Below, one piece after another: positions 1-64,000 of a stretch of 64,000 nt of DNA. A program made the position numbers and the translations under genes. Below the pieces are notes generated by a model. That model was not told the origin of the DNA. It did no database searches and saw nothing but the letters and a program-made list of their open reading frames with translations. This stretch comes from an uncultured Gammaproteobacteria bacterium (GTDB taxonomy: Bacteria; Pseudomonadota; Gammaproteobacteria; UBA9214). The stretch spans positions 96,001-160,000 of the forward strand of contig CAVYZN010000006.1 of NCBI GenBank assembly GCA_963773065.1, read 5' to 3'. Position 1 is the first letter of the stretch, and each line of letters begins with the position of its first letter.

Positions 1-217
1 GCCATTGGCAGGGTCATGAATGCATGAAAACGGTATAGGCGGGGTGTCCGGCACAGCCGATTGAGACGGGCTGTTGTCATAAATCAGGAGCCTGAACTGG
101 CATGCTAATCCCGACGCATTCAGCGCCTGGAAAAACGATACCATGGCCAGGTTGTAGGGAAGCCTCTATCTGATATAAAACCAGAACAACTAAAATCGGC
201 GGTCTAGCTATTGTCAC
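1..217 (-). CDS. N-terminus of a probable glycosyltransferase (runs off window, frameshifted)
   Basis: Reads VVLVLYQ...LLIYDNSP across two frames, resembling GT2-type N-termini; sits downstream of polysaccharide genes. Confidence 0.4.
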
Positions 218-257
218 ACCGTTGCCGTCATACCTTCCCCCAGCTGAGCACAATGGG

Positions 258-1302
258 TTACTTCCGGCAGACAAGTACCGCCTCCTCTCCGCCATGTTGG
301 CTGGACAATAAAACAAGCCGCCACCCCAAGCCCAGTGCTTTCACATGGCTGAGGATGTGGCGAACTGGGGCGACTCGCCCACCCATGACATGTTTTTGGC
401 CTGCGGCCAGCTCTGTGGAGGCTAGGTCTTGGTAGACAAAACCATTCATGGACGTGAACGTTTCAACAACGGCATAATCTGCGCGACCCGCGATGCTGGC
501 CAGCGACTTGGGCGTAAATATTTGCAAATGGCGCGGGGGGTCCAGCGAACGCCAGTTTCGCCCATAATGTCTATGCACCGGCGAATCTGCGTTCGGCGTA
601 AGCGCAACCACAACGCCTCCCTTTTTGAGAATTCTGCGGCATTCGACCAGCAATTCAACGGGCGATGGAACATGCTCAATCACATGACTCATCACCACCG
701 CATCAAAGCTTTCATCGGCAAAGGCCTGTGCGAACAATTGCCCATGACGCACATCCAGCCCTTTGCTTCTGGCATGGCTGACAGCACCCTCGTCAAAATC
801 CAGGCCCGTCACATGCCAGCCCTTTTGTTGCATCAATTGCAGCGCAGCGCCGCTGCCACAACCGATTTCCAGCAAGCGGCCACTAGGTTTTGCATGAAGG
901 TGGAAAACGCTGGATTCCAGACTGTCTCTCCAGACCGGATGCAAATAGGCAGCTAAGCCCAGCAGTTTATCTACCCAGGATGACGAGAGGGGTTTATACC
1001 CATAATGGGCATGAAGATACTCAGCCGACCCGGCTCAGCAGCTCCCGCAAAGGGTTGCCGGGGGGAGGGGGCGAAGCGGTCTGGTGAGTGTAATAACTAG
1101 CGTAAAGCTTGGGCAGGTCGGCTTCCGCAGGCATCGGGTCAAGCCACAGTGTACCACAGTCCGGGTTGTTGCACTTGCTCATACCCCACGCGCCCGGCAC
1201 ATTAAAAACCGGGTCGGTCAGTCCTCGATATAACGAGCTGCCCGGTGATCCGCAGACGGGACAAACAGGGCAGGGGCGGGTTTGGATTACGTTGTTTTGC
1301 AT
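258..1302 (-). CDS. Class I SAM-dependent methyltransferase with N-terminal Cys cluster (split by frameshift)
   Basis: ORFs 1021-1302 (CPVCG...C..C) and 258-944 (LLEIGCGSG, SHVIEHVP, PPRHL). Confidence 0.8.
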
Positions 1303-1338
1303 GGCTGTATGGAATAGCGATCAGGTTCGAAGAAAACG

Positions 1339-2814
1339 TCACGCCACTTTTTGGATTGCGGTTTTTTCATTGAGCGTGACTGAGAAATAATAGCCTGTGA
1401 TGATGAGCGCAAGAATCGCCAGGCCGGTAAAAATCAGCTTCCCGGTCATTTCATTCAGCGTCATTCCGATAGCAAACAGGGCTAACGGCGTTACGAGCAG
1501 CGGGAATATCTGTCTGCTGGCAGCGGCTATATTACCGGCCAGACGATGCGCCACCAGTGTCAGCAGCGCTGCATCCATGGCGGCTCGCAACAGCCAGGCG
1601 ATGGCTACACCCGTAATGCCGAAACTATCCATCAGCCCATACATCAGAGCAAGGTACACGGGCAGCTCCAGCAGGTGCAGCTTGGCCGTGATATCTGCAC
1701 GCCCGATTCCCTGAATGAATGCGAACGGCACATGGGCATAGCTGTTCAGGAAAACACCTATGGCGAGCCATTGCAAAACGGCGGCACTCTTTTGTGCAAA
1801 GTCCACACCCAGCCACAGATGCAGCCCCTCGTCAGCAAAAACCACCAGCACCAGTACGATGGGTGACAGGATTCCCAGGATGGCGCGCCCCCCCATTGAA
1901 TACAGGGTTGCCGCATGACCCGATCCACTAGCTTTTGCCGCAGCAAAAGTCGGGAAAAGTACCGCCACCACGGCTGCCGGTATGGCCAAAAGCCGGGTGA
2001 CCATTTCATAGGGCGTCACGTAGTAAGCCACAGCTGAAATGGTCAAAACCGCTCCGATGACGAAACGATCCATGTACACCATGAGCGGCCCGATGATGTT
2101 GGACACAGTCATCCAGCCACCGAAACTCAACAGCCCTCTGATTTCTGACCGTGCTATGCCTATATGCGCTCGCAACGAGGGGTAAGCGTGAAAACAGGCC
2201 GCCGCATGCAAGGTCAGAAAGAGGGTGCGAACAGCCAACAACCCGGCGCAGACATACGCCATACTTTTCGAATAGGGAAGAATGGCAAGGGGAACCAGGA
2301 AGAGCATCGAGCCCATCGGGATACGCAGGGCGTTGATCAAGTCGAAACGCTGCAACGCAGTAAGTATCCCGGCCAGACCGGCACTTAAAACTACCGCTGG
2401 GATGGCCGCCGCCAGCAGGGTAAACGCATCAATGGTTTCTTCCCTAAATGCCTCGGGCATGTTCAATACGGAAGTGACAAACCAGGGCGTCAGGGTGGTA
2501 ACGATAACCGCCCCAATCAATGACACGACGAGCATTATCAACAGGCCCGTCCAGGCTAATCTGGAGACATCCCGCGCAGAAGATATACCCAGCCGTTCGG
2601 CTATCGACTGGGTAATCGCCCGCCCGATTCCCATGTCAAACAGGCTGAAATAGCCAATGATCGCCCAAGCCAGCGTCAGCACCCCAAACCGCTCAACACC
2701 GAAGCCCCGCACAATCAGCGGTATTGCGATCAGCCCGACCAATAACGGGAGGCCAAAGCCTGCGAGGTTGATCAGCGAATTTTTAGCGAGATCTTTGCGC
2801 GACAAAAGATTCAC
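1339..2814 (-). CDS. wzx: O-antigen/polysaccharide flippase
   Basis: 491 aa multi-TM; KNSLINLAG, FDMGIGRA, YMDRFVIG motifs. Confidence 0.85.
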   Translation of the reverse strand: MNLLSRKDLAKNSLINLAGFGLPLLVGLIAIPLIVRGFGVERFGVLTLAWAIIGYFSLFDMGIGRAITQSIAERLGISSARDVSRLAWTGLLIMLVVSLIGAVIVTTLTPWFVTSVLNMPEAFREETIDAFTLLAAAIPAVVLSAGLAGILTALQRFDLINALRIPMGSMLFLVPLAILPYSKSMAYVCAGLLAVRTLFLTLHAAACFHAYPSLRAHIGIARSEIRGLLSFGGWMTVSNIIGPLMVYMDRFVIGAVLTISAVAYYVTPYEMVTRLLAIPAAVVAVLFPTFAAAKASGSGHAATLYSMGGRAILGILSPIVLVLVVFADEGLHLWLGVDFAQKSAAVLQWLAIGVFLNSYAHVPFAFIQGIGRADITAKLHLLELPVYLALMYGLMDSFGITGVAIAWLLRAAMDAALLTLVAHRLAGNIAAASRQIFPLLVTPLALFAIGMTLNEMTGKLIFTGLAILALIITGYYFSVTLNEKTAIQKVA

Positions 2815-3014
2815 GTTTATTCACTCTTGTCCAAAATAGCAAATGACGCTGAGTCATCCTGGGGTGTAATGTAGAAATGCACCGCCAAACGGACTTTTAT
2901 CTCGGCACAGCCCAGGGTCGCCTCTTCCCACACAGGCTACTTTTCAACCTGATTATACCCATCCTCGTAGCGCACGCTGTCGCCCTCACCCTGAGACCTG
3001 CCCGGTCCGCCTCG

Positions 3015-3106
3015 CGCGTGCTCATCTGCACGATGAGCTGCCGGTGCAGCCATAGACTCGCGAACATCTCTACCAAAGAGGCATTGTGGATCTGATGCGG
3101 ACTCAC
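3015..3106 (-). pseudogene. 5' fragment of ABC-2 polysaccharide permease (Wzm-like)
   Basis: MSPHQIHNASLVEMFASLWLHRQLIVQMSTRE resembles Wzm N-termini; similarity then stops. Confidence 0.55.
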
Positions 3107-3115
3107 GCCACACCC

Positions 3116-3265
3116 TCAACACCGATCATCAACATCCTGGAACCGCACAATATCATCCTCCCCCAGATACCCGCCCGACTGGACCTCGATGATCTCGAGC
3201 GGGATGGTTCCCGGATTTTCCAGGCGATGTTTCGCTCCCAGCGAGATGTAGGTCGACTGGCTCTC
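3116..3265 (-). pseudogene. manC: 3' fragment of mannose-1-P guanylyltransferase/isomerase (cupin end)
   Basis: [39 protein letters not shown]. Confidence 0.85.
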
Positions 3266-3326
3266 GCCAGTATCCGTGCCGAAACCTGTCACAATTCTTC
3301 GATTCAACAACGCCATGCCCACCACG

Positions 3327-3752
3327 TTATTCATGCAGTGCATCCATATATTCCACTATCGAAATGGCAAATGCTCGGAAATCCTGCAACCGCTTCTTGC
3401 AGATCCCGTAAACAATGGTCCAGTCGATTACTTGATAGTTATGTACCGCGATGTTGCGGAACCCCACCGCATTTTTCATGCTTACTGTCAGTTCATTCGG
3501 TATCACGCCAATTGCCGCCAGCACATCGAACACACCGGACATGGTATCTGGGACCGGCCGTTCGGATTCGGCGACCACATGGGATGCAATGTCTACGCTC
3601 AGTTGTACTGCGCGGGTGATATTCAGCGCGACGATGTCCTGCAAGTCCGGGTCTGTGAGCAATGTCTGGATGGATTCAGGGCATTTTACTTCTATTCTGC
3701 GAACACAGACGCGCAGCGACTCCAGTTTTTCTTCTATCAGACGCCGATCCAT
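3327..3752 (-). CDS. HEPN ribonuclease toxin (HepT/DUF86 type)
   Basis: RNIAVHNY (RX4HXY) motif; overlaps the MNT gene. Confidence 0.85.
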
Positions 3753-4138
3753 GCTTTTCTCCGTGCCGCGATGATACGGTCCCGATAGGGCATGAAATCA
3801 GCTGCGTTGAAGAGCATCTTTTTGATCAGCTCAGCGTACAACCGGTTGTCCGTTTTATAAATTCTTTTACCCTTGGTGAGCACTTCCTGCAAAAGCAATC
3901 CGCCTGTCGACTGCAAATCCACCAAGTCTATCGGGCGCGAGCTCAACTGCGCCAGTTCCTCGATCAACGTCTGTTTCTCGCCGGCTTCGAGCGGCCGGTC
4001 GGCGGCAACCGCCAAGTCGAGGTCACTGTCGGGCTTCGCCTGTCCGCGGCTGATCGAGCCGAACAGGATGCCCAACTTGATTTGTGGGTGCCGGCTGAGT
4101 TGCTGTTCGATTTGCTGTTCAAGGTTCATGGTAGGCAA
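3737..4138 (-). CDS. Minimal nucleotidyltransferase antitoxin (MntA type)
   Basis: LFGSISRG...DSDLDLAV (GSX10DXD), IDLVDL. Confidence 0.85.
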   Translation of the reverse strand: MPTMNLEQQIEQQLSRHPQIKLGILFGSISRGQAKPDSDLDLAVAADRPLEAGEKQTLIEELAQLSSRPIDLVDLQSTGGLLLQEVLTKGKRIYKTDNRLYAELIKKMLFNAADFMPYRDRIIAARRKAWIGV

Positions 4139-4149
4139 GCACCTCAGGA

Positions 4150-4602
4150 CTTGACGCGGTCATACACATCCGCAAACCGCACAAAATCATCCTCACCCAG
4201 ATACCGCCGCGCTCGATGGCGGCCTGGAAGATGGTCATGTCGCGGGGATGACATGGTCGGCGGGCATGGCGACCATGACCGCATCGGGGTCTTTCTCCAG
4301 TAGGTACAGGGCGGCGATGGTCAGAGCGGCGGCGCGGTATTGCGTCCTTCCGGCTCGAGCAGGATGGCTCCGGCCTTGTGTCCGAGGTCATGGATCTGTT
4401 CGGCGACCAGGAAACGGTGTTCTTCGTTGCAGACGAGGATCGGCGCCTGCACGTCGGGGAGTTCGGTCAGGCGCGGCACGGTTTCCTGCAGCAGCGTGCG
4501 CTCGCCGAACAGCGGCAACAGCGGTTTGGGATAGTGTTCGCGCGACATAGGCTACAACCGGCTGCCTGCTCCGCCGGTGTGGACTACAGGGTAAATCGTC
4601 AT
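4150..4602 (-). pseudogene. manC: Internally deleted manC
   Basis: N-terminus GGAGSRL*PMSREHYPK (in-frame stop), LLEPEGRNT, ADHVI, then jumps directly to a YLGEDDFVRFADVY C-terminus. Confidence 0.85.
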
Positions 4603-4747
4603 TGTTTGGTGTCCCCGGGTTACGTATTTGGTCTGGCGCCAATGCCTTCCGTCGGATGGGGCGATTATACGGTAACTCTGAGGATTTCATAGGGTTCTGT
4701 TGGCATGCCGGCAGCCTGCGAACTGCCTGCAAGCGATTGTGTCCATG

Positions 4748-4785
4748 AAAAAAACGGCGGCCACAACAATACTCATGGCCGCCGT
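4748..4785 (-). terminator. Rho-independent terminator after comEA fragment
   Basis: CGGCGGCCA/TGGCCGCCG stem followed by T7 on the minus strand. Confidence 0.6.
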
Positions 4786-4802
4786 GACTCGTAACTGACA
4801 AG

Positions 4803-5003
4803 TTACTGTTTTGCGGGCATTTCAGCTTGTCCGAAACTGATCAGACCCTTGTTCTTCTCCAACAGACTATCCCCGATACCCTTGACCGTGGTCAGATCCT
4901 GGGGGCTGCGGTACGGCCCGTTTTGCTCGCGATAAGCAACGATGGCCGCGGCCTTCTGAGGCCCAACGCCTTGCAGAGACTCCGATAGCTGCTCGGCTGT
5001 CAG
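4803..5003 (-). pseudogene. comEA: 5'-truncated ComEA helix-hairpin-helix DNA-binding protein
   Basis: Manual translation LTAEQLSESLQGVGPQKAAAIVAYREQNGPYRSPQDLTTVKGIGDSLLEKN; no start codon or signal peptide. Confidence 0.75.
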
Positions 5004-5261
5004 TTAAAGCTCATCAAGGAGAATATTCTGGCTGCGGAGCAGATCGCACCCTATGCGCCGCTGGAAATCAAGCGCGCCGACTTGGAGAGTGAACCGGTCT
5101 CGCGCATACTGAAGCGCCTTAAGGCAACCGGCAAACTGATACTCGAGGGGATGCGCTGGCCAATCAACAGAGCCAGTTCGATGAAACTCAATAGCTTGCA
5201 CAACGGGGGTATTATGACTGCTTATCTAGATTCAACGCACTGCCAAAGCGCTGAATCAGTG

Positions 5262-5345
5262 TGACGGCGCCGGTGTAGGCCGTCTTGCGGCTAAACCCGG
5301 CTTTCTTGATCAGATGCGTGGCGATAGTGTGGTAGACAATGCCAG
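5262..5345 (-). mobile_element. IS91/ISCR-family transposase internal fragment
   Basis: Manual translation GIVYHTIATHLIKKAGFSRKTAYTGAVT. Confidence 0.6.
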
Positions 5346-5400
5346 CCGGCAACGGCAACATGAATCGCATCCTTGCAAGTTCGTCTTGAATGTCAGACTA

Positions 5401-5514
5401 GACATCATGTATTGACCTGTCCTCCTCAATTGTGGCTCTGAGCCACGGGGTGTATTGTTCCAACCTCAGCTTAATCCACGTCGCTTGAGGTCGGGCAGGT
5501 CAATACATGATGTC
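5401..5514. repeat. 114-bp MITE-like element with 19-bp perfect inverted repeats
   Basis: GACATCATGTATTGACCTG (5401-5419) / CAGGTCAATACATGATGTC (5496-5514). Confidence 0.7.
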
Positions 5515-5681
5515 AATTGCAATGTCATGGGGTTACTGCAGCAAATAGGCCCGACGGAGATGGATCGATATTGATTCACGAAGTACACTATATATCATTA
5601 TCTTTTCACGATGTTACAACATCTGCATACTCACCCGTCCCCGCCTTGACTGACTCCAAGCTTTTACCGTCACGCTTTTCC

Positions 5682-6208
5682 ATGAAAATTTTCGGTCGTT
5701 GGCCTCAACCAGACCGGCACAACGATACTTGGCGCCTGTCTCCGCCATTGGGGCTTCAGGCACATTTCGTTCTATGAAAGCACCTATGCCATGTGGGAAA
5801 AGGCGGATACAGAAGACGCTGCTCGCACGGGCTTCCCGATTTCAACGTTTCGAAGACTGGCTATGCGCATTGTGCTACCGCGAACTTGATGAGGTATTCC
5901 CGGGTTCCAGGTACTTACTCACTCGCACGCGTTCTTCTCCAGATTCCTGGTTTCAAATCCTGTGCGCGCATGGTGGCCGCACCGGGCCCACCCGCTTATG
6001 TGAAGTTGTCTATGGCCATACGATGCCCCACCGTTACCGGGATGAGCAGATCCAGTTTTACGAGAGCCATCTGCAAGAGGTCCGACACTACTTTCGCAAC
6101 CATCTACATGACCTTCTGGATGTTTGCCGGGAAGAGGAGGATGACTGGAAGGCGCTTGCGAACTTCCTTGGCACCGCGGTACCCGCCACTCCCTTTCCTC
6201 ATGCGTAA
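5682..6208 (+). CDS. Sulfotransferase-family protein (frameshifted)
   Basis: MKIFG..GLNQTGTT start, FEDW, H..EVRHYF...DLL, WKALANFLG...PFPHA. Confidence 0.7.
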
Positions 6209-7325
6209 CAACAATCCCTCTGGTAACAGGGAAAGATACCTCGTCACGGGGTGTACCGGCTTCATCGGCCGTCATATCGTTCGCGCATTGCAGGAGAACG
6301 GGAGCGAGATCCGGGGACTTAGCCGACAACCGCCGCTTGATCCTGAAAACCCTTCAATAGACCTGTTCCAGGGTGATCTGTCCCGACCCGATACCTTGCA
6401 AGGCGCCGCGGAAAATATCGATATCATCATCCACGCGGCAGGTCATGCCCATGCCGCCGCCACCGGCCCGTCCGGGATACACAATCAAGTTACGCTGGAG
6501 GGCACCCGCCACCTGCTGGCCGAGGCCGAGAAGCGCGGCGTACAGCGCTTCATCTTCATCAGCAGCGTCAAGGCCATGCCCGAACCCGGGACAGGCTGTC
6601 TGGACGAGACGGCAACGGGCCTGCCGGAAGACGAATACGGGCTGTCACGACGCCGGGCCGAGGAACTGGTCCTGGAGGCGGGACGTCGCACCGGCATGCA
6701 CGTCAGCATCCTGCGGCCGGCCCTGGTCTATGGCCCGGGATGCAAGGGCAACCTGGCCAGCATGCTGCGCTGGATCGACAGGGGCCTGTTCCCGCCGGTC
6801 CCCGATACCGGCAATCGCCGGTCGATGGTGGATGTCCGCGACCTGGTGCGGGCGGTCATGCTTGCCGCCGAAAAAGAGGCCGCCGCGGGCAAGACATACC
6901 TCATCACCGACGGGGAGGACTATACCACGAGGCGGATTTACACCGCGATGTGCACGGCGCTGGGTAAATCCGTGCCAAAATGGTCAGTGCCTGTTCCCGC
7001 GCTGAGGGCCATGGGCAGGGTCGGGGACGCTTTTGAGGCGGTGCTGGGCCGCCCGGCGCCCTATAACAGCATGACATGTTCAAGATTGCTCGATTCAGCC
7101 TGCTACCGGTCCGTGCATGCCGCATCAAGCCTCGGGTTTCATCCTGTATATAAACTGGAGGATGCGTTGCCCGCTATGGTGGAAGCCTACCGTCAGCAGG
7201 CGACCCGTCAAAGCATAAATCGAGATGCTGCCCGCGATCATCCTAACTTTTGTCGTTGCCGCCCTGCTCGCCTGGTTACTGACCCGGGCCCGTGGTCACT
7301 GGCGGGTACTCGATATACCGAATGA
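6201..7325 (+). CDS. NAD-dependent epimerase/dehydratase (true stop probably near 7225)
   Basis: VTGCTGFIG, FISSVKA, YGLSR, LRPALVYGPG. Confidence 0.85.
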   Translation: MRNNNPSGNRERYLVTGCTGFIGRHIVRALQENGSEIRGLSRQPPLDPENPSIDLFQGDLSRPDTLQGAAENIDIIIHAAGHAHAAATGPSGIHNQVTLEGTRHLLAEAEKRGVQRFIFISSVKAMPEPGTGCLDETATGLPEDEYGLSRRRAEELVLEAGRRTGMHVSILRPALVYGPGCKGNLASMLRWIDRGLFPPVPDTGNRRSMVDVRDLVRAVMLAAEKEAAAGKTYLITDGEDYTTRRIYTAMCTALGKSVPKWSVPVPALRAMGRVGDAFEAVLGRPAPYNSMTCSRLLDSACYRSVHAASSLGFHPVYKLEDALPAMVEAYRQQATRQSINRDAARDHPNFCRCRPARLVTDPGPWSLAGTRYTE

Positions 7326-8229
7326 GCGTTCCCTGCATACGCAGCCGACACCTCGCACCGGCGGTGTTGCGATACTGGCGGGTGCGGGTGCCGGCATGGT
7401 TATGGCCTGGCATCAGGGCTACACCATAGTGGATGCCGCAATGCTGACGGCTATACTGACGCTGGCGCTGGTTGCACTGGTCGATGACCGTCACGACCTG
7501 GGTGCCGGTGTGCGACTGCTCGTGCAAGCCGCTGTTGTTGCAGTGCTGTTGTATTTTAACCGGCAGCCCGACATGCCTGTCATGCTGTTGCCCTTCGCCC
7601 TGCTGTTCCTGGTCTGGATGATCAATCTGTACAATTTCATGGACGGCATGGACGGTTTTGCAGCCGGGATGGCCGGCATCGGTTTTGGGACTTACGCCTT
7701 GCTGGCCTGGCAGGCAGGTCACATGGAGTTGGCGCTGGGCTGTGCCGTAATCGCGGCCGCTGCCGTCTGGTTTCCTGCTGTTGAATTTCCCGCCTGCCAG
7801 GCTGTTTATGGGGGACAGCGGCTCAACCGTGTTCGGCCTGCTGGCCGGAATCGTCATCCTGCAGGCGCATGTTGAGGGTATTCTGCCTCTCTGGCTGGGC
7901 ATCCTGGTGTTTTCCCCCTTTATCGTGGATGCCAGCATTACCCTGACTGCCCGTGTACTCCGTGGCGAGCGTTTCTGGAGCCTCATAAAACTCACTATTA
8001 TCAGAGGGTTGTGCAGCTCGGCTGGGGACACAGGCGGACCACGCTGGCAGAATACGGCCTGATGATGGCGTGCAGCGGCACCGCCATTGCCGCCGCCGGC
8101 ATGACAATTCATGCCCAAGGATTCATAATCGCCGCCTGGTCAGTAATATACGCCGTTCTGATGCGCCTGATCCGCGGTGCCGAACGTCGCAAGGAACGCA
8201 AGCATGAGACTTTACGGCCGGCTCCGTAG
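7225..8229 (+). CDS. MraY/WecA/WbpL-family polyprenyl-phosphate sugar-1-P transferase (two frameshifts)
   Basis: DIPNERSLHTQPTPRTGG, NLYNFMDGMDG, NFPPARLFMGDSGS. Confidence 0.85.
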
Positions 8230-10085
8230 CCCCTTAGTTGCCTTCATCCATGACCTGTTCATGGTCCCGACTGCGTGGTTCGCCGCTTACTGGCTGCGAT
8301 TCAATTTCTCTGTGATCCCGGCTGAGTATCTTACCGAGGCATGGCTCTGGCTGCCGCTACTTGTGATGACACAGGCCGGCGCGTTTGTATATTTCGGGCT
8401 CTACCGTGGCGACTGGCGGTTTGCCTCCATGCCGGACCTGGTGCGTATCATCAAGGCCGTCTCGGTGGGGACGCTCATCTGCCTGGCGGTCATTTTCCTG
8501 CTGACACGACTGAGCGCCATCCCCAGAGCGGTATTTCCCGCTTACTGGTTGCTCTTGATCGTGGCCCTGGGGACCCCGCGGTTTTTCTATCGCTGGTTCA
8601 AGGACCGGAAGTTCTATCTCGGAAGCGGGAAACGCGTACTCATCGTCGGTGCCGGCCGCGCCGGGGAAATGCTGGCCCGGGATCTGCTGCGTGACCCGGA
8701 ACGCAACCTGGAACCCATCGGCTTTGTCGATGACAAGAGACGCAAACTGGGAGCCGAGATCCACGGCATCCGGGTGCTTGGCAACTGCGCGCAGATACCC
8801 GAACTGATAGAGAAGCTGGAAATTGACCTCATCCTGATTGCCATACCCTCCGCACGCTCCCGGCAGTTGCGGCGCATAGTGGAATATTGCGAGGCTTCTA
8901 ACACCCCGTTTCGGGCTATCCCGTGCATGCAGGACCTGGTGGCCGGCCGCGTTAGCATCGATACCTTGCGGGAATTATCGATTGAAGACCTGCTGGGCAG
9001 GGACGCGGTCACACTTGACCAGCGGGCAATCAGCGCCGAACTCTCTGGGAAGATGTGTACTGATCAGTGGCGCCGGCGGATCAATCGGTACTGAATTATG
9101 CCGTCAGGTGGCCCGGCTGGTCCCGGCAAGACTGCTGTTGCTGGAAAACTGCGAATTCAATTTGTTTCGCATCGAAAATGAACTGCGGCAGTCGTTCCCC
9201 CATCTGGATATCCAGGCAAAGCTCTGCGATGTGGCGGATACGGCCGCGGTCGAAACGCTGTTCGAGCGCTACCACCCGGATATTGTCTATCACGCCGCCG
9301 CCTACAAACATGTACCGATGCTGGAATCCCAGGTACGCGAGGCCATCCAGAATAATGTCTGCGGCACCCGGGTCATGGCACTTGCCGCAGACCGTAACGG
9401 TTGTGATGCCTTTGTGCTGATATCGACAGACAAGGCAGTCAATCCCGCCAACATCATGGGGGCCAGCAAGCGGATCGCGGAAATCTTCTGCCAGAATTTC
9501 AACCAGCATTCATCAACGCGATTTATCACTGTCCGTTTCGGCAATGTACTCGGCTCGGATGGCAGCGTCGTTCCCCTCTTCAAGGCGCAGATCGAAGCCG
9601 GTGGCCCGGTGACCGTGACCCACCCGGAAATGACCCGCTATTTCATGACTATCCCCGAGGCCTGCCAGTTGATACTGCAGGCCGAGTCCATGGGCAGCGG
9701 CGGTGAGATTTACGTGCTGGATATGGGCGAGCCGGTCAGTATCACCTATCTGGCAGAGCAGATGATCCGATTGTCCGGTAATGAGCCTGGCAAGGATATC
9801 GAAATCGTGTACACCGGTCTGCGGCCGGGTGAAAAACTCTTTGAAGAACTTTTTCATGAAAAGGAACGACTGGTCGGCACGCAGCACGAGAAGATTTTCC
9901 TCGCCAAACATCGAAAGATTGAGTGGGAACTACTCGACGAGACCATCAGGAATATGGACGCGGCCTGTAAGTCCTATGACGAAGAGGCCCTGTTAAAAGG
10001 CATCGCTATCCTGGTGCCTGAACTGCATCATATCGACAGGGAGTTGCCCGACAATGTGATTCAATTGGCCAGCCAGCGGAATTAG
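8204..10085 (+). CDS. WbpM/CapD/PglF-type nucleotide-sugar dehydratase (frameshift near 9050)
   Basis: N-terminal TMs, IEDLLGR, GAGGSIGTEL, HAAAYKHVP, ISTDKAVNP, VRFGNVLGS. Confidence 0.9.
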
Positions 10086-10104
10086 GCGGACAGAATGCCA
10101 GCCA

Positions 10105-10260
10105 TGCAGATTGGCCTGATTGCCCGCCTGGCCGGGGCGATGTACGACCAGCGATACCTGTCGTACATCGATCACCCCCTGACCGACCCGTTCAGTCAGC
10201 GGATCTTCCAGACCGCCTGCGGCTACAATGACGCCAATGGCTTGCGCCGCGGCCCATTGC
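10105..10260 (+). mobile_element. IS1380-family transposase fragment
   Basis: IGLIARLA...SYIDHPL...QRIFQTACGYNDAN. Confidence 0.6.
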
Positions 10261-10350
10261 CGAGTGTGGCGGTGACAACTGGCCGCGTTATGATCCGGGC
10301 ATGTCTTCCGGCGTATAAGCAGAGACCGCTCGATTGGTGGTCAGACCGGT

Positions 10351-12324
10351 TCAGGTCTTGTTTGTTGATTTGCCGTTGTTCCTCCACCATGCCTGAAACA
10401 TCAGCAGCGACCACAGGACCATTGAATGGTTTCGCCAGTTGCATAGATGCTGGGCCCATATTTTCCTGACCGTTCACATTGAATATTCCCTGTTCTGCCA
10501 GCGTTCGTTCGGAAATCAGGTCTTCACTCCATTCTCGCAATGGGCCGCGGAGCCATGAATCAAGCGGTACGCCAAAGCCGCGTTTTGGTCGATCGATGAG
10601 TTCGAGTGGTACATGCTTTAGGAGCAAGTCCTTGAGGATTCTTTTCCCGGTGCCGTCCTGGCGATCAGAAATTCAATTGGCAGACTCCACGCGAACTCGA
10701 GTATGCGCCGGTCAAGCAGAGGGCTGCGTGCCTCGAGACTAACTGCCATGCTTGCTCGGTCCAGCTTGACGAGGATATCGTCCGGCAGATAGCCAATATA
10801 GTCAAAATGCAGCATGGCACGTACAGGATCGTCGACCCTCGCCCAGTTTGAGGGGTTTGTAAGGGCGGTATCAGGTGTGTGTGCGCCATATACAAATTCA
10901 TCGCTAGCAGGCAGTGATTAAAGATATTCGCCAATATGTGCTGCGGGAACCTTGCGGCTCCAGTCGCACGCGTACTGGTATCGTTTGCCGATCTTGCGTC
11001 GCCATTTCTTTGCGTCGGCTACCGAAAACGGGTTTCGCGGAGCCAGAAGTCTCCATGCTGTATTGCCGATCAGTCTCTGCAGACTGCCATTCGCTGTGCG
11101 TAGTGACAGGGGGATGCTCGTGCAGGCGCTGCCAGCGTGCGCGGCATCTCTGATAGCGCTTGTAGCCTGCGAATGTTTCGTCACCGCCATCACCCGAGAG
11201 TACGACCTTGACATCCCAGTGAGCCAATTTGCATACAAGATAGGTAGGGACCTGTGATGGGTCAGAAAACGGCTCGTCGTAAATCGTGGGCAGGTCTTCA
11301 ACGACATCCAGTGCTTGCTTTGGAGTAACATAAAGCTCATGGTGCTCCGTGCCCAGGTGTTCTGCGACACGCGCGGCATATCCGGCTTCGTTATATTCCG
11401 GTTCCGAGAAACCGATGCTGAAGGTTTTGACAGGCCTGGTGGACAGAGACTGCATCAGAGCGACTACCATGCTCGAGTCAATCCCGCCGGATAGTAAGGC
11501 GCCGATTCCACATCGGCAACCATACGGTCGGCGACAGCCTCTCGCAGCAGAATTTCCAGGTGATCCTGGCCTTGCTTGTACGATCCAGTGAATTGCGCAT
11601 GTTCGCCTGCTTCGGCTACTTCTTTGGCGGACCAGAAAGCGCAGGGCTTTCTTGACCAGGGCGTTGTATCAGTGGTTACTGCAGAAAACAACCTGGCGGC
11701 ATTTGGCGGAGATGTCTGTATACAGTGCCGGGGTTCGCAAACCAGCCATACTGAATATATTGTCCAACTTCGTCCATGATCGATGCTCGGATTGAAGCGG
11801 GGATGTAGTACGAGTGCCTTGGGTTCTGAACCAAACAAAAAAGTGTGGCCGAACCAGCCATAGTAAAGTGGCTTCTTGCCGACCCTGTCTCTGGCAAGTG
11901 TTAGTCGTGCTGACTGCCTGTCCCAGACAGCGAAGGCGAACATGCCTTCAAATCTCTGAATTGCGCGTTCAATACCCCATTGCTCGAATGCGGCAAGCAT
12001 GACTTCTGTATCCGAATGCCCCTTGAAGGGATAACCGTAGTTTTCCAGGTCGATACGAATCGTGGCAAAGTTGTAAATTTCACCATTGAATGAAAGTACA
12101 AACCGGCCTGATGAGGAGGTCATTGGCTGGGCGCCTGTTATGGACAGGTCGATGATCGATAAGCGTCGATGTCCCAGCGCAATGCCGTGTTTTATGTCAA
12201 CCCAGACACCGCTTGCATCGGGGCCGCGATGCGACAACGCGTCGGTCATGCGTGTGCACAAGCGAGCCGAACCCTCTTCGTTCAGGTGATTTCTAGGGTC
12301 CAGATAACCAACAAGTCCGCACAT
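10351..12324 (-). CDS. asnB: Asparagine synthase (glutamine-hydrolysing)-like amidotransferase, several frameshifts
   Basis: [60 protein letters not shown]. Confidence 0.9.
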
Positions 12325-12476
12325 CTTGGCAGATTCTATGCTGTATGTTATTGCATGGATGAAAAATTACGCGGATCTAGGTGAAATTGCCAATAAACAG
12401 ATATTTGAGTAGGGATGATGTATGAGTTCCCGGGATTGCGTATGCAATTGATATGTTGAATGGAGATATGACAGAA

Positions 12477-14198
12477 CTACCGATCACGAGTGATCAATTT
12501 TGGTAAAGCCCTCATTTCTTCAATCAGGCCGTCCTTAATAGTGTATACCTTGTCAGCGATATCCATCAGGGCAGGTCGGTGGGTGATGGCGAATATGGTG
12601 ATGTCATGGGACAGATTGCGGATATTCTCGCATATCTCTTTCTCGGTCCTGGTATCGAGAGCGCTGGTTACCTCGTCGAGTATCAGCAACCTTGGCTTGA
12701 GCACAAGTGCGCGGGCGATGGCGATGCGCTGGCGCTGTCCGCCAGAGAGCTTGGCACCCTGCTGTCCGGCGATACTCATGATACCCTCCGGCATGGCGTT
12801 GATGAAATCCCATGCGCCTGCCGTTTCCAGCGCCTGGCGCACGTCGTCGTCGCTGATGCTGGCATCGCCGAGCGTGAGGTTGGCATGAAGGGTGTCATGG
12901 AACAGAACCAGTTCCTGCGGGACATAGCCGATGAGGCGTCGCCAGCTTCCGAGGTCGATCTCATGCAGGGGCCTGCCGTCGACGAGTACGCTGCCTGAAC
13001 TGGGCGCGTGCAGTCCCAGTATGATGTCGGCGATTGTGGTCTTGCCGGATCCAGAGGGGCCGGTCAGTACGGTGATGCTGCGCGCGGGTATTTCCATCGT
13101 GACCGAATGCAGCACTTCCTTGCTGTCGTAACTGAATTGCACGTCGCGCAGTCGGCATCCCGTTTCCAGGCTCGCAGCCGCCTTGCCGGGGTTTTTCTCG
13201 GGCATGTCTGCCGTTTCGCTGATAAGTTCCCTGACCTCGAGGTATGGCTGCTCCAGGCTAATCGCGTCCTGGTAGCTGCGCTGTAACTTGGTGACGTTGT
13301 TTGTGGTTTTTTTCAGCAGCACGCCGACGACGGCCAGGTCGATGACGGGAACATGCCACACGACGATGGCAAGATAAAACCCGATGCCAAGGATAAGCGT
13401 GACCAATATCTCCTGGCTGTTTTTCAGCCCCTCCTTGCTGATGATGTTCCGCCGCATGGCCTTCTTGAGGGAATTGGCCTTGCGTTCAAGCAGGTGGCTG
13501 AAGGTGGTCTGGCGGGTCATCGCCCTGAGCGGCTTGATGTTGATCAGGGTGTCCGTCAGAAAGATGGACAACTCACGGCCATACTTGTTTAGCCGCATGC
13601 CCGCCTTGCGGGCAACACGCACCAGCACGTGCAGACTGCCGACGACGAAGATGCCGATGGCAACTGCTGCCAGCGCAAGCGGCCACGAAACGGTCAATGC
13701 CACTATCATGTAGACCAGCGACTGGATAGCTCCGGCGATCATGGAGGCTACAAGCCGGTAGGCCTGGCTGGTCGACTCCGCCTGTCCACCGACAGCGACG
13801 GTGATCTTGCCGATCGGGTTGTGGACAAAGTAGCTCCACTGGACATTGAATATGTTTTTTATGATTTGCAGGCGCAGTCTTGTCGAAAATTCGGCGACGG
13901 CGCTGCCCACGTAGGCCATGGCAAGAAAGTTAAGCAGGGATACAAGTATCATCGTGGCAATGAAGAAAGCCAGCAGGATGCCTATGCTCATGGGCAAGCC
14001 GAGTGCATCCATAAGATCCTGGGTATATTTCATTATCGGCGATGCCTTGCCACCCTCCATCCCGGTAGCGAGAGTCAGCAACGGCACCACGCTGGTAATG
14101 CCGATTCCTTCCACAGCGCTGGCAACCAGCAGGCATGCGATGACCGCCCACGAGGTCGAGCGCTTGGCATCGAAAAACAATTTAAAGAGGGTTTGCAA
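12477..14198 (-). CDS. ABC exporter, fused permease/ATPase
   Basis: N-terminal TMs; GPSGSGKTT, LSGGQRQR, ILDEVTSALD. Confidence 0.9.
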   Translation of the reverse strand: MQTLFKLFFDAKRSTSWAVIACLLVASAVEGIGITSVVPLLTLATGMEGGKASPIMKYTQDLMDALGLPMSIGILLAFFIATMILVSLLNFLAMAYVGSAVAEFSTRLRLQIIKNIFNVQWSYFVHNPIGKITVAVGGQAESTSQAYRLVASMIAGAIQSLVYMIVALTVSWPLALAAVAIGIFVVGSLHVLVRVARKAGMRLNKYGRELSIFLTDTLINIKPLRAMTRQTTFSHLLERKANSLKKAMRRNIISKEGLKNSQEILVTLILGIGFYLAIVVWHVPVIDLAVVGVLLKKTTNNVTKLQRSYQDAISLEQPYLEVRELISETADMPEKNPGKAAASLETGCRLRDVQFSYDSKEVLHSVTMEIPARSITVLTGPSGSGKTTIADIILGLHAPSSGSVLVDGRPLHEIDLGSWRRLIGYVPQELVLFHDTLHANLTLGDASISDDDVRQALETAGAWDFINAMPEGIMSIAGQQGAKLSGGQRQRIAIARALVLKPRLLILDEVTSALDTRTEKEICENIRNLSHDITIFAITHRPALMDIADKVYTIKDGLIEEMRALPKLITRDR

Positions 14199-14464
14199 AG
14201 TCTTAAAGCTTTTCTCTGGGTTTAAAGCAACATGAATGGGAGATTATATGCGTGCCATCTAATTCAGAGCTAACCACAAGTCACGGTAGTTACAAAAAAC
14301 TGCACCCTATCGGAAATGACCCCGAAACTACCGTGCCTACAGTCTGTCGCGGCCATGTTGATGAATTTCGCCAATGATGAGATCCAGCATACAAGGTGGT
14401 CGCTTTCCACAATGACCGTTGTAGCCAGGAAGGGATCTTTGCAAGTCTGAAATACCAGAATCAG

Positions 14465-14497
14465 CTAGAATATGTGTCCCCTAGAATATGTGTCCCC
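14465..14497. repeat. Tandem 16-bp duplication ending in TGTCCCC
   Basis: CTAGAATATGTGTCCC x2. Confidence 0.8.
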
Positions 14498-15113
14498 TCG
14501 CACTTGGCGCGGCAATCGCGTTCGTCCGATGTCATCGCCCTTGGTGCGCAAGCTCACACGTGAATTTCAGATGATTGCCCTGCACTCTTTACGATCGATC
14601 CAACCGAAGCTGGCCGGCACGGTGGGACTTTGGAACAACTGGAAACACTACACAAATGCCTGATCCGGCGCACCGGCTGGCTGATCCGTCCTCAGGGACG
14701 TAACGCATTGTACGTGACTGCAAACGATTCTGTGCAAATGGAGTTATTGCATTACCTCGACATCCTCGATTAGGCTGCGTAGCATATGACTTGTGGCGGA
14801 TTCATGCGACGAGAGGGTATATTATATTTTTCAATCTGTTGGTGCCAATTCTAATCTGAAAAAGTGGAATTACACGATTTTCGCGATATCCTGCCAGAGC
14901 GGAATGACACTTAACTTGAATCAAAATGTCGCGGGGTAGCGTTCTTTGCGTAACCCGCCCGGCGTAACGCAGCTACCCAACGCATTTTAATGAGTGCCTG
15001 ACCCACCCTGCATCGATTGTGGAACTGCCACGCAAGCGCCATCCGGATCCGGCGTTTTTTGAACGGTTCCAGACGCGGCGCAAGCCAGGAGTCCAACCCC
15101 CAGGAAACCGCCC

Positions 15114-16074
15114 ATGGATCACGCCGTCTTTATCCAGACCAACCACAAGCAGATCACCGGCGCCATCGTCGCCGAATACGCCCTGCGCCGCTATTCAAGC
15201 CACAACGACAAATTCGACGTCCGCATCATGAACACCGCGGATTATCTACTGGTTCAAGAGCCACGAGGGCCAGCTCTACCTGCGCGACGGCGTCAAGCGC
15301 ACCTGGCTGAACGACGACCTGCAGTCGTTCACCCCGACGCGCTTCATGCCGCCGGAACTGATGGACTACCGGGGGCGCGCGGTGGTGATCGACCCGGACA
15401 TCTTCGCCGCCAGCGATGTCTGGGACCTGCTCACGCGCGACATGCAGGGCAAGGCCATCCTGTGCCGTCCCCGCTCGAAAAAGAAGGGGATACTGGACCA
15501 CTGCATGGCCACCAGCGTCATGCTGCTCGATTGCGCCCAGCTCAGCCACTGGAAGGTGCAGGAAGACTTCGAGGAAATGTTCGAGTTCCGGCGCGACTAC
15601 ATGGCGTGGGTCTGCCTGCGCCTGGAGGACCGCGACAGCATCGGCCTGTTCGAGAACGAGTGGAACGACCTGGACAAGTTCACCGCCGCGACCAGGATGC
15701 TGCACACCACCCGGCGCATGACCCAACCGTGGAAAACGGGGTTGCCGGTCGACTGGCGTCCGGCGGAACACTTCCGGCGCTTCCCGCCGCTGGCCTGGCT
15801 GATGCGCGCCCGCCGCCAACTGTTCGGTGAATACGCCTTTCTGGGTCACTACAAGGCCCACCCGGACCCGAACCAGGAGCGCTTCTTCTTCGGCCTGCTC
15901 AAGGAATGCCTGACCAAGGGCATCATCAGCGAGGACCTCATTCGCGAACAGATGCGCCTGAACCATGTGCGCCACGACGCCTTCGAGGTCCTGGAGCGCA
16001 CGCCCGACCTGCCGCCGGCGCCGCTGCATCCCCTGTCGCAGGCCGTCGGTCAGGCGGCTAGGATCCCCCAGTAA
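15114..16074 (+). CDS. GT8-like (GT-A fold) putative glycosyltransferase (frameshift near 15245)
   Basis: FTPTRF, VIDPDIF (DxD), TSVMLLDC, EWNDLD, LHTT..TQPWK. Confidence 0.6.
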
Positions 16075-16075
16075 G

Positions 16076-16140
16076 GTAGAGCAGAGGCACGAAGCCCAAC
16101 ATTCGCGACCGCTGATCACGTTGGGCTTCCGCTCGGCTCG
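16076..16140. repeat. Degenerate REP-like palindrome between convergent genes
   Basis: GTAG followed by GAAGCCCAAC...GTTGGGCTTC. Confidence 0.45.
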
Positions 16141-16151
16141 GCGGCCTGATC

Positions 16152-17294
16152 TCAGCCCGTGCGGGAACTGCGCAGATCACCGAACAGGGCGCGCACCCGC
16201 GCGGCGGCGCGCTCGCCGTCCGACATCTGCATGGCGACGTTACCGGCCTTCCACTCCTGCCCGACCCAGACCGCGCGCCCGCTCGCGACCAGGCGCTCCT
16301 GGATGCGGGAGACGTCGCGGCGCATGCGCCGCGGCGCCAGCGCCATGGCGAGGTGGTGACTCAGCGGTTTGTAACGGAGATTGTGCCGGTAGGTCCAGCG
16401 TGGGCGACGGCGCTCACGGCTGTCGGCGCGCTCGGCCGGGCGATCAGACAAGTCAAAGATCGACAAGGGTTTGCCGGTGGCGGCCGCCTCGGCCAGCATC
16501 GACATGCTCTCGCCGGTCACCACCAGCCGGTCGGCCAGGGCCAGATACGCCTGATACGGGTTATCCTCGGCCGGATCCCCCCAGTGAAACGCGGAGAGCG
16601 GCGCCTCGATGGTTGCCAGAAAGGCCGCATAGGCCCTCTCCGGGGTGCGCGCGCTGTTGGTGGCCAGCACCGACCCGCCCTCTTTGCGGATGCACGCATT
16701 CAGCCACTCCGCCAGGCGCACGGCCTTCTCCGGCGTAAACACGAACGGCCCGCTGTCGCCTCCCAGCAGCACCGACCAGTAGGGTCGCGCCAGGCGCGCA
16801 AAATGTCCGCGCCAGCGGCCTGCGACCTCGTCCAGACCGGCTGGAGTAATCCGGTGCAGCGGCAGGTCGATCGGCAGGATGTTCGGCCGTTCCGGCAGGA
16901 AATACTGGGGCGTCGCGACGATCAGGTCGAAGCAGTCGAGCCTCGCCCAGGGACGCCCGACATGGACCAGCCGGGTCTGCCCGCCGGACTGGCGCCGTAT
17001 CCAGCGCGCCACCGGTTCGTTGCGCCGGCCCGCGGTAATCACCAGATCGGGCCACGGCGGATCCAGCCGGCTGGAACCCGCCCGGTCGATGCCGGCCAGC
17101 GTCACGCGCAGCAGCCGGTTGCTCAGCAGTTCCCAGGGCTGGTAGACAAAACGCTTGACCTCGAACGGCCAGTGCAGGGCCTCGGCCAGCGCCACCACCT
17201 GGTTGTTGTCGCCCGCCTTGTGCCCCGTCAACAGCCACACCCGCGGCGGGGCGTGGGGTGTATGCGGCCGATCTGCGATGGCGGGAGCGTTCAT
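16152..17294 (-). CDS. ELM1-family (GT-B-like) protein, copy 2
   Basis: GHKAGDNNQ, PPWPDLVITAGRR, FDLIVATPQY, VTGESMSMLAEA. Confidence 0.8.
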   Translation of the reverse strand: MNAPAIADRPHTPHAPPRVWLLTGHKAGDNNQVVALAEALHWPFEVKRFVYQPWELLSNRLLRVTLAGIDRAGSSRLDPPWPDLVITAGRRNEPVARWIRRQSGGQTRLVHVGRPWARLDCFDLIVATPQYFLPERPNILPIDLPLHRITPAGLDEVAGRWRGHFARLARPYWSVLLGGDSGPFVFTPEKAVRLAEWLNACIRKEGGSVLATNSARTPERAYAAFLATIEAPLSAFHWGDPAEDNPYQAYLALADRLVVTGESMSMLAEAAATGKPLSIFDLSDRPAERADSRERRRPRWTYRHNLRYKPLSHHLAMALAPRRMRRDVSRIQERLVASGRAVWVGQEWKAGNVAMQMSDGERAAARVRALFGDLRSSRTG

Positions 17295-18441
17295 GAGCGA
17301 TCTTTGCGGTGAATTCGGAGCAGAAAGTCGGCTGTCCGGCAAACAGCGCCCGCACCCGCGCCAGCGCCCGCTCGAGATCCCGCAGGGGCGGCGGAACCTG
17401 GTCGGGAAAGGACTCACCCAGCCAGACGGCATGCCCGCCCTCGAGCAGACGCCGGTGCACCAGGGCGATGTCCCGGCTCAGGCGCTTCGGGCCCCAGCGC
17501 ATCAACCCGCGATACAGGGAGCCGGACAGCCGGAAATCGCGCTCCCCGTCCCCTGCCATGCCGGGGATCGTCACGGGATGGTCGGCGTCGAACATGTAGA
17601 CCGGCTTGCCGGTCGCGCAGGCCTCGGTCAGCATGGAGATGCTGTCGGCCGTGACGATGATGGCGTCGGCCAGCGCCAGATAGCCGTAGTAGGGATTGTT
17701 AGCATCGTCGCGCCGCCAGCGGTAAAAGTGCCTCGGGACGTCGATGCCCGCGGCCAGCGCCTCGGCCGCCGGCGCCGAGGTGCGCGCGCTGGTGGTCACC
17801 AGCAGCGAACCGCCCCGCTCCCGGGCCAGCGCGCTGGCCTGCCGCGCCAGGCGCGCGCGCCGCCTTGCGTCCCGAACGTCGTGGGCCCGCTGTCGCCCCC
17901 GGCGATCACGGCGATGCAGGGCCGAGGCAACGCCGGCAAGCCGCGGCTCCCAGCGCCGCGCCTCGGCCTGCAGGCGTTCAGCGGTCACGCGGTGCAGGGT
18001 GAGCGTGTTGTGCAGCACATTGGGCCGCTCGGGCAGGCGGTACTGCGGCGTGGTGATCACCAGGTCAAACTGTTCCAGCCGCGCCCAGGGACGCCCGATG
18101 TGCACGAGGCGGGTAAGCCCGGCGGACTGCTCGCGTATCCAGCGGCAGGCCGGCTCGTTGCGCATGCCGGCCGAGATCACCAGGTCGGGCCAGGGCGGTG
18201 TGAGCGGACTGGACCGGTCCAGCCGGATGCCGCGCAGGTGACTGGCCCGGAACAGACTCACCCGCGCGGCCGAGGGCCGGTAGTCGAGCTCCTTGACCTC
18301 GAAGGGCCAGCCCAGCGCCTCCGCCAGCGCCAGCACCTGGGAACGCTCCCCCGCCCGGTAACCGGTCACGACCCACGCCCGCGGCGGCGTATCCCGTCCG
18401 CTCAGGCGCGGCGCGGGGGAAAATTCTGCATTGACTGGCAT
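17291..18441 (-). CDS. ELM1-family (GT-B-like) protein, copy 1 (local frameshifts)
   Basis: GYRAGERSQ, PPWPDLVISAG, FDLVITTPQY, VTADSISMLTEAC. Confidence 0.8.
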
Positions 18442-18587
18442 TCGATTGATAGACACTCCCCCGGCGGCAGGCATGGCAGACCCGCCGGAGTCCAAGTACA
18501 ATCCGCGGTTTGCAAACCGGGCGGTCAAACTAGCGATGCACGAAGCGCCCCGACTGGCCCTCGAATATACCGGATTCTAACCGCTCC

Positions 18588-18830
18588 ATGCCCGCTTACA
18601 ACGAATTCATTACCCGTATCCGCAATATCCTTCAGCCCTTCGTCAAGCCGGGCCTGGCGCTCACCGAAGACAGCGAACTGGTGGCCGAACTCGGCCTGAC
18701 CTCGCTGCAGGTGATGATGATGATCGAGCAGATCGAGGATGATTTCGATATCTCCGTGCCCCTCAACATCCTGCCGGATATCCGCACCCTGGGCGATCTC
18801 GCCCGGCAACTGGAAAAACTGCTGCCTTGA
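18588..18830 (+). CDS. Acyl carrier protein, SPT-associated
   Basis: 80 aa acidic; ELGLTSL...IEDDFDISVPLN. Confidence 0.85.
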   Translation: MPAYNEFITRIRNILQPFVKPGLALTEDSELVAELGLTSLQVMMMIEQIEDDFDISVPLNILPDIRTLGDLARQLEKLLP

Positions 18831-18834
18831 CGCC

Positions 18835-21329
<2,495 letters not shown>

Positions 21330-21511
21330 TACCGCTCGACGCGGATATTTTTACTAGGAAAATCTCTGAACACGCCTCATCTCCGCGAAGGCATCATCCC
21401 TGTGAAAGCGGGCGTGCTGGGGATCCAGTAACTCACGTGATCCTGCGAGTTCACGACTGGATTCCCGCTTGCGCAGAGGAACTGACAGGTATTAATCGCA
21501 GGGCTCAATGA

Positions 21512-22290
21512 ATGTATTCGGCACCGATGACCGCTCAATCCTGGCAGCCGGCGGCGCACCAGCCGCCGCCCACACCCGATGAGATCCATGTCTGGCGCAT
21601 CGATCTTGCCGCCGGCACCGGATCGCCGGCCGGCGCGACGGTGCTCTCCCCCGACGAACGGGAACGCGCCGCTCGTCTGCTGTGCGAACACAAACGCGCC
21701 CAATTCATCGCCGGGCGCAGCGCGCTGCGGCGGCTGCTCGGCCATTACCTCGGCGCGGCGCCGCAGACGCTAACCTTCCGCTACGGCCCGCGCGGCAAAC
21801 CCGCCCTGGCTACCGGAGCGGCGCACAGGACGCTGCAATTCAATTTCAGCAACTCGCGGGATCTGGGGCTGCTCGCCGTCGCGACCGCGCGCGAAATCGG
21901 CATCGACCTCGAGTACCGCCACCGCGGCATCAGTGTGGCGCCGCTCGCGCGGCATATCCTGTCCCCGGGCGAGGCCGCCGCTTTCCAACGTCTCCCGCCG
22001 CAGCGGCACAAGCAGGCGCTGCTCGCGACCTGGACGCGCAAGGAAGCCTACGTCAAGGCCCTGGGTGTCGGACTCGCGCGGTCATTGAAGCAGCTTCTCG
22101 ACAGGGGTTGCCGGCGAAGACGATTACCGCCCGGCTGCAACTGGAGGATGCCAACGGAGAACCGCGGATCTGGACGTTCGCCCCGCTCGCCGTGCATCCC
22201 GATTACCTCGCCTGCCTGGCGGCCCCGGGCAGCGACTGGACACTGCGCTGCTTCGACTGGCGGCCGGCGCTGAACCCACGGCAGCCGTAA
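21512..22290 (+). CDS. Sfp-type 4'-phosphopantetheinyl transferase (3' frameshift)
   Basis: GPRGKP, FNFSNS, IGIDLE, WTRKEAYVKALG. Confidence 0.9.
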
Positions 22291-22383
22291 CCCTGACGGA
22301 CAATCGGGATTGCCCAACCCGGGTCCTGCCCGCTATCCCGTCTATAATAAAAATCAATCCCGGGGATCGGGAGGAGGATCGCC

Positions 22384-23496
22384 ATGGCTCAAGACATGCT
22401 GCTGGTCGCCACGCGCAAGGGCGCGTTCATTTATCACGGGGATGCCACGCGGGAGAACTGGCGCGTGTCCGGGCCGCATTTCCTCGGCGCCATCGTCCAC
22501 CATGCCGTGCTCGACCCGCGCGACGGCACGACCCTGCTGCTCGCCGCGCGCACCGGCCATCTCGGACCCACCGTGTACCGCTCCCGGGATCGGGGCGCGA
22601 CCTGGAAGGAGGCGCCGCGGCCCCCGGCCTTCGCGCGCAGCGAGGACCCGGCGTTCGCGCGCAGCGTGGATCATGTGTTCTGGCTCACCCCCGGCCATCC
22701 GGACGAGCCCGGTGTGTGGTATGCCGGCACCTCGCCCGCCGGCCTGTTCCGCTCCGGGGACGGCGGCGACACCTGGCAGGAGGTGGAGGGCTTCAACCGG
22801 GGCTATTTCCCGCGGATCCGAGACCAGGTGGGCGATGTGCCCGGCGGTTCGCTCCTGCATTCCATCTGCATCGACCCGCGGGACCGGCGCCACCTCTATA
22901 TCGGTATTTCCAGCGGCGGCGTGTTCGAGACCGGCGACGGCGGCGAGACCTGGCGCCCGCTCAACAAAGGGGTGGCCGCCTATTTCCTGCCCGATCCCGA
23001 GGCCGAGCTGGGACACGATCCCCACTGTGTGGCCCTGCATCCCCTCGCCCCGGACCGGCTCTATCAGCAGAACCATTGCGGCATCTACCGGCTGGACCGG
23101 CCGGGTGAAACCTGGCGGCGCATCGGCGCGGCCATGCCCGGGGAGATCGGCGACATCGGCTTTCCCGTGGTGCTTCATCCGCGCGATCCGGACACCGTCT
23201 GGGTGTTCCCCATGGACGGCACCGAAGCCTGGCCCCGCACCTCGCCCGGCGGCCGCCCCGCCGCCTACCGCACGCGCGACGGCGGCGCGAGCTGGGAGCG
23301 CCAGGACCGGGGGATGCCGGGCGAGCAGGCGTGGTGGACAGTCAAGCGCCAGTCCTTCTGCGCGGACGCGGCCGATCCGCTGGGGCTTTATTTCGGCACC
23401 ACCAGCGGCGAGCTGTGGGCGAGCCTGGATGAGGGTGATTCGTGGCGGCGCATCGCCGGGCACCTGCCGGAAATCTACGCCGTCGTGGCGGCCTGA
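22384..23496 (+). CDS. BNR/Asp-box beta-propeller protein
   Basis: Repeated SxDxGxTW motifs; HDPHC, QQNHCG. Confidence 0.85.
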   Translation: MAQDMLLVATRKGAFIYHGDATRENWRVSGPHFLGAIVHHAVLDPRDGTTLLLAARTGHLGPTVYRSRDRGATWKEAPRPPAFARSEDPAFARSVDHVFWLTPGHPDEPGVWYAGTSPAGLFRSGDGGDTWQEVEGFNRGYFPRIRDQVGDVPGGSLLHSICIDPRDRRHLYIGISSGGVFETGDGGETWRPLNKGVAAYFLPDPEAELGHDPHCVALHPLAPDRLYQQNHCGIYRLDRPGETWRRIGAAMPGEIGDIGFPVVLHPRDPDTVWVFPMDGTEAWPRTSPGGRPAAYRTRDGGASWERQDRGMPGEQAWWTVKRQSFCADAADPLGLYFGTTSGELWASLDEGDSWRRIAGHLPEIYAVVAA

Positions 23497-23499
23497 CGC

Positions 23500-23760
23500 A
23501 TGAAGGTCATCATCCCGAGCCCCCTCTACGCCTACACCGGCGGCGCCCGCGAGGTAGCGGCCGAAGGCGCGACCCTGGACGAGCTGGTGAATCACCTGGA
23601 GGCCCGCTATCCGGGGCTGCGCTTTCGCATCGTGGACGAACAGGGCGCGATCCGCCCCCATATCCGCTTCTTCGTCAACGGCCAGAGCGCGTCGTCCCTG
23701 ACCCGAGCGCTTGCGCCACACGATGACGTGCTGATCGTCGCCGCCCTGAGCGGCGGCTGA
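23500..23760 (+). CDS. MoaD/ThiS ubiquitin-like protein
   Basis: 86 aa ending ALSGG; FFVNG. Confidence 0.85.
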   Translation: MKVIIPSPLYAYTGGAREVAAEGATLDELVNHLEARYPGLRFRIVDEQGAIRPHIRFFVNGQSASSLTRALAPHDDVLIVAALSGG

Positions 23761-23958
23761 CCGGAGCGGTTTGCCGCGGGCGCGGTTCGCGACCTCTGCC
23801 CGGCGTTTCGGTGCGCGCGCCGCAGGCACGGCAACGCGGGAATGGCTGGCCGCGGCGTGGCGGTCGAACTCAAAGCCCAACTGCTATAGCCGCTTGACGA
23901 TCTCACGGTAACGAAAGCCTGCCAATCTTCCCATTTAGCCGCTCACCACCAGCGGGTA

Positions 23959-24057
23959 ATGGACATGGTGATAGCCAGCTTTCCGTCCGGGCATCTCCTG
24001 GGACCCATGCCGAAGGGGATGAGGTTGCCCCGGTAGAGCGATGTCAGCAGGAGCGTC
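23959..24057 (-). pseudogene. Fragment paralogous to the NmrA-family gene at 26.1-27.0 kb
   Basis: Ungapped match to 26476-26574, about 15 mismatches in 99 bp by eye. Confidence 0.75.
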
Positions 24058-24122
24058 TCGGTCGCCACGCGTAAACCTAATTAACAGAGCCTGAGGCTCA
24101 GCCATCAAGCAAGAAGGTGTTA

Positions 24123-24572
24123 CTACTCTGACTGTTTTTTAAGTTCCAGCAAATCAATAACAAAGATAAGCCCGGCATTGGGTGGGACAACATCCTGTAC
24201 CCCCTTGGCCCCGTATCCAAGTTCGGCAGGAACTTTTACCAGACGCTTGCCGCCCGGCCTCATCCCGATGACACCCTCGTTCCAGCCCTGCATGACCCTA
24301 TCGGTACCGATGACAAATGAAACCGGGTCACCGCGGCCACGCGTATTGTAGAGTTCCCTACCTTTGCCACCGTTGTCATCCAGCCAGCCGACGAAATGCA
24401 TGGTCGCCACGTCCCCGACTTCCGCACGCTCACCCGCACCCGGGCTCAGGTCCTGGTACTGGACACCCTTACCGGTCGTGGTGAAGGTGCCTGCGGCGAA
24501 CAAGCCACCTGCCATCGAGCAGGCCAGCAGGAGCAATGTCGTTGTACGAATCAGTATATTCATCGCATCCAA
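24123..24572 (-). CDS. FKBP-type peptidyl-prolyl isomerase with signal peptide
   Basis: VMQGWNEGVIGMRPGGKR, PAELGYG, VPPNAGL. Confidence 0.9.
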   Translation of the reverse strand: MDAMNILIRTTTLLLLACSMAGGLFAAGTFTTTGKGVQYQDLSPGAGERAEVGDVATMHFVGWLDDNGGKGRELYNTRGRGDPVSFVIGTDRVMQGWNEGVIGMRPGGKRLVKVPAELGYGAKGVQDVVPPNAGLIFVIDLLELKKQSE

Positions 24573-24608
24573 ACCCCTTAAATCACGACCCGGTTGACTC
24601 GATCACAG

Positions 24609-25786
24609 TCAGTTCGCGCATTGCGGGTCACTGCCGCCCAGCGCGGTCCTGCACCACTCGGTATCGGCCAGCAAGGCATGGCCCGCCTTGCTGGGGTGAA
24701 AGCAGTCACCATTATTGACGTGTTCCGAACCGAACTTGACGTCATAGATATCGACATAGCGGGCGTTCGGCAGCGCGCCGGACTGCCGGTATTCCTCCAG
24801 CACATCACGCAGTATCGGGTTATAGGTGTCCCGGATGATCCGGTGAAACTGTTTCCGCCGCCGGCAGTCGGACCGTCTCCCGGATAATCATTGTCCGGGT
24901 CGTTGCGGGAGGCGCTGCTGGCGCAGTCGTCATTGGGGTTGTCCAGCAGGTTCTGGCACGGCACAAAGGGCCATTTAAATACCCTGCACACGAAATCACC
25001 GCGCTTGGCATTCCAGAGCCAGTAAATCGCCGGAATGCCGGACACGTGGATTTGCGCCAGTCGGGTCGCCTCGCTGGAGGCGAGCACATCAAGGCCGGCC
25101 CGATACTGTGTTTCGAACAAGCCCGGGTCGGTCATGGCTGAAAGGCTGTCCGCGCAGACGTCATTATTCCCCAGCAACATCGTGACCATCCCGGCAGCAC
25201 CCGATGGCGTCTGCGACACGGCCGAGACGACGTCCTGCGCCTGCGAGGAAAAGTCGGCCATGACGGCGCCGCTGACCGCCTGGTTGAACGTCGGGTCACG
25301 GCCGGCATTGTTCTCGTAGTAGCCATCCGGGGCGATGACTTCATAGCGCTCGTTAAACGCATTCACGACGTCGCCGCCGTCATAACCGGTCGACCAGACC
25401 GTCTCGTGATGCGCCTGACCGATCGTTCCATTCGCGGCCTCGCCCTCGCCGATGGAGTCCCCGATGTTGAACTGGTTGGCCGGGGGCGCTGGAACGGAAA
25501 ACACGAGGCCGCCCAGGACGAGACGGGTAATGACCACCACATCGCCCAGATCGAAAACGCCGTTGGGCTGCGGGGTCCCATCCACCAACGGCGCCACGTC
25601 ACCGTGCTGTTGCTGCTCGGTCGTCAGCGTGCGGCTGCCGAGCGCCGCCTGGATGGCCCAGAGCACATCAGCCGCGTTGACTTCGCCATCGATATTGATA
25701 TCGCCGTCGTTGGAAACCGCGACCCCGGGAACCGGCGTCAGACCGAGAGTACACAGCAAAAGCAAAAGACTCGTTACCTTTCTCAT
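24609..25786 (-). CDS. Secreted SGNH/GDSL hydrolase with N-terminal dockerin-like module (3' frameshift)
   Basis: Signal peptide; GDINIDGEVNAADV; IGDSI, LGNNDVC, DCFHPS. Confidence 0.75.
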
Positions 25787-26034
25787 TATTGATGCCCGGT
25801 TGCAAGCCCGATTAATGGATGTGAAGACCTGCACCCTTTATTTGCCTCGCAGCGTGATGCCTCTTTTCATCATTATCTGCAACAAGCACGGAGATGTGAA
25901 GCAGGAAATGCGCCGGCCGGCATAAACGTCCAGCATTCATGCATATTGACCGCCAGGCCGCCACCGCGCGGTTTCTTTGTATTTGATATTCAAATCAACG
26001 CCGATTTATTGCACGCACAAGACCGGGTTCATAA

Positions 26035-26097
26035 ATTAGATTATTTCCGTCCCCATTTTTCCGTTCCGAAAAACGTGGTCTGTCCCTGAGGTTTTCT
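26035..26097. repeat. Two half-sites with (T/C)GTCCC(C) core
   Basis: ATTTCCGTCCCCATTTTT and AAAAACGTGGTCTGTCCC. Confidence 0.55.
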
Positions 26098-26099
26098 GA

Positions 26100-27050
26100 T
26101 TACTCGAGCGGGATGCGTTCCTTGTTTCGGGCAAGCCACTCCGCGAAGGTCTGAAGCGACGGGTTCAGCGCACGGGCGATGTCAACGTTGCGGGCGCCGC
26201 AGAAGATGTCATTGAAGTCGCGCTTGAACTGAAACATGTTGCCCAGGTCCTCGGCGCCGGGAAAACCGAAACCGCGATAGACCTCGGGAGACACGGCGTT
26301 GTAGCGCACCGCTTGACCAAGCGCCTCGCCGAGTACGGCGGCCATCTCCTCGCCGGTCAAGTGTTCACCGGCGATACCCACGGTCTTGCCGAGGTACTCG
26401 CGGCCTTTCTTGAAAATTCCGTAGGCACACCGGCCGATGTCCTCGGCGGCGATGCCCGGGAGCTTCTTGCCGTCCATGGGCAGGGTGATGGCGAGCTTGC
26501 CGTCCGCGCCTCTCTTGGGACCCATGCCGAAGTGGATGAAGTTGTCCCAGTAGAACGAGGTCAGCAGGAACGTCGTCGGCACGCCACGGTCGGTGAATAG
26601 CCGGTTGGCCTCCCCCTTGGCGTCGAAGTGCGGCACCTTGTACTTGCCCATCAGCGTGGGCATGCGCTCGTCGCCGAGGGGCACCCAGTCGCGCGTGTCT
26701 TCGAGGGTGGACCAGATGACGTGCTCCAGGCCTGACTCCTTCGCCGCCTCGGCCATGTTGGCCGCCTGGGCCAGTTCCCTCTCCGGCGAGAAGTGTTCCC
26801 AGAAGTTCGTGACGCAGTAGGCCCCGTAGGTGCCGCGGAACGCGCGCTTCAGGCTCTCGAGGTCGTCAAGGTCCGCCTCGACGACCTCCGCCCCGAGACG
26901 GGCGAGTGCGGCGGCCTTTTCCGAACGGGCATCCCGCGTCAGGGCGCGGACCCGGAACGGGCCGTCCGGGTCATTCAGGATGGCGCGGGCCAATCCGCCG
27001 CCCTGGGCGCCGGTGGCGCCCACGACAGCGATCGTCTTTTTCGTAGCCAT
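26100..27050 (-). CDS. NmrA/HSCARG-family NAD(P)-binding protein
   Basis: VVGATGAQGG, VRALTR, VTNFWEH, VPHFDAK. Confidence 0.9.
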   Translation of the reverse strand: MATKKTIAVVGATGAQGGGLARAILNDPDGPFRVRALTRDARSEKAAALARLGAEVVEADLDDLESLKRAFRGTYGAYCVTNFWEHFSPERELAQAANMAEAAKESGLEHVIWSTLEDTRDWVPLGDERMPTLMGKYKVPHFDAKGEANRLFTDRGVPTTFLLTSFYWDNFIHFGMGPKRGADGKLAITLPMDGKKLPGIAAEDIGRCAYGIFKKGREYLGKTVGIAGEHLTGEEMAAVLGEALGQAVRYNAVSPEVYRGFGFPGAEDLGNMFQFKRDFNDIFCGARNVDIARALNPSLQTFAEWLARNKERIPLE

Positions 27051-27217
27051 GAAATCCTCCTCGTTGGACGTGAGTGAACTTGGGGAGCCTGGACAGTATG
27101 ACTTCCGCATGAAGCGGCTAACCCCCGCCTCAATCAATAGCAGGTTAGCATGTAGCGACCAGCGCCACAGCGTACACTGTAAAGGTTTGGGAATCCCTGA
27201 TTACGCCTGTCATTCCC

Positions 27218-27262
27218 GATGGAGTTGACGCGGTTATGGTCGATTATCGCGATTATCACTAG
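27218..27262 (+). pseudogene. higB: Last 14 codons of a HigB-type toxin
   Basis: DGVDAVMVDYRDYH* directly upstream of higA. Confidence 0.7.
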
Positions 27263-27273
27263 GGCAGCAGACC

Positions 27274-27564
27274 ATGGACAAAATGCATAATCCCCCGCAT
27301 CCGGGTGAAGTTCTGAAAGACGGCGTCTTCGTCGACACCGGTGTCACGGTCACGGCAGCGGCCAAGGCGCTGGGAGTGACGCGCGCGGCATTGTCGCGCG
27401 TGCTGAACGGCAAGGCCGCCGTCAGCGCCGATATGGCCTTGCGCCTCTCGCAGTGGTTGAACACCGGCCCGGAAGTCTGGCTCAACATGCAGGCCGCCTA
27501 TGACTTGTGGCAGGCCAGGCAGAAGCCTCGCCCGAAGATCAAACCGTTGCACCGTGCCGCGTAG
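27274..27564 (+). CDS. higA: HigA-family antitoxin (XRE HTH)
   Basis: MHNPPHPGEVL, LGVTRAALSRVLNG, MALRL, WLNMQAAYDL. Confidence 0.92.
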   Translation: MDKMHNPPHPGEVLKDGVFVDTGVTVTAAAKALGVTRAALSRVLNGKAAVSADMALRLSQWLNTGPEVWLNMQAAYDLWQARQKPRPKIKPLHRAA

Positions 27565-27583
27565 TGTCAGAAACGTGGTCTGA

Positions 27584-27748
27584 GGGGAAAAGGGGGAAAA
27601 GGGGACATTCTGGTTTAGGGGAAAAGGGGACATTCTGGTTTACGACCCGTGGCGGAGAAATGGGAGAAATGGGGACATTCTGGTTTACGACCCGTATTGC
27701 TGACAGGCGCGGATCGATATCGAAAAACCAGAATGTCCCCATTATTCC
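27584..27748 (+). repeat. Hairpin repeat A1: full copy 27663-27748 preceded by four truncated left-end copies
   Basis: 18-bp arms ATGGGGACATTCTGGTTT / AAACCAGAATGTCCCCAT. Confidence 0.95.
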
Positions 27749-27813
27749 CTCCGGCAAGCCCGAAAGACCTGCTAAACCAGACAGAAAAAACGTGGTCTGC
27801 CTGATGTCTTGTA

Positions 27814-27895
27814 GGGGAAAAGGGGACATTCTGGTTTACGACCCGTGTTGCTGACAGGCGCGGATCGATATCGAAAAACCAGAATGTCCCCATTA
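27814..27895 (+). repeat. Hairpin repeat A2
   Basis: Near-identical to A1, same orientation. Confidence 0.95.
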
Positions 27896-27992
27896 CCCAC
27901 TCCTGTGCGTGGTAATCATAAACAGATTGAATTAGCTCTGCGATTGTTTTTGCATCTTTGTCGCTGCTCATCTCAGTAGTAGAGCCTCATGA

Positions 27993-29521
27993 GAATGGCA
28001 CTTAATTAAGGATCAGTGAGGGACGTAGCATAGTCTAATGGTTTGAAACGGAAAGAGAAGGTTGGCTGGGACTGGTAAGATGTTTGTTGCGAAACATCGA
28101 CCCCACCAGCCCTGAGGCCAACCTTCATGAGTCACTGTAACCGTCCGTTGCTGTCACAACAACGTCGTCTTGCCAAACAGGTTCAGAAAATCGATGCCGA
28201 TCATTTCTTCAACCTGCTTACCGGCCCGCAGTTACTGGAGGCGGTGGAGGCGCAGCTCCCCGAGCACCGGGAACGGCACTATCCACCGACGCTGACGTTA
28301 TCGATGTTTTTAGGGCAAGTCATGAGTGCCGACGGCTCCTGTCAGAACACGGTGAATGAAGCGCTGGTCAATCGCCTGCTGAGCGGGATGTCTGTGGGCA
28401 GCGCCAACACCGGCGGCTATTGCATCGCGCGCCAGCGCTTGCCGCAGGAGATGGTGAGCACGCTGGCCCGCCAAACCGGGGCGTTGCTTGGCGTGTACAC
28501 GCCCACGGGGTGGTTGTGGGGCGGGCGGCACGTGAAACTGGTGGATGGCACGACGGTATCGATGCCGGACACCGAGGAGAATCAGGCGCGCTTTCCCCAA
28601 CCGGGGGGACAAGCCCCTGGCGTGGGCTTTCCGCTGGCGCGGCTGGTCGGGGTGATTTCCCTGTCCAACGGCGCGGTGCTCGATGCCGCCATGGGGCCGT
28701 ACCAGGGTAAGGGCACGGGTGAACATGGTCTGTTTCGAGGTCTCAAGGGGGCGTTTGTCGAAGGCGATATCATGCTGGCCGACAGCTATTATTGCAGTTA
28801 TTTCCTGATCGCCGACCTGCAGGGGCGCGGGGTGGACGTGCTGTTCGAGCAGCATGGCGCGCGCCATACGGATTTTCGCCGGGGAGAGCAACTTGGCGCA
28901 CGGGATCATTTGGTGCAGTGGTCCCGGCCTGCCCGGCCGGAGTGGATGAGCCGGGAGGAATACCACAGCTATCCGAAGCAGATCACGGTGCGCGAAGCGA
29001 ACATCGGCAAGAAAGTGCTGGTGACCACCCTGCTCTCGCCACGCAAAACCGCCAAGGCCGAGCTGGAAGCGTTGTTCCTGCAGCGCTGGCATGTGGAGCT
29101 GGATCTGCGCAACATCAAGACCACCCTCGGCATGGAAGCGTTAAGTTGCAAGAGCCCAGCGATGTGCGAGAAGGAAATGTGGGTCTACCTCCTGGCGTAC
29201 AACTTGATTCGGCTGCTGATGGCCGAGGCTGCGCTGCAGGCCAAGGTGGCGCCGCGCCAGTTGAGCTTCAAACATACGCTGCAGATTTGGGTGGCCTGGA
29301 GTCAACGGCAGTTTCTCTCAAGCACCAAAGAAGACACGGCGACCTTGTTCCTGCTCATTGCCCAAATACGGGTAGGAGAACGACCCGGCCGGGTTGAACC
29401 GCGGGCGGTCAAGCGCAGGCCCAAGCCTTATCCACACTTGAACAAACCTCGCTGGAAAGCCCGTCAGGACATCAGAAAACATGGGCATGCAAGGAAGCTT
29501 GAGCTTAATTAAGTGCCATTC
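27993..29521 (+). mobile_element. Complete IS4-family insertion sequence, 1529 bp
   Basis: 18-bp perfect TIR GAATGGCACTTAATTAAG; 11-bp target duplication GAGCCTCATGA (27982-27992, 29522-29532). Confidence 0.95.
28127..29512 (+). CDS. IS4-family DDE transposase
   Basis: LVDGTT, LADSYY, RWHVELDLRNIK (YREK-like), AYNLIR, PGRVEPRAVKRRPK. Confidence 0.93.
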   Translation: MSHCNRPLLSQQRRLAKQVQKIDADHFFNLLTGPQLLEAVEAQLPEHRERHYPPTLTLSMFLGQVMSADGSCQNTVNEALVNRLLSGMSVGSANTGGYCIARQRLPQEMVSTLARQTGALLGVYTPTGWLWGGRHVKLVDGTTVSMPDTEENQARFPQPGGQAPGVGFPLARLVGVISLSNGAVLDAAMGPYQGKGTGEHGLFRGLKGAFVEGDIMLADSYYCSYFLIADLQGRGVDVLFEQHGARHTDFRRGEQLGARDHLVQWSRPARPEWMSREEYHSYPKQITVREANIGKKVLVTTLLSPRKTAKAELEALFLQRWHVELDLRNIKTTLGMEALSCKSPAMCEKEMWVYLLAYNLIRLLMAEAALQAKVAPRQLSFKHTLQIWVAWSQRQFLSSTKEDTATLFLLIAQIRVGERPGRVEPRAVKRRPKPYPHLNKPRWKARQDIRKHGHARKLELN

Positions 29522-29844
29522 GAGCCTCATGATAATTCCATTGCGATAAGCATTCCGTCATGCCCAACGACAATTAGAGGGCTTAAAAATCGGGTCTGTC
29601 TTTCGACTTTTCGGTCATGTTTAAACATCGACCTTCTTGAATTCAGTAGGTTGTCTCCGTATAGCATGGCCTAAAAGGAAAAACAAACACAGCTCAAGGC
29701 TGTCGTTGAAGATCGTTTCGGTTTCTACGGTTATCGACTCAATCTTTTCCAGGGCCACTGCCTTTATCCCGGCCGGCACTGGAAATGCCGGGCCTGTTCG
29801 ATGCCGGCCATGTTCGTGAGCACCCGATTAGTCGCCCGGCACAA

Positions 29845-29862
29845 GCAAGCTCGCTCCTACAG
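29845..29862 (-). repeat. GTAG-type REP half copy
   Basis: TGTAGGAGCGAGCTTGC on the minus strand. Confidence 0.5.
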
Positions 29863-29977
29863 GAGGAATCTCGATGATTCGAGGTCAATTTTTAGAGTGG
29901 GGTATTGCGCTGACTTGCATTTTTCGGCATGGCTTCCGACAGCGGGTTCGCGCAGCACGGCCGCTACAACGCCGCTC

Positions 29978-30934
29978 TCATTCCTTGTCCACCGTGACGT
30001 TGAGATCGATCGCCTGCGCCAGTCCGGATTCGCCGGTCAGGCTGAAATAGCGGGAGAGTTCGTAGGTGAACTTCATCTTCCAGGCCTCGTTGAAGAAGCC
30101 GTAGAGGTACTCCACGTGGATCTTCGAGGTGAGTTGCTTGACGACGCTCACCATGCTCTCGCCTTCCGCGGCGCCGGACTCGACGCCGAGGTCCACGCCG
30201 AGCGCCTGGGTGATCTCCTTCGAGAGAGGGTTGCTGACGCCGAGCCCCGCGGCGGCGGCGATTGCCTGCGATTCGGTACTGCTGGTGGACGAGAGCGGCT
30301 TGCCGGTCAGGAGATAGGACATGGCCTCGGCCTCCGACATCACCGGATCGGAGTAGACCTGCGCGAGCGGCGACTTAAGCGTGCCCGTGATCATGATGCC
30401 GGCCACGACATCGCCGGAGGTGCGGGTGGCGCGGATGTCGAGCGCCGGATCATCCAGGGGTCCGGCGAACAGCAGCCGGCCCTTTTCGATGACGAGCTTC
30501 TGGCCATAGCCTTCATAGGTCCCCTTTTTCAGCTTCAGCACGCCATCGCCGACGATATCGCCCGTCGCCAGGCTGCGCAGCCGCAGGCTCCCACCGAGAT
30601 TCGTGGCCAACCCCAGCCCCTGGAAGCGCACGGCATCGCCGAGCTTCACATTGACGTCGATGACGAGCGCCGTCTTGCCCGCGCCGCGCTCCCCCGGCGG
30701 CACCGGGCCGTGGTCGCCGACGATCACCTGATCATCCGACACCCGCACCACGTTCTCGGGCAATTGCTTCACCTCGATCCTCGCCGTGGGGATGCCGACG
30801 TTGCCCTTGAGTTCGACACGGCGGGTGTCGCCGCTCAGCGTGAGCGCCGGGTCGGCCGTCACGTACGCCTCCGGCAGGCGCGCCACGCCGAACTCCCGGC
30901 CCTCGATGTCCAGGCGGAAGGGCCAGTGCGCCTG
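29978..30934 (-). pseudogene. tamB: Diverged second copy of the tamB 3' end (DUF490), 5'-truncated at repeat A3
   Basis: Colinear with 34726-35682; about 23 of 302 aa differ by eye; homology stops 4 bp from A3. Confidence 0.9.
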
Positions 30935-30938
30935 GCTA

Positions 30939-31020
30939 GGGGAAATGGGGACATTCTGGTTTACGACCCGTGTTGCTGACAGGCGCGGATATCGAAAAAC
31001 CAGAATGTCCCCATTATTCC
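30939..31020 (+). repeat. Hairpin repeat A3 (4-bp loop deletion)
   Basis: Same arms and loop as A1/A2. Confidence 0.95.
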
Positions 31021-31149
31021 CAGTGCTTCTATTAGATTGGCTCTTGCCTCTGCAATGGAATCGCCCTGGCTTGCTACGTCAAGCTCCGGGCAAAGTGATA
31101 CATAGCCATCGCCTTCCCTTTCGATGATTGCCGTTAGTTGCTTAACCAT
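31021..31149 (-). pseudogene. hicB: HicB-family antitoxin N-terminus, cut by repeat A3
   Basis: MVKQLTAIIEREGDGYVSLCPELDVASQGDSIAEARANLIEAL then repeat sequence. Confidence 0.85.
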
Positions 31150-31449
31150 AATGATTTCCTCATATTTGATTTGAGTGGCCGAACGCTCGGATGCTGGGAC
31201 AGCGGCGCCTCAGCGACAACGTTGCCTGGAATCCGTTGATACTCTGATTGGTGCTTCCTCCGCGATTTTCGGGCTTCGACAGGCATGCCCTCGTAAGCTT
31301 CCCCGTGTGTCGAAGTACGCGTCATCTCGGCGTCAGTGAACATGGGTACAAATACAGATGAGGGGCAGAGTAAATTTTTCCAGATATAAGCGGGAACGTG
31401 CTGAGACCCGATTTTTTTGGATGGTTCTTTGAAAGACAGATAGGATTTC

Positions 31450-31752
31450 TCACCATTTTTCTGGCTTGATAATTTTACGAAATTCTTCCGCCTTTTTTAG
31501 TGCTCTTTGGATTTCCTCTTGTGACGGTCTATTTTCATTCTCTCCTGCCTCAATTGCTTCACGCAACAACTGTGCAACCCTAAATTTTACGTATGTAGCT
31601 TCTGCCAAAGATTTATCGCCCGATGATTCCGCAAACGCTTTAAGCCAGAGACCCTCTCGAATTTCTCCGACCTTTATTTCATGAGCCACCACTTCATAAA
31701 GGCGTTCTTCAAGAGCCAGCAACTCATTAGAGTGATCTTCTGATCGTGTCAT
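31450..31752 (-). CDS. Hypothetical protein (AT-rich cargo)
   Basis: 100-aa ORF, GLWLKAFAESSGD...YVKFRV. Confidence 0.65.
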   Translation of the reverse strand: MTRSEDHSNELLALEERLYEVVAHEIKVGEIREGLWLKAFAESSGDKSLAEATYVKFRVAQLLREAIEAGENENRPSQEEIQRALKKAEEFRKIIKPEKW

Positions 31753-31876
31753 GGTATTTGTGTAATTCGTGAGCTATTAGCCTAATTTTCTGTCATTCCC
31801 ATAAATTTATCATCGTTCTTGAACTGCTGATCTCATGAGCTAAATGCAGCGAATTTCAATCAGCCAATATCGTTGT

Positions 31877-32443
31877 TCATAATTCGTCATCGCCATCAAA
31901 CCTGTTCTCGTAACCGGGCAGGTTTCTCAACCCAAGTTCGTCTGTGTCAAATTCTTTATCCCTGTTATCGATAATCTTGGTATCTACAACAACACCCTCC
32001 ACAATTTTTAGATGCATTTCTTCTTCGTGAACAGAACCGAACCCCATGTGTACGTAATGCAATAATTTTCCTCTCGGAATCCTTATGACACCGGAAAACC
32101 AATCCGCCAAGATAGGGGTCTCCGTGCGCATCTTGTATATCCCCTTTATTGAAACGAGATAGAACTTTCCGTTTTTAATTTCCCATGTTCCTATATATCG
32201 CCGCCAGCATGCCGTAGAAAATACGCTGAATTCCTCGCGCCTAGCATTCATTGCTTCCCGTGCCTCAGGCGACGACTCTTCCCTTGCCCTGGCTGCCATT
32301 GCACGAAGATCCTCGTATAACGCGTTAAACTCATTATTATCGAGCTTTCTGATCCTTGTATCATTTTCTGGTAATGACGGACAGAACGCCATTCCTGTCC
32401 ATTCGCCATCTAATATCAAGTTTTCATTCAATTGCGCTGTCAT
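31877..32443 (-). CDS. Hypothetical protein (AT-rich cargo)
   Basis: MTAQ start, STACWRRYIGTWEI, ADWFSG, YVHMGF. Confidence 0.75.
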   Translation of the reverse strand: MTAQLNENLILDGEWTGMAFCPSLPENDTRIRKLDNNEFNALYEDLRAMAARAREESSPEAREAMNARREEFSVFSTACWRRYIGTWEIKNGKFYLVSIKGIYKMRTETPILADWFSGVIRIPRGKLLHYVHMGFGSVHEEEMHLKIVEGVVVDTKIIDNRDKEFDTDELGLRNLPGYENRFDGDDEL

Positions 32444-32466
32444 AGATTGGTTCCACAATTATCGTG

Positions 32467-32546
32467 ATTCAGAGGGACAATATATCGCCACCCAGTGAGT
32501 CAAGATAAATACGTATACTGTCCACGGTATTCTATTCGGTATTCGG
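32467..32546. repeat. Degenerate GGACA...TGTCC hairpin with stuttered end (second family)
   Basis: GGGACAATATAT...GTATACTGTCC followed by ACGGTATTC-TATTC-GGTATTC. Confidence 0.6.
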
Positions 32547-32650
32547 ATACGCCGCATGAATAACATCGAGGCTTGCGTTGCGCGATACTTGAAAGTTGTC
32601 GTAATACTTCTTATTTTCTTCATGAAAAGCGTCATTCGGGTCAGGCCCAG

Positions 32651-33412
32651 CTACCCGCCGTCTTGCCAGCGCCTCATATGCGAAAGAATCCGTTGTTCAG
32701 CCTTTATACGTATCCGTTCCTCAATTCGTTCGGAATAGGCATCAAGATTCGCCTGCGCATCCGCATCACCATTATTTGCCGCTAGACTCAACCATACATA
32801 GGCTTCAATGAGATCGTTCTCTCCACCTGGCCCCGTAACATACAGATAGCCCAACATTGTTTGCGCCGGTACAAAATTCTGCTCGGCAGCGCGGTGATAC
32901 CATGTCTTAGCGATGCTTGTATCTCTCGGGACACCATGCCCCTCTTGGTACATTCCGCCGAGATGGTACTGTGCAAGGGGGTCTGATAAGTCTGCTGCCC
33001 TTCGAAAATATATCACGGCTTCCTCGAAATTCTGTGGCTCGCCCAATCCGCGCAACAGGTTCATACCCAGATTAACCGATGCGCTGATGCTTCCCCCTGC
33101 CACTGCCAGGCGAAACCACCTGCATGCCTCGGCATAGTCTTGGGGCACACCCTCACCGCGGTTGTATCGTATGGCAAGACTGTTTTGTGCTTCTACATGA
33201 CCTTGCTCCGCTGCAAGGCGAAGCCATTTGCAGGCTTGTTTGTAATCTGGATCTCCAAGAAGAACGCGAGATGGTGATCCCACTTGACCTTGAACGTACA
33301 TACCACCCAACTCGAACTGTGCTTCGGGATTGCCAGCTTTTGCCTTATGAACAATTAGGTCGAACTGAATCTCTGACTCAGGTGAATCAAATGTTGGTCG
33401 GTTTCTCAACAT
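32651..33412 (-). CDS. SEL1-like repeat protein
   Basis: Repeated AQxxLG.MY..G.GVP.D...A..W...AA.Q; AGGAG RBS before ATG at 33412. Confidence 0.9.
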   Translation of the reverse strand: MLRNRPTFDSPESEIQFDLIVHKAKAGNPEAQFELGGMYVQGQVGSPSRVLLGDPDYKQACKWLRLAAEQGHVEAQNSLAIRYNRGEGVPQDYAEACRWFRLAVAGGSISASVNLGMNLLRGLGEPQNFEEAVIYFRRAADLSDPLAQYHLGGMYQEGHGVPRDTSIAKTWYHRAAEQNFVPAQTMLGYLYVTGPGGENDLIEAYVWLSLAANNGDADAQANLDAYSERIEERIRIKAEQRILSHMRRWQDGG

Positions 33413-33423
33413 GACTCCTATGT

Positions 33424-33483
33424 GGGCTACGCACTCCATAAGCCGCGCGCGGTCAGCGAGTCGGTTGCATGGACATGTTGGGC
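33424..33483 (-). other. Integron attC-like site
   Basis: GCCCAAC (R'') ...TCCATGCAACCG / CGGCTTATGGA... GTAGCC (one T short of GTTRRRY); 60 bp spanning the end of one gene and ending just before the next. Confidence 0.65.
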
Positions 33484-34469
33484 ATTGTGATGTTTCTTAC
33501 ATAAAGGCGCTCCGCAACGTTTCGAACGTGTGAAACACAGTTAAACGCTTGCTCACGAGCATTATTTGGAATTATCACCGTTATATTGTTTCTTTTCCTT
33601 GGGTGCATGACATCATTGCCGGAATCAACCACATACTCCATTTGTTCGCGAATGTCCGGCAACACCGCTGAAACCAAAGACGTCAATATGTTGAGACGCT
33701 TTGGCGATTTCTTCCCACCATCCTCTGAGTACGCGTCGATGCCTATGCTGCTATGTCTATCGAGTATCATATACTCCAGCAACGAACGAGAGAGCGACAT
33801 CACGGCAAGCCAATTGCCAAATACAAAAGAGTCATATATTTCTCGGAGTCGGCTTCGAACGTGCGAGGGAAACGATGATGTTGCCTTCGGGGTTATGACT
33901 GGTTTTAGAAGGGCGAGATTCTCCAACCAAGAATCCGGGCGGTAAAAACGAGCCGCCAACAATTTAAGAGCCCTTTCATAACCCCACTCCGTAAACACAG
34001 TTCCATCAAATTCGTCCAGTATCGATTCGCATCTTTCAACGGCTGCCAGCATAAATGTTCGAACACTATCGTCTTCTGACGCATCCTCGTAGTCCGATTC
34101 TTTATTTGGAGTAGAGTCCATCGTTATCAGCCCTAGCTCTCCTAGGTCCAACACAATAGGATCGATCTGCCAGTGGAGATTCATGAGTGTGTCGAGGTTG
34201 TCCGCTAACACGTCGGAATAGAAGGTCGCAAGACCTTCAGAAACTTGCTGGATGGGCACATCCTCCTTCATTAGAGGTATTTCTAGGTGTTCCTTTACCT
34301 CCCGCAAATGAACGTACAATCGAAGAGCAAAATCGCGCAGCACAGACCGTTCTTTCTCAGAGAACAGCTTCTTGCCCCTCAACTCTGACAGGGGGACCAC
34401 CTTGACAATTTCGCCGTAAATCTGCTTACAGATGGCAAGATGGTAGTTAAGCGCAGCATTTGTTGTCAT
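33453..34469 (-). CDS. Protein with C-terminal DUF4145/HEPN-like domain
   Basis: EIYDSFVFGNWLAVMSLSRSLLE...SGNDVMH. Confidence 0.6.
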   Translation of the reverse strand: MTTNAALNYHLAICKQIYGEIVKVVPLSELRGKKLFSEKERSVLRDFALRLYVHLREVKEHLEIPLMKEDVPIQQVSEGLATFYSDVLADNLDTLMNLHWQIDPIVLDLGELGLITMDSTPNKESDYEDASEDDSVRTFMLAAVERCESILDEFDGTVFTEWGYERALKLLAARFYRPDSWLENLALLKPVITPKATSSFPSHVRSRLREIYDSFVFGNWLAVMSLSRSLLEYMILDRHSSIGIDAYSEDGGKKSPKRLNILTSLVSAVLPDIREQMEYVVDSGNDVMHPRKRNNITVIIPNNAREQAFNCVSHVRNVAERLYVRNITMPNMSMQPTR

Positions 34470-34517
34470 TGCGAGATCACCTGGAAGGCATAGTTGGGCA
34501 GCATTACTTCCGTGGGC

Positions 34518-34602
34518 GGGAAATGGGGACATTCTGGTTTACGACCAGTGTTGCTGACAGGCGCGGATCGATATCGAAAAACCAGAATGTCCCCATTATT
34601 CC
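34518..34602 (+). repeat. Hairpin repeat A4
   Basis: Near-identical to A1-A3, same orientation. Confidence 0.95.
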
Positions 34603-34725
34603 TACGGCATTGGTCATCCCGTCGGGTTTTTACACAGGAGTTATTCCTTGAGAGACTATGGCAAACGGCGCGCAGGCGGTCAATTGCAGGGGCGGGTTCC
34701 GAGACGATGCGCCGCGGCCACTCCG

Positions 34726-37700
34726 TCATTCCTTGTCGATGGTGACGTTGAGATCGATCGCCTGCTCCAGTCCCGATTCGCCGGTCAGGCTGAAATAGCG
34801 CGAGAGCTCGTAGGTGAACTTCATCTTCCAGGCCTCGTTGAAGAGGCCGTAGAGGTACTCCACGTGGAGCTTCTGGGTGAGTTGCTTGCCGACGCTCACC
34901 ATGCTCTCGCCTTCCGTGGCGCCGGACTCGGTGCCCACCTCCACGCCGAGCGTCTCGGCGATCTGTTTCGCGAGGGGGTTACTCGCGCCGAGCCCCGCCG
35001 CGGCGGCGATCGCCTGCGATTCGGTGCTGCTGGTGGACGAGAGCGGCTTGCCGGTCAGGAGATAGGACATGGCCTCGGCCTCCGACATCACCGGGTCGGA
35101 GTAGACCTGCGCGAGCGGCGACTTGAGCGTGCCCGTGATCATGATGCCGGCCACGACATCGCCGGAGGTGCGGGTGGCGCGGATGTCGAGCGCCGGATCA
35201 TCCAGGGGTCCGGCGAACAGCAGCCGGCCCTTTTCGATGACGAGCTTCTGGCCATAGCCTTCATAGGTCCCCTTTTTCAGCTTCAGCACGCCATCGCCGA
35301 CGATATCGCCCGTCGCCAGGCTGCGCAGCCGCAGGTTCCCCCCGAGATTCGTGGCCAACCCCAGCCCCTGGAAGCGCACGGCATCGCCGAGCTTCACATT
35401 GACGTCGATGACGAGCGCCGTCTTGCCCGCGCCGCGCTCCGCCGGCGGCACCGGGCCGTTCTCGCCGACGATCACCTGATCATCCGACACCCGCACCGCG
35501 CTCTCGGGCAGTTGCTTCACCTCGATCCTCGCCGTGGGGATGCCGACGTTGCCCTTGAGTTCGACACGGCGGGTGTCGCCGCTCAGCTTGAGCGCCGGGT
35601 CGGCCGTCACGTACGCCTCCGGCAGGCGCGCCACGCCGAACTCCCGGCCCTCGATGTCCAGGCGGAAGGGCCAGTGCGCCTGCGGGTCGAGCCGCACCTC
35701 GCCCTGCAGGCTGACCGCGCCCTGGTCGGAGCGGGCCGTGCCGGACAGCGCTACCTGCTCCGTGCCGTTGCCTTGCGCGCGCAGTCCGATGTCGGTCAGC
35801 TCCAGACCGAGACCGGGAATCCGCAGCTTTCCCTGCACGAGTTCCGCGTCACCGCTCAGGCGCGGTGCGCCCACGCTGCCCTGCAGCCCGAGCTTCGCGG
35901 CGGCGGAATCCGCCCGTTGCGTTCAGTTCGGTGGAGAGGGCGTTGATGAAAGTGATGTCCGGCACCGCCAGGTCCAGTTCGCCGGCCAGCGGATAGTCGT
36001 CTATCGTTTTCCCGCGCAGTGTCACCTCGACCCTGCCCTGGGCATGTCCCTCCGCCAGGCCCACGCGAACATCCGCGCTGGCGGTTTCCCCCCCGTAGCG
36101 CGCACTCACCTCGGCGTCCCGGTAGATGCTGGTGTACGGCGATTCTTCCCCGGTGTCGATCTGCAAAGTTCCCTGCGCGGAGCGGGCCTTAAGGCGCGCC
36201 CCGATTTTGCCGTTCGAGCCGGCGGCGGCATCGGCCTCGACATCGAGCACGCCCTCGATGCGGCCGGGGGCATCGAGCAGGCCGGCCAGCGGCGCGAGCG
36301 GCAGCTCATCGAGCCGGGCCTTGGCGCGCCAGCCGCCTGCCGCCTGCCACGCGCCCTCCAGGCAGGCGCTGGCGCGCTGCGCGACCCAGCAGGCGGCGAC
36401 CGGCTCCAGCCGGTTTGCGCTTAAGTCCAGCCGGACCGGCTCCCGCAGCCGCCAGTCGCCGAGTGTCTTGAGATCGAAGTCGGCTTGTGTGAGGCTGCCG
36501 CGCCAGCGCCCGCCGGCGTAGCCCCCCTGCAGCGTGACGAGCGCGCTGCCCGCCTCCTCCGCCGCCGTGAGTTGCAGCCGGTGCCGTTCGAGCCAGCCCT
36601 GGGCATCCAGTCTCAGGCGCGAGGCGGTCTCCCCGCCGAGGCGCAGATCCGTCGCCTCGATGAAGGCCGTCGACCGCCGCGGCTCCTGTTTGTCGAGGAC
36701 GGCCTGTCCCTTAAGCGCGCCGATGGCATTGTCCTGGTAACGCAGCCCCGTCCCCGACCACTCGATGCGCCCGCCGGGCTGCGCCGGGTCGCCGTGCAGC
36801 GAACCCGAGCCCTGGATGCGCCCGGCCAGACCGGGCGCGAGCAGCGCGAGGTTCGGGGCATCGACGCGGAAATCGACGTCCAGTTGCTGCCAGCCAGCCG
36901 GCCCGAGAGCGTGAGGCTGTTCTCCCCCGAACGGATGACCAGACGATCGCTCTCGACGCCGCCGGCGCGAAACGTCACGTCCCCCAGCGCGCTCACCGGC
37001 CGCTCGCGCAGCGTCCCCTCCAGCCGGGCATCCTGCAGTTGGACGCGGTAGGCATCGTCGCGGACCTCGACCAGCAGCCGGGTCTTAAGGCCGAGTTTTC
37101 CCGGCCAGTCCGGCCACCGCAGGCCCGGGTTGACGCCGCTCGCGTCGATGCCGAGGTCGATGGCGAGGCCGGCCTTCCAGTCGAGCGTGCCGGTGGCGGC
37201 GAGCCGGCCATCCAGGGCCGCGACCGCCAGTCGCTCGAACACCAGCCCGTCGGCCGTCCCGCTGCCCTGCGCCTCTACCGCGAGCGGCGGGATTTCCGCG
37301 CCCTCGAAATCGCCGGCCAGCGTGTAGCGGTAATTCGCGGGTACACCGTTCAGCGTATAACGGCCGCGTGCGCTGCGGTATTCCGCGGCGCCTTGCAGCG
37401 GCCAGCGCAGCCCGTCCCATTCGCCCTCCAGATGAGACGGCCGGGACGCCTGCCTCGAAGCGCACTTCGCCCCGCGTGGCGATGCGGAAGGGCGCGGCGA
37501 GCCGGTGATCCAGATGCAGGATATGCAGGTCACCGTCGAGCGTGGCATGTCCGGCGGCTTCCACGCCGTCGGGCAGGCGGCCGCGCCAGTCGAGCAAGGC
37601 CGCGAAGGTATAGGGGGAGTGCAAGGCGGCCCGGCCGATCAGCTCCGCCGTGACGCCTGCCGCCGTCACGCGGAAGCGGTTCACGCGCAGCCCGGAGACG

Positions 37701-38190
37701 GGGCCGGCATGGGCGGACAGCTCCAATTCATCGATCACGGTTTCCTGCGCGCCGATCTGCAGGACCAGGCGCCGGATGCTCAGCTCGGCGATATCGAGGG
37801 AGAGCGGCAACGCAATCCGCTCGGGCGGGGTGAACGGAGCGGCGTCGGCATCCGCGGCGGGCGCGCGGTAGACGGCATCCTCGATCGTCAGGCGGCGCAG
37901 CCGAATGCCGCCGCGCAGCAGACCGGCGGGATCGATCGCCAGTTCAACGCGGCCGAGCCTGCAGGCTGGTGTCGTCCTGCCGGTAGTCGATGCCCTCGAT
38001 CACCAGGCCCGACAGCAGGCTGCCGGCGATATGCTGGATGACCAGCGTGCCGGGCGCGTAGGCCGCGGCCCGCTCGATCAGCCAGCGGCTGCCCGCGGGG
38101 CTTGCCAGGAGGGCGGTCACCAGCAGCAGGATCGCCGCCGCCAGGCCCAGCAGGACGCCGACCCCTCTCGATAAGTCCGCGCCAGCGCAT
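34726..38190 (-). CDS. tamB: Translocation and assembly module TamB (multiple frameshifts)
   Basis: Downstream of tamA; N-terminal TM anchor; C-terminal DUF490 (DDPALDIRA, EAMSYLLTGKP). Confidence 0.85.
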
Positions 38191-38196
38191 CACTGT

Positions 38197-39949
38197 CTAC
38201 AGATCCGGGCCCATGCTGAAATGGATGCGAAACAGCTCGTCGCTGTCCGTGAGCGGATGGGCGATATCGAGGCGCACCGGCCCGACCGGCGAGCGCCAGC
38301 GGATGCCGAAGCCGACGCCGGTCCGGGGATCGACATGCGTCTGGTCGAACGCGTTGCCGGAATCGGCGAAGACGGCCACCGCCCATTTATCCAGCAGCCG
38401 CCGCTCCAGCTCGACGCTGCCGACCAGCAGGTTCCTGCCGCCCACGACATCGCCCTGATCGTCCTTAGGACCGAGCGACTGGTAGGCATAGCCGCGGATG
38501 CTGTTATCGCCGCCCGCGAAGAAGCGCACCGAGGCCGGCAGTTCCTCGAAGGCGTTCATGGCGGTCATCCCAACATCGGCACGCGTTATAAACCGCAGCC
38601 GCGCCGGCAGGGACAGCACCGCCTTGGCAGTGCCGATCGCTTGCGCAAAGCTCACGCTGGAGATCACCTGCTCGGAGGCGCCGCGCAGCTTGAGACCCAG
38701 GCGCAGACCCTTGCTCGGGTAGAGCCGGTCGGCGGCCAGCACTCTCGACCAGCCCATCCCCGGCATCAGCAGCGTGGCTTTGCCCTTGTCATTGCCCACC
38801 TCGAACTCTTCATGACTCAGGGTGAGCGAGCGTTCCTTGCTCCAGCCCTGGTTCGGCACGCGATACCAGGTGACGGATGCCGCGGTGGTGTCCGATATCG
38901 ATGTGTCGGTGTCTTCATGTTGGTAGCCGGTCTCGAATTTCAGCTTGTCGGTCACCGGATTCTTCAGCGGAATGGTGTAGGCGGCCGTGATTTTGGACTC
39001 CACCTTTGAGAGCGAGGTTTCCGCCGAAAACACATGCCCCTCGCGGTTGACCCGCCGGTCCTGATACCCCACGCCGATGCGCGGTCCCGTATCGGTGGCA
39101 AAGCCGATTTTGCCCGTGTAGCGGTTGCGTTTGGACGGCGTCAGCACGAGCTCGGTCGGTATCGCGCCATCCTCGGCCTCGTCGATATGGGGTTGCACGT
39201 AGGCGTTGCGGAAATAGCCGCTGCCGGTGAGTGCGCGCGTGGTCTTGGTGAGCAGGGTCGCGTCGTAGGGCTTGCCCTGCTGGTAGGCGAGAAAGCGGTC
39301 CAGCAGTTGCGGTTCGATGATGTCCTGTTCGCGCCGGATCGGCCCAAAGCGAAAGCGCGGCCCGGAGTCGTAGTGCAGGATGATGTCGGCGATCCCCCGC
39401 CCGGGATTCACGCGCAGTTGATTTTGCGTGTAGTGTCCCTTGACATAACCGCGCGTGCTGGCCAGCTCCGCGATCTGACGCTTGAGGTCGGTATAGATAT
39501 CCTGGCGCAGCGGCTGCCCCGCCTGGTCCATGGCCTTCTTCACCAGCGCGTCGAAGGCGGGATCGGCGGCGGCATCTCCGCTGATGATGACATCGATGAC
39601 GCCGAAGCTGACCCGCGGCCCGGGCACGATGGTGAAGGTGGCCCGCCAGCAGGCGCCCTCCGCCGTGGCCGGTTCAAACCGGCTGGCGATCGTCGCCTGG
39701 TAATAACCGAAGGCGCGCAGGGCATCGCGCGCCTCGCCGTCGGCCTGCTTGAGGCGCCCGCGCAGGCGCCACAACGGCGCATCACAGGTTTCCTTAGAGA
39801 GCGACAGGTAGGCCCTGACATTGGCGGCGACATCGCCCTTGACGCCTTCGATGGTGATCGCCGGCGCTTCGCCGCGGGGCGAGGCGGGACCGGCAGTAGA
39901 GCAGCGCCAGCAGCAGGACGAGCGCCGTGCCTCGTGGCGGTCTCCTCAT
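38197..39949 (-). CDS. tamA: Omp85-family TamA (5' frameshift)
   Basis: ALRAFGYY, POTRA region, GFATDTG, RFFAGGDNSIRGY, RWRSPVGPVRLDIA. Confidence 0.92.
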
Positions 39950-40028
39950 GGCTGTCGCCAGACCCTAGATGCCGTTGCCTGATAACCGGCCTTCCTGCCG
40001 TATTACTCCGCCCACCCCGACCTCCACG

Positions 40029-42402
40029 CTATGCCGCGGGTTCAGGGTGGCTTGCCGGGACGCGGGCATCGCGCCCGATGGCGGGGCTGTTGCGGATCTG
40101 CACATTGCGCTGCAGGAAGGGGATCTCGATACCGGCCTCGCGGAACGCGGCGTCGATGGCGAGATACAGGTCGCTTTGGGTCAGCACGCGCTTGTCCACA
40201 TCACGGATGTAGCAAGTCAGTGCAAAATTGAGCGCGCTGTCCCCGAAGCCGCGGAACAGCGCCCTCGGTTCAGGTATGCCGGGATAATTATTCATCACCA
40301 GGGGGTGCTTATTGGCCAGATCCACCAGGATCTGCATGACTTTGGCGGTATCCGACCCGTAGGCCACCCCCACCGGCACCACCACCCGCCCCCAGGGGTC
40401 GCTCAGCATCCAGTTGGTCACCTGTCCGGCGATCAGCTCGGAATTCGGCACGATCACATCGGCCCGGTCGAAGGTCTGGATCTGGGTGTAACGGATGCTG
40501 ATCTTTTTCACATAGCCTTCCGTGTTACCGACCATGATCCAGTCGCCGATACGGATGGGGCGTTCCACCAGCAGAATCAGGCCGGAGACGAAGTTGTTGA
40601 CGATATTCTGCAGGCCGAAGCCGATGCCGACCGAGAGCGCGCCGGCGATGATCGCCAGATTGGTGAATTCCACGCCGGCCACGGACAGCGCCACCAGGAT
40701 GGCCAGGGAGATACCGAGATAACCCGTTGCGGTCGCCGCCGCATCGCGCGCGCCTCGATCCAGGCGGGTCTTCTTGAGCCAGTACTGCTCCAACTGGCGC
40801 TTGAACCAGCCGCTGATCGACACCATCACCGAGAAGAGGGCAATCGCCATGACCACGCGCAGGGGCGCCACGTGCAGACTGCCGATCTCGAAGCCCTCGA
40901 CGACATAGTGCACCGCGGCGGCGTAGACTTTGTCCGAGTAGCCCCAGATGCGGAACAGCAGCAGGAGAAATCCGCCCCACAGCACCAGGTGGCTGATGGC
41001 CCGCAGCCATACCAGCCCCGGCACGTACTCCCCTGCTTTCAAACCGAACCGGCTCCTGAAGCGCTGTTGCCAGCGGTAACGCCCCTCGTCCATGCCGTCA
41101 TAGAGTTCGTCTCATGACCCGGCCGAGCAGGAAAATGATCGCGAACAGCAGCAGGGTACTGACCAGACCGCCGATGATCAGGCCGGAGAGATTGCGGTAG
41201 CCGGCCCACTCCGCCATCAACCCGGCGAACAGCGCCAGGATGATCAGCACGCGCACCGGCGCGGTATGCCGCCATACCGGAAGTTCGCCCACCAGCCACA
41301 GCACCCAGCCGAGATTGATCACCAGCACCGTGATGAACACGGTGCGGGTGAGCAGCAGCGCCGCTTCCGGGAGCTGTTGCACCAGGATGGTGGAAAATAT
41401 CAGGAAACCGATCAGCAGCAAGGATGCCAGCACGTAAAGGCGGTGGGCAAGCGCGCGGCAGACGGACTCCGGCACCGGCAGGTACAGGCTGGCCGGCGCC
41501 GGGGGTTTGAACAGGCCGCGCACCAGCACCAGGGCCAGCACGTAGAAGGTGAGGCCCAGACCGAGCAGGAGCACGTTGGGCAGCGGCTCGACGCCTAGCA
41601 GCAGCACCAGCAGCGTACCGCTGGCGACGGCCAGCGGCAGCAGCAACGGCAGATAGTGGGCCAGCGTGGCGCCGAAGGCTACCATCGCCAAGAAGATGAG
41701 ATCGTCCTTGTCCGTGGGCTGGGGGAGCACGGCGAGCAGCCTGCGTTTGCTCACCTGCCCCAGGGCCGCGCCGAGCAGGACCAGGGAACCCAGCAGCACC
41801 CACTGCATACCACCGACCTGTTCCAGCCCGCGGGTATCGACCACGAAGGACTTAACGGCAGCGAGCCACTCGCTGATCTTGCCCCAGTCGCCCTTCATCA
41901 GATCGGTAAAGGTGCGGTCACGGGCCAGTATCTGCTGCTTGAAGATCCGATTCTGGTGCTCCGCGACCGTGGCCTCCAGTTCATCGCCGTTGACGCGCAG
42001 CAGGCGGCAGACGGTCAGCCGTTTTTCGATGACGCCCCTGTTCTTGTTCAGCTCGTGCCGCGCCCTGGTGACCGAGGCATCCTCCCCCGCCACCGGGCTG
42101 CCGAGTGTTTTGAGATCTTCGGCCAGCTTCGCGCTGTCCTGCTCGGCATGCTCGATACACTGCACCGCCAGCCTGCGTATGCCGTCGATATCCTTCGCCA
42201 TGACCTCGAAGTCGTTGATCGCGGACGCGGTTTCGGACAGTTGCGTCTTGATCGCCTGCAGTTGCTTCTCGGCCGCCGCGATCGAGTTATCCTCGGCCGC
42301 CGCCGTCACGCACGGCAAGGCCATCCAGATCGCGAGCAGGACGCGCATCAGCATCCGGGCCGGCGCAAGCAGGGGGGTTTGCATCAACTGACCGCCGATC
42401 AT
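40029..42402 (-). CDS. Large MscS/MscK-like mechanosensitive channel (frameshift near 41100)
   Basis: Coiled-coil plus TMs, then GALSVGIGFGLQNIVNNFVSG, VPNS, VGVAYGSD, IEIPF. Confidence 0.88.
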
Positions 42403-42544
42403 GTCATCACCGCAAGTTTGGTTAACGGGTTCATGCCGCCACCGATGCTAGGCCGGTACGGCCGCGAAGGGAAGCGGGACGGCGCTGGGATTGGACGTCA
42501 CCATCCCTGCCGGCGCGCACCGGATGCACATTGTAGCGCGCGGG

Positions 42545-43621
42545 CTACAGCCACCGTTTCCGCTTGAAATACACCAGCATGCCGATCGCGACGGCAAGCA
42601 TCAGCAGCAGTGACAGCGGATAGCCGAAATACCAGCGCAACTCGGGCATCGCCCAGGGGCTGACCTGGTTGTCGCCGAAATTCATGCCATACACTCCGGC
42701 GATGAAGGTGAGCGGAATGAAGATGGTCGCGATCAGGGTCAGCACCCGCATGACCTCGTTCAGACGATTGCTCATCGCCGAGAGATAGACATCCATCAGC
42801 CCGGAGATTATGTCACGGTACATCTCGATGAGGTCGATGACCTGGATGGTGTGATCATAGCAGTCACGCAGGTAGACGCGGGTCTCGTCACTGATCATCT
42901 CCGTATCATCGCGCAGCAGCGCGTTGATCACATCACGCTGCGGCCACAGCATGCGCCGCAACATGAGCAGCTCGCGTTTGAGCCCGTGTATCGCGCTGAC
43001 CGCGTACTTGTCCGGATGGTCAAGCACCTTGGATTCAAGCTTTTCCACCCGGTCTCCGAAGACTTCCAGCACGGGAAAGGCCTCGTCGATCACCAGGTCG
43101 AGCAGGCAGTACAGCAGGTAATCATCGCCCAGTGAGCGGATATGCCCGGAGGCCTGGCGCAGCCGGTGGCGCACCGGCTCAAAGCGATCGACGGCGCCGT
43201 GATGAAAGCTCACGATGAAATTCGCGCCGAAGAAGAGGCTCACCTGCTCCACGGTGACGCTGGCGGCATCACTGCAGGGCAGCGCCATGGCGATGAAGAT
43301 CTGTTCATCGAAACGGTCCAGCTTGGGACGCTGTCCCGTATTCAGCACATCCTCCATGGCCAGCGGGTGCAGTCCGAACATGTCACCGAGGTTCTTGACC
43401 ACAGCGGCGGTGATACAGCCCTGCACATGGATCCAGGTGGTGCTCGGCCGGCTGAGGTATTCCCGGCCGTCAGCGGCGCTCGCCAGTTCCTTTTCGGTAA
43501 ATTCCGTTTCGGTATAGTCGATCAGGTGGATCCGGCAGGCGGCCGCGGCGGCAGGCGCCGCCTCCCTCAGGGTTCCCGGCGCGGTACCCGGTGGATGATA
43601 CTTCTTATGGAAATGGCTCAT
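42545..43621 (-). CDS. corA: Magnesium/cobalt transporter
   Basis: LHPLAMED, QRPK, YLRDCYDH, YGMNF, MPEL. Confidence 0.93.
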   Translation of the reverse strand: MSHFHKKYHPPGTAPGTLREAAPAAAAACRIHLIDYTETEFTEKELASAADGREYLSRPSTTWIHVQGCITAAVVKNLGDMFGLHPLAMEDVLNTGQRPKLDRFDEQIFIAMALPCSDAASVTVEQVSLFFGANFIVSFHHGAVDRFEPVRHRLRQASGHIRSLGDDYLLYCLLDLVIDEAFPVLEVFGDRVEKLESKVLDHPDKYAVSAIHGLKRELLMLRRMLWPQRDVINALLRDDTEMISDETRVYLRDCYDHTIQVIDLIEMYRDIISGLMDVYLSAMSNRLNEVMRVLTLIATIFIPLTFIAGVYGMNFGDNQVSPWAMPELRWYFGYPLSLLLMLAVAIGMLVYFKRKRWL

Positions 43622-43751
43622 GGTTGTGCAGTGTCCTTCGCGGCGCACGCCCGCTGCGCTATGCTATCTTATCACCGTCCCGACAGGCAGCTATTTTCCG
43701 GCAACCGCGCCCATGCAGCCGATCACCGCCTCGATGAGTCATTGCGCATAG

Positions 43752-44198
43752 ATGAACCTGACACCCATAGGCTGGCGTGAATGGCTGTCGCTCCCGCAGC
43801 TCGGGATTACCCACCTCAAGGCGAAGGTGGATACCGGCGCGCGCACCTCGGCCCTGCATGCCTTTTACGTGGAGCCGTTCCGCGCGCAGGGCATTGAGAT
43901 GGTGCGCTTCGGCATCCACCCCCTGCAGCGGCGCACGGATATCGTCATCGAGTGCACCGCGGCGGTGCTCGACCGGCGCGATGTAACGGATTCGGGCGGA
44001 CATCGGGAAATGCGCTATGTGATAGAGACCCTGATGAAGCTCGGCGGCGACTCCTGGCCGCTCCAGCTTACCCTGACCAATCGCGATAGCATGCGTTTTC
44101 GCATGCTGCTGGGTCGCGCGGCGCTGGAAGACAGGTTCATGGTGGTCCCGTCCGCGTCCTATCTGCTCGGGCGGCGGCAACGGCGCGGCATGTTATAG
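43752..44198 (+). CDS. RimK-associated retropepsin-like protease (RimB-like)
   Basis: [28 protein letters not shown]. Confidence 0.88.
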
Positions 44199-44332
44199 TA
44201 GGCGCGGCAACCCAGAACAATACGATCTCCCCCCAACACCCGGCGAAACAGCAGGCAACATCGACCCACCCCTCACCAGCAAGCCCGTTTCGGGCGACGG
44301 ATACCTACATACAGTCTTAAGGCGAGGCGATC

Positions 44333-45238
44333 ATGAGGATAGCCATTCTTTCAAGGAATCGAAAACTCTATTCCACGCGCAGACTGGTCGATGCGTGCGA
44401 GGGACGCGGCCACGAGGTGCTGGTGCTCGACACCCTGAAGTGTTACATGGACATCGCCTCCATGCGTCCCAGCGTGCACTACCGGGGCGAGGAACTGCCG
44501 CCTTTCGATGCCGTCATTCCCCGCATCGGGGCTTCCATCACGTTTTACGGAACGGCCGTCGTCCGGCAGTTCGAGATGATGGGCACCTATCCGCTGAATG
44601 AATCCGTGGCCATCAGCCGCTCGCGCGACAAGCTGCGCTCCCTGCAGATTCTGGCGCGCGCCGGCATCGGGCTGCCGCTCACCGGATTCGCCAGCTCCCC
44701 GGACAGCACTCATGATCTCATCCAACTGGTGAACGGGGCCCCCCTGGTGGTCAAGCTGCTGGAAGGCACGCAGGGCCGGGGGATCGTGCTGGCCGAGACC
44801 GTCAAGGCCGCGGAAAGCCTGATCGACGCCTTTCGCGACCTGAAGGCCAATTTCCTGGTGCAGGAATTCATCAAGGAGGCGAGTGGTTCCGACATCCGCG
44901 CCTTCGTGATCGGCGACAAGGTGGTGGCCGCCATGCGGCGCACGGCCAGGGAGGGGGAGTTCCGCTCCAACCTGCATCGCGGCGGCAGCGCCACTCTGGC
45001 CAGGCTCGCCCCGGAAGAACGTTCCATCGCGATCAGGGCGGCGCGCAAGATCGGGCTGAATGTCGCCGGCGTCGATCTGTTGCGTTCCCATCGCGGACCG
45101 CTGGTGATGGAAGTCAACTCATCGCCGGGACTCGAAGGAATCGAGAAGGCGACCGGCGGGAATATCGCCAGCCTGATTGTCGAGTTCATCGAGAACAATC
45201 ACAAGCCGCACCGCACCCGCACGCGCGGCAAGGGCTGA
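44333..45238 (+). CDS. rimK: Ribosomal protein S6 glutamate ligase
   Basis: [43 protein letters not shown]. Confidence 0.95.
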
Positions 45239-45283
45239 AACGCGGCGGCACGCGGAGGTGATCACCGGCATCACGGTCGCGCC

Positions 45284-46214
45284 TCACATGAATGCGACGT
45301 TTTCCACCAGGCTGCTCGGGTCCTTGTGTATCAGGATATCCGCCTCGGGCAGCATGGCCCTGATGTTTGCCTCCACTTCGTCGGCGATCTCATGGGCGTC
45401 GAACAGCGACAGGTCATCGTCGAGTTCCAGATGCAACTGGATGAAGATGTCATGTCCCGAGCGGCGGGTGCGCAGATCGTGAACGCCGCGCACCCGTTGC
45501 ATGGGCGAGCGCGGCGCTGCGGATACGCAGGCGCTGTTCATCCGGCAATTCCCGGTCCATCAGCAACTGAAAGGCCTCGTTGCCGATATGCCAGGCGCTG
45601 TAGAGGATATAGAGCGCGATACCCAGGGCGAACAGCGCGTCGCTGCCCGGCCAGCCGTATCCCGTGAGCAGCAGGGCGGCAATGATGCTGGCATTGGTCA
45701 GCAGGTCGGTCTTGTAGTGCAGGGCATCCGCCTTGATCGCCGTCGAGCCGGTTACCTTGACCACATGGCGCTGTACCAGCAGCAATGCCAGTGTGGCAAT
45801 GATCGCGAATACCATGATCCCCACCCCGACCGCCACGTCCGCCAGCGGGCGCGGATGCAACAGCCGGTCGAAGGCCTGCAGGATCAGAAACAGCGCCGAG
45901 CCGGCGATAAAGGTCGTCTGGGCCAGGCCGGCCAGGGACTCGGCCTTGCCGTGGCCAAAGCGATGCTCCCGGTCGGCGGGCATGAGCGCATAGCGCACGG
46001 CAAACAGATTGATGAGGGAAGCAGCGGCATCCATCATCGAGTCGATCAGGGAGGCCAGCAGGCTGACCGATCCGGTCATCAGCCAGGCCACCAGCTTGCC
46101 GGTGATCAGGATGCCGGCGGTTGCCACCGAGGCGTGGGTGGCGAGGCGCAGCAGCCGGGGATGATGGGAGATGTCGTTGGATTTCTGCATGACAACGGGT
46201 TGTGAGTCTTCCAT
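45284..46214 (-). CDS. fieF: Cation diffusion facilitator (3' frameshift)
   Basis: DSMMD, HRFGHGKAE, DALHYKTD, HDLRTR, AHEIAD. Confidence 0.88.
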
Positions 46215-46348
46215 GATAGTGCGCACCCTGCCCGCGCCGCGGCGCCGTCAGCCGGGCCTGCGGATCCTCGGGATCAGGCAGGCCGTATGGTATCACCGAC
46301 GCCGTCACCTACTAAGGCTTTCGTCAGCGGGACCACGCTGCCGGGGCA

Positions 46349-46451
46349 CGGTCCGGGGCGGGCTTGCCGGAACCCGCCGTGAATACGTCCCTGTAGGTCG
46401 GCGTGCCGCCGTCCGGGCGGCACACGGTTCCGGCAAGCCCGCCCCGAACCG
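46349..46451. repeat. Structured intergenic element, copy 1
   Basis: 21-bp perfect stem enclosing CGCCGTGAATACGTCCCTGTAGG plus a second hairpin. Confidence 0.75.
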
Positions 46452-46521
46452 CGCGGCATGACCCTGGATGGTCCTGGTACCTCCGTTATTTTTCCGCTGG
46501 CGATCGCCCGTCGGGACCGCC

Positions 46522-46962
46522 TCAGCCGTTGAGGTGCGTGCGGGTCCAGCGCACGATGTCCGGCGCGCCCATGGCGCCCGCCTGGCGCGCCAGTTCCTGT
46601 CCATGGTGAAACAGGGCCAGAGTCGGAATGCTGCGGATGCCGTAACGCGCGGCGATGGACTGCTCGATCTCGGTATTGAGCTTGGCCAGCCGCACCCGCG
46701 GCTCAAGCTGCGAGGCCGCCTGCACGAAGGCCGGCGCCATCATCTTGCAGGGTCCGCACCAGGGCGCCCAGAAATCGACCAGCACGGGGATATCGTTGCG
46801 CTCGAGCTGTTTCTGGAAATCGGCGCCGGTCAGTTCCAGCGGATGGGCGGTAAAGAGCGCCTGGTGGCATTTGCCGCACTTCGGGCCGTCACCGAGCCGC
46901 GCCCCGGGTATCCGGTTTACCGCGCCACACCCGGGGCAGACGATGTGAAGGGCATCGTTCAT
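46522..46962 (-). CDS. trxC: Thioredoxin 2
   Basis: CPGC...CGKC zinc finger, WCGPC. Confidence 0.93.
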   Translation of the reverse strand: MNDALHIVCPGCGAVNRIPGARLGDGPKCGKCHQALFTAHPLELTGADFQKQLERNDIPVLVDFWAPWCGPCKMMAPAFVQAASQLEPRVRLAKLNTEIEQSIAARYGIRSIPTLALFHHGQELARQAGAMGAPDIVRWTRTHLNG

Positions 46963-47022
46963 GGTTTGCGTTCCTCCGTTATCGACCGCCAACGGTCGCC
47001 GGCAGGCGTGTCCGCCTGCATG

Positions 47023-47345
47023 TCATCGGGACCCGGATTCGAATCGCCGCAGTTGGGCGCGCAGGGATTCGAGTTCATCCAGCAGGTCCAGCACCAGGGC
47101 CACACCGGCAGGATTGATGCCCAGGTCCCGCTGCAGATGCATGGCGATGCGGGCGCGTCCCAGGCTGGGGCCCGGGAAACACCATTCATCAGGTCGCGGC
47201 CCACGGGTTCCAGTATGCCTTCGTCGACCAGCTCGACGATCCGCTCGATGCGCACGGAACACGCATAACTCAGCTCATCCAGCGTCAGGGTCGTGGTTTC
47301 ATCCAGGATCAATCCCGTCAGTACCGGTAGCTTCTCGTCTTGCAT
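47023..47345 (-). CDS. cbpM: Chaperone modulator CbpM (frameshift)
   Basis: LTLDEL...ELVDEGIL; LQRDLGINPAGVALVLDLLDE; follows cbpA. Confidence 0.85.
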
Positions 47346-47351
47346 GGCTGC

Positions 47352-48284
47352 TTACACTCCCAGTCGGGATCGTGGATTGAACGCCAGTTCCTGCTGCATG
47401 GTGCGGTAGAACTCCCGGGCGGCCTCGGTTTCCGCCGGCGGCAGCGCGATCTGCAGCTCCACATACAGGTCGCCGGCCGGATTCCCCGGAATGCCGCGCC
47501 CCTTCAGGCGCAGCTTCCGGCCCGCCGCCGAACCCGCGGGTACGGTCAGGTCGACGACCCCTTCCGGCGTCGGGACCTTGACCTTGGCGCCCAGCGCCGC
47601 CTCCCAGGGCGCCAGCGGCAGGTCCAGGTAAAGATCACGCCCGTCGGCACGGTACAAACGGTGCGGCTTGAATTCCACTTCCAGATACAGGTCGCCGGCC
47701 GGCCCGCCGCCCAATCCCGGCGTGCCCTGACCGGCCAGCCGGATATGCTGGCCTTGCCTGACCCCCTTGGGGATGCGCACGCTCAGGGTGTGCTCCCGGA
47801 TGCGTACATGGCCCTGCCCGTCGAGCTGCGGGGCGTGCAGGGTGATGGTGCGGGTCGCGCCGTGGTAGGCGTCCTCCAGATCGATCAGGATCCTGGCATG
47901 GTGATCCTCGCCGCGGGCGTGAAAGGTCGCGCCGCCGGGACGCCCCGCCCCGGCCCGCCCGAAGAGGGATTCGAAGAAGTCGCTGAAGGCGCCGCTGTCG
48001 GCGTAACCGCCGCTGAACTCGAAACCGGCATCCCAGTCAGGCGGCGGCCGGAATTCCTGCCCCGCCTTCCAGTTGGCGCCGAGTTGATCGTAGGCGGCGC
48101 GCTTTTCCGGATCCTTGAGCACCTCGTAGGCTTCGCCCAGTTCCTTGAACCGCGCCTCCGCATCCGGTTCCTTGCTGACATCCGGATGGTATTTGCGCGC
48201 GAGTTTGCGGTAGGCGCGCTTGATCTCGTCCTGGGTGGCATCGCGCGCCACGCCCATGATGGTGTAATAGTCTTTGAACTCCAT
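47352..48284 (-). CDS. cbpA: DnaJ-class curved DNA-binding protein
   Basis: J domain with HPD; FSDFFESLFG; no zinc finger. Confidence 0.92.
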   Translation of the reverse strand: MEFKDYYTIMGVARDATQDEIKRAYRKLARKYHPDVSKEPDAEARFKELGEAYEVLKDPEKRAAYDQLGANWKAGQEFRPPPDWDAGFEFSGGYADSGAFSDFFESLFGRAGAGRPGGATFHARGEDHHARILIDLEDAYHGATRTITLHAPQLDGQGHVRIREHTLSVRIPKGVRQGQHIRLAGQGTPGLGGGPAGDLYLEVEFKPHRLYRADGRDLYLDLPLAPWEAALGAKVKVPTPEGVVDLTVPAGSAAGRKLRLKGRGIPGNPAGDLYVELQIALPPAETEAAREFYRTMQQELAFNPRSRLGV

Positions 48285-48422
48285 GAGTTACTCTCGCCGC
48301 CAACCCACTCGCGCCGGCCGCGCTATCGACCGGGCAAGTATGCGAGAATAGCGGCCGGCGGACACGTACACAAGGCGCCCGCCGGCCTATCCGGAATTTG
48401 CATTGGGAGGAGATCACCGATC

Positions 48423-49211
48423 ATGGCGAAGAGAATGTTCACGGCCGTATTGTTCACACTGACGGCGCTAGTCGCGGCGCTGCCGGGCCGGGCCGACACG
48501 ACCATCCGGCTGGACGGTTCACTGAATGCGGCGAACGCCCTCATTCAGGTAAAGGACAACATGGCGCGCCTGGCGCAAGCCAGCCAGCCCGCCTACGTGC
48601 TCTATGACAAAACCCGCGACGTCGCCATTTATGTCGATACGGCCAAGCGGACCTATACCGAGATCGACCAGCAAACGCTGAAGGGATACGCCGGGATGGC
48701 ATCCGCGCTGCGCGAGCAGCTGCAAATGCTGCCGCCCGCGCAACGCGCCCTGCTCGAGGAGCGCATGGGCGGCATGCTGGGCCTGCCGCAGGGCGGGTTG
48801 CCCGAGCTCGGCGAGCTGCAAACGCTCGCGCGCGGCAACCGCACCATCGCCGGCTTCCACTGCCGCTTGTACGCCCTGCTGAAAGCCCGGCAGCCCATCG
48901 GCGACGTCTGCCTGAGCTCCGCCGCCGAGGCGGGTGTTTCACCGGCCGATTTCGCCACCCTGATGGCCATGATCGATTTCCTGCGCCATGCGGCCGGCAC
49001 GGCCCAGGAACTGACCGGCGGCCTGACCGAGAGCACCCGCCTGCTGCTGAGCGGATTGCCGGGGGTGCCGGTGGCGGCGCGGGATTACCAGAGCCGCCAG
49101 CAGTTCATGGTGGCCGGCGTCTCCGGCAAACCACTGGATGCCGGTCTCTTCACCGGCTACCGGGGCTACCGCCAGCAGGACCTGATGGAGGCGATAGCGC
49201 TGGGCCGTTGA
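48423..49211 (+). CDS. Exported hypothetical protein (DUF4412-like)
   Basis: Signal peptide; RTIAGFHC..Y motif. Confidence 0.6.
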   Translation: MAKRMFTAVLFTLTALVAALPGRADTTIRLDGSLNAANALIQVKDNMARLAQASQPAYVLYDKTRDVAIYVDTAKRTYTEIDQQTLKGYAGMASALREQLQMLPPAQRALLEERMGGMLGLPQGGLPELGELQTLARGNRTIAGFHCRLYALLKARQPIGDVCLSSAAEAGVSPADFATLMAMIDFLRHAAGTAQELTGGLTESTRLLLSGLPGVPVAARDYQSRQQFMVAGVSGKPLDAGLFTGYRGYRQQDLMEAIALGR

Positions 49212-49309
49212 TCCGTCGCTCAGCCGCTGGCCCGCCGGCCCTGATGCAATACCGGGCGGTGACGCTGTAATTCCCGGCGCCGCGGCAGTTTGACGCATGA
49301 TATCGCCGC

Positions 49310-50617
49310 CTAGAGCAGGTTGGCGTAGTCCAGCTCGATCTGCTTGAGGTTCAGGCGGTTCAGGAAATTCGAATAGCACATCCAGGCGCTCAGGGCGTTG
49401 GGGTCGGCGATCTGCGGCGGCATGAAGCGCGGCTTGGCGACGATGCCCTCCTCGACCAGTTGGGCGAGGGTGCGCATGTCGTCCAGTGTGGTCTTGCCGC
49501 AGAACAAGAGCGGAATGCGGTCGAGCATGCCCTTGCGCACGGCCAGTTGGATATAGTTGTACACCATGATGAAGCCGCGGCTGTAGGCGAGGTCCTTGGT
49601 GAAGGGTCCGCCGGTCGGCGTGCTGCCGCGGAACACGCGGGTGACCAGTGAATAACTCTCCTGATCCTCGTAGCCCTGCTCACGGAAAAACGCGAACACT
49701 TCGAGGAAATCGGCGCCGCGTTCCGCCATGTCGACGCCGTGTATCCGGTTGGTCACCTTCTTCAGCCGGTCCGGGTGCGAGGAAAAGGTGAAGATCTCGA
49801 TCAGGATCGCCAGCCCCTCCTGGGTCACGGTGGCCGACGGCGGCCCCTTGCTGAGAAAGGTGCAGTAGGGCTGGCTCTCGCCGTTCAGCGTGGTGCCGAT
49901 GTGGACCCAGCCCTCGTGGACCTCCAGTATCCGCAGGTCCCGTTCGCTGAACCGCGCCTCCTTGCGTATCTTCAGGTAGTCCGACCCGGCCGAGGCATCG
50001 GCGAGGATGCCATCGCTCAGTATCACCCGCACCTTGCGCTCATTGCCGGGATATACCCGGTCGAGCCGTTCCTGCAGCAGCCCCACCGCCTCCTCGCCGC
50101 TGATCGACTTAGGCTCTTCGGGCAGCAGCTTGCGATCCCGGATGTTGGCCAGGGCATCGGACATCATGACGCCGAGATCCGCGACGGTCGGGTCCCCGAC
50201 GTGGAAGACATCGCTCGCCGAACCATAGAGTTCCTGCGAGAGGCGGGTGAAATCGGGCGTGCCGCGCGCCTCGAGCATGCGCACCACCATCTGATACTCG
50301 CGGCACATGCGGCGCATGATCTGGCTGACCGGATTGAACTGGCCCAGGCGGCGCACGATCTCCCGCTCCAGGTCATGGAACTCGCTGCGTTTCTCGCGCG
50401 CGTCGAACCCCAGCGGGCGGGCGTCATAGTAGCCGCGGTCGACCGGGGGCAGCGCCTTGCAGCCGGCAGCGAAGAAGGCCTGCTCGATGGTGTCGTCCCA
50501 CTTGATGGCGTCGAGGATGCGGATCGGCGACTGGACCTGCACCAGCCGGTCGGACAGCTCGCGCAGGCCCTGCAGATAGGCCGATTTCTCAGGCAGCGGT
50601 TTCATGGATGGCGACAT
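49310..50617 (-). CDS. QEGLA-motif metallopeptidase (DUF1704/MATCAP-like)
   Basis: HEGWVH, TQEGLA, FTKDLAY. Confidence 0.88.
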   Translation of the reverse strand: MSPSMKPLPEKSAYLQGLRELSDRLVQVQSPIRILDAIKWDDTIEQAFFAAGCKALPPVDRGYYDARPLGFDAREKRSEFHDLEREIVRRLGQFNPVSQIMRRMCREYQMVVRMLEARGTPDFTRLSQELYGSASDVFHVGDPTVADLGVMMSDALANIRDRKLLPEEPKSISGEEAVGLLQERLDRVYPGNERKVRVILSDGILADASAGSDYLKIRKEARFSERDLRILEVHEGWVHIGTTLNGESQPYCTFLSKGPPSATVTQEGLAILIEIFTFSSHPDRLKKVTNRIHGVDMAERGADFLEVFAFFREQGYEDQESYSLVTRVFRGSTPTGGPFTKDLAYSRGFIMVYNYIQLAVRKGMLDRIPLLFCGKTTLDDMRTLAQLVEEGIVAKPRFMPPQIADPNALSAWMCYSNFLNRLNLKQIELDYANLL

Positions 50618-50799
50618 CTCGAAGTGGCATACCCCCACAATACGGATAAAGCCGGGTGATCCGCAAGCCGCATGCGCCCGATGCAGGCGGTTCAACACGG
50701 GGAGAACGGCTACACGGCGCGGGCCGGCGCAAGGGTTTTCCTCGCCTGTGCTGTGCAATGCAGAGCCTTTTCCAATGAGACAGAGACTGAACGGGGGGC

Positions 50800-50912
50800 G
50801 TGATTCCAACGTGGAATGAGCCTGAAGGCGGTCGGGAGTTTGGGATCATCGGAGGATGAACGTGACTCTACGTACCCAAGGACTCCAGACCCTGGAGCAA
50901 CTCCGCGCCTTG
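50800..50912 (+). mobile_element. IS end plus transposase N-terminal stub
   Basis: MNVTLRTQGLQTLEQLRA resembles the stub at 53440-53530. Confidence 0.45.
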
Positions 50913-50947
50913 TCTTCAACAATCAGTATCTTTGCGCCCGACAAAAA

Positions 50948-52046
50948 TCAGGCTCCTTTTTCGCTCCTTGCCTCAAAGGAAATCGTAAATTCGGCTCCAC
51001 CGTCCGCGCCGATATGGATGCTGCCGCCAAGCTGCTCTGCCAGAACGCAGACTAATTTCAACCCCAGTGAGTCGCTCTTCTGCACTTCGAGGCCCTCAGG
51101 AAGTCCCACGCCATCGTCACTGACGGTCAGCAGGATTTTATTCCCGGCGTCACGGCGCAAGTCGATGCGGATTTCACCTGTTTGCGTTGCACCTCTTGAA
51201 GCCGGAAAGGCATACTTCAACGCGTTTGAGACCAGTTCATTGATAATCAAAGCGCAAGTGATTGCCGTATCAATGTCCAGGGAAACGTCTTTCACAGATA
51301 TTTTCGATCGAATGGCCCTGGCGGCCGCTCCATAAGAAACGAAGAGGTAGTTGGTTAGGCTTCTGATGTATTCGGGAAAGTCTATCCTTGCCAGCGACTC
51401 GGACTGATACAATTTTTCATGAATAAGCGCCATAGTGTAGATCCGGCTCTGGCTCTCTTTAAAAAGGGCGATCGCCCCCTCGTCTTTAACTTGAGGCAAC
51501 TGAAGGTTGAGCATGTTCTGAATGATCTGGAGGTTATTTTTGACGCGGTGGTGTATTTCCTTAAGCAGCACTTCTTTCTCTCTCAGCGACTTTTTTACCT
51601 GTTCCTCCACCTTCTTACGCTCTTCCATCTCGTCCCGGAGCTGTGCGTTGGTTTGCTGCAATTCGTGGCGGGCGGCTTCCGTCTTCACACGCTCCCCGTT
51701 AAAGTCCTCAAGCAGGTTCAACATTGCGCTCTGCGTTCCCTCGAGCCGGGATTTTTCTCCGGAGAAGTCCTCAAGGACATTGAGCACGGCCCGCTGTGTT
51801 TCCTCAAGGCGGCCTTTCTCGCCGGTAAAGTCCTCCAGGATGTTAATGACCGCGCTTTGCGTGCCTTCAAGACTCATCTTTTCCACGGAAGAATCTTCAA
51901 ATGATATTCAGGACCGCGCGCTGAGTTTTTTCGAGCTGCGCCTTCTCCTCCGAAAAGTCTTCGAGGATGTTAAGTATCGCCTTGGTATAGTCCGCGGCGC
52001 CGATCTCCGCTGTTCGTTTTGAGACCGTAAAGACCGTGTCGTTCAC
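50948..52046 (-). CDS. HisKA_2-type sensor kinase with five 21-aa N-terminal repeats (one frameshift)
   Basis: [33 protein letters not shown]; repeated TQxAVLNxLEDFxxEK. Confidence 0.85.
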
Positions 52047-52667
52047 TGCTCGGCCCTCTCACCCGGCGTGGTCTTCCGCAGCGCATTGTTTTCTTTCCGC
52101 AGCTCTTCAATCTCTTTCTTCAATTCGATCATCTTGAGTTCGCGCCCGACAGTAAGTTTTTGGAACCGCTCCAGTTCCGACAGACGATCGAGCTCGCGGG
52201 CGCGCTGCTCTTCCCTCGCGCGCTGTTCCGCGATCTTCGACTCGGCCTCTCTTTGCGCGGTCACATCGCGCGCGGCGGCGAACACACCCAGGACCTTGCC
52301 TTGCGCGTCGCGATAAACCGAGGCGTTATAGAGCACGTTGGTGAGCCGGCCGTCTTGTGCCTGATGGTCAGCGGGTAATCAGTAACGGAGCCCTTCGCGA
52401 AGACTTGCTCGTAGCCCTTTCTGGCATTATCAGGCTCCGTGAAATAGTTTGAAAAGTCCACACCGATGAGCTTGTGGCGGGGACGCCCGTTACTTTTATC
52501 GTCGCTTCATTAACGTCCGTGATCTTGCCTTCGGTGCTGATCGTCACCAGAGGGTCGAGAGACGCCTCGATCAGACTCCGGGCATACTGGGACGCCTGCT
52601 TCTGCTCCTCCGCTGTCAGAGCGGCATCCAGCATCGGCGATTTTAACTGTTCACTCTTGCTTTTCAT
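52043..52667 (-). CDS. PAS-domain protein (frameshifts)
   Basis: YARSLIEASLDPLVTI, DFSNYFTEP, YNASVY, AARDVT, VGRELKMIELKKEI. Confidence 0.8.
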
Positions 52668-53039
52668 TACTGCTGCTCCTCCTTTGTCAAAACCTTCTGA
52701 TCGCCCGTTGAATTTCAGATTTGCGCTTTTGGCTCTCGGAAGAAGTATAGGACAAATAACCACCCGTTTCTAAAAGTACACGGCCCCTGAAAACAACGGA
52801 TGCCTCGCTTTTCACCCCGATTTCAGCCAAGGCCAGCCAAATGCGGACGCTCCGCCGGAAAATCCTTCACGTACACCACCATTTCGGCCCGTTGCGGCAC
52901 TCGAGCCAACAAATAGCCTAACGCGTCAACAGGGGTAGCAGCAACTTGAGCGGAAAGCCGGGTTCCTTAGTCTCTTAGCCCAGGCGAATAAGCCGCCATG
53001 CGGTGGTGCCTGACTCTCGGGTGACGGATCGTTTCTGTT

Positions 53040-53420
53040 GCAGGGGCTTGTTCATCCAGGCGGGTCAGAATCTTCTCAATGACCACGGGTCTTCTCGGCT
53101 TTGGCCTCCTGCGTCGCCCTACCTCCTGCATCCATGCCGTCGGATACACGCGATGACGTGCATGTATGCACTAATGCCGCGGGCGCATGGATGCGCAGGA
53201 GCGGCGATCCTGACAGAGCCACCACATTCACGGCACGTCTCGATGTCGATCTCGCCTAAAGCGCCTACTGTTGGTGGAGACGCGCTTGAGCCTTTGCACC
53301 CAGGCCATAGCGGCATGACGTTCGGCGGACCAACGATAATGCCCTGGTGGTCTTGCGACTCGTCCAGTGTTTTGATCTTTTTCCTTTGCCGCGCCGGGCG
53401 GGTGTGACCTGCACACGATG
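53040..53420 (-). mobile_element. IS91/ISCR transposase C-terminal remnant with two small insertions
   Basis: AERHAAMAWVQRLKRV, IDIETCRECGG, IACI, VVIEKIL. Confidence 0.75.
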
Positions 53421-53439
53421 CTTGCTAAGGCATCCATCT

Positions 53440-53530
53440 CGGCCAGCGTATGCAACTGTTCGTCGTTCATATCGATTACCATGCCTCGCATCATGATCGA
53501 TACCAGTTGTCAGTTCAGATTCAAACCCCA
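53440..53530 (-). mobile_element. IS end plus transposase N-terminal stub
   Basis: MVIDMNDEQLHTLAE. Confidence 0.5.
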
Positions 53531-53893
53531 TTGAACAATGCTGATGCTTGGCAGGCAGTGTGTGTTGGCGCACTATGAAGCGCCGGCCATGCAGGAACGG
53601 TCAGTTCGGCGAACTTGCTACCGAAGACCTGGTGCGGCTGGCCGCGTCCCGAGGACGACAAATACCATTCGCAGCGACAAACAGCGAACCCGATGTTCGC
53701 GGTATCGGGGCAGGGCGTCTGAAAGCGCCGCTGTGGCGCCACTGTCCGCAGTGGTAACATGCCGGCTATATCGGAACGCATTGAGTCACTACACGTCGAT
53801 ATCAGCATATCCCGTCAACCCCAATCCACACGAGGATACAGCCGTGCGGTTTTTTTCAAGGCAATCATCACCGGATCACCACAGGAGGCGCTT

Positions 53894-54949
53894 GTGACAG
53901 ACCCCATCGGGAACCATCGCCCGCCCGAACATCCGCCGGTCGAGAGCGGACGCATCGGCGTCCTGCTGGTAAACCTCGGCACCCCCGACGCCCACGACAC
54001 CGCCGCCGTACGCCGCTACCTCGCCGAGTTCCTGTCCGACCGGCGCGTGATCGAACTGACACCCTGGCTGTGGCAACCGATCCTGCGCGGCATCATTCTG
54101 CGCACCCGCCCCGCGCGGGTGGCCGAGGCCTATCACAAGGTCTGGTTTAATGAGACCAACGAGTCGCCGCTGCGCTATTACACCCGCCGCCAGGCGGAAC
54201 TGCTGGGCGAGCGGTTTGGCTACCACGACGGCAGACTCCTCGTCGGCTGGGCCATGCGCTACGGCAATCCCTCCATCGCGGAGCAGATCGGCGCCTTGCA
54301 TAAACAGGGCTGCGAACGCATCCTCATCGCGCCACTTTATCCGCAGTACAGCGCTACCGCCACGGCCACGGTCAACGACCGGGTGTTTGAAACCCTCAAG
54401 ACCATGCGCTGGCAACCCGCGCTGCGCTGCCTTCCGCCCTACTACAACCATCCGGCCTACATAGAGGCCGTGGCGCAGACGGTCGAACAACATCTGGCCG
54501 CGGACGAGCATCGCCCCGAGGTCATCCTGGCCTCATTTCACGGCCTGCCGCAGGAATATTTCGACAAGGGCGATCCCTATTACTGCCACTGCGCCAAGAC
54601 CACCCGCCTGCTGCGCGAGCGGCTCGGCCTTGACGAGCAGCAATTGCGCATGACCTTCCAGTCGCGCTTTGGCCCGAAGAAATGGCTGCAACCCTACACC
54701 GCCAAGACCCTCAAGGCGCTGGCCCGCGAGGGCGTCAGGCATCTCGCCGTGGTCATGCCGGGCTTTGCCGCCGACTGCCTGGAAACCCTCGAGGAGATGG
54801 GCATGCAGAACCGCGACCTGTTCCTGGGGCACGGCGGCAACCGTTACGATGTCATTCCCTGCCTCAATGATTCAGAGATCGGGATGCACATGCTGCACAC
54901 CCTAGTGGCGCAGGAACTGTCCGGCTGGATATCCACAGCGCCAAACTGA
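53894..54949 (+). CDS. hemH: Ferrochelatase
   Basis: LLVNLGTP, EFLSDRRVI, PLYPQYS, SFHG, FQSRFG, DCLETLEE. Confidence 0.95.
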   Translation: MTDPIGNHRPPEHPPVESGRIGVLLVNLGTPDAHDTAAVRRYLAEFLSDRRVIELTPWLWQPILRGIILRTRPARVAEAYHKVWFNETNESPLRYYTRRQAELLGERFGYHDGRLLVGWAMRYGNPSIAEQIGALHKQGCERILIAPLYPQYSATATATVNDRVFETLKTMRWQPALRCLPPYYNHPAYIEAVAQTVEQHLAADEHRPEVILASFHGLPQEYFDKGDPYYCHCAKTTRLLRERLGLDEQQLRMTFQSRFGPKKWLQPYTAKTLKALAREGVRHLAVVMPGFAADCLETLEEMGMQNRDLFLGHGGNRYDVIPCLNDSEIGMHMLHTLVAQELSGWISTAPN

Positions 54950-55298
54950 TACGGCGCCAGGCAATCCAGGAATTATGCCTGGCTGATACCGCACCCAGCC
55001 TGTTCAACCAGCTTACGCAAATGTACACTGGAAAACAACCGCGAGCCTGATTGCACCGGATAAAAACGACGCCTTGTACGCGCGCTGCGGTGGTCAATGC
55101 TTCCCGGAGCATGTTCGCCCCCGACAGCTCAACGCCAATACCGTAATTGACAATCGACAGGCGGAACGACGGTAGGTCTGATTCGTGAAATTCATTCAAA
55201 ACACAGGCCGCGGTGTAATGTTCTAAGGTTGTGCAGGTGCATGGAAGACAGCGCCGATGATAACCGGCAGCAGGACGGTTACCGGCTTCACGGGGGAA

Positions 55299-56330
55299 AT
55301 GAAACTGATGATAAACAAACAACCGTTAACGATGCCAGCCGTTGTGCTGCAGGCGCCCGGGGGACCCGAGGTACTGCGCCACCAGGAGTTTCCCTTACCC
55401 GCGCTCACCCGAGACACGGACGTGCTGGTCCGGCTCAAGGCCGCCGGACTCAACCCGGTGGATGCCAAGCTGCGGCAAAACCCCGCCAGCTACTCGATGT
55501 CACTGCCGGTCGTGCTCGGCTTTGACGGCGCCGGCGTGGTCGAAACCGTCGGCAAGGCCGTGACCCGTTTCACCCCTGGCGATGAAGTCTATTTCTGCCA
55601 TCCGAGTTTCGGCGGTCGCTCCGGTTGCTATGCCGCCTACACCGTCGTTCCCGAAATACTGCTGGCGCGAAAACCGGCCGGCCTGAACTTTACCGAGGCT
55701 GCGGCCATTCCCCTGGCGCTGATTACGGCGTGGGAATCCCTGTTTGCGAGGGCCAGTGTGCAGGCCCGCCAGAGGGTACTGGTACATGGCGGTGCCGGCG
55801 GGGTGGGTCACCTCGCCATCCAGCTCGCAAAACGCGCCGGGGCAAGCGTCTGCACCACCGTCAGCTCGGAAACCAAGGCATCGATCGTGGAAACACTCGG
55901 CGCGGACGAACACATCTTCTATCGTGACGAGGATTTCGCGCACGCCGTACTGCGCTGGAGCGATGGGCAAGGCGTCGATGTCGCCCTGGATACCGTCGGT
56001 GGACAAACTTTTGAGCATACCTTTGCCGCCGTGCGCTACGGCGGCCAGTTGGTCACCCTGCTGCAACCCGCGGCCACGACCAACTGGGGCATCGCCCGCC
56101 AGCGCAATCTGGGCATCGGCCTGGAACTGATGCTGTCACCGACATTCCTGGATATTTCACAGGCGCAACGTGCGCAGTCACGCATCCTTGAGGAGTGCGC
56201 GCCGCTTTTTGACAGCGGCGAACTCAAGGTCTGCGTGACGCAGACCTATCCCTTGATGGATGCGGCCGCGGCGCATCGTGAACTGGAGAGTGGCACTCAG
56301 ATTGGGAAACTGGTCCTGGTGATGGACTAA
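55299..56330 (+). CDS. MDR-family quinone oxidoreductase/zinc-type ADH-like
   Basis: LNPVDAK, LGFDGAG, HGGAGGVGH, GKLVL; start codon uncertain. Confidence 0.88.
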   Translation: MKLMINKQPLTMPAVVLQAPGGPEVLRHQEFPLPALTRDTDVLVRLKAAGLNPVDAKLRQNPASYSMSLPVVLGFDGAGVVETVGKAVTRFTPGDEVYFCHPSFGGRSGCYAAYTVVPEILLARKPAGLNFTEAAAIPLALITAWESLFARASVQARQRVLVHGGAGGVGHLAIQLAKRAGASVCTTVSSETKASIVETLGADEHIFYRDEDFAHAVLRWSDGQGVDVALDTVGGQTFEHTFAAVRYGGQLVTLLQPAATTNWGIARQRNLGIGLELMLSPTFLDISQAQRAQSRILEECAPLFDSGELKVCVTQTYPLMDAAAAHRELESGTQIGKLVLVMD

Positions 56331-56556
56331 TTGGATGCACACGACTGCAGGGATGCAGGAGATAGGGCAATGCAGGGAGCGATTGCCGAAATCCTATGAG
56401 ACGATGAATTATCAGCAACACCGCCTGGCAGAATTGCTCCCCACTGCTGAAGTATGAGGATGGCTGTTCCGACGTCCCTTAAATATTCCAGATTAGTGCC
56501 AATATATTATTGAGACAGGCACACAGTGTCGTTGATTTTGAACTATCAAGAAAGGT

Positions 56557-56790
56557 ATGGAAATGACTGTATATGATTATGGCCTGAGAAGTTGTGCCAC
56601 GTGTGCCTATTGGGGCGGGCCAAGAAAAGCCGTCAACATGAGGACTGGCGTAAATATCAACAAGTACGAGACAGGGCCGTGTGGCCACCAGAACAGACGC
56701 GGAGTAGTGTGTAGTGAAAATGCCGTTTGTCAGAATTTCTTAAGATGGTCTGCGATTAATGATCACTCGCTGCAAATAATCACGGGATAG
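56557..56790 (+). CDS. Small Cys-rich hypothetical protein
   Basis: 77 aa, CATCAYW...C...C...C..F.RW; purine-rich RBS. Confidence 0.55.
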   Translation: MEMTVYDYGLRSCATCAYWGGPRKAVNMRTGVNINKYETGPCGHQNRRGVVCSENAVCQNFLRWSAINDHSLQIITG

Positions 56791-57101
56791 ATTCAGTCCT
56801 CCCGGCAGCTCCATTTCCATAATGCAACGTCACTACAGGCGACTGCAGGTATTGGCAAAAGGCCGTAGCGTACCTGTCAATTGAAACAATAATCCCAAAT
56901 CAGGCATGTCAAGCCCTTTGAAGCACAGTGGCAAGTTATTAACATTCCTGTGAGGGGGCTGAAAAATGGCGCAGAATCCGCGTCATCCCCGCTGCCTGCG
57001 TTGTTTCTTATTGTATTAAAACATTATTTCATTTACCTAGGATGGCCACATTGGTCATCCGACGGGAATCGTGACGTAGCTGGTTCCGGGTTTCGAATAA
57101 T

Positions 57102-57138
57102 CTATCCACATAGTTATCCACAGGTTTTTCATAGATAA
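57102..57138. promoter_or_regulatory. DnaA-box cluster
   Basis: CTATCCACA, TTATCCACA (perfect) and a degenerate opposed box. Confidence 0.55.
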
Positions 57139-57273
57139 CTCTTTGCCATTAAAAGGAATTGCAAAGCATTCTCACTATCTCTCGACCGGCTGTACGGCAG
57201 CTGTGATATGCTTTTTACAAACCGGAACAACAACAAATGCCTAGGTAATGCCTGGCATGAACCGGAGATCACC

Positions 57274-57630
57274 ATGCAAAACACCTTGTCCCCGCCACCG
57301 CAAGATTTTGATGAATGGTCGACTCTCGCCCGTTCAGACCCGCAAGCCTTCGAGAATTTCCGCGAGCGGATCATCAATGAGGCTATATTGCGCGCACCAG
57401 CACACAAGCAACTGCGCCTGCGCCGCCTGCAATGGAAGTTGAACCAGATCCGTAAAACCTCACGCACCCCCATGATCGCCTGCCTGCGTATGAACCGGAT
57501 GCTATGGGAGGCTGTCGTCGGCGATAAAGGTCTCCTCAATTGCCTTTTCCTGCCAGACAGCTCACGGCTACGGTCTGCAGCCGCGGACAAACCTTCCGCT
57601 GTGATCCTCCCTTTCAGGCAGCCCCGATAG
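57274..57630 (+). CDS. DUF3135-family protein
   Basis: DFDEWSTLARSDPQAFE...RLRRLQWKL. Confidence 0.75.
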   Translation: MQNTLSPPPQDFDEWSTLARSDPQAFENFRERIINEAILRAPAHKQLRLRRLQWKLNQIRKTSRTPMIACLRMNRMLWEAVVGDKGLLNCLFLPDSSRLRSAAADKPSAVILPFRQPR

Positions 57631-57731
57631 GGTCGGGGCAGTCCAGTCCTTCACAAAACAGGTGCTACGCTTTATGCTTCGTGCCTTGTTTTACCCTTGA
57701 TAAATCGACCAATCTTCCGGTACCCGTACAC

Positions 57732-58367
57732 ATGATCACGGAACTGATTGCGGACTTGGCGGTTCGAATTCTGGAGGCCACCGGTTATCTCGGAGCCGGA
57801 TTGCTGATGGCCCTGGAAAGCATGATCGCTCCGGTGCCGAGCGAGGCCGTCATGCCCTTCGTAGGGTTCCTCGTTGCCGATGGCAAATGGAGCTTCTGGC
57901 CGTCGGTCGCCGTCGCCAGCCTGGGTTCGCTCGCCGGCTCGGCGATCTCCTACGCGATGGGCTATTACGGCGGGCGTCCGTTCGTGCTCCGGGTCGGAAA
58001 ATATCTCCTGCTCAATCCGCATGACCTCGAATGGACCGAGCGCTTCTTCCATGAACGCCGCGGCACCTGGACGCTCTTCTTCTGTCGCTTCATCCCGGTC
58101 GTGCGGCATGTCATCTCCATCCCGGCGGGTACGGGGCGGATGCCGTGGGCGCCGTTCCTGCTGGCCACGGGGGCGGGCGCCACGCTCTGGAATACGTTCC
58201 TGCTCCTGTGCGGCATGAAACTGCGCGAGCACTGGCACGTGGTACAACAGTACTCCCATCAGGTGGATGTCGTCGTGCTGGTGCTGCTGGCCGCGGGCGC
58301 GGCCTGGTTCTATTACTCGCGGCGACACCGCCCGGCGGCGGATGCCCTGCCCAGACGTCGGGGATGA
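57732..58367 (+). CDS. DedA-family membrane protein
   Basis: LESMIAPVPSE, RFIPVVRHVISIPAG. Confidence 0.9.
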   Translation: MITELIADLAVRILEATGYLGAGLLMALESMIAPVPSEAVMPFVGFLVADGKWSFWPSVAVASLGSLAGSAISYAMGYYGGRPFVLRVGKYLLLNPHDLEWTERFFHERRGTWTLFFCRFIPVVRHVISIPAGTGRMPWAPFLLATGAGATLWNTFLLLCGMKLREHWHVVQQYSHQVDVVVLVLLAAGAAWFYYSRRHRPAADALPRRRG

Positions 58368-58476
58368 ACGAGGCGCGTCCGGCTCTTTCATGAATCGAAC
58401 CGCTGGGACGCCGGGGTTTCCTGTCTTCAATTCACGTCAGGTTTTCCTGACGTCATGGCGGTGAATGATCCGGGTC

Positions 58477-58947
58477 TCAGCGACCCGCGCCGGACAGGGC
58501 GGCGATCTTGTGGGTCAGCAGCATGCTGGCCAGCACCGCGAGGGAAAACAGATAGATGCCGAAATGGACCGTTATATTGGCGATGGCCCCCAGTTTCACG
58601 GTGACCACGAGTATCGCCACCACGAAGACATCGAGCATCGACCACTTGCCGAGGAAGGACAGGACATGCAACTGCCGGTGCCGCCATGTGTCATCGCCAT
58701 CCCGGCCCCGCAGCAGACGGTACAAGAGGTACATCTTGTAGACCGGCATCAGGATGCTGAATGAAAACACGATGATGAACAGCAGCGGTTCGCCTTCCGT
58801 TAGCAGATAAAGGATACCGGACGCCAGTGAAAACGTGTCATTGAATATGTAGAACTGGCTGAAGGTGAACATGGGCAGGACCGCGCCGACGACCAGCATG
58901 GCCGAGACGATAGCCCAGGCGAATTTGAGTCTGGTCAAGGAAGACAT
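58477..58947 (-). CDS. Paraquat-inducible protein A-like membrane protein
   Basis: FSILMP, GKWSMLDVFVVAI. Confidence 0.85.
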   Translation of the reverse strand: MSSLTRLKFAWAIVSAMLVVGAVLPMFTFSQFYIFNDTFSLASGILYLLTEGEPLLFIIVFSFSILMPVYKMYLLYRLLRGRDGDDTWRHRQLHVLSFLGKWSMLDVFVVAILVVTVKLGAIANITVHFGIYLFSLAVLASMLLTHKIAALSGAGR

Positions 58948-58981
58948 TCCCGGTGATTACCGAAAACTACGCTGACGTGCC

Positions 58982-59085
58982 TCATGCCGGGTAACTCCTT
59001 CCGTGACACGCCGTGAATACTTCCTTGTAGGCTCAACGGCCGCATCCCTGCGGCCGACGGTCACTGAAGGAGTTACCCGGCATGA
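58982..59085. repeat. Structured intergenic element, copy 2
   Basis: 20+5-bp stem enclosing CGCCGTGAATACTTCCTTGTAGG plus a second hairpin. Confidence 0.75.
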
Positions 59086-59169
59086 AGTGGCTCTCGGGGT
59101 CGTGGCAAAATCCTGGTAGCAACGACAGGGCCGAATCGAGAGACACCAGGGTGACCGGTACTGTAGCGC

Positions 59170-60234
59170 TTACTGATGGTACGGCCGGCTGAGTTCATGC
59201 ACCGCATCGACCATTACGCCGGCGTGTTCCGGGTTCACATCCGGGTTGATGCCGTGGCCGAGATTGAAGACATGCCCGGAGCCCTTGCCGAACATGGCAA
59301 GCACCTCGGCGACCCGCTCGCGGATGACAGCCGGCGCGGCGTACAGCACGGCCGGGTCCAGATTGCCCTGCAAGGCAACCCGGTCGCCCACGCGCTTGCG
59401 CGCCAGCGCCAGGTCGGTCGACCAGTCGATGCCGAGGGCATCCGCGCCGGTATCGGCCATCGCCTCCAGCCACTGGCAACCGCCCTTGGTAAATAGGATG
59501 ACCGGGACCTTGTTTCCTTCGTATTCCCGTGTCAGGCCGGCGACGATGCGCCGCATGTACTGCAGCGAGAAGCCGGCATAGTCGCCGGGCGTCAGCACGC
59601 CGCCCCAGGTATCGAAGATCATGACGGCCTGCGCGCCGGCGGCGATCTGGGCATTGAGGTAGCCGGTCACCGAAGTTGTCACCTTTTCCAGCATGCGGTG
59701 CAGCAGCGCCGGTTCGTTGTAGAGCATGCCCTTGACGCGTGAGAAGCTCTTCGTCGAACCGCCTTCGACCATGTAGGTGGCCAGTGTCCAGGGGCTGCCG
59801 GAGAAGCCGATCAGCGGGACCCGGCCGTCGAGTTGCTTGCGGATCAGGCGAACGGCGTCTGTGACGTAACGCAGTTCCGTTTCCGGGTCGGGATTTCCCA
59901 GCGCCTGGACGTCGGCCGCGGTGCGTACCGGCTTGCGAAAGCGCGGGCCTTCCCCCTCCTCAAAATACAGACCCAGGCCCATGGCGTCCGGGATGGTGAG
60001 GATGTCGGAAAACAGGATGGCGGCATCGAGCGGATAGCGCTCGATCGGTTGCAGCGTGACTTCGCAGGCGAGCTCCGGGTTGGTGCACAGGTCCATGAAA
60101 CTGCCGGCGCGTTTGCGCGTTTCACGGTATTCCGGCAGATAGCGGCCCGCCTGGCGCATCATCCACACGGGGGTGACATCGACGGGCTGGCGCAGCAGGG
60201 CGCGGATCAGACGGTCGTTTTTCAATTTGGGCAT
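59170..60234 (-). CDS. hemE: Uroporphyrinogen decarboxylase
   Basis: [30 protein letters not shown]. Confidence 0.97.
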
Positions 60235-60444
60235 ATTTTTCTACCGCAAAGGCGCAAAGAGCGCAGTAGTTATTATTACTGGCATCATCCCTTCGGGCCT
60301 TAGCTGTTTCCAGGTCCGGAGAATATACCCCGGTTGGCGCTGTCGGGCATTGCGTTAACACCGGAAAAAACAAGCCGCCTAGCACATGAGCCCGCATTGT
60401 CATGTCGGTGCGCATGGCGCACCCTGCGTATTGGTTTCCCAACG

Positions 60445-61887
60445 CTACCGCGGCAAATCGGACGCCCCCATTAAAAACTCATCGATGGCCCGCGCGCATT
60501 GCCGCCCTTCGCGGATGGCCCAGACCACCAGTGATTGGCCGCGGCGCATGTCGCCCGCGGCGAACACCCCGGGCCGGGATGTCTGGTAGCGGTCGGTGTC
60601 GGCCTGTACATTGCCGCGCGCATCCAGCGACACACCCAGTTCCTGCAGCATGCCTTCGCGTACGGGGTGGACAAAGCCCATGGCGAGCAGCACCAGGTCG
60701 GCCTTGAGCCGGAACTCGCTGCCGGGGTTCTCTTCCATGTTCCAGCGGCCGCTATTATCCCGGTTCCAGTTCAGCCGCACACAGTTGATGGCGGTGACCG
60801 TGCCGTTCCTGCCCTCGATGGATTTGGTGGCCACGGCCCAGTCACGCCGGGCGCCTTCTTCCTGGGAACTCGAAGTGCGCAGCTTGTTGGGCCAGTCGGG
60901 CCATGTCAGCCCCTTGTCCTCCTTATCCGGCGGGCGGGGGAGGATCTCCAACTGGGTCACGGAAAGCGCGCCCTGGCGGAACGAGGTGCCGATGCAGTCG
61001 GAGCCGGTGTCGCCGCCGCCGATCACGATGACATGCTTGTCCTTGGCGGTTATTGACTGCGCGGGGTCGATCTCGTCCCCGGCATTGCGCCGGTTCTGCT
61101 GCGGCAGGAAGGTCATGGCGAAGTGGACGCCGTCCAGGTCCCTGCCGGGTACTTCCAGATCGCGCGGCTGCTCGGCCCCGCCGGTTAGCGCCATCGCATC
61201 GAATGCATCCAGTAGTTTCCGGGTCGGCGTGGTGACGCCGATGTGTATGTTGGTGTGGAAGGTCACGCCCTCGGCGCGCATCTGCGCGATGCGCCGGTCG
61301 ATGCCGTGCTTTTCCATCTTGAAGTCGGGAATGCCGTAGCGCAGCAGCCCGCCGATGCGGTCATGCTTCTCGAAGACCTCGACCTCATGCCCGACGCGCG
61401 CCAGTTGCTGGGCGCAGGCAAGCCCCGCGGGTCCGGACCCGACGACGGCGACGCGCCTGCCGGTCCTGTGTCTGGCGATCTGCGGGGTGACCCAGTTATT
61501 CTCCCAGGCCTTGTCGATGATGGCGCATTCAATGGTCTTGATCGTTACCGGGTTGTCGTCGATGTTCAGGGTGCAGGCGGCCTCGCACGGCGCGGGGCAG
61601 ATGCGGCCGGTGAATTCCGGGAAGTTGTTGGTTGAATGCAGCACCGCGAGGGCTTCCCGCCACTCACCCCTGTAGACCAGATCATTCCAGTCCGGAATGA
61701 GGTTGTTGACCGGACAGCCCTGGTGACAGAAGGGTATGCCACAGTCCATGCAGCGGGCGCCTTGGCGACCTGCCTCCTTTTCATCCAGCGGGATGAGGAA
61801 TTCCCGGTAATGGTTCACCCGGTCGGCGGGCGGTGCATACGAGCGGTCAACCCGTTCGAATTCCATGAATCCGGTGGGTTTGCCCAT
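60445..61887 (-). CDS. gltD: Glutamate synthase small subunit
   Basis: [31 protein letters not shown]. Confidence 0.96.
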
Positions 61888-61889
61888 GT

Positions 61890-64000
61890 TCAATGTCCTC
61901 CACCGGCAGCCTGTGTCGCCGGCACCTTCGCGGCCTCCATTTCCTGCAGTGCGCGCCGGTAATCCACCGGCATCACCTTGACGAATTTCGGCAGATAGTC
62001 GTTCCAGTTGTCCAGGATATGGCGGCCGCGTGAGCTGCCGGTGTAATGCACATGCCGCTCGATCAATTGCCGCAGTCGCCTGCCGTCATGGCGGGTCATG
62101 CCATGGCGGATGTCGACCAGCCCATGCGTTTCCATATCGCCACCCTGGTGATCGAGCTGTTCCAGGGCATCGGCCTCGGCGGCGATGGGTTCAAGTTCAA
62201 CCATGGCGAGGTTGCAGCGCTGCTCGAAGTCGCCGCGTTCATCCAGCACGTAGGCGATGCCGCCGCTCATGCCGGCGGCGAAGTTGCGCCCGGAATCACC
62301 GAGCACGACGACGATGCCCCTGGTCATGTATTCACAGCCGTGGTCACCGACCCCTTCGACCACCGCCGTGGCGCCCGAGTTGCGCACCGCGAACCGTTCA
62401 CCGGCCACGCCGCGGAAATAGCACTCCCCGCTGATGGCGCCGTACAGGACGGTATTGCCGACTATGATGTTTTCCTCGGCGAGGATCGGAGCCTCCGCGG
62501 GCGGATAAACCACCAGCCGGCCGCCGCTCAGCCCCTTGCCGACGTAGTCGTTGCCCTCGCCGATGAGCTCGATGCTGACGCCGTGCGCGACGAAGGCGCC
62601 GAAGCTCTGGCCGGCCGTCCCGCGCAGGGTGATGCTGATGGTGTCCTCGGGCAGCCCCGCATGGCCGTAGCGGCGCGCGACTTCACCGGAGAGCATGGTG
62701 CCGACGGTCCGGTTGGTATTGCACACCGGCAGCTCGATGCGCACCGGCGTCCCGTTTTCCAGCGCCGGCCGCGCCAGCCGGATCAGTTCATTATCGAGCG
62801 CCTTGTCCAGGCCGTGGTCCTGGGTTTCGCAGTGATGAATGGCGGCGCCGGGCGCGGCGGCGGGTTTGTACAGGATGCGCGAGTAGTCGAGTCCCCGTGC
62901 CTTCCAGTGATTGATGGCATGGCGCATGCTGAGGTGCTGGGACTGGCCGATCATGTCGTCGAACTTCCGGTAGCCGAGTTTCGCCATCAGCTCGCGTATC
63001 TCCTCCGCGACGAAGAAGAAGTAATTCACCACGTGCTCCGGTTTTCCGGTAAAGCGCTGGCGCAGCACCGGGTCCTGGGTGGCGACGCCGACCGGGCAGG
63101 TGTTGAGATGGCATTTGCGCATCATGATGCAACCTTCCACGATCAGCGGCGCGGTCGCGAAACCGAACTCATCCGCGCCGAGCAGGGCGCCCACGACCAC
63201 ATCGCGCCCGGTGCGCATGCCGCCGTCGACCTGCACGGCGATGCGCCCGCGCAGGCCGTTCATCACCAGCGTCTGGTGGGTTTCGGCGAGCCCGATCTCC
63301 CAGGGCGAACCGGCATGCTTGATCGAGGTGAGCGGGCTCGCGCCAGTGCCCCCATCATACCCGGCGATGGTGACGTGGTCGGCGTACGCCTTGGCGACAC
63401 CCGCGGCGACCGTGCCGACGCCTACCTCGGAGACCAGCTTGACGCTGATGTCGGCCTTCGGGTTGGCGTTTTTCAGGTCATGAATCAGTTGTTTCAGGTC
63501 CTCGATGGAATAGATGTCGTGATGCGGCGGCGGCGAGATGAGACCGACCCCCGGCGTCGAATGGCGCACCTGCGCGATGATCGCATCCACCTTGTGGCCG
63601 GGCAGTTGGCCGCCTTCACCGGGTTTTGCGCCCTGCGCGATCTTGATCTGGATGACGTCGGAGTTGACCAGGTACTCGGTGGTCACGCCAAAGCGTCCGG
63701 CGGCCACCTGCTTGATGGCGGAGCGCTTGGAATCGCCGTTCTCCATGGGCTTGAAACGTTCCGGCTGCTCGCCGCCCTCGCCGGTGTTGGACTTGCCGCC
63801 GATGCGGTTCATGGCAATGGCAAGGGTCGTGTGCGCCTCGTAAGAGATGGAGCCGAAGGACATCGCGCCGGTCGCGAAACGCTTGACGATTTCCTTCGCG
63901 GGTTCCACTTCCTCGAGCGGCACCGGCTGGTCCGCGAAATTGAATTCAAACAGGCCGCGCAGGGTCAGCAGGCGTTCGTTCTGCTCATTGACGAGCCGAG
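61890..64000 (-). CDS. gltB: Glutamate synthase large subunit, 3' part
   Basis: [53 protein letters not shown] domain. Confidence 0.97.

Follow-up and report, generated by a model that had tools for sequence, protein, structure and literature searches.

Hairpin repeats and genes between higA and tamB

The window analysed here is a 64,000-nt stretch of DNA, whose repeat-rich part is bordered on the left by a higA antitoxin gene (27274..27564, + strand; TIGR02607 antidote_HigA, 111.8 bits). The congener G004 has a 5'-cut copy of this gene with 96% identity, and the homology ends at ...GTGGTCTG, just ahead of the repeats. Beyond this point lie four co-oriented hairpin doublets of about 85-90 nt each, all on the + strand; as 90-nt direct copies they span 27663-27752 (A1), 27814-27903 (A2), 30939-31028 (A3) and 34517-34606 (A4). 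Compared with A1 without gaps, A2, A3 and A4 are 93%, 61% and 92% identical; the value for A3 reflects a 4-nt deletion in its loop, and is 93-94% when gaps are allowed (the A3 doublet itself ends at 31020). Folded as single strands, the doublets reach -24 to -28 kcal/mol, with z from -6.2 to -8.1 (A1, -24.2 and -6.6; A2, -24.5 and -6.2; A3, -27.9 and -8.1; A4, -25.1 and -7.3), and none of 200 shuffles folded as stably. The window holds 10 matches to the hairpin arm, where 0.01 were expected from 100 shuffles. Copy comparison and folding bear out the four near-identical direct repeats reported in a first-pass annotation of this DNA.

Two solo left arms stand in tandem ahead of A1 (27583..27651, + strand; arms at 27601-27616 and 27626-27641), both truncated at the 3' side, the second retaining 11 nt of loop. 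A direct repeat of 12 nt, AAACGTGGTCTG, brackets the block of solo arms and A1, and in G004 the target of this block is present in single copy. The earlier statement that target duplications are absent is therefore not strictly true; an IS4-family element (27982..29532, + strand) also has its own 11-bp target duplication, GAGCCTCATGA. This element (27993-29521; transposase 28127-29512, NF033592, 210 bits) has three further copies, 99% identical, on contigs C2, C4 and C32, and is an ordinary later insertion outside the hairpin system. A 25-codon open reading frame beginning MSSDKDAK (27897..27971, - strand) runs into A2 and had been taken for a gene cut by it. The MSSDKDAK...QEW frame has neither a Pfam match nor a relative in its own genome, and a DNA search of 53 other family genomes returned nothing convincing, the sole match being 24 nt long (E 0.003); it may be no gene, and the claim that A2 cuts a real frame is unconfirmed.

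To the right of the IS element, a spacer (29533..29977) with a fragment of a different dispersed repeat (29572-29729, matching C8, C32 and C17) lies downstream of tamB', a displaced duplicate of the final 957 bp of tamB (29978..30934, - strand; PF04357, 160.8 bits). A3 follows, and then hicB' (31021..31149, - strand), the first ~43 of 73 codons of a HicB-type antitoxin gene, with the 3' part and hicA missing. Four co-directional frames of 100, 193, 262 and 338 aa (31450..34469, - strand) form a low-GC cargo, and the intergenic A4 lies 119 nt downstream of the stop codon of full-length tamB (34726..38575, - strand). A tblastn search with a congener TamB recovers residues 1-1278 in four pieces; the gene reads in alternating frames because of assembly indels, and rpoB is also broken into three frames in the assembly.

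The interval between A3 and A4 measures 3.5 kb and has a GC content of 0.42-0.51, versus 0.64-0.73 in the tamB sequences to its left and right, which upholds the earlier description of an AT-rich, co-directional cargo. The 262-aa product is a Sel1-repeat protein (PF08238, 150.5 bits); the 338-aa protein is absent from the 53 other family genomes and has only two relatives in a search of 5.8 billion proteins. PADLOC gave no convincing match on the cargo. Co-oriented hairpins around such a cargo, with toxin-antitoxin remnants, would suit an integron-like system, or a new one for site-specific capture, in which the hairpins act as attC-like sites. However, no integron integrase was found, as had been noted for the locus (best score 81.8 bits versus a cut-off of 265), no R'/R'' attC core was seen by eye, and copies of the repeat are scattered over the genome and bracket a Y1 transposase gene, so that this reading is already close to refuted.

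A dispersed repeat family and its Y1 transposase gene

The 16-nt arm occurs in 30 exact copies in the 3.84-Mb genome, with none for the reversed control, and in 40 copies with at most one mismatch. It builds about 20 hairpin doublets with diverse loops, spread on 10 contigs, each consisting of two inverted ~25-nt units (GGGAAWAAT-GGGGACATTCTGGTTT) with a variable loop between them. The doublets cluster in variable low-GC regions, each cluster with its own loop variant, and for 14 of 17 copies the nearest-neighbour loop variant came from the same cluster, which indicates locus-specific variants. Simple insertions also occur. At C16:119010, an 88-nt copy corresponds to 30 nt in G004 and the flanks are otherwise contiguous; a 111-nt copy in genome G071 lies in frame within a 391-codon open frame. 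For A1-A4 themselves no clean empty site was found among the congeners, which are without the island; 

Two inverted copies of the arm lead to a candidate enzyme. A single-copy gene for a Y1 HUH tyrosine transposase of the RAYT/TIRYT type (G000:C11:147976-148641, 222 aa) is bracketed by inverted arms at C11:147768 (+) and 148638 (-), as the first-pass annotation had suggested might be found; no further Y1 gene of the genome has this arm on its flanks, judged from the loci of seven other Y1-type matches. The ~25-nt hairpin unit forms the terminal repeat of the C11 gene. The protein scores 63.6 bits against PF01797 (cut-off 23) and 73.4 bits against NF047646 REP_Tyr_transpos, just under the curated NCBIfam cut-off (73.4 to 74.6 bits versus 80). 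A profile built from 31 homologues shows invariant H60 and H62 and a Y120 conserved to at least 90%; its best match is E. coli TnpA_REP (4er8; E 1.7e-9). The core, with at most one mismatch, lies within 29 of 80 homologous loci, in Planctomycetota, Nitrospira, Methylomirabilota and Gammaproteobacteria; in most of the 29 it is inverted, ~55 nt ahead of the start codon and immediately behind the stop. What the element is, how it is linked to this gene and where exactly the breakpoints described below lie are direct observations.

These features are consistent with the TIRtron/TIRYT system, in which repeats with a GGGGWSAS motif are described on the flanks of TIRYT genes and also as singles, dimers and groups (PMC3733652, PMC6006769). 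The arm core here, GGGGACAT, fits that motif at 7 of 8 positions, and the GGGG[AT][CG]A core named in the first-pass annotation is published for the repeats around TIRYT genes. A RAYT-like Y1 HUH gene between inverted repeats of this type, repeats elsewhere in the genome in all three arrangements, and a gene family patchy over phyla including Planctomycetes are shared. TIRtron/TIRYT (Di Nocera et al., 2013; PMC3733652) is said to match TnpA_Y1 subclass 2.1 (Quentin et al., 2018; PMC6006769) and also RAYT Group 1 (Bertels et al., 2017; PMC5581495). According to these sources, no REP-like structures were identified in the vicinity of genes of subclass 2.1 (PMC6006769), and the 16-mers flanking Group 1 genes average 12 copies (PMC5581495), whereas here 30 exact 16-mers lie mostly in long stable hairpin doublets. 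The C11 protein is likened to subclass 2.1 by features other than tree placement, and a C-terminal HTH was not detected in it (Pfam: Y1_Tnp only).

The REPIN/RAYT system (Bertels and Rainey, 2011; PMC3116915) shares inverted doublets of a short repeat that form hairpins, one transposase gene flanked by the repeat, a strongly over-represented flanking 16-mer and, as the best solved-structure match of the C11 protein, E. coli TnpA_REP (PDB 4er8). The present family differs in that the single unit is not palindromic, the copy number is low (about 20) and the copies cluster in variable low-GC regions with a loop variant of their own. A REPIN/RAYT identity is weakened by the lack of the canonical GT[AG]G foot, by the narrowly missed NCBIfam cut-off, and by the congeners: the closest RAYT homologues in the four of them, three of which carry the arm, are just 31-33% identical, and G012 has 26 arm matches and no RAYT match at E 1e-20. 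Nevertheless, judged from sequence, the hairpins are very probably small mobile palindromes of a REPIN/RAYT-type system of the TIRtron/TIRYT kind. By analogy with the family, the C11 enzyme presumably mobilises these non-autonomous doublets in trans via single-stranded DNA.

The trans-acting single-strand nuclease postulated in the first-pass annotation thus has a likely counterpart, and its interpretation keeps this enzyme, the core motif and the A3 junction described below. It loses its novelty and its restriction to one locus, given the dispersal over 10 contigs and the transposase link; nothing supports an integron-like array under construction, with copies dispersed, simple insertions known and only 2 of 21 doublets abutting a truncated gene duplicate.

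The A3 junction and a second locus

At A3, tamB' is cut on its 5' side 4 nt (GCTA) from the hairpin; it aligns to 34726-35682 at 96% identity and free of gaps, the 4.4% difference being mosaic (83-100% identity per 100 nt). On the other side, hicB' and a full 73-aa paralogue at C11:352405 share 97.5% identity over 40 aa, and this homology ends at 31020, the outer edge of A3. Both breakpoints thus lie at outer edges of the hairpin, and A3 is a true join of two unrelated cut gene pieces. This point of the first-pass annotation holds, so that its observations stand for the hairpins, this junction and the cargo, and are unconfirmed for the cut frame at A2. In run X4, one contig carries hicB on beyond 31020 and one puts 29649-29861 beside a tamB 3' end. 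Downstream of tamB, the DNA forms an island that varies between strains.

A second case, with the same layout, is found on contig C15. Zn_peptidase' (C15:46264-46949) is 94.5% identical to 48089-48773 and adjoins the left edge of a hairpin at C15:46954-47055, followed by an Mrr_cat gene and then the full copy. Both loci therefore have the order full gene, cargo, hairpin and 3' partial gene duplicate.

Contigs C18 and C19 are collinear, with 80-96% identity, and this, together with the mosaic difference of the tamB pair, indicates that a sister strain is present. Two strains ~5% apart in one bin raise the prospect of an assembly chimera, with the tamB end of one strung to the island of the other. 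The genome contamination of 6.3%, the haplotype-like C18, the error-prone consensus at rpoB, tandem duplicates of 92-95% identity that could be stacked haplotypes (C11:211242-219165 and C28:8180-18227) and a best-matching sequencing run with just 0.20 of the sampled words, most of them from the IS element, would fit. However, nothing would lead an assembler to place its breaks precisely on the edges of hairpins at two separate loci, and the tamB pair, gapless over 957 nt, differs by substitutions alone. The contigs also resolve internal copies of the 1.5-kb IS that are 99% identical, three of them full-length and one partial, and the reads were therefore far longer than the 90-nt repeat. We regard a chimera as improbable.

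Routes to the A3 junction

We favour, with a probability of roughly 0.6 for the statement as a whole, a REPIN-like doublet of a TIRYT-type system, with A3 formed by insertion followed by recombination. Hairpin copies would land in the island, between and inside genes, and later serve as portable homology. In a first step hairpins would insert into hicB and into tamB; in a second, homologous recombination with related-strain DNA ~4% divergent, by way of a hairpin copy and of tamB, would bring in an intact tamB 3' end and the low-GC cargo, the displaced native 3' end becoming tamB'. Either two crossovers or the integration of a circle by a single one could account for the exchange. The simple insertions at C16:119010 and in G071 count for insertion as a step of this explanation.

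Recombination through hairpin copies with sister-strain DNA, including the order of events and the joining enzyme that we infer, is put forward tentatively, at somewhat under even odds. Against it count the want of a clean empty site for A1-A4 among congeners, and two comparisons of C18 with C19 in which the hairpin borders a replaced segment (2.2 kb and 4.1 kb in C19) and is not a plain insertion. It also requires one hairpin insertion in tamB and another in Zn_peptidase, each then rescued: two such chains in one genome.

A second, rather unlikely route is capture by the transposase itself, which would nick single-stranded DNA at the outer edge of the hairpin and link the 5' end so freed to a 3'-OH of unrelated DNA; the circle thus made, with the hairpin, the DNA next to it and a portion of tamB, would then enter a tamB gene by one homologous crossover. 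The breakpoints at A3 and C15:46949 lie within 0-5 nt of a hairpin outer edge, the truncated solo arms head to tail before A1 resemble repeated joins at one edge, and the loop variants are locus-specific. TnpA_REP cleaves and rejoins REP DNA, according to a review (PMC6006769). Every feature could, however, also be produced by insertion and ordinary recombination; the layout is limited to 2 of 21 doublets, simple insertions of the family occur, and other local or tandem duplicates of 92-95% identity are without a family hairpin at their join.

Toleman is said to have proposed, in 2006, a capture model for ISCR1. The order of features shared by the tamB and C15 loci is of the ISCR1 type, and the outcome of transposase capture would be like ISCR1 with the duplicated 3'-CS of complex class 1 integrons. 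There, a truncated 3'-CS is described as followed by ISCR1, a variable region and 3'-CS duplications; an HUH-family enzyme, cargo next to the element and, on its far side, a second, partial copy of the adjacent conserved segment are common to both (PMC3575428). In contrast, ISCR1 is described as encoding a Y2 rolling-circle transposase of its own and as having oriIS and terIS (PMC3575428), whereas here the boundary element is a 90-nt hairpin with its enzyme in trans and IS91-type genes unlinked.

Stalled replication forks at palindromes, with template switching that places the join of a duplication at a hairpin, would require no transposase. As single strands the hairpins fold very stably, two hairpin insertions have flanking direct repeats (10 and 12 nt), and the C11:211242-219165 duplication joins in the loop of an unrelated palindrome, GTAGTAGTAG...CTACTACTAC. 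But the tamB copies differ downstream and by 4.4%, which a recent copying error within the cell does not explain, and the cargo is foreign by composition; we consider this route highly improbable. REP sequences were reportedly described by Shyamala, Schneider and Ames in 1990 as join points of enterobacterial chromosomal duplications, these being tandem duplications between two resident REPs. Those cases likewise place a dispersed palindromic repeat exactly at the duplication join, and differ in that here one partial gene copy is duplicated, with foreign cargo between the copies.

Genes of the IS91 type exist elsewhere in the genome, unlinked to the tamB and C15 loci.

The hairpin repeat and its cognate transposase gene

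The four near-identical repeats reported by the first-pass annotation are present at 27663-27752, 27814-27903, 30939-31028 and 34517-34606 (A1 to A4, co-oriented hairpin doublets of about 85-90 nt), together with two extra left arms without partners at 27601 and 27626. Within the window the 16-nt arm, GGGGACATTCTGGTTT, is matched 10 times, whereas 100 shuffles give an expectation of 0.01. Folded as single-stranded DNA, A1-A4 have energies of -24.2 to -27.9 kcal/mol (z-scores of -6.2 to -8.1); shuffled sequences average about -9.5 kcal/mol and none of 200 folds as well. Conservation reaches about 9 nt past the arms, with a left edge of GGGRAAAW and a right edge of ATTATTCC(C), and the repeat unit is therefore roughly GGGAAWAAT-GGGGACATTCTGGTTT.

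These copies had been proposed to form an undescribed DNA-capture locus; the arm is instead a genome-wide repeat of the known TIRYT/RAYT type. The 3.84-Mb, 33-contig source genome (G000) holds 30 exact arms and 40 at up to one mismatch, with no match for the reversed control. When up to two mismatches are allowed, the arms number 47 and pair into around 20 inverted doublets, which are spread over 10 contigs and have loops of 12-63 nt. Doublets within one cluster are all co-oriented, and loop variants are local: of the 17 copies with another copy on their contig, 14 have their closest loop in the same cluster. When hairpin orientation was compared with GC skew at seven loci or clusters, three were consistent, two were inconsistent and two were near zero. 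The compositional step at the hairpins is 0.091 compared with 0.041 for a null of random, not intergenic, positions, and is given little weight.

There are ten Pfam Y1_Tnp matches in the genome. The suggestion that a copy of the repeat might flank a Y1_Tnp/RAYT gene was borne out on contig C11, where 147976-148641 is enclosed by inverted arms at 147768(+) and 148638(-); at seven other Y1-type matches of the genome the locus lacks the arm. The enclosed gene is an open frame of 222 codons that matches PF01797 at 63.6 bits (cut-off 23). On NCBIfam NF047646 (REP_Tyr_transpos), a model that is an equivalog of the E. coli type, its product scores 73.4 to 74.6 bits, narrowly under the curated 80. A search of solved structures with the single C11 protein sequence gave no match and a profile was required; the 31-member profile matched E. 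coli TnpA_REP best (4er8, E 1.7e-9), followed by ISDra2 TnpA (1.9e-5). Across the 31 sequences the HUH histidines H60 and H62 are invariant and Y120 is at least 90% conserved.

A scan of one genome per species yielded 80 loci encoding relatives of the C11 protein, at 31-81% identity over the best aligned segment. The 12-nt core of the repeat (at most one mismatch) is present at 29 of them, typically as an inverted pair with one copy about 55 nt before the start codon and the other directly past the stop, in hosts annotated as Planctomycetota, Nitrospira, Methylomirabilota and Gammaproteobacteria. This flanking position argues that the repeat is the cognate end of the C11 transposase clade. Separately, the N-terminal part of a RAYT-like gene is weakly matched (21.9 bits, with one stop codon) at C23:177319-177438, a fragment that starts 19 nt past the C23 doublet and adjoins toxin-antitoxin-like ORFs and an IS110 transposase.

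In the sections of Di Nocera et al. (2013; PMC3733652) that deal with these genes, TIRYT is the name for RAYT-like genes with terminal inverted repeats on both sides; the repeats have the common motif GGGGWSAS and occur in moderately abundant families as singles, dimers or groups. The part of Quentin et al. (2018; PMC6006769) on their classification puts most TIRYTs in subclass 2.1, equivalent to Bertels' RAYT Group 1. The GGGG[AT][CG]A core named in the first-pass annotation is correct and is in print in those sections of both papers (PMC3733652, PMC6006769), and the core here, GGGGACAT, agrees with GGGGWSAS at seven of eight positions. Bertels et al. (2017; PMC5581495), in their passage on REP association, take the frequency of the flanking 16-mer as its mark, with about 5 at most by chance. 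As in the REPIN/RAYT and TIRtron/TIRYT systems, the genome has a Y1 HUH gene with HUH and Tyr motifs (the C11 gene), inverted copies of a dispersed repeat on both sides of this gene, a flanking 16-mer far above chance (30 exact copies against about 5 expected at most), and inverted doublets that fold as hairpins (about 20 here). Canonical GTAG-tagged REPs differ in their foot and self-complementary single-unit stem, both of which are missing here, where the unit has no GT[AG]G foot and is not palindromic when single. Judged by sequence, the hairpins and the C11 gene are best described as a TIRYT/RAYT system with REPIN-like doublets, a kind already known, with the assignment made at the level of the system. 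They add a well-anchored case to the TIRYT branch of the RAYT transposases, which has been little studied; the terminal repeat is conserved beside the gene in several phyla, and in this genome long doublets form a small population.

The comparison with an integron-like array did not hold: no IntI was found in the genome, where the best TIGR02249 match reaches 81.8 bits against a cut-off of 265, and the matches look like ordinary tyrosine recombinases. ISCR/IS91 elements were likewise rejected as candidates, the four PF04986 matches lying on C28, C30, C32 and C9, away from both the window and the C15 locus.

Insertion sites and flanking repeats

Contiguity of the flanks in relatives was nearly complete for the 88-nt copy at C16:119010, which stands in place of 30 nt at the 3' end of a LysR gene whose sequence in the congener G004 is contiguous apart from these 30 nt, but no empty site for the window copies was found in the congeners. 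The tamB neighbourhood differs in these genomes, and two of them (G002 and G003) carry at tamB a gene found on C5 in the source genome. The flanks of C11:15599, C14:87431 and the C2 copies are absent or non-contiguous in the congeners, and two C18 doublets stand at the edges of segments of 2.2 kb and 4.1 kb in C19, which are replacements. Another genome, G071, has 42 arm matches, including a 111-nt copy in frame inside a 391-codon open frame (L171:1988-3163, on G071:C196) that has repeated ...PDG/PNG... motifs and three more doublets within 1.5 kb. The hairpin family therefore appears to land inside genes.

The first-pass annotation had recorded no target duplications. This stands for 19 of 21 copies, which lack direct repeats beyond chance, but two copies have repeats of 10 and 12 nt. 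The 10-nt repeat, CCGGAATCCT, flanks the hairpin insertion at C15:41932-42056, and the 12-nt repeat, AAACGTGGTCTG, flanks the two solo arms plus A1 at 27568-27803 in the window. In G004, where higA is 96% identical, AAACGTGGTCTG occurs once only and there is no hairpin; by this comparison the single site comes closest to an empty site for the window copies. Flanking repeats of 10 and 12 nt are unexpected for IS200-like transposition. A MITE mobilized by a DDE insertion sequence was also considered and rejected, given the lack of a fixed-length target duplication and the different ends of the local IS4 element.

This IS4-family element (27982-29532) has an 11-bp target duplication and lies 97 nt from A2; there are three more copies on C2, C4 and C32, of which the C2 copy is 124 nt from the doublet C2:94667. 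Directly upstream of higA, a short frame at about 27170-27262 ending ...DGVDAVMVDYRDYH* may be what is left of a higB toxin gene at its 3' end, and the remainder of higB is missing beside the NmrA-like gene. At L042:2200-2250 (on G004:C21), TGTCCCCCATTCACTTCC ahead of a 5'-cut higA resembles a decayed hairpin right end, and 120 nt upstream of it is a fragment of tamB, 110 nt long. A palindromic repeat of about 65 nt at C11:15695-15759 (L069:1196-1260) stands beside the C11:15599 doublet and has dozens of matches in G004.

Displaced gene ends at hairpin edges

At A3, the cut hicB on one side and the cut tamB copy on the other were both confirmed. Over the 40 codons compared, the hicB fragment (hicB') shares 97.5% identity with a full-length paralogue (73 codons, C11:352405), and the homology stops at the outer edge of the hairpin, with divergence at 31020, the last base of the A3 right edge. 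A contig from an unrelated metagenome run carries hicB on past 31020; the exact hicB 30-mer had 0 matches in the metagenome scan. On the other side, tamB' (29978-30934) is a gapless copy, at 96% identity, of the last 957 nt of tamB (34726-35682), and stops 4 nt short of the A3 left edge. The two tamB sequences are similar from exactly the stop codon on, with different sequences downstream of it. Their identity per 100 nt (93, 94, 83, 97, 100, 100, 98, 94, 99, 100) is a mosaic, and the identities of the two copies to three congeners fail to separate them as to which tamB 3' end is native. The 7-nt CCAGTGC common to both A3 flanks is within chance (random mean 6.3, 95th percentile 8). Another dispersed repeat family is represented in the spacer after tamB', at 29572-29729, and has matches on C8, C17 and C32.

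The other window copies are less informative. A4 is plainly intergenic, 119 nt past the tamB stop codon, and the ORF said to be cut by A2 has 25 codons and no detectable relative in the searches made, so that this cut is unconfirmed. The stretch between A3 and A4 is AT-rich, as had been described, with a GC content of 0.42-0.51 compared with 0.64-0.73 in the tamB sequences on both sides. The largest protein of this cargo (338 aa) was found in none of 53 other genomes of the family and had no relatives in the metagenome scan; a search of 5.8 billion proteins returned two. PADLOC gave nothing convincing for the cargo.

A second scar is present on C15, where five co-oriented doublets lie within 9 kb. 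A partial 3' copy of a PF04228 Zn_peptidase gene (C15:46264-46949) is 94.5% identical to 48089-48773; from close to the stop codon the similarity runs to 46949, which leaves about 5 nt to the left edge of the doublet 46954-47055, and an Mrr_cat endonuclease gene lies between this doublet and the full Zn_peptidase copy. Common to the C15 and tamB loci is the order of full gene, foreign gene(s), hairpin and displaced 3' gene end. The more useful point is the pair of exact scars, each with a hairpin edge against a displaced 3' gene end and foreign DNA between the gene copies, and these scars are the part worth following. A HicB-like ORF lies between two further doublets on C15. At C15:39028-39138 and 42249-42359, 111 nt that span the upstream region and the start of an M16 peptidase gene are duplicated (96%); the sequence recurs 210 nt past a doublet, ahead of ABC-transporter genes, and may be a shared regulatory region.

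Formation of the joins

The element, the transposase gene cognate to it and the precise breakpoints are observed directly; how the joins were made is inferred. In the route that we favor within the overall reading, with a probability of roughly 0.45, a hairpin would have inserted into hicB in one lineage and into tamB in another, and homologous exchange via the hairpin and tamB would then have restored tamB and imported the cargo. In a variant of this route, a circle arising from hairpin-hairpin recombination would integrate by one crossover and give the same product.

A bolder alternative, drawn by analogy with ISCR1, is that the Y1 enzyme cuts and joins directly at the hairpin edge and that a circle then integrates; in the part of PMC3575428 on this element, ISCR1 with its duplicated 3'-CS provides a parallel for cut-and-join plus circle integration. 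Such a process agrees with edges that are exact and solo arms that are stacked, although no datum here demands it. A literature search on REP join points gave nothing relevant. In its fullest form, which we regard as improbable, the RAYT/TIRYT enzyme would be a trans-acting gene-capture engine, with the outer edge of a doublet cut and joined to arbitrary DNA, and hairpin-bounded circles of foreign cargo and part of a host gene re-entering by one crossover, so that the host gene is restored and its old 3' end is left as a scar. If this were true, domesticated-looking REPIN systems would build genomic islands and be a trans-acting counterpart of ISCR1 in miniature. Should such scars be common, REPIN-type repeats would matter for the addition of islands beside conserved genes, whether as portable homology or through direct enzyme action.

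Chimeric assembly is a remaining rival, in which the junctions would be misjoins at the repeat. Three full and one partial copies of the 1.5-kb IS4-family element, 99% identical, are resolved inside contigs; this argues for long reads and makes a misjoin at a 90-nt repeat unlikely. Among the public sequencing runs searched, the best contained 0.20 of the sampled words, and the contigs of four runs matched mainly the IS element and fragments. Both rpoB (C8:162363-166585, three frames) and tamB (34726-38575, four pieces) are split, which implies that the consensus carries frequent indel errors, and apparent frameshifts in this genome should not be taken as pseudogenes. Contamination is 6.3%, and the whole of C18 (28.9 kb) is collinear with C19:24297-54659 at 80-96% identity; two related strains are probably present in the bin.

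Hairpin-induced copying errors, by which the duplicated gene ends would arise locally, are the other remaining rival. The assembly has many other apparent local duplicates at 92-95% identity, some of them tandem and without a family hairpin at the join. Tandem or near-tandem duplicates of 3-5 kb in this range of identity lie at C11:211242-219165, C28:8180-18227 and C27:116431-124087, and the join of the first is in the loop of an unrelated palindrome, GTAGTAGTAG...CTACTACTAC.
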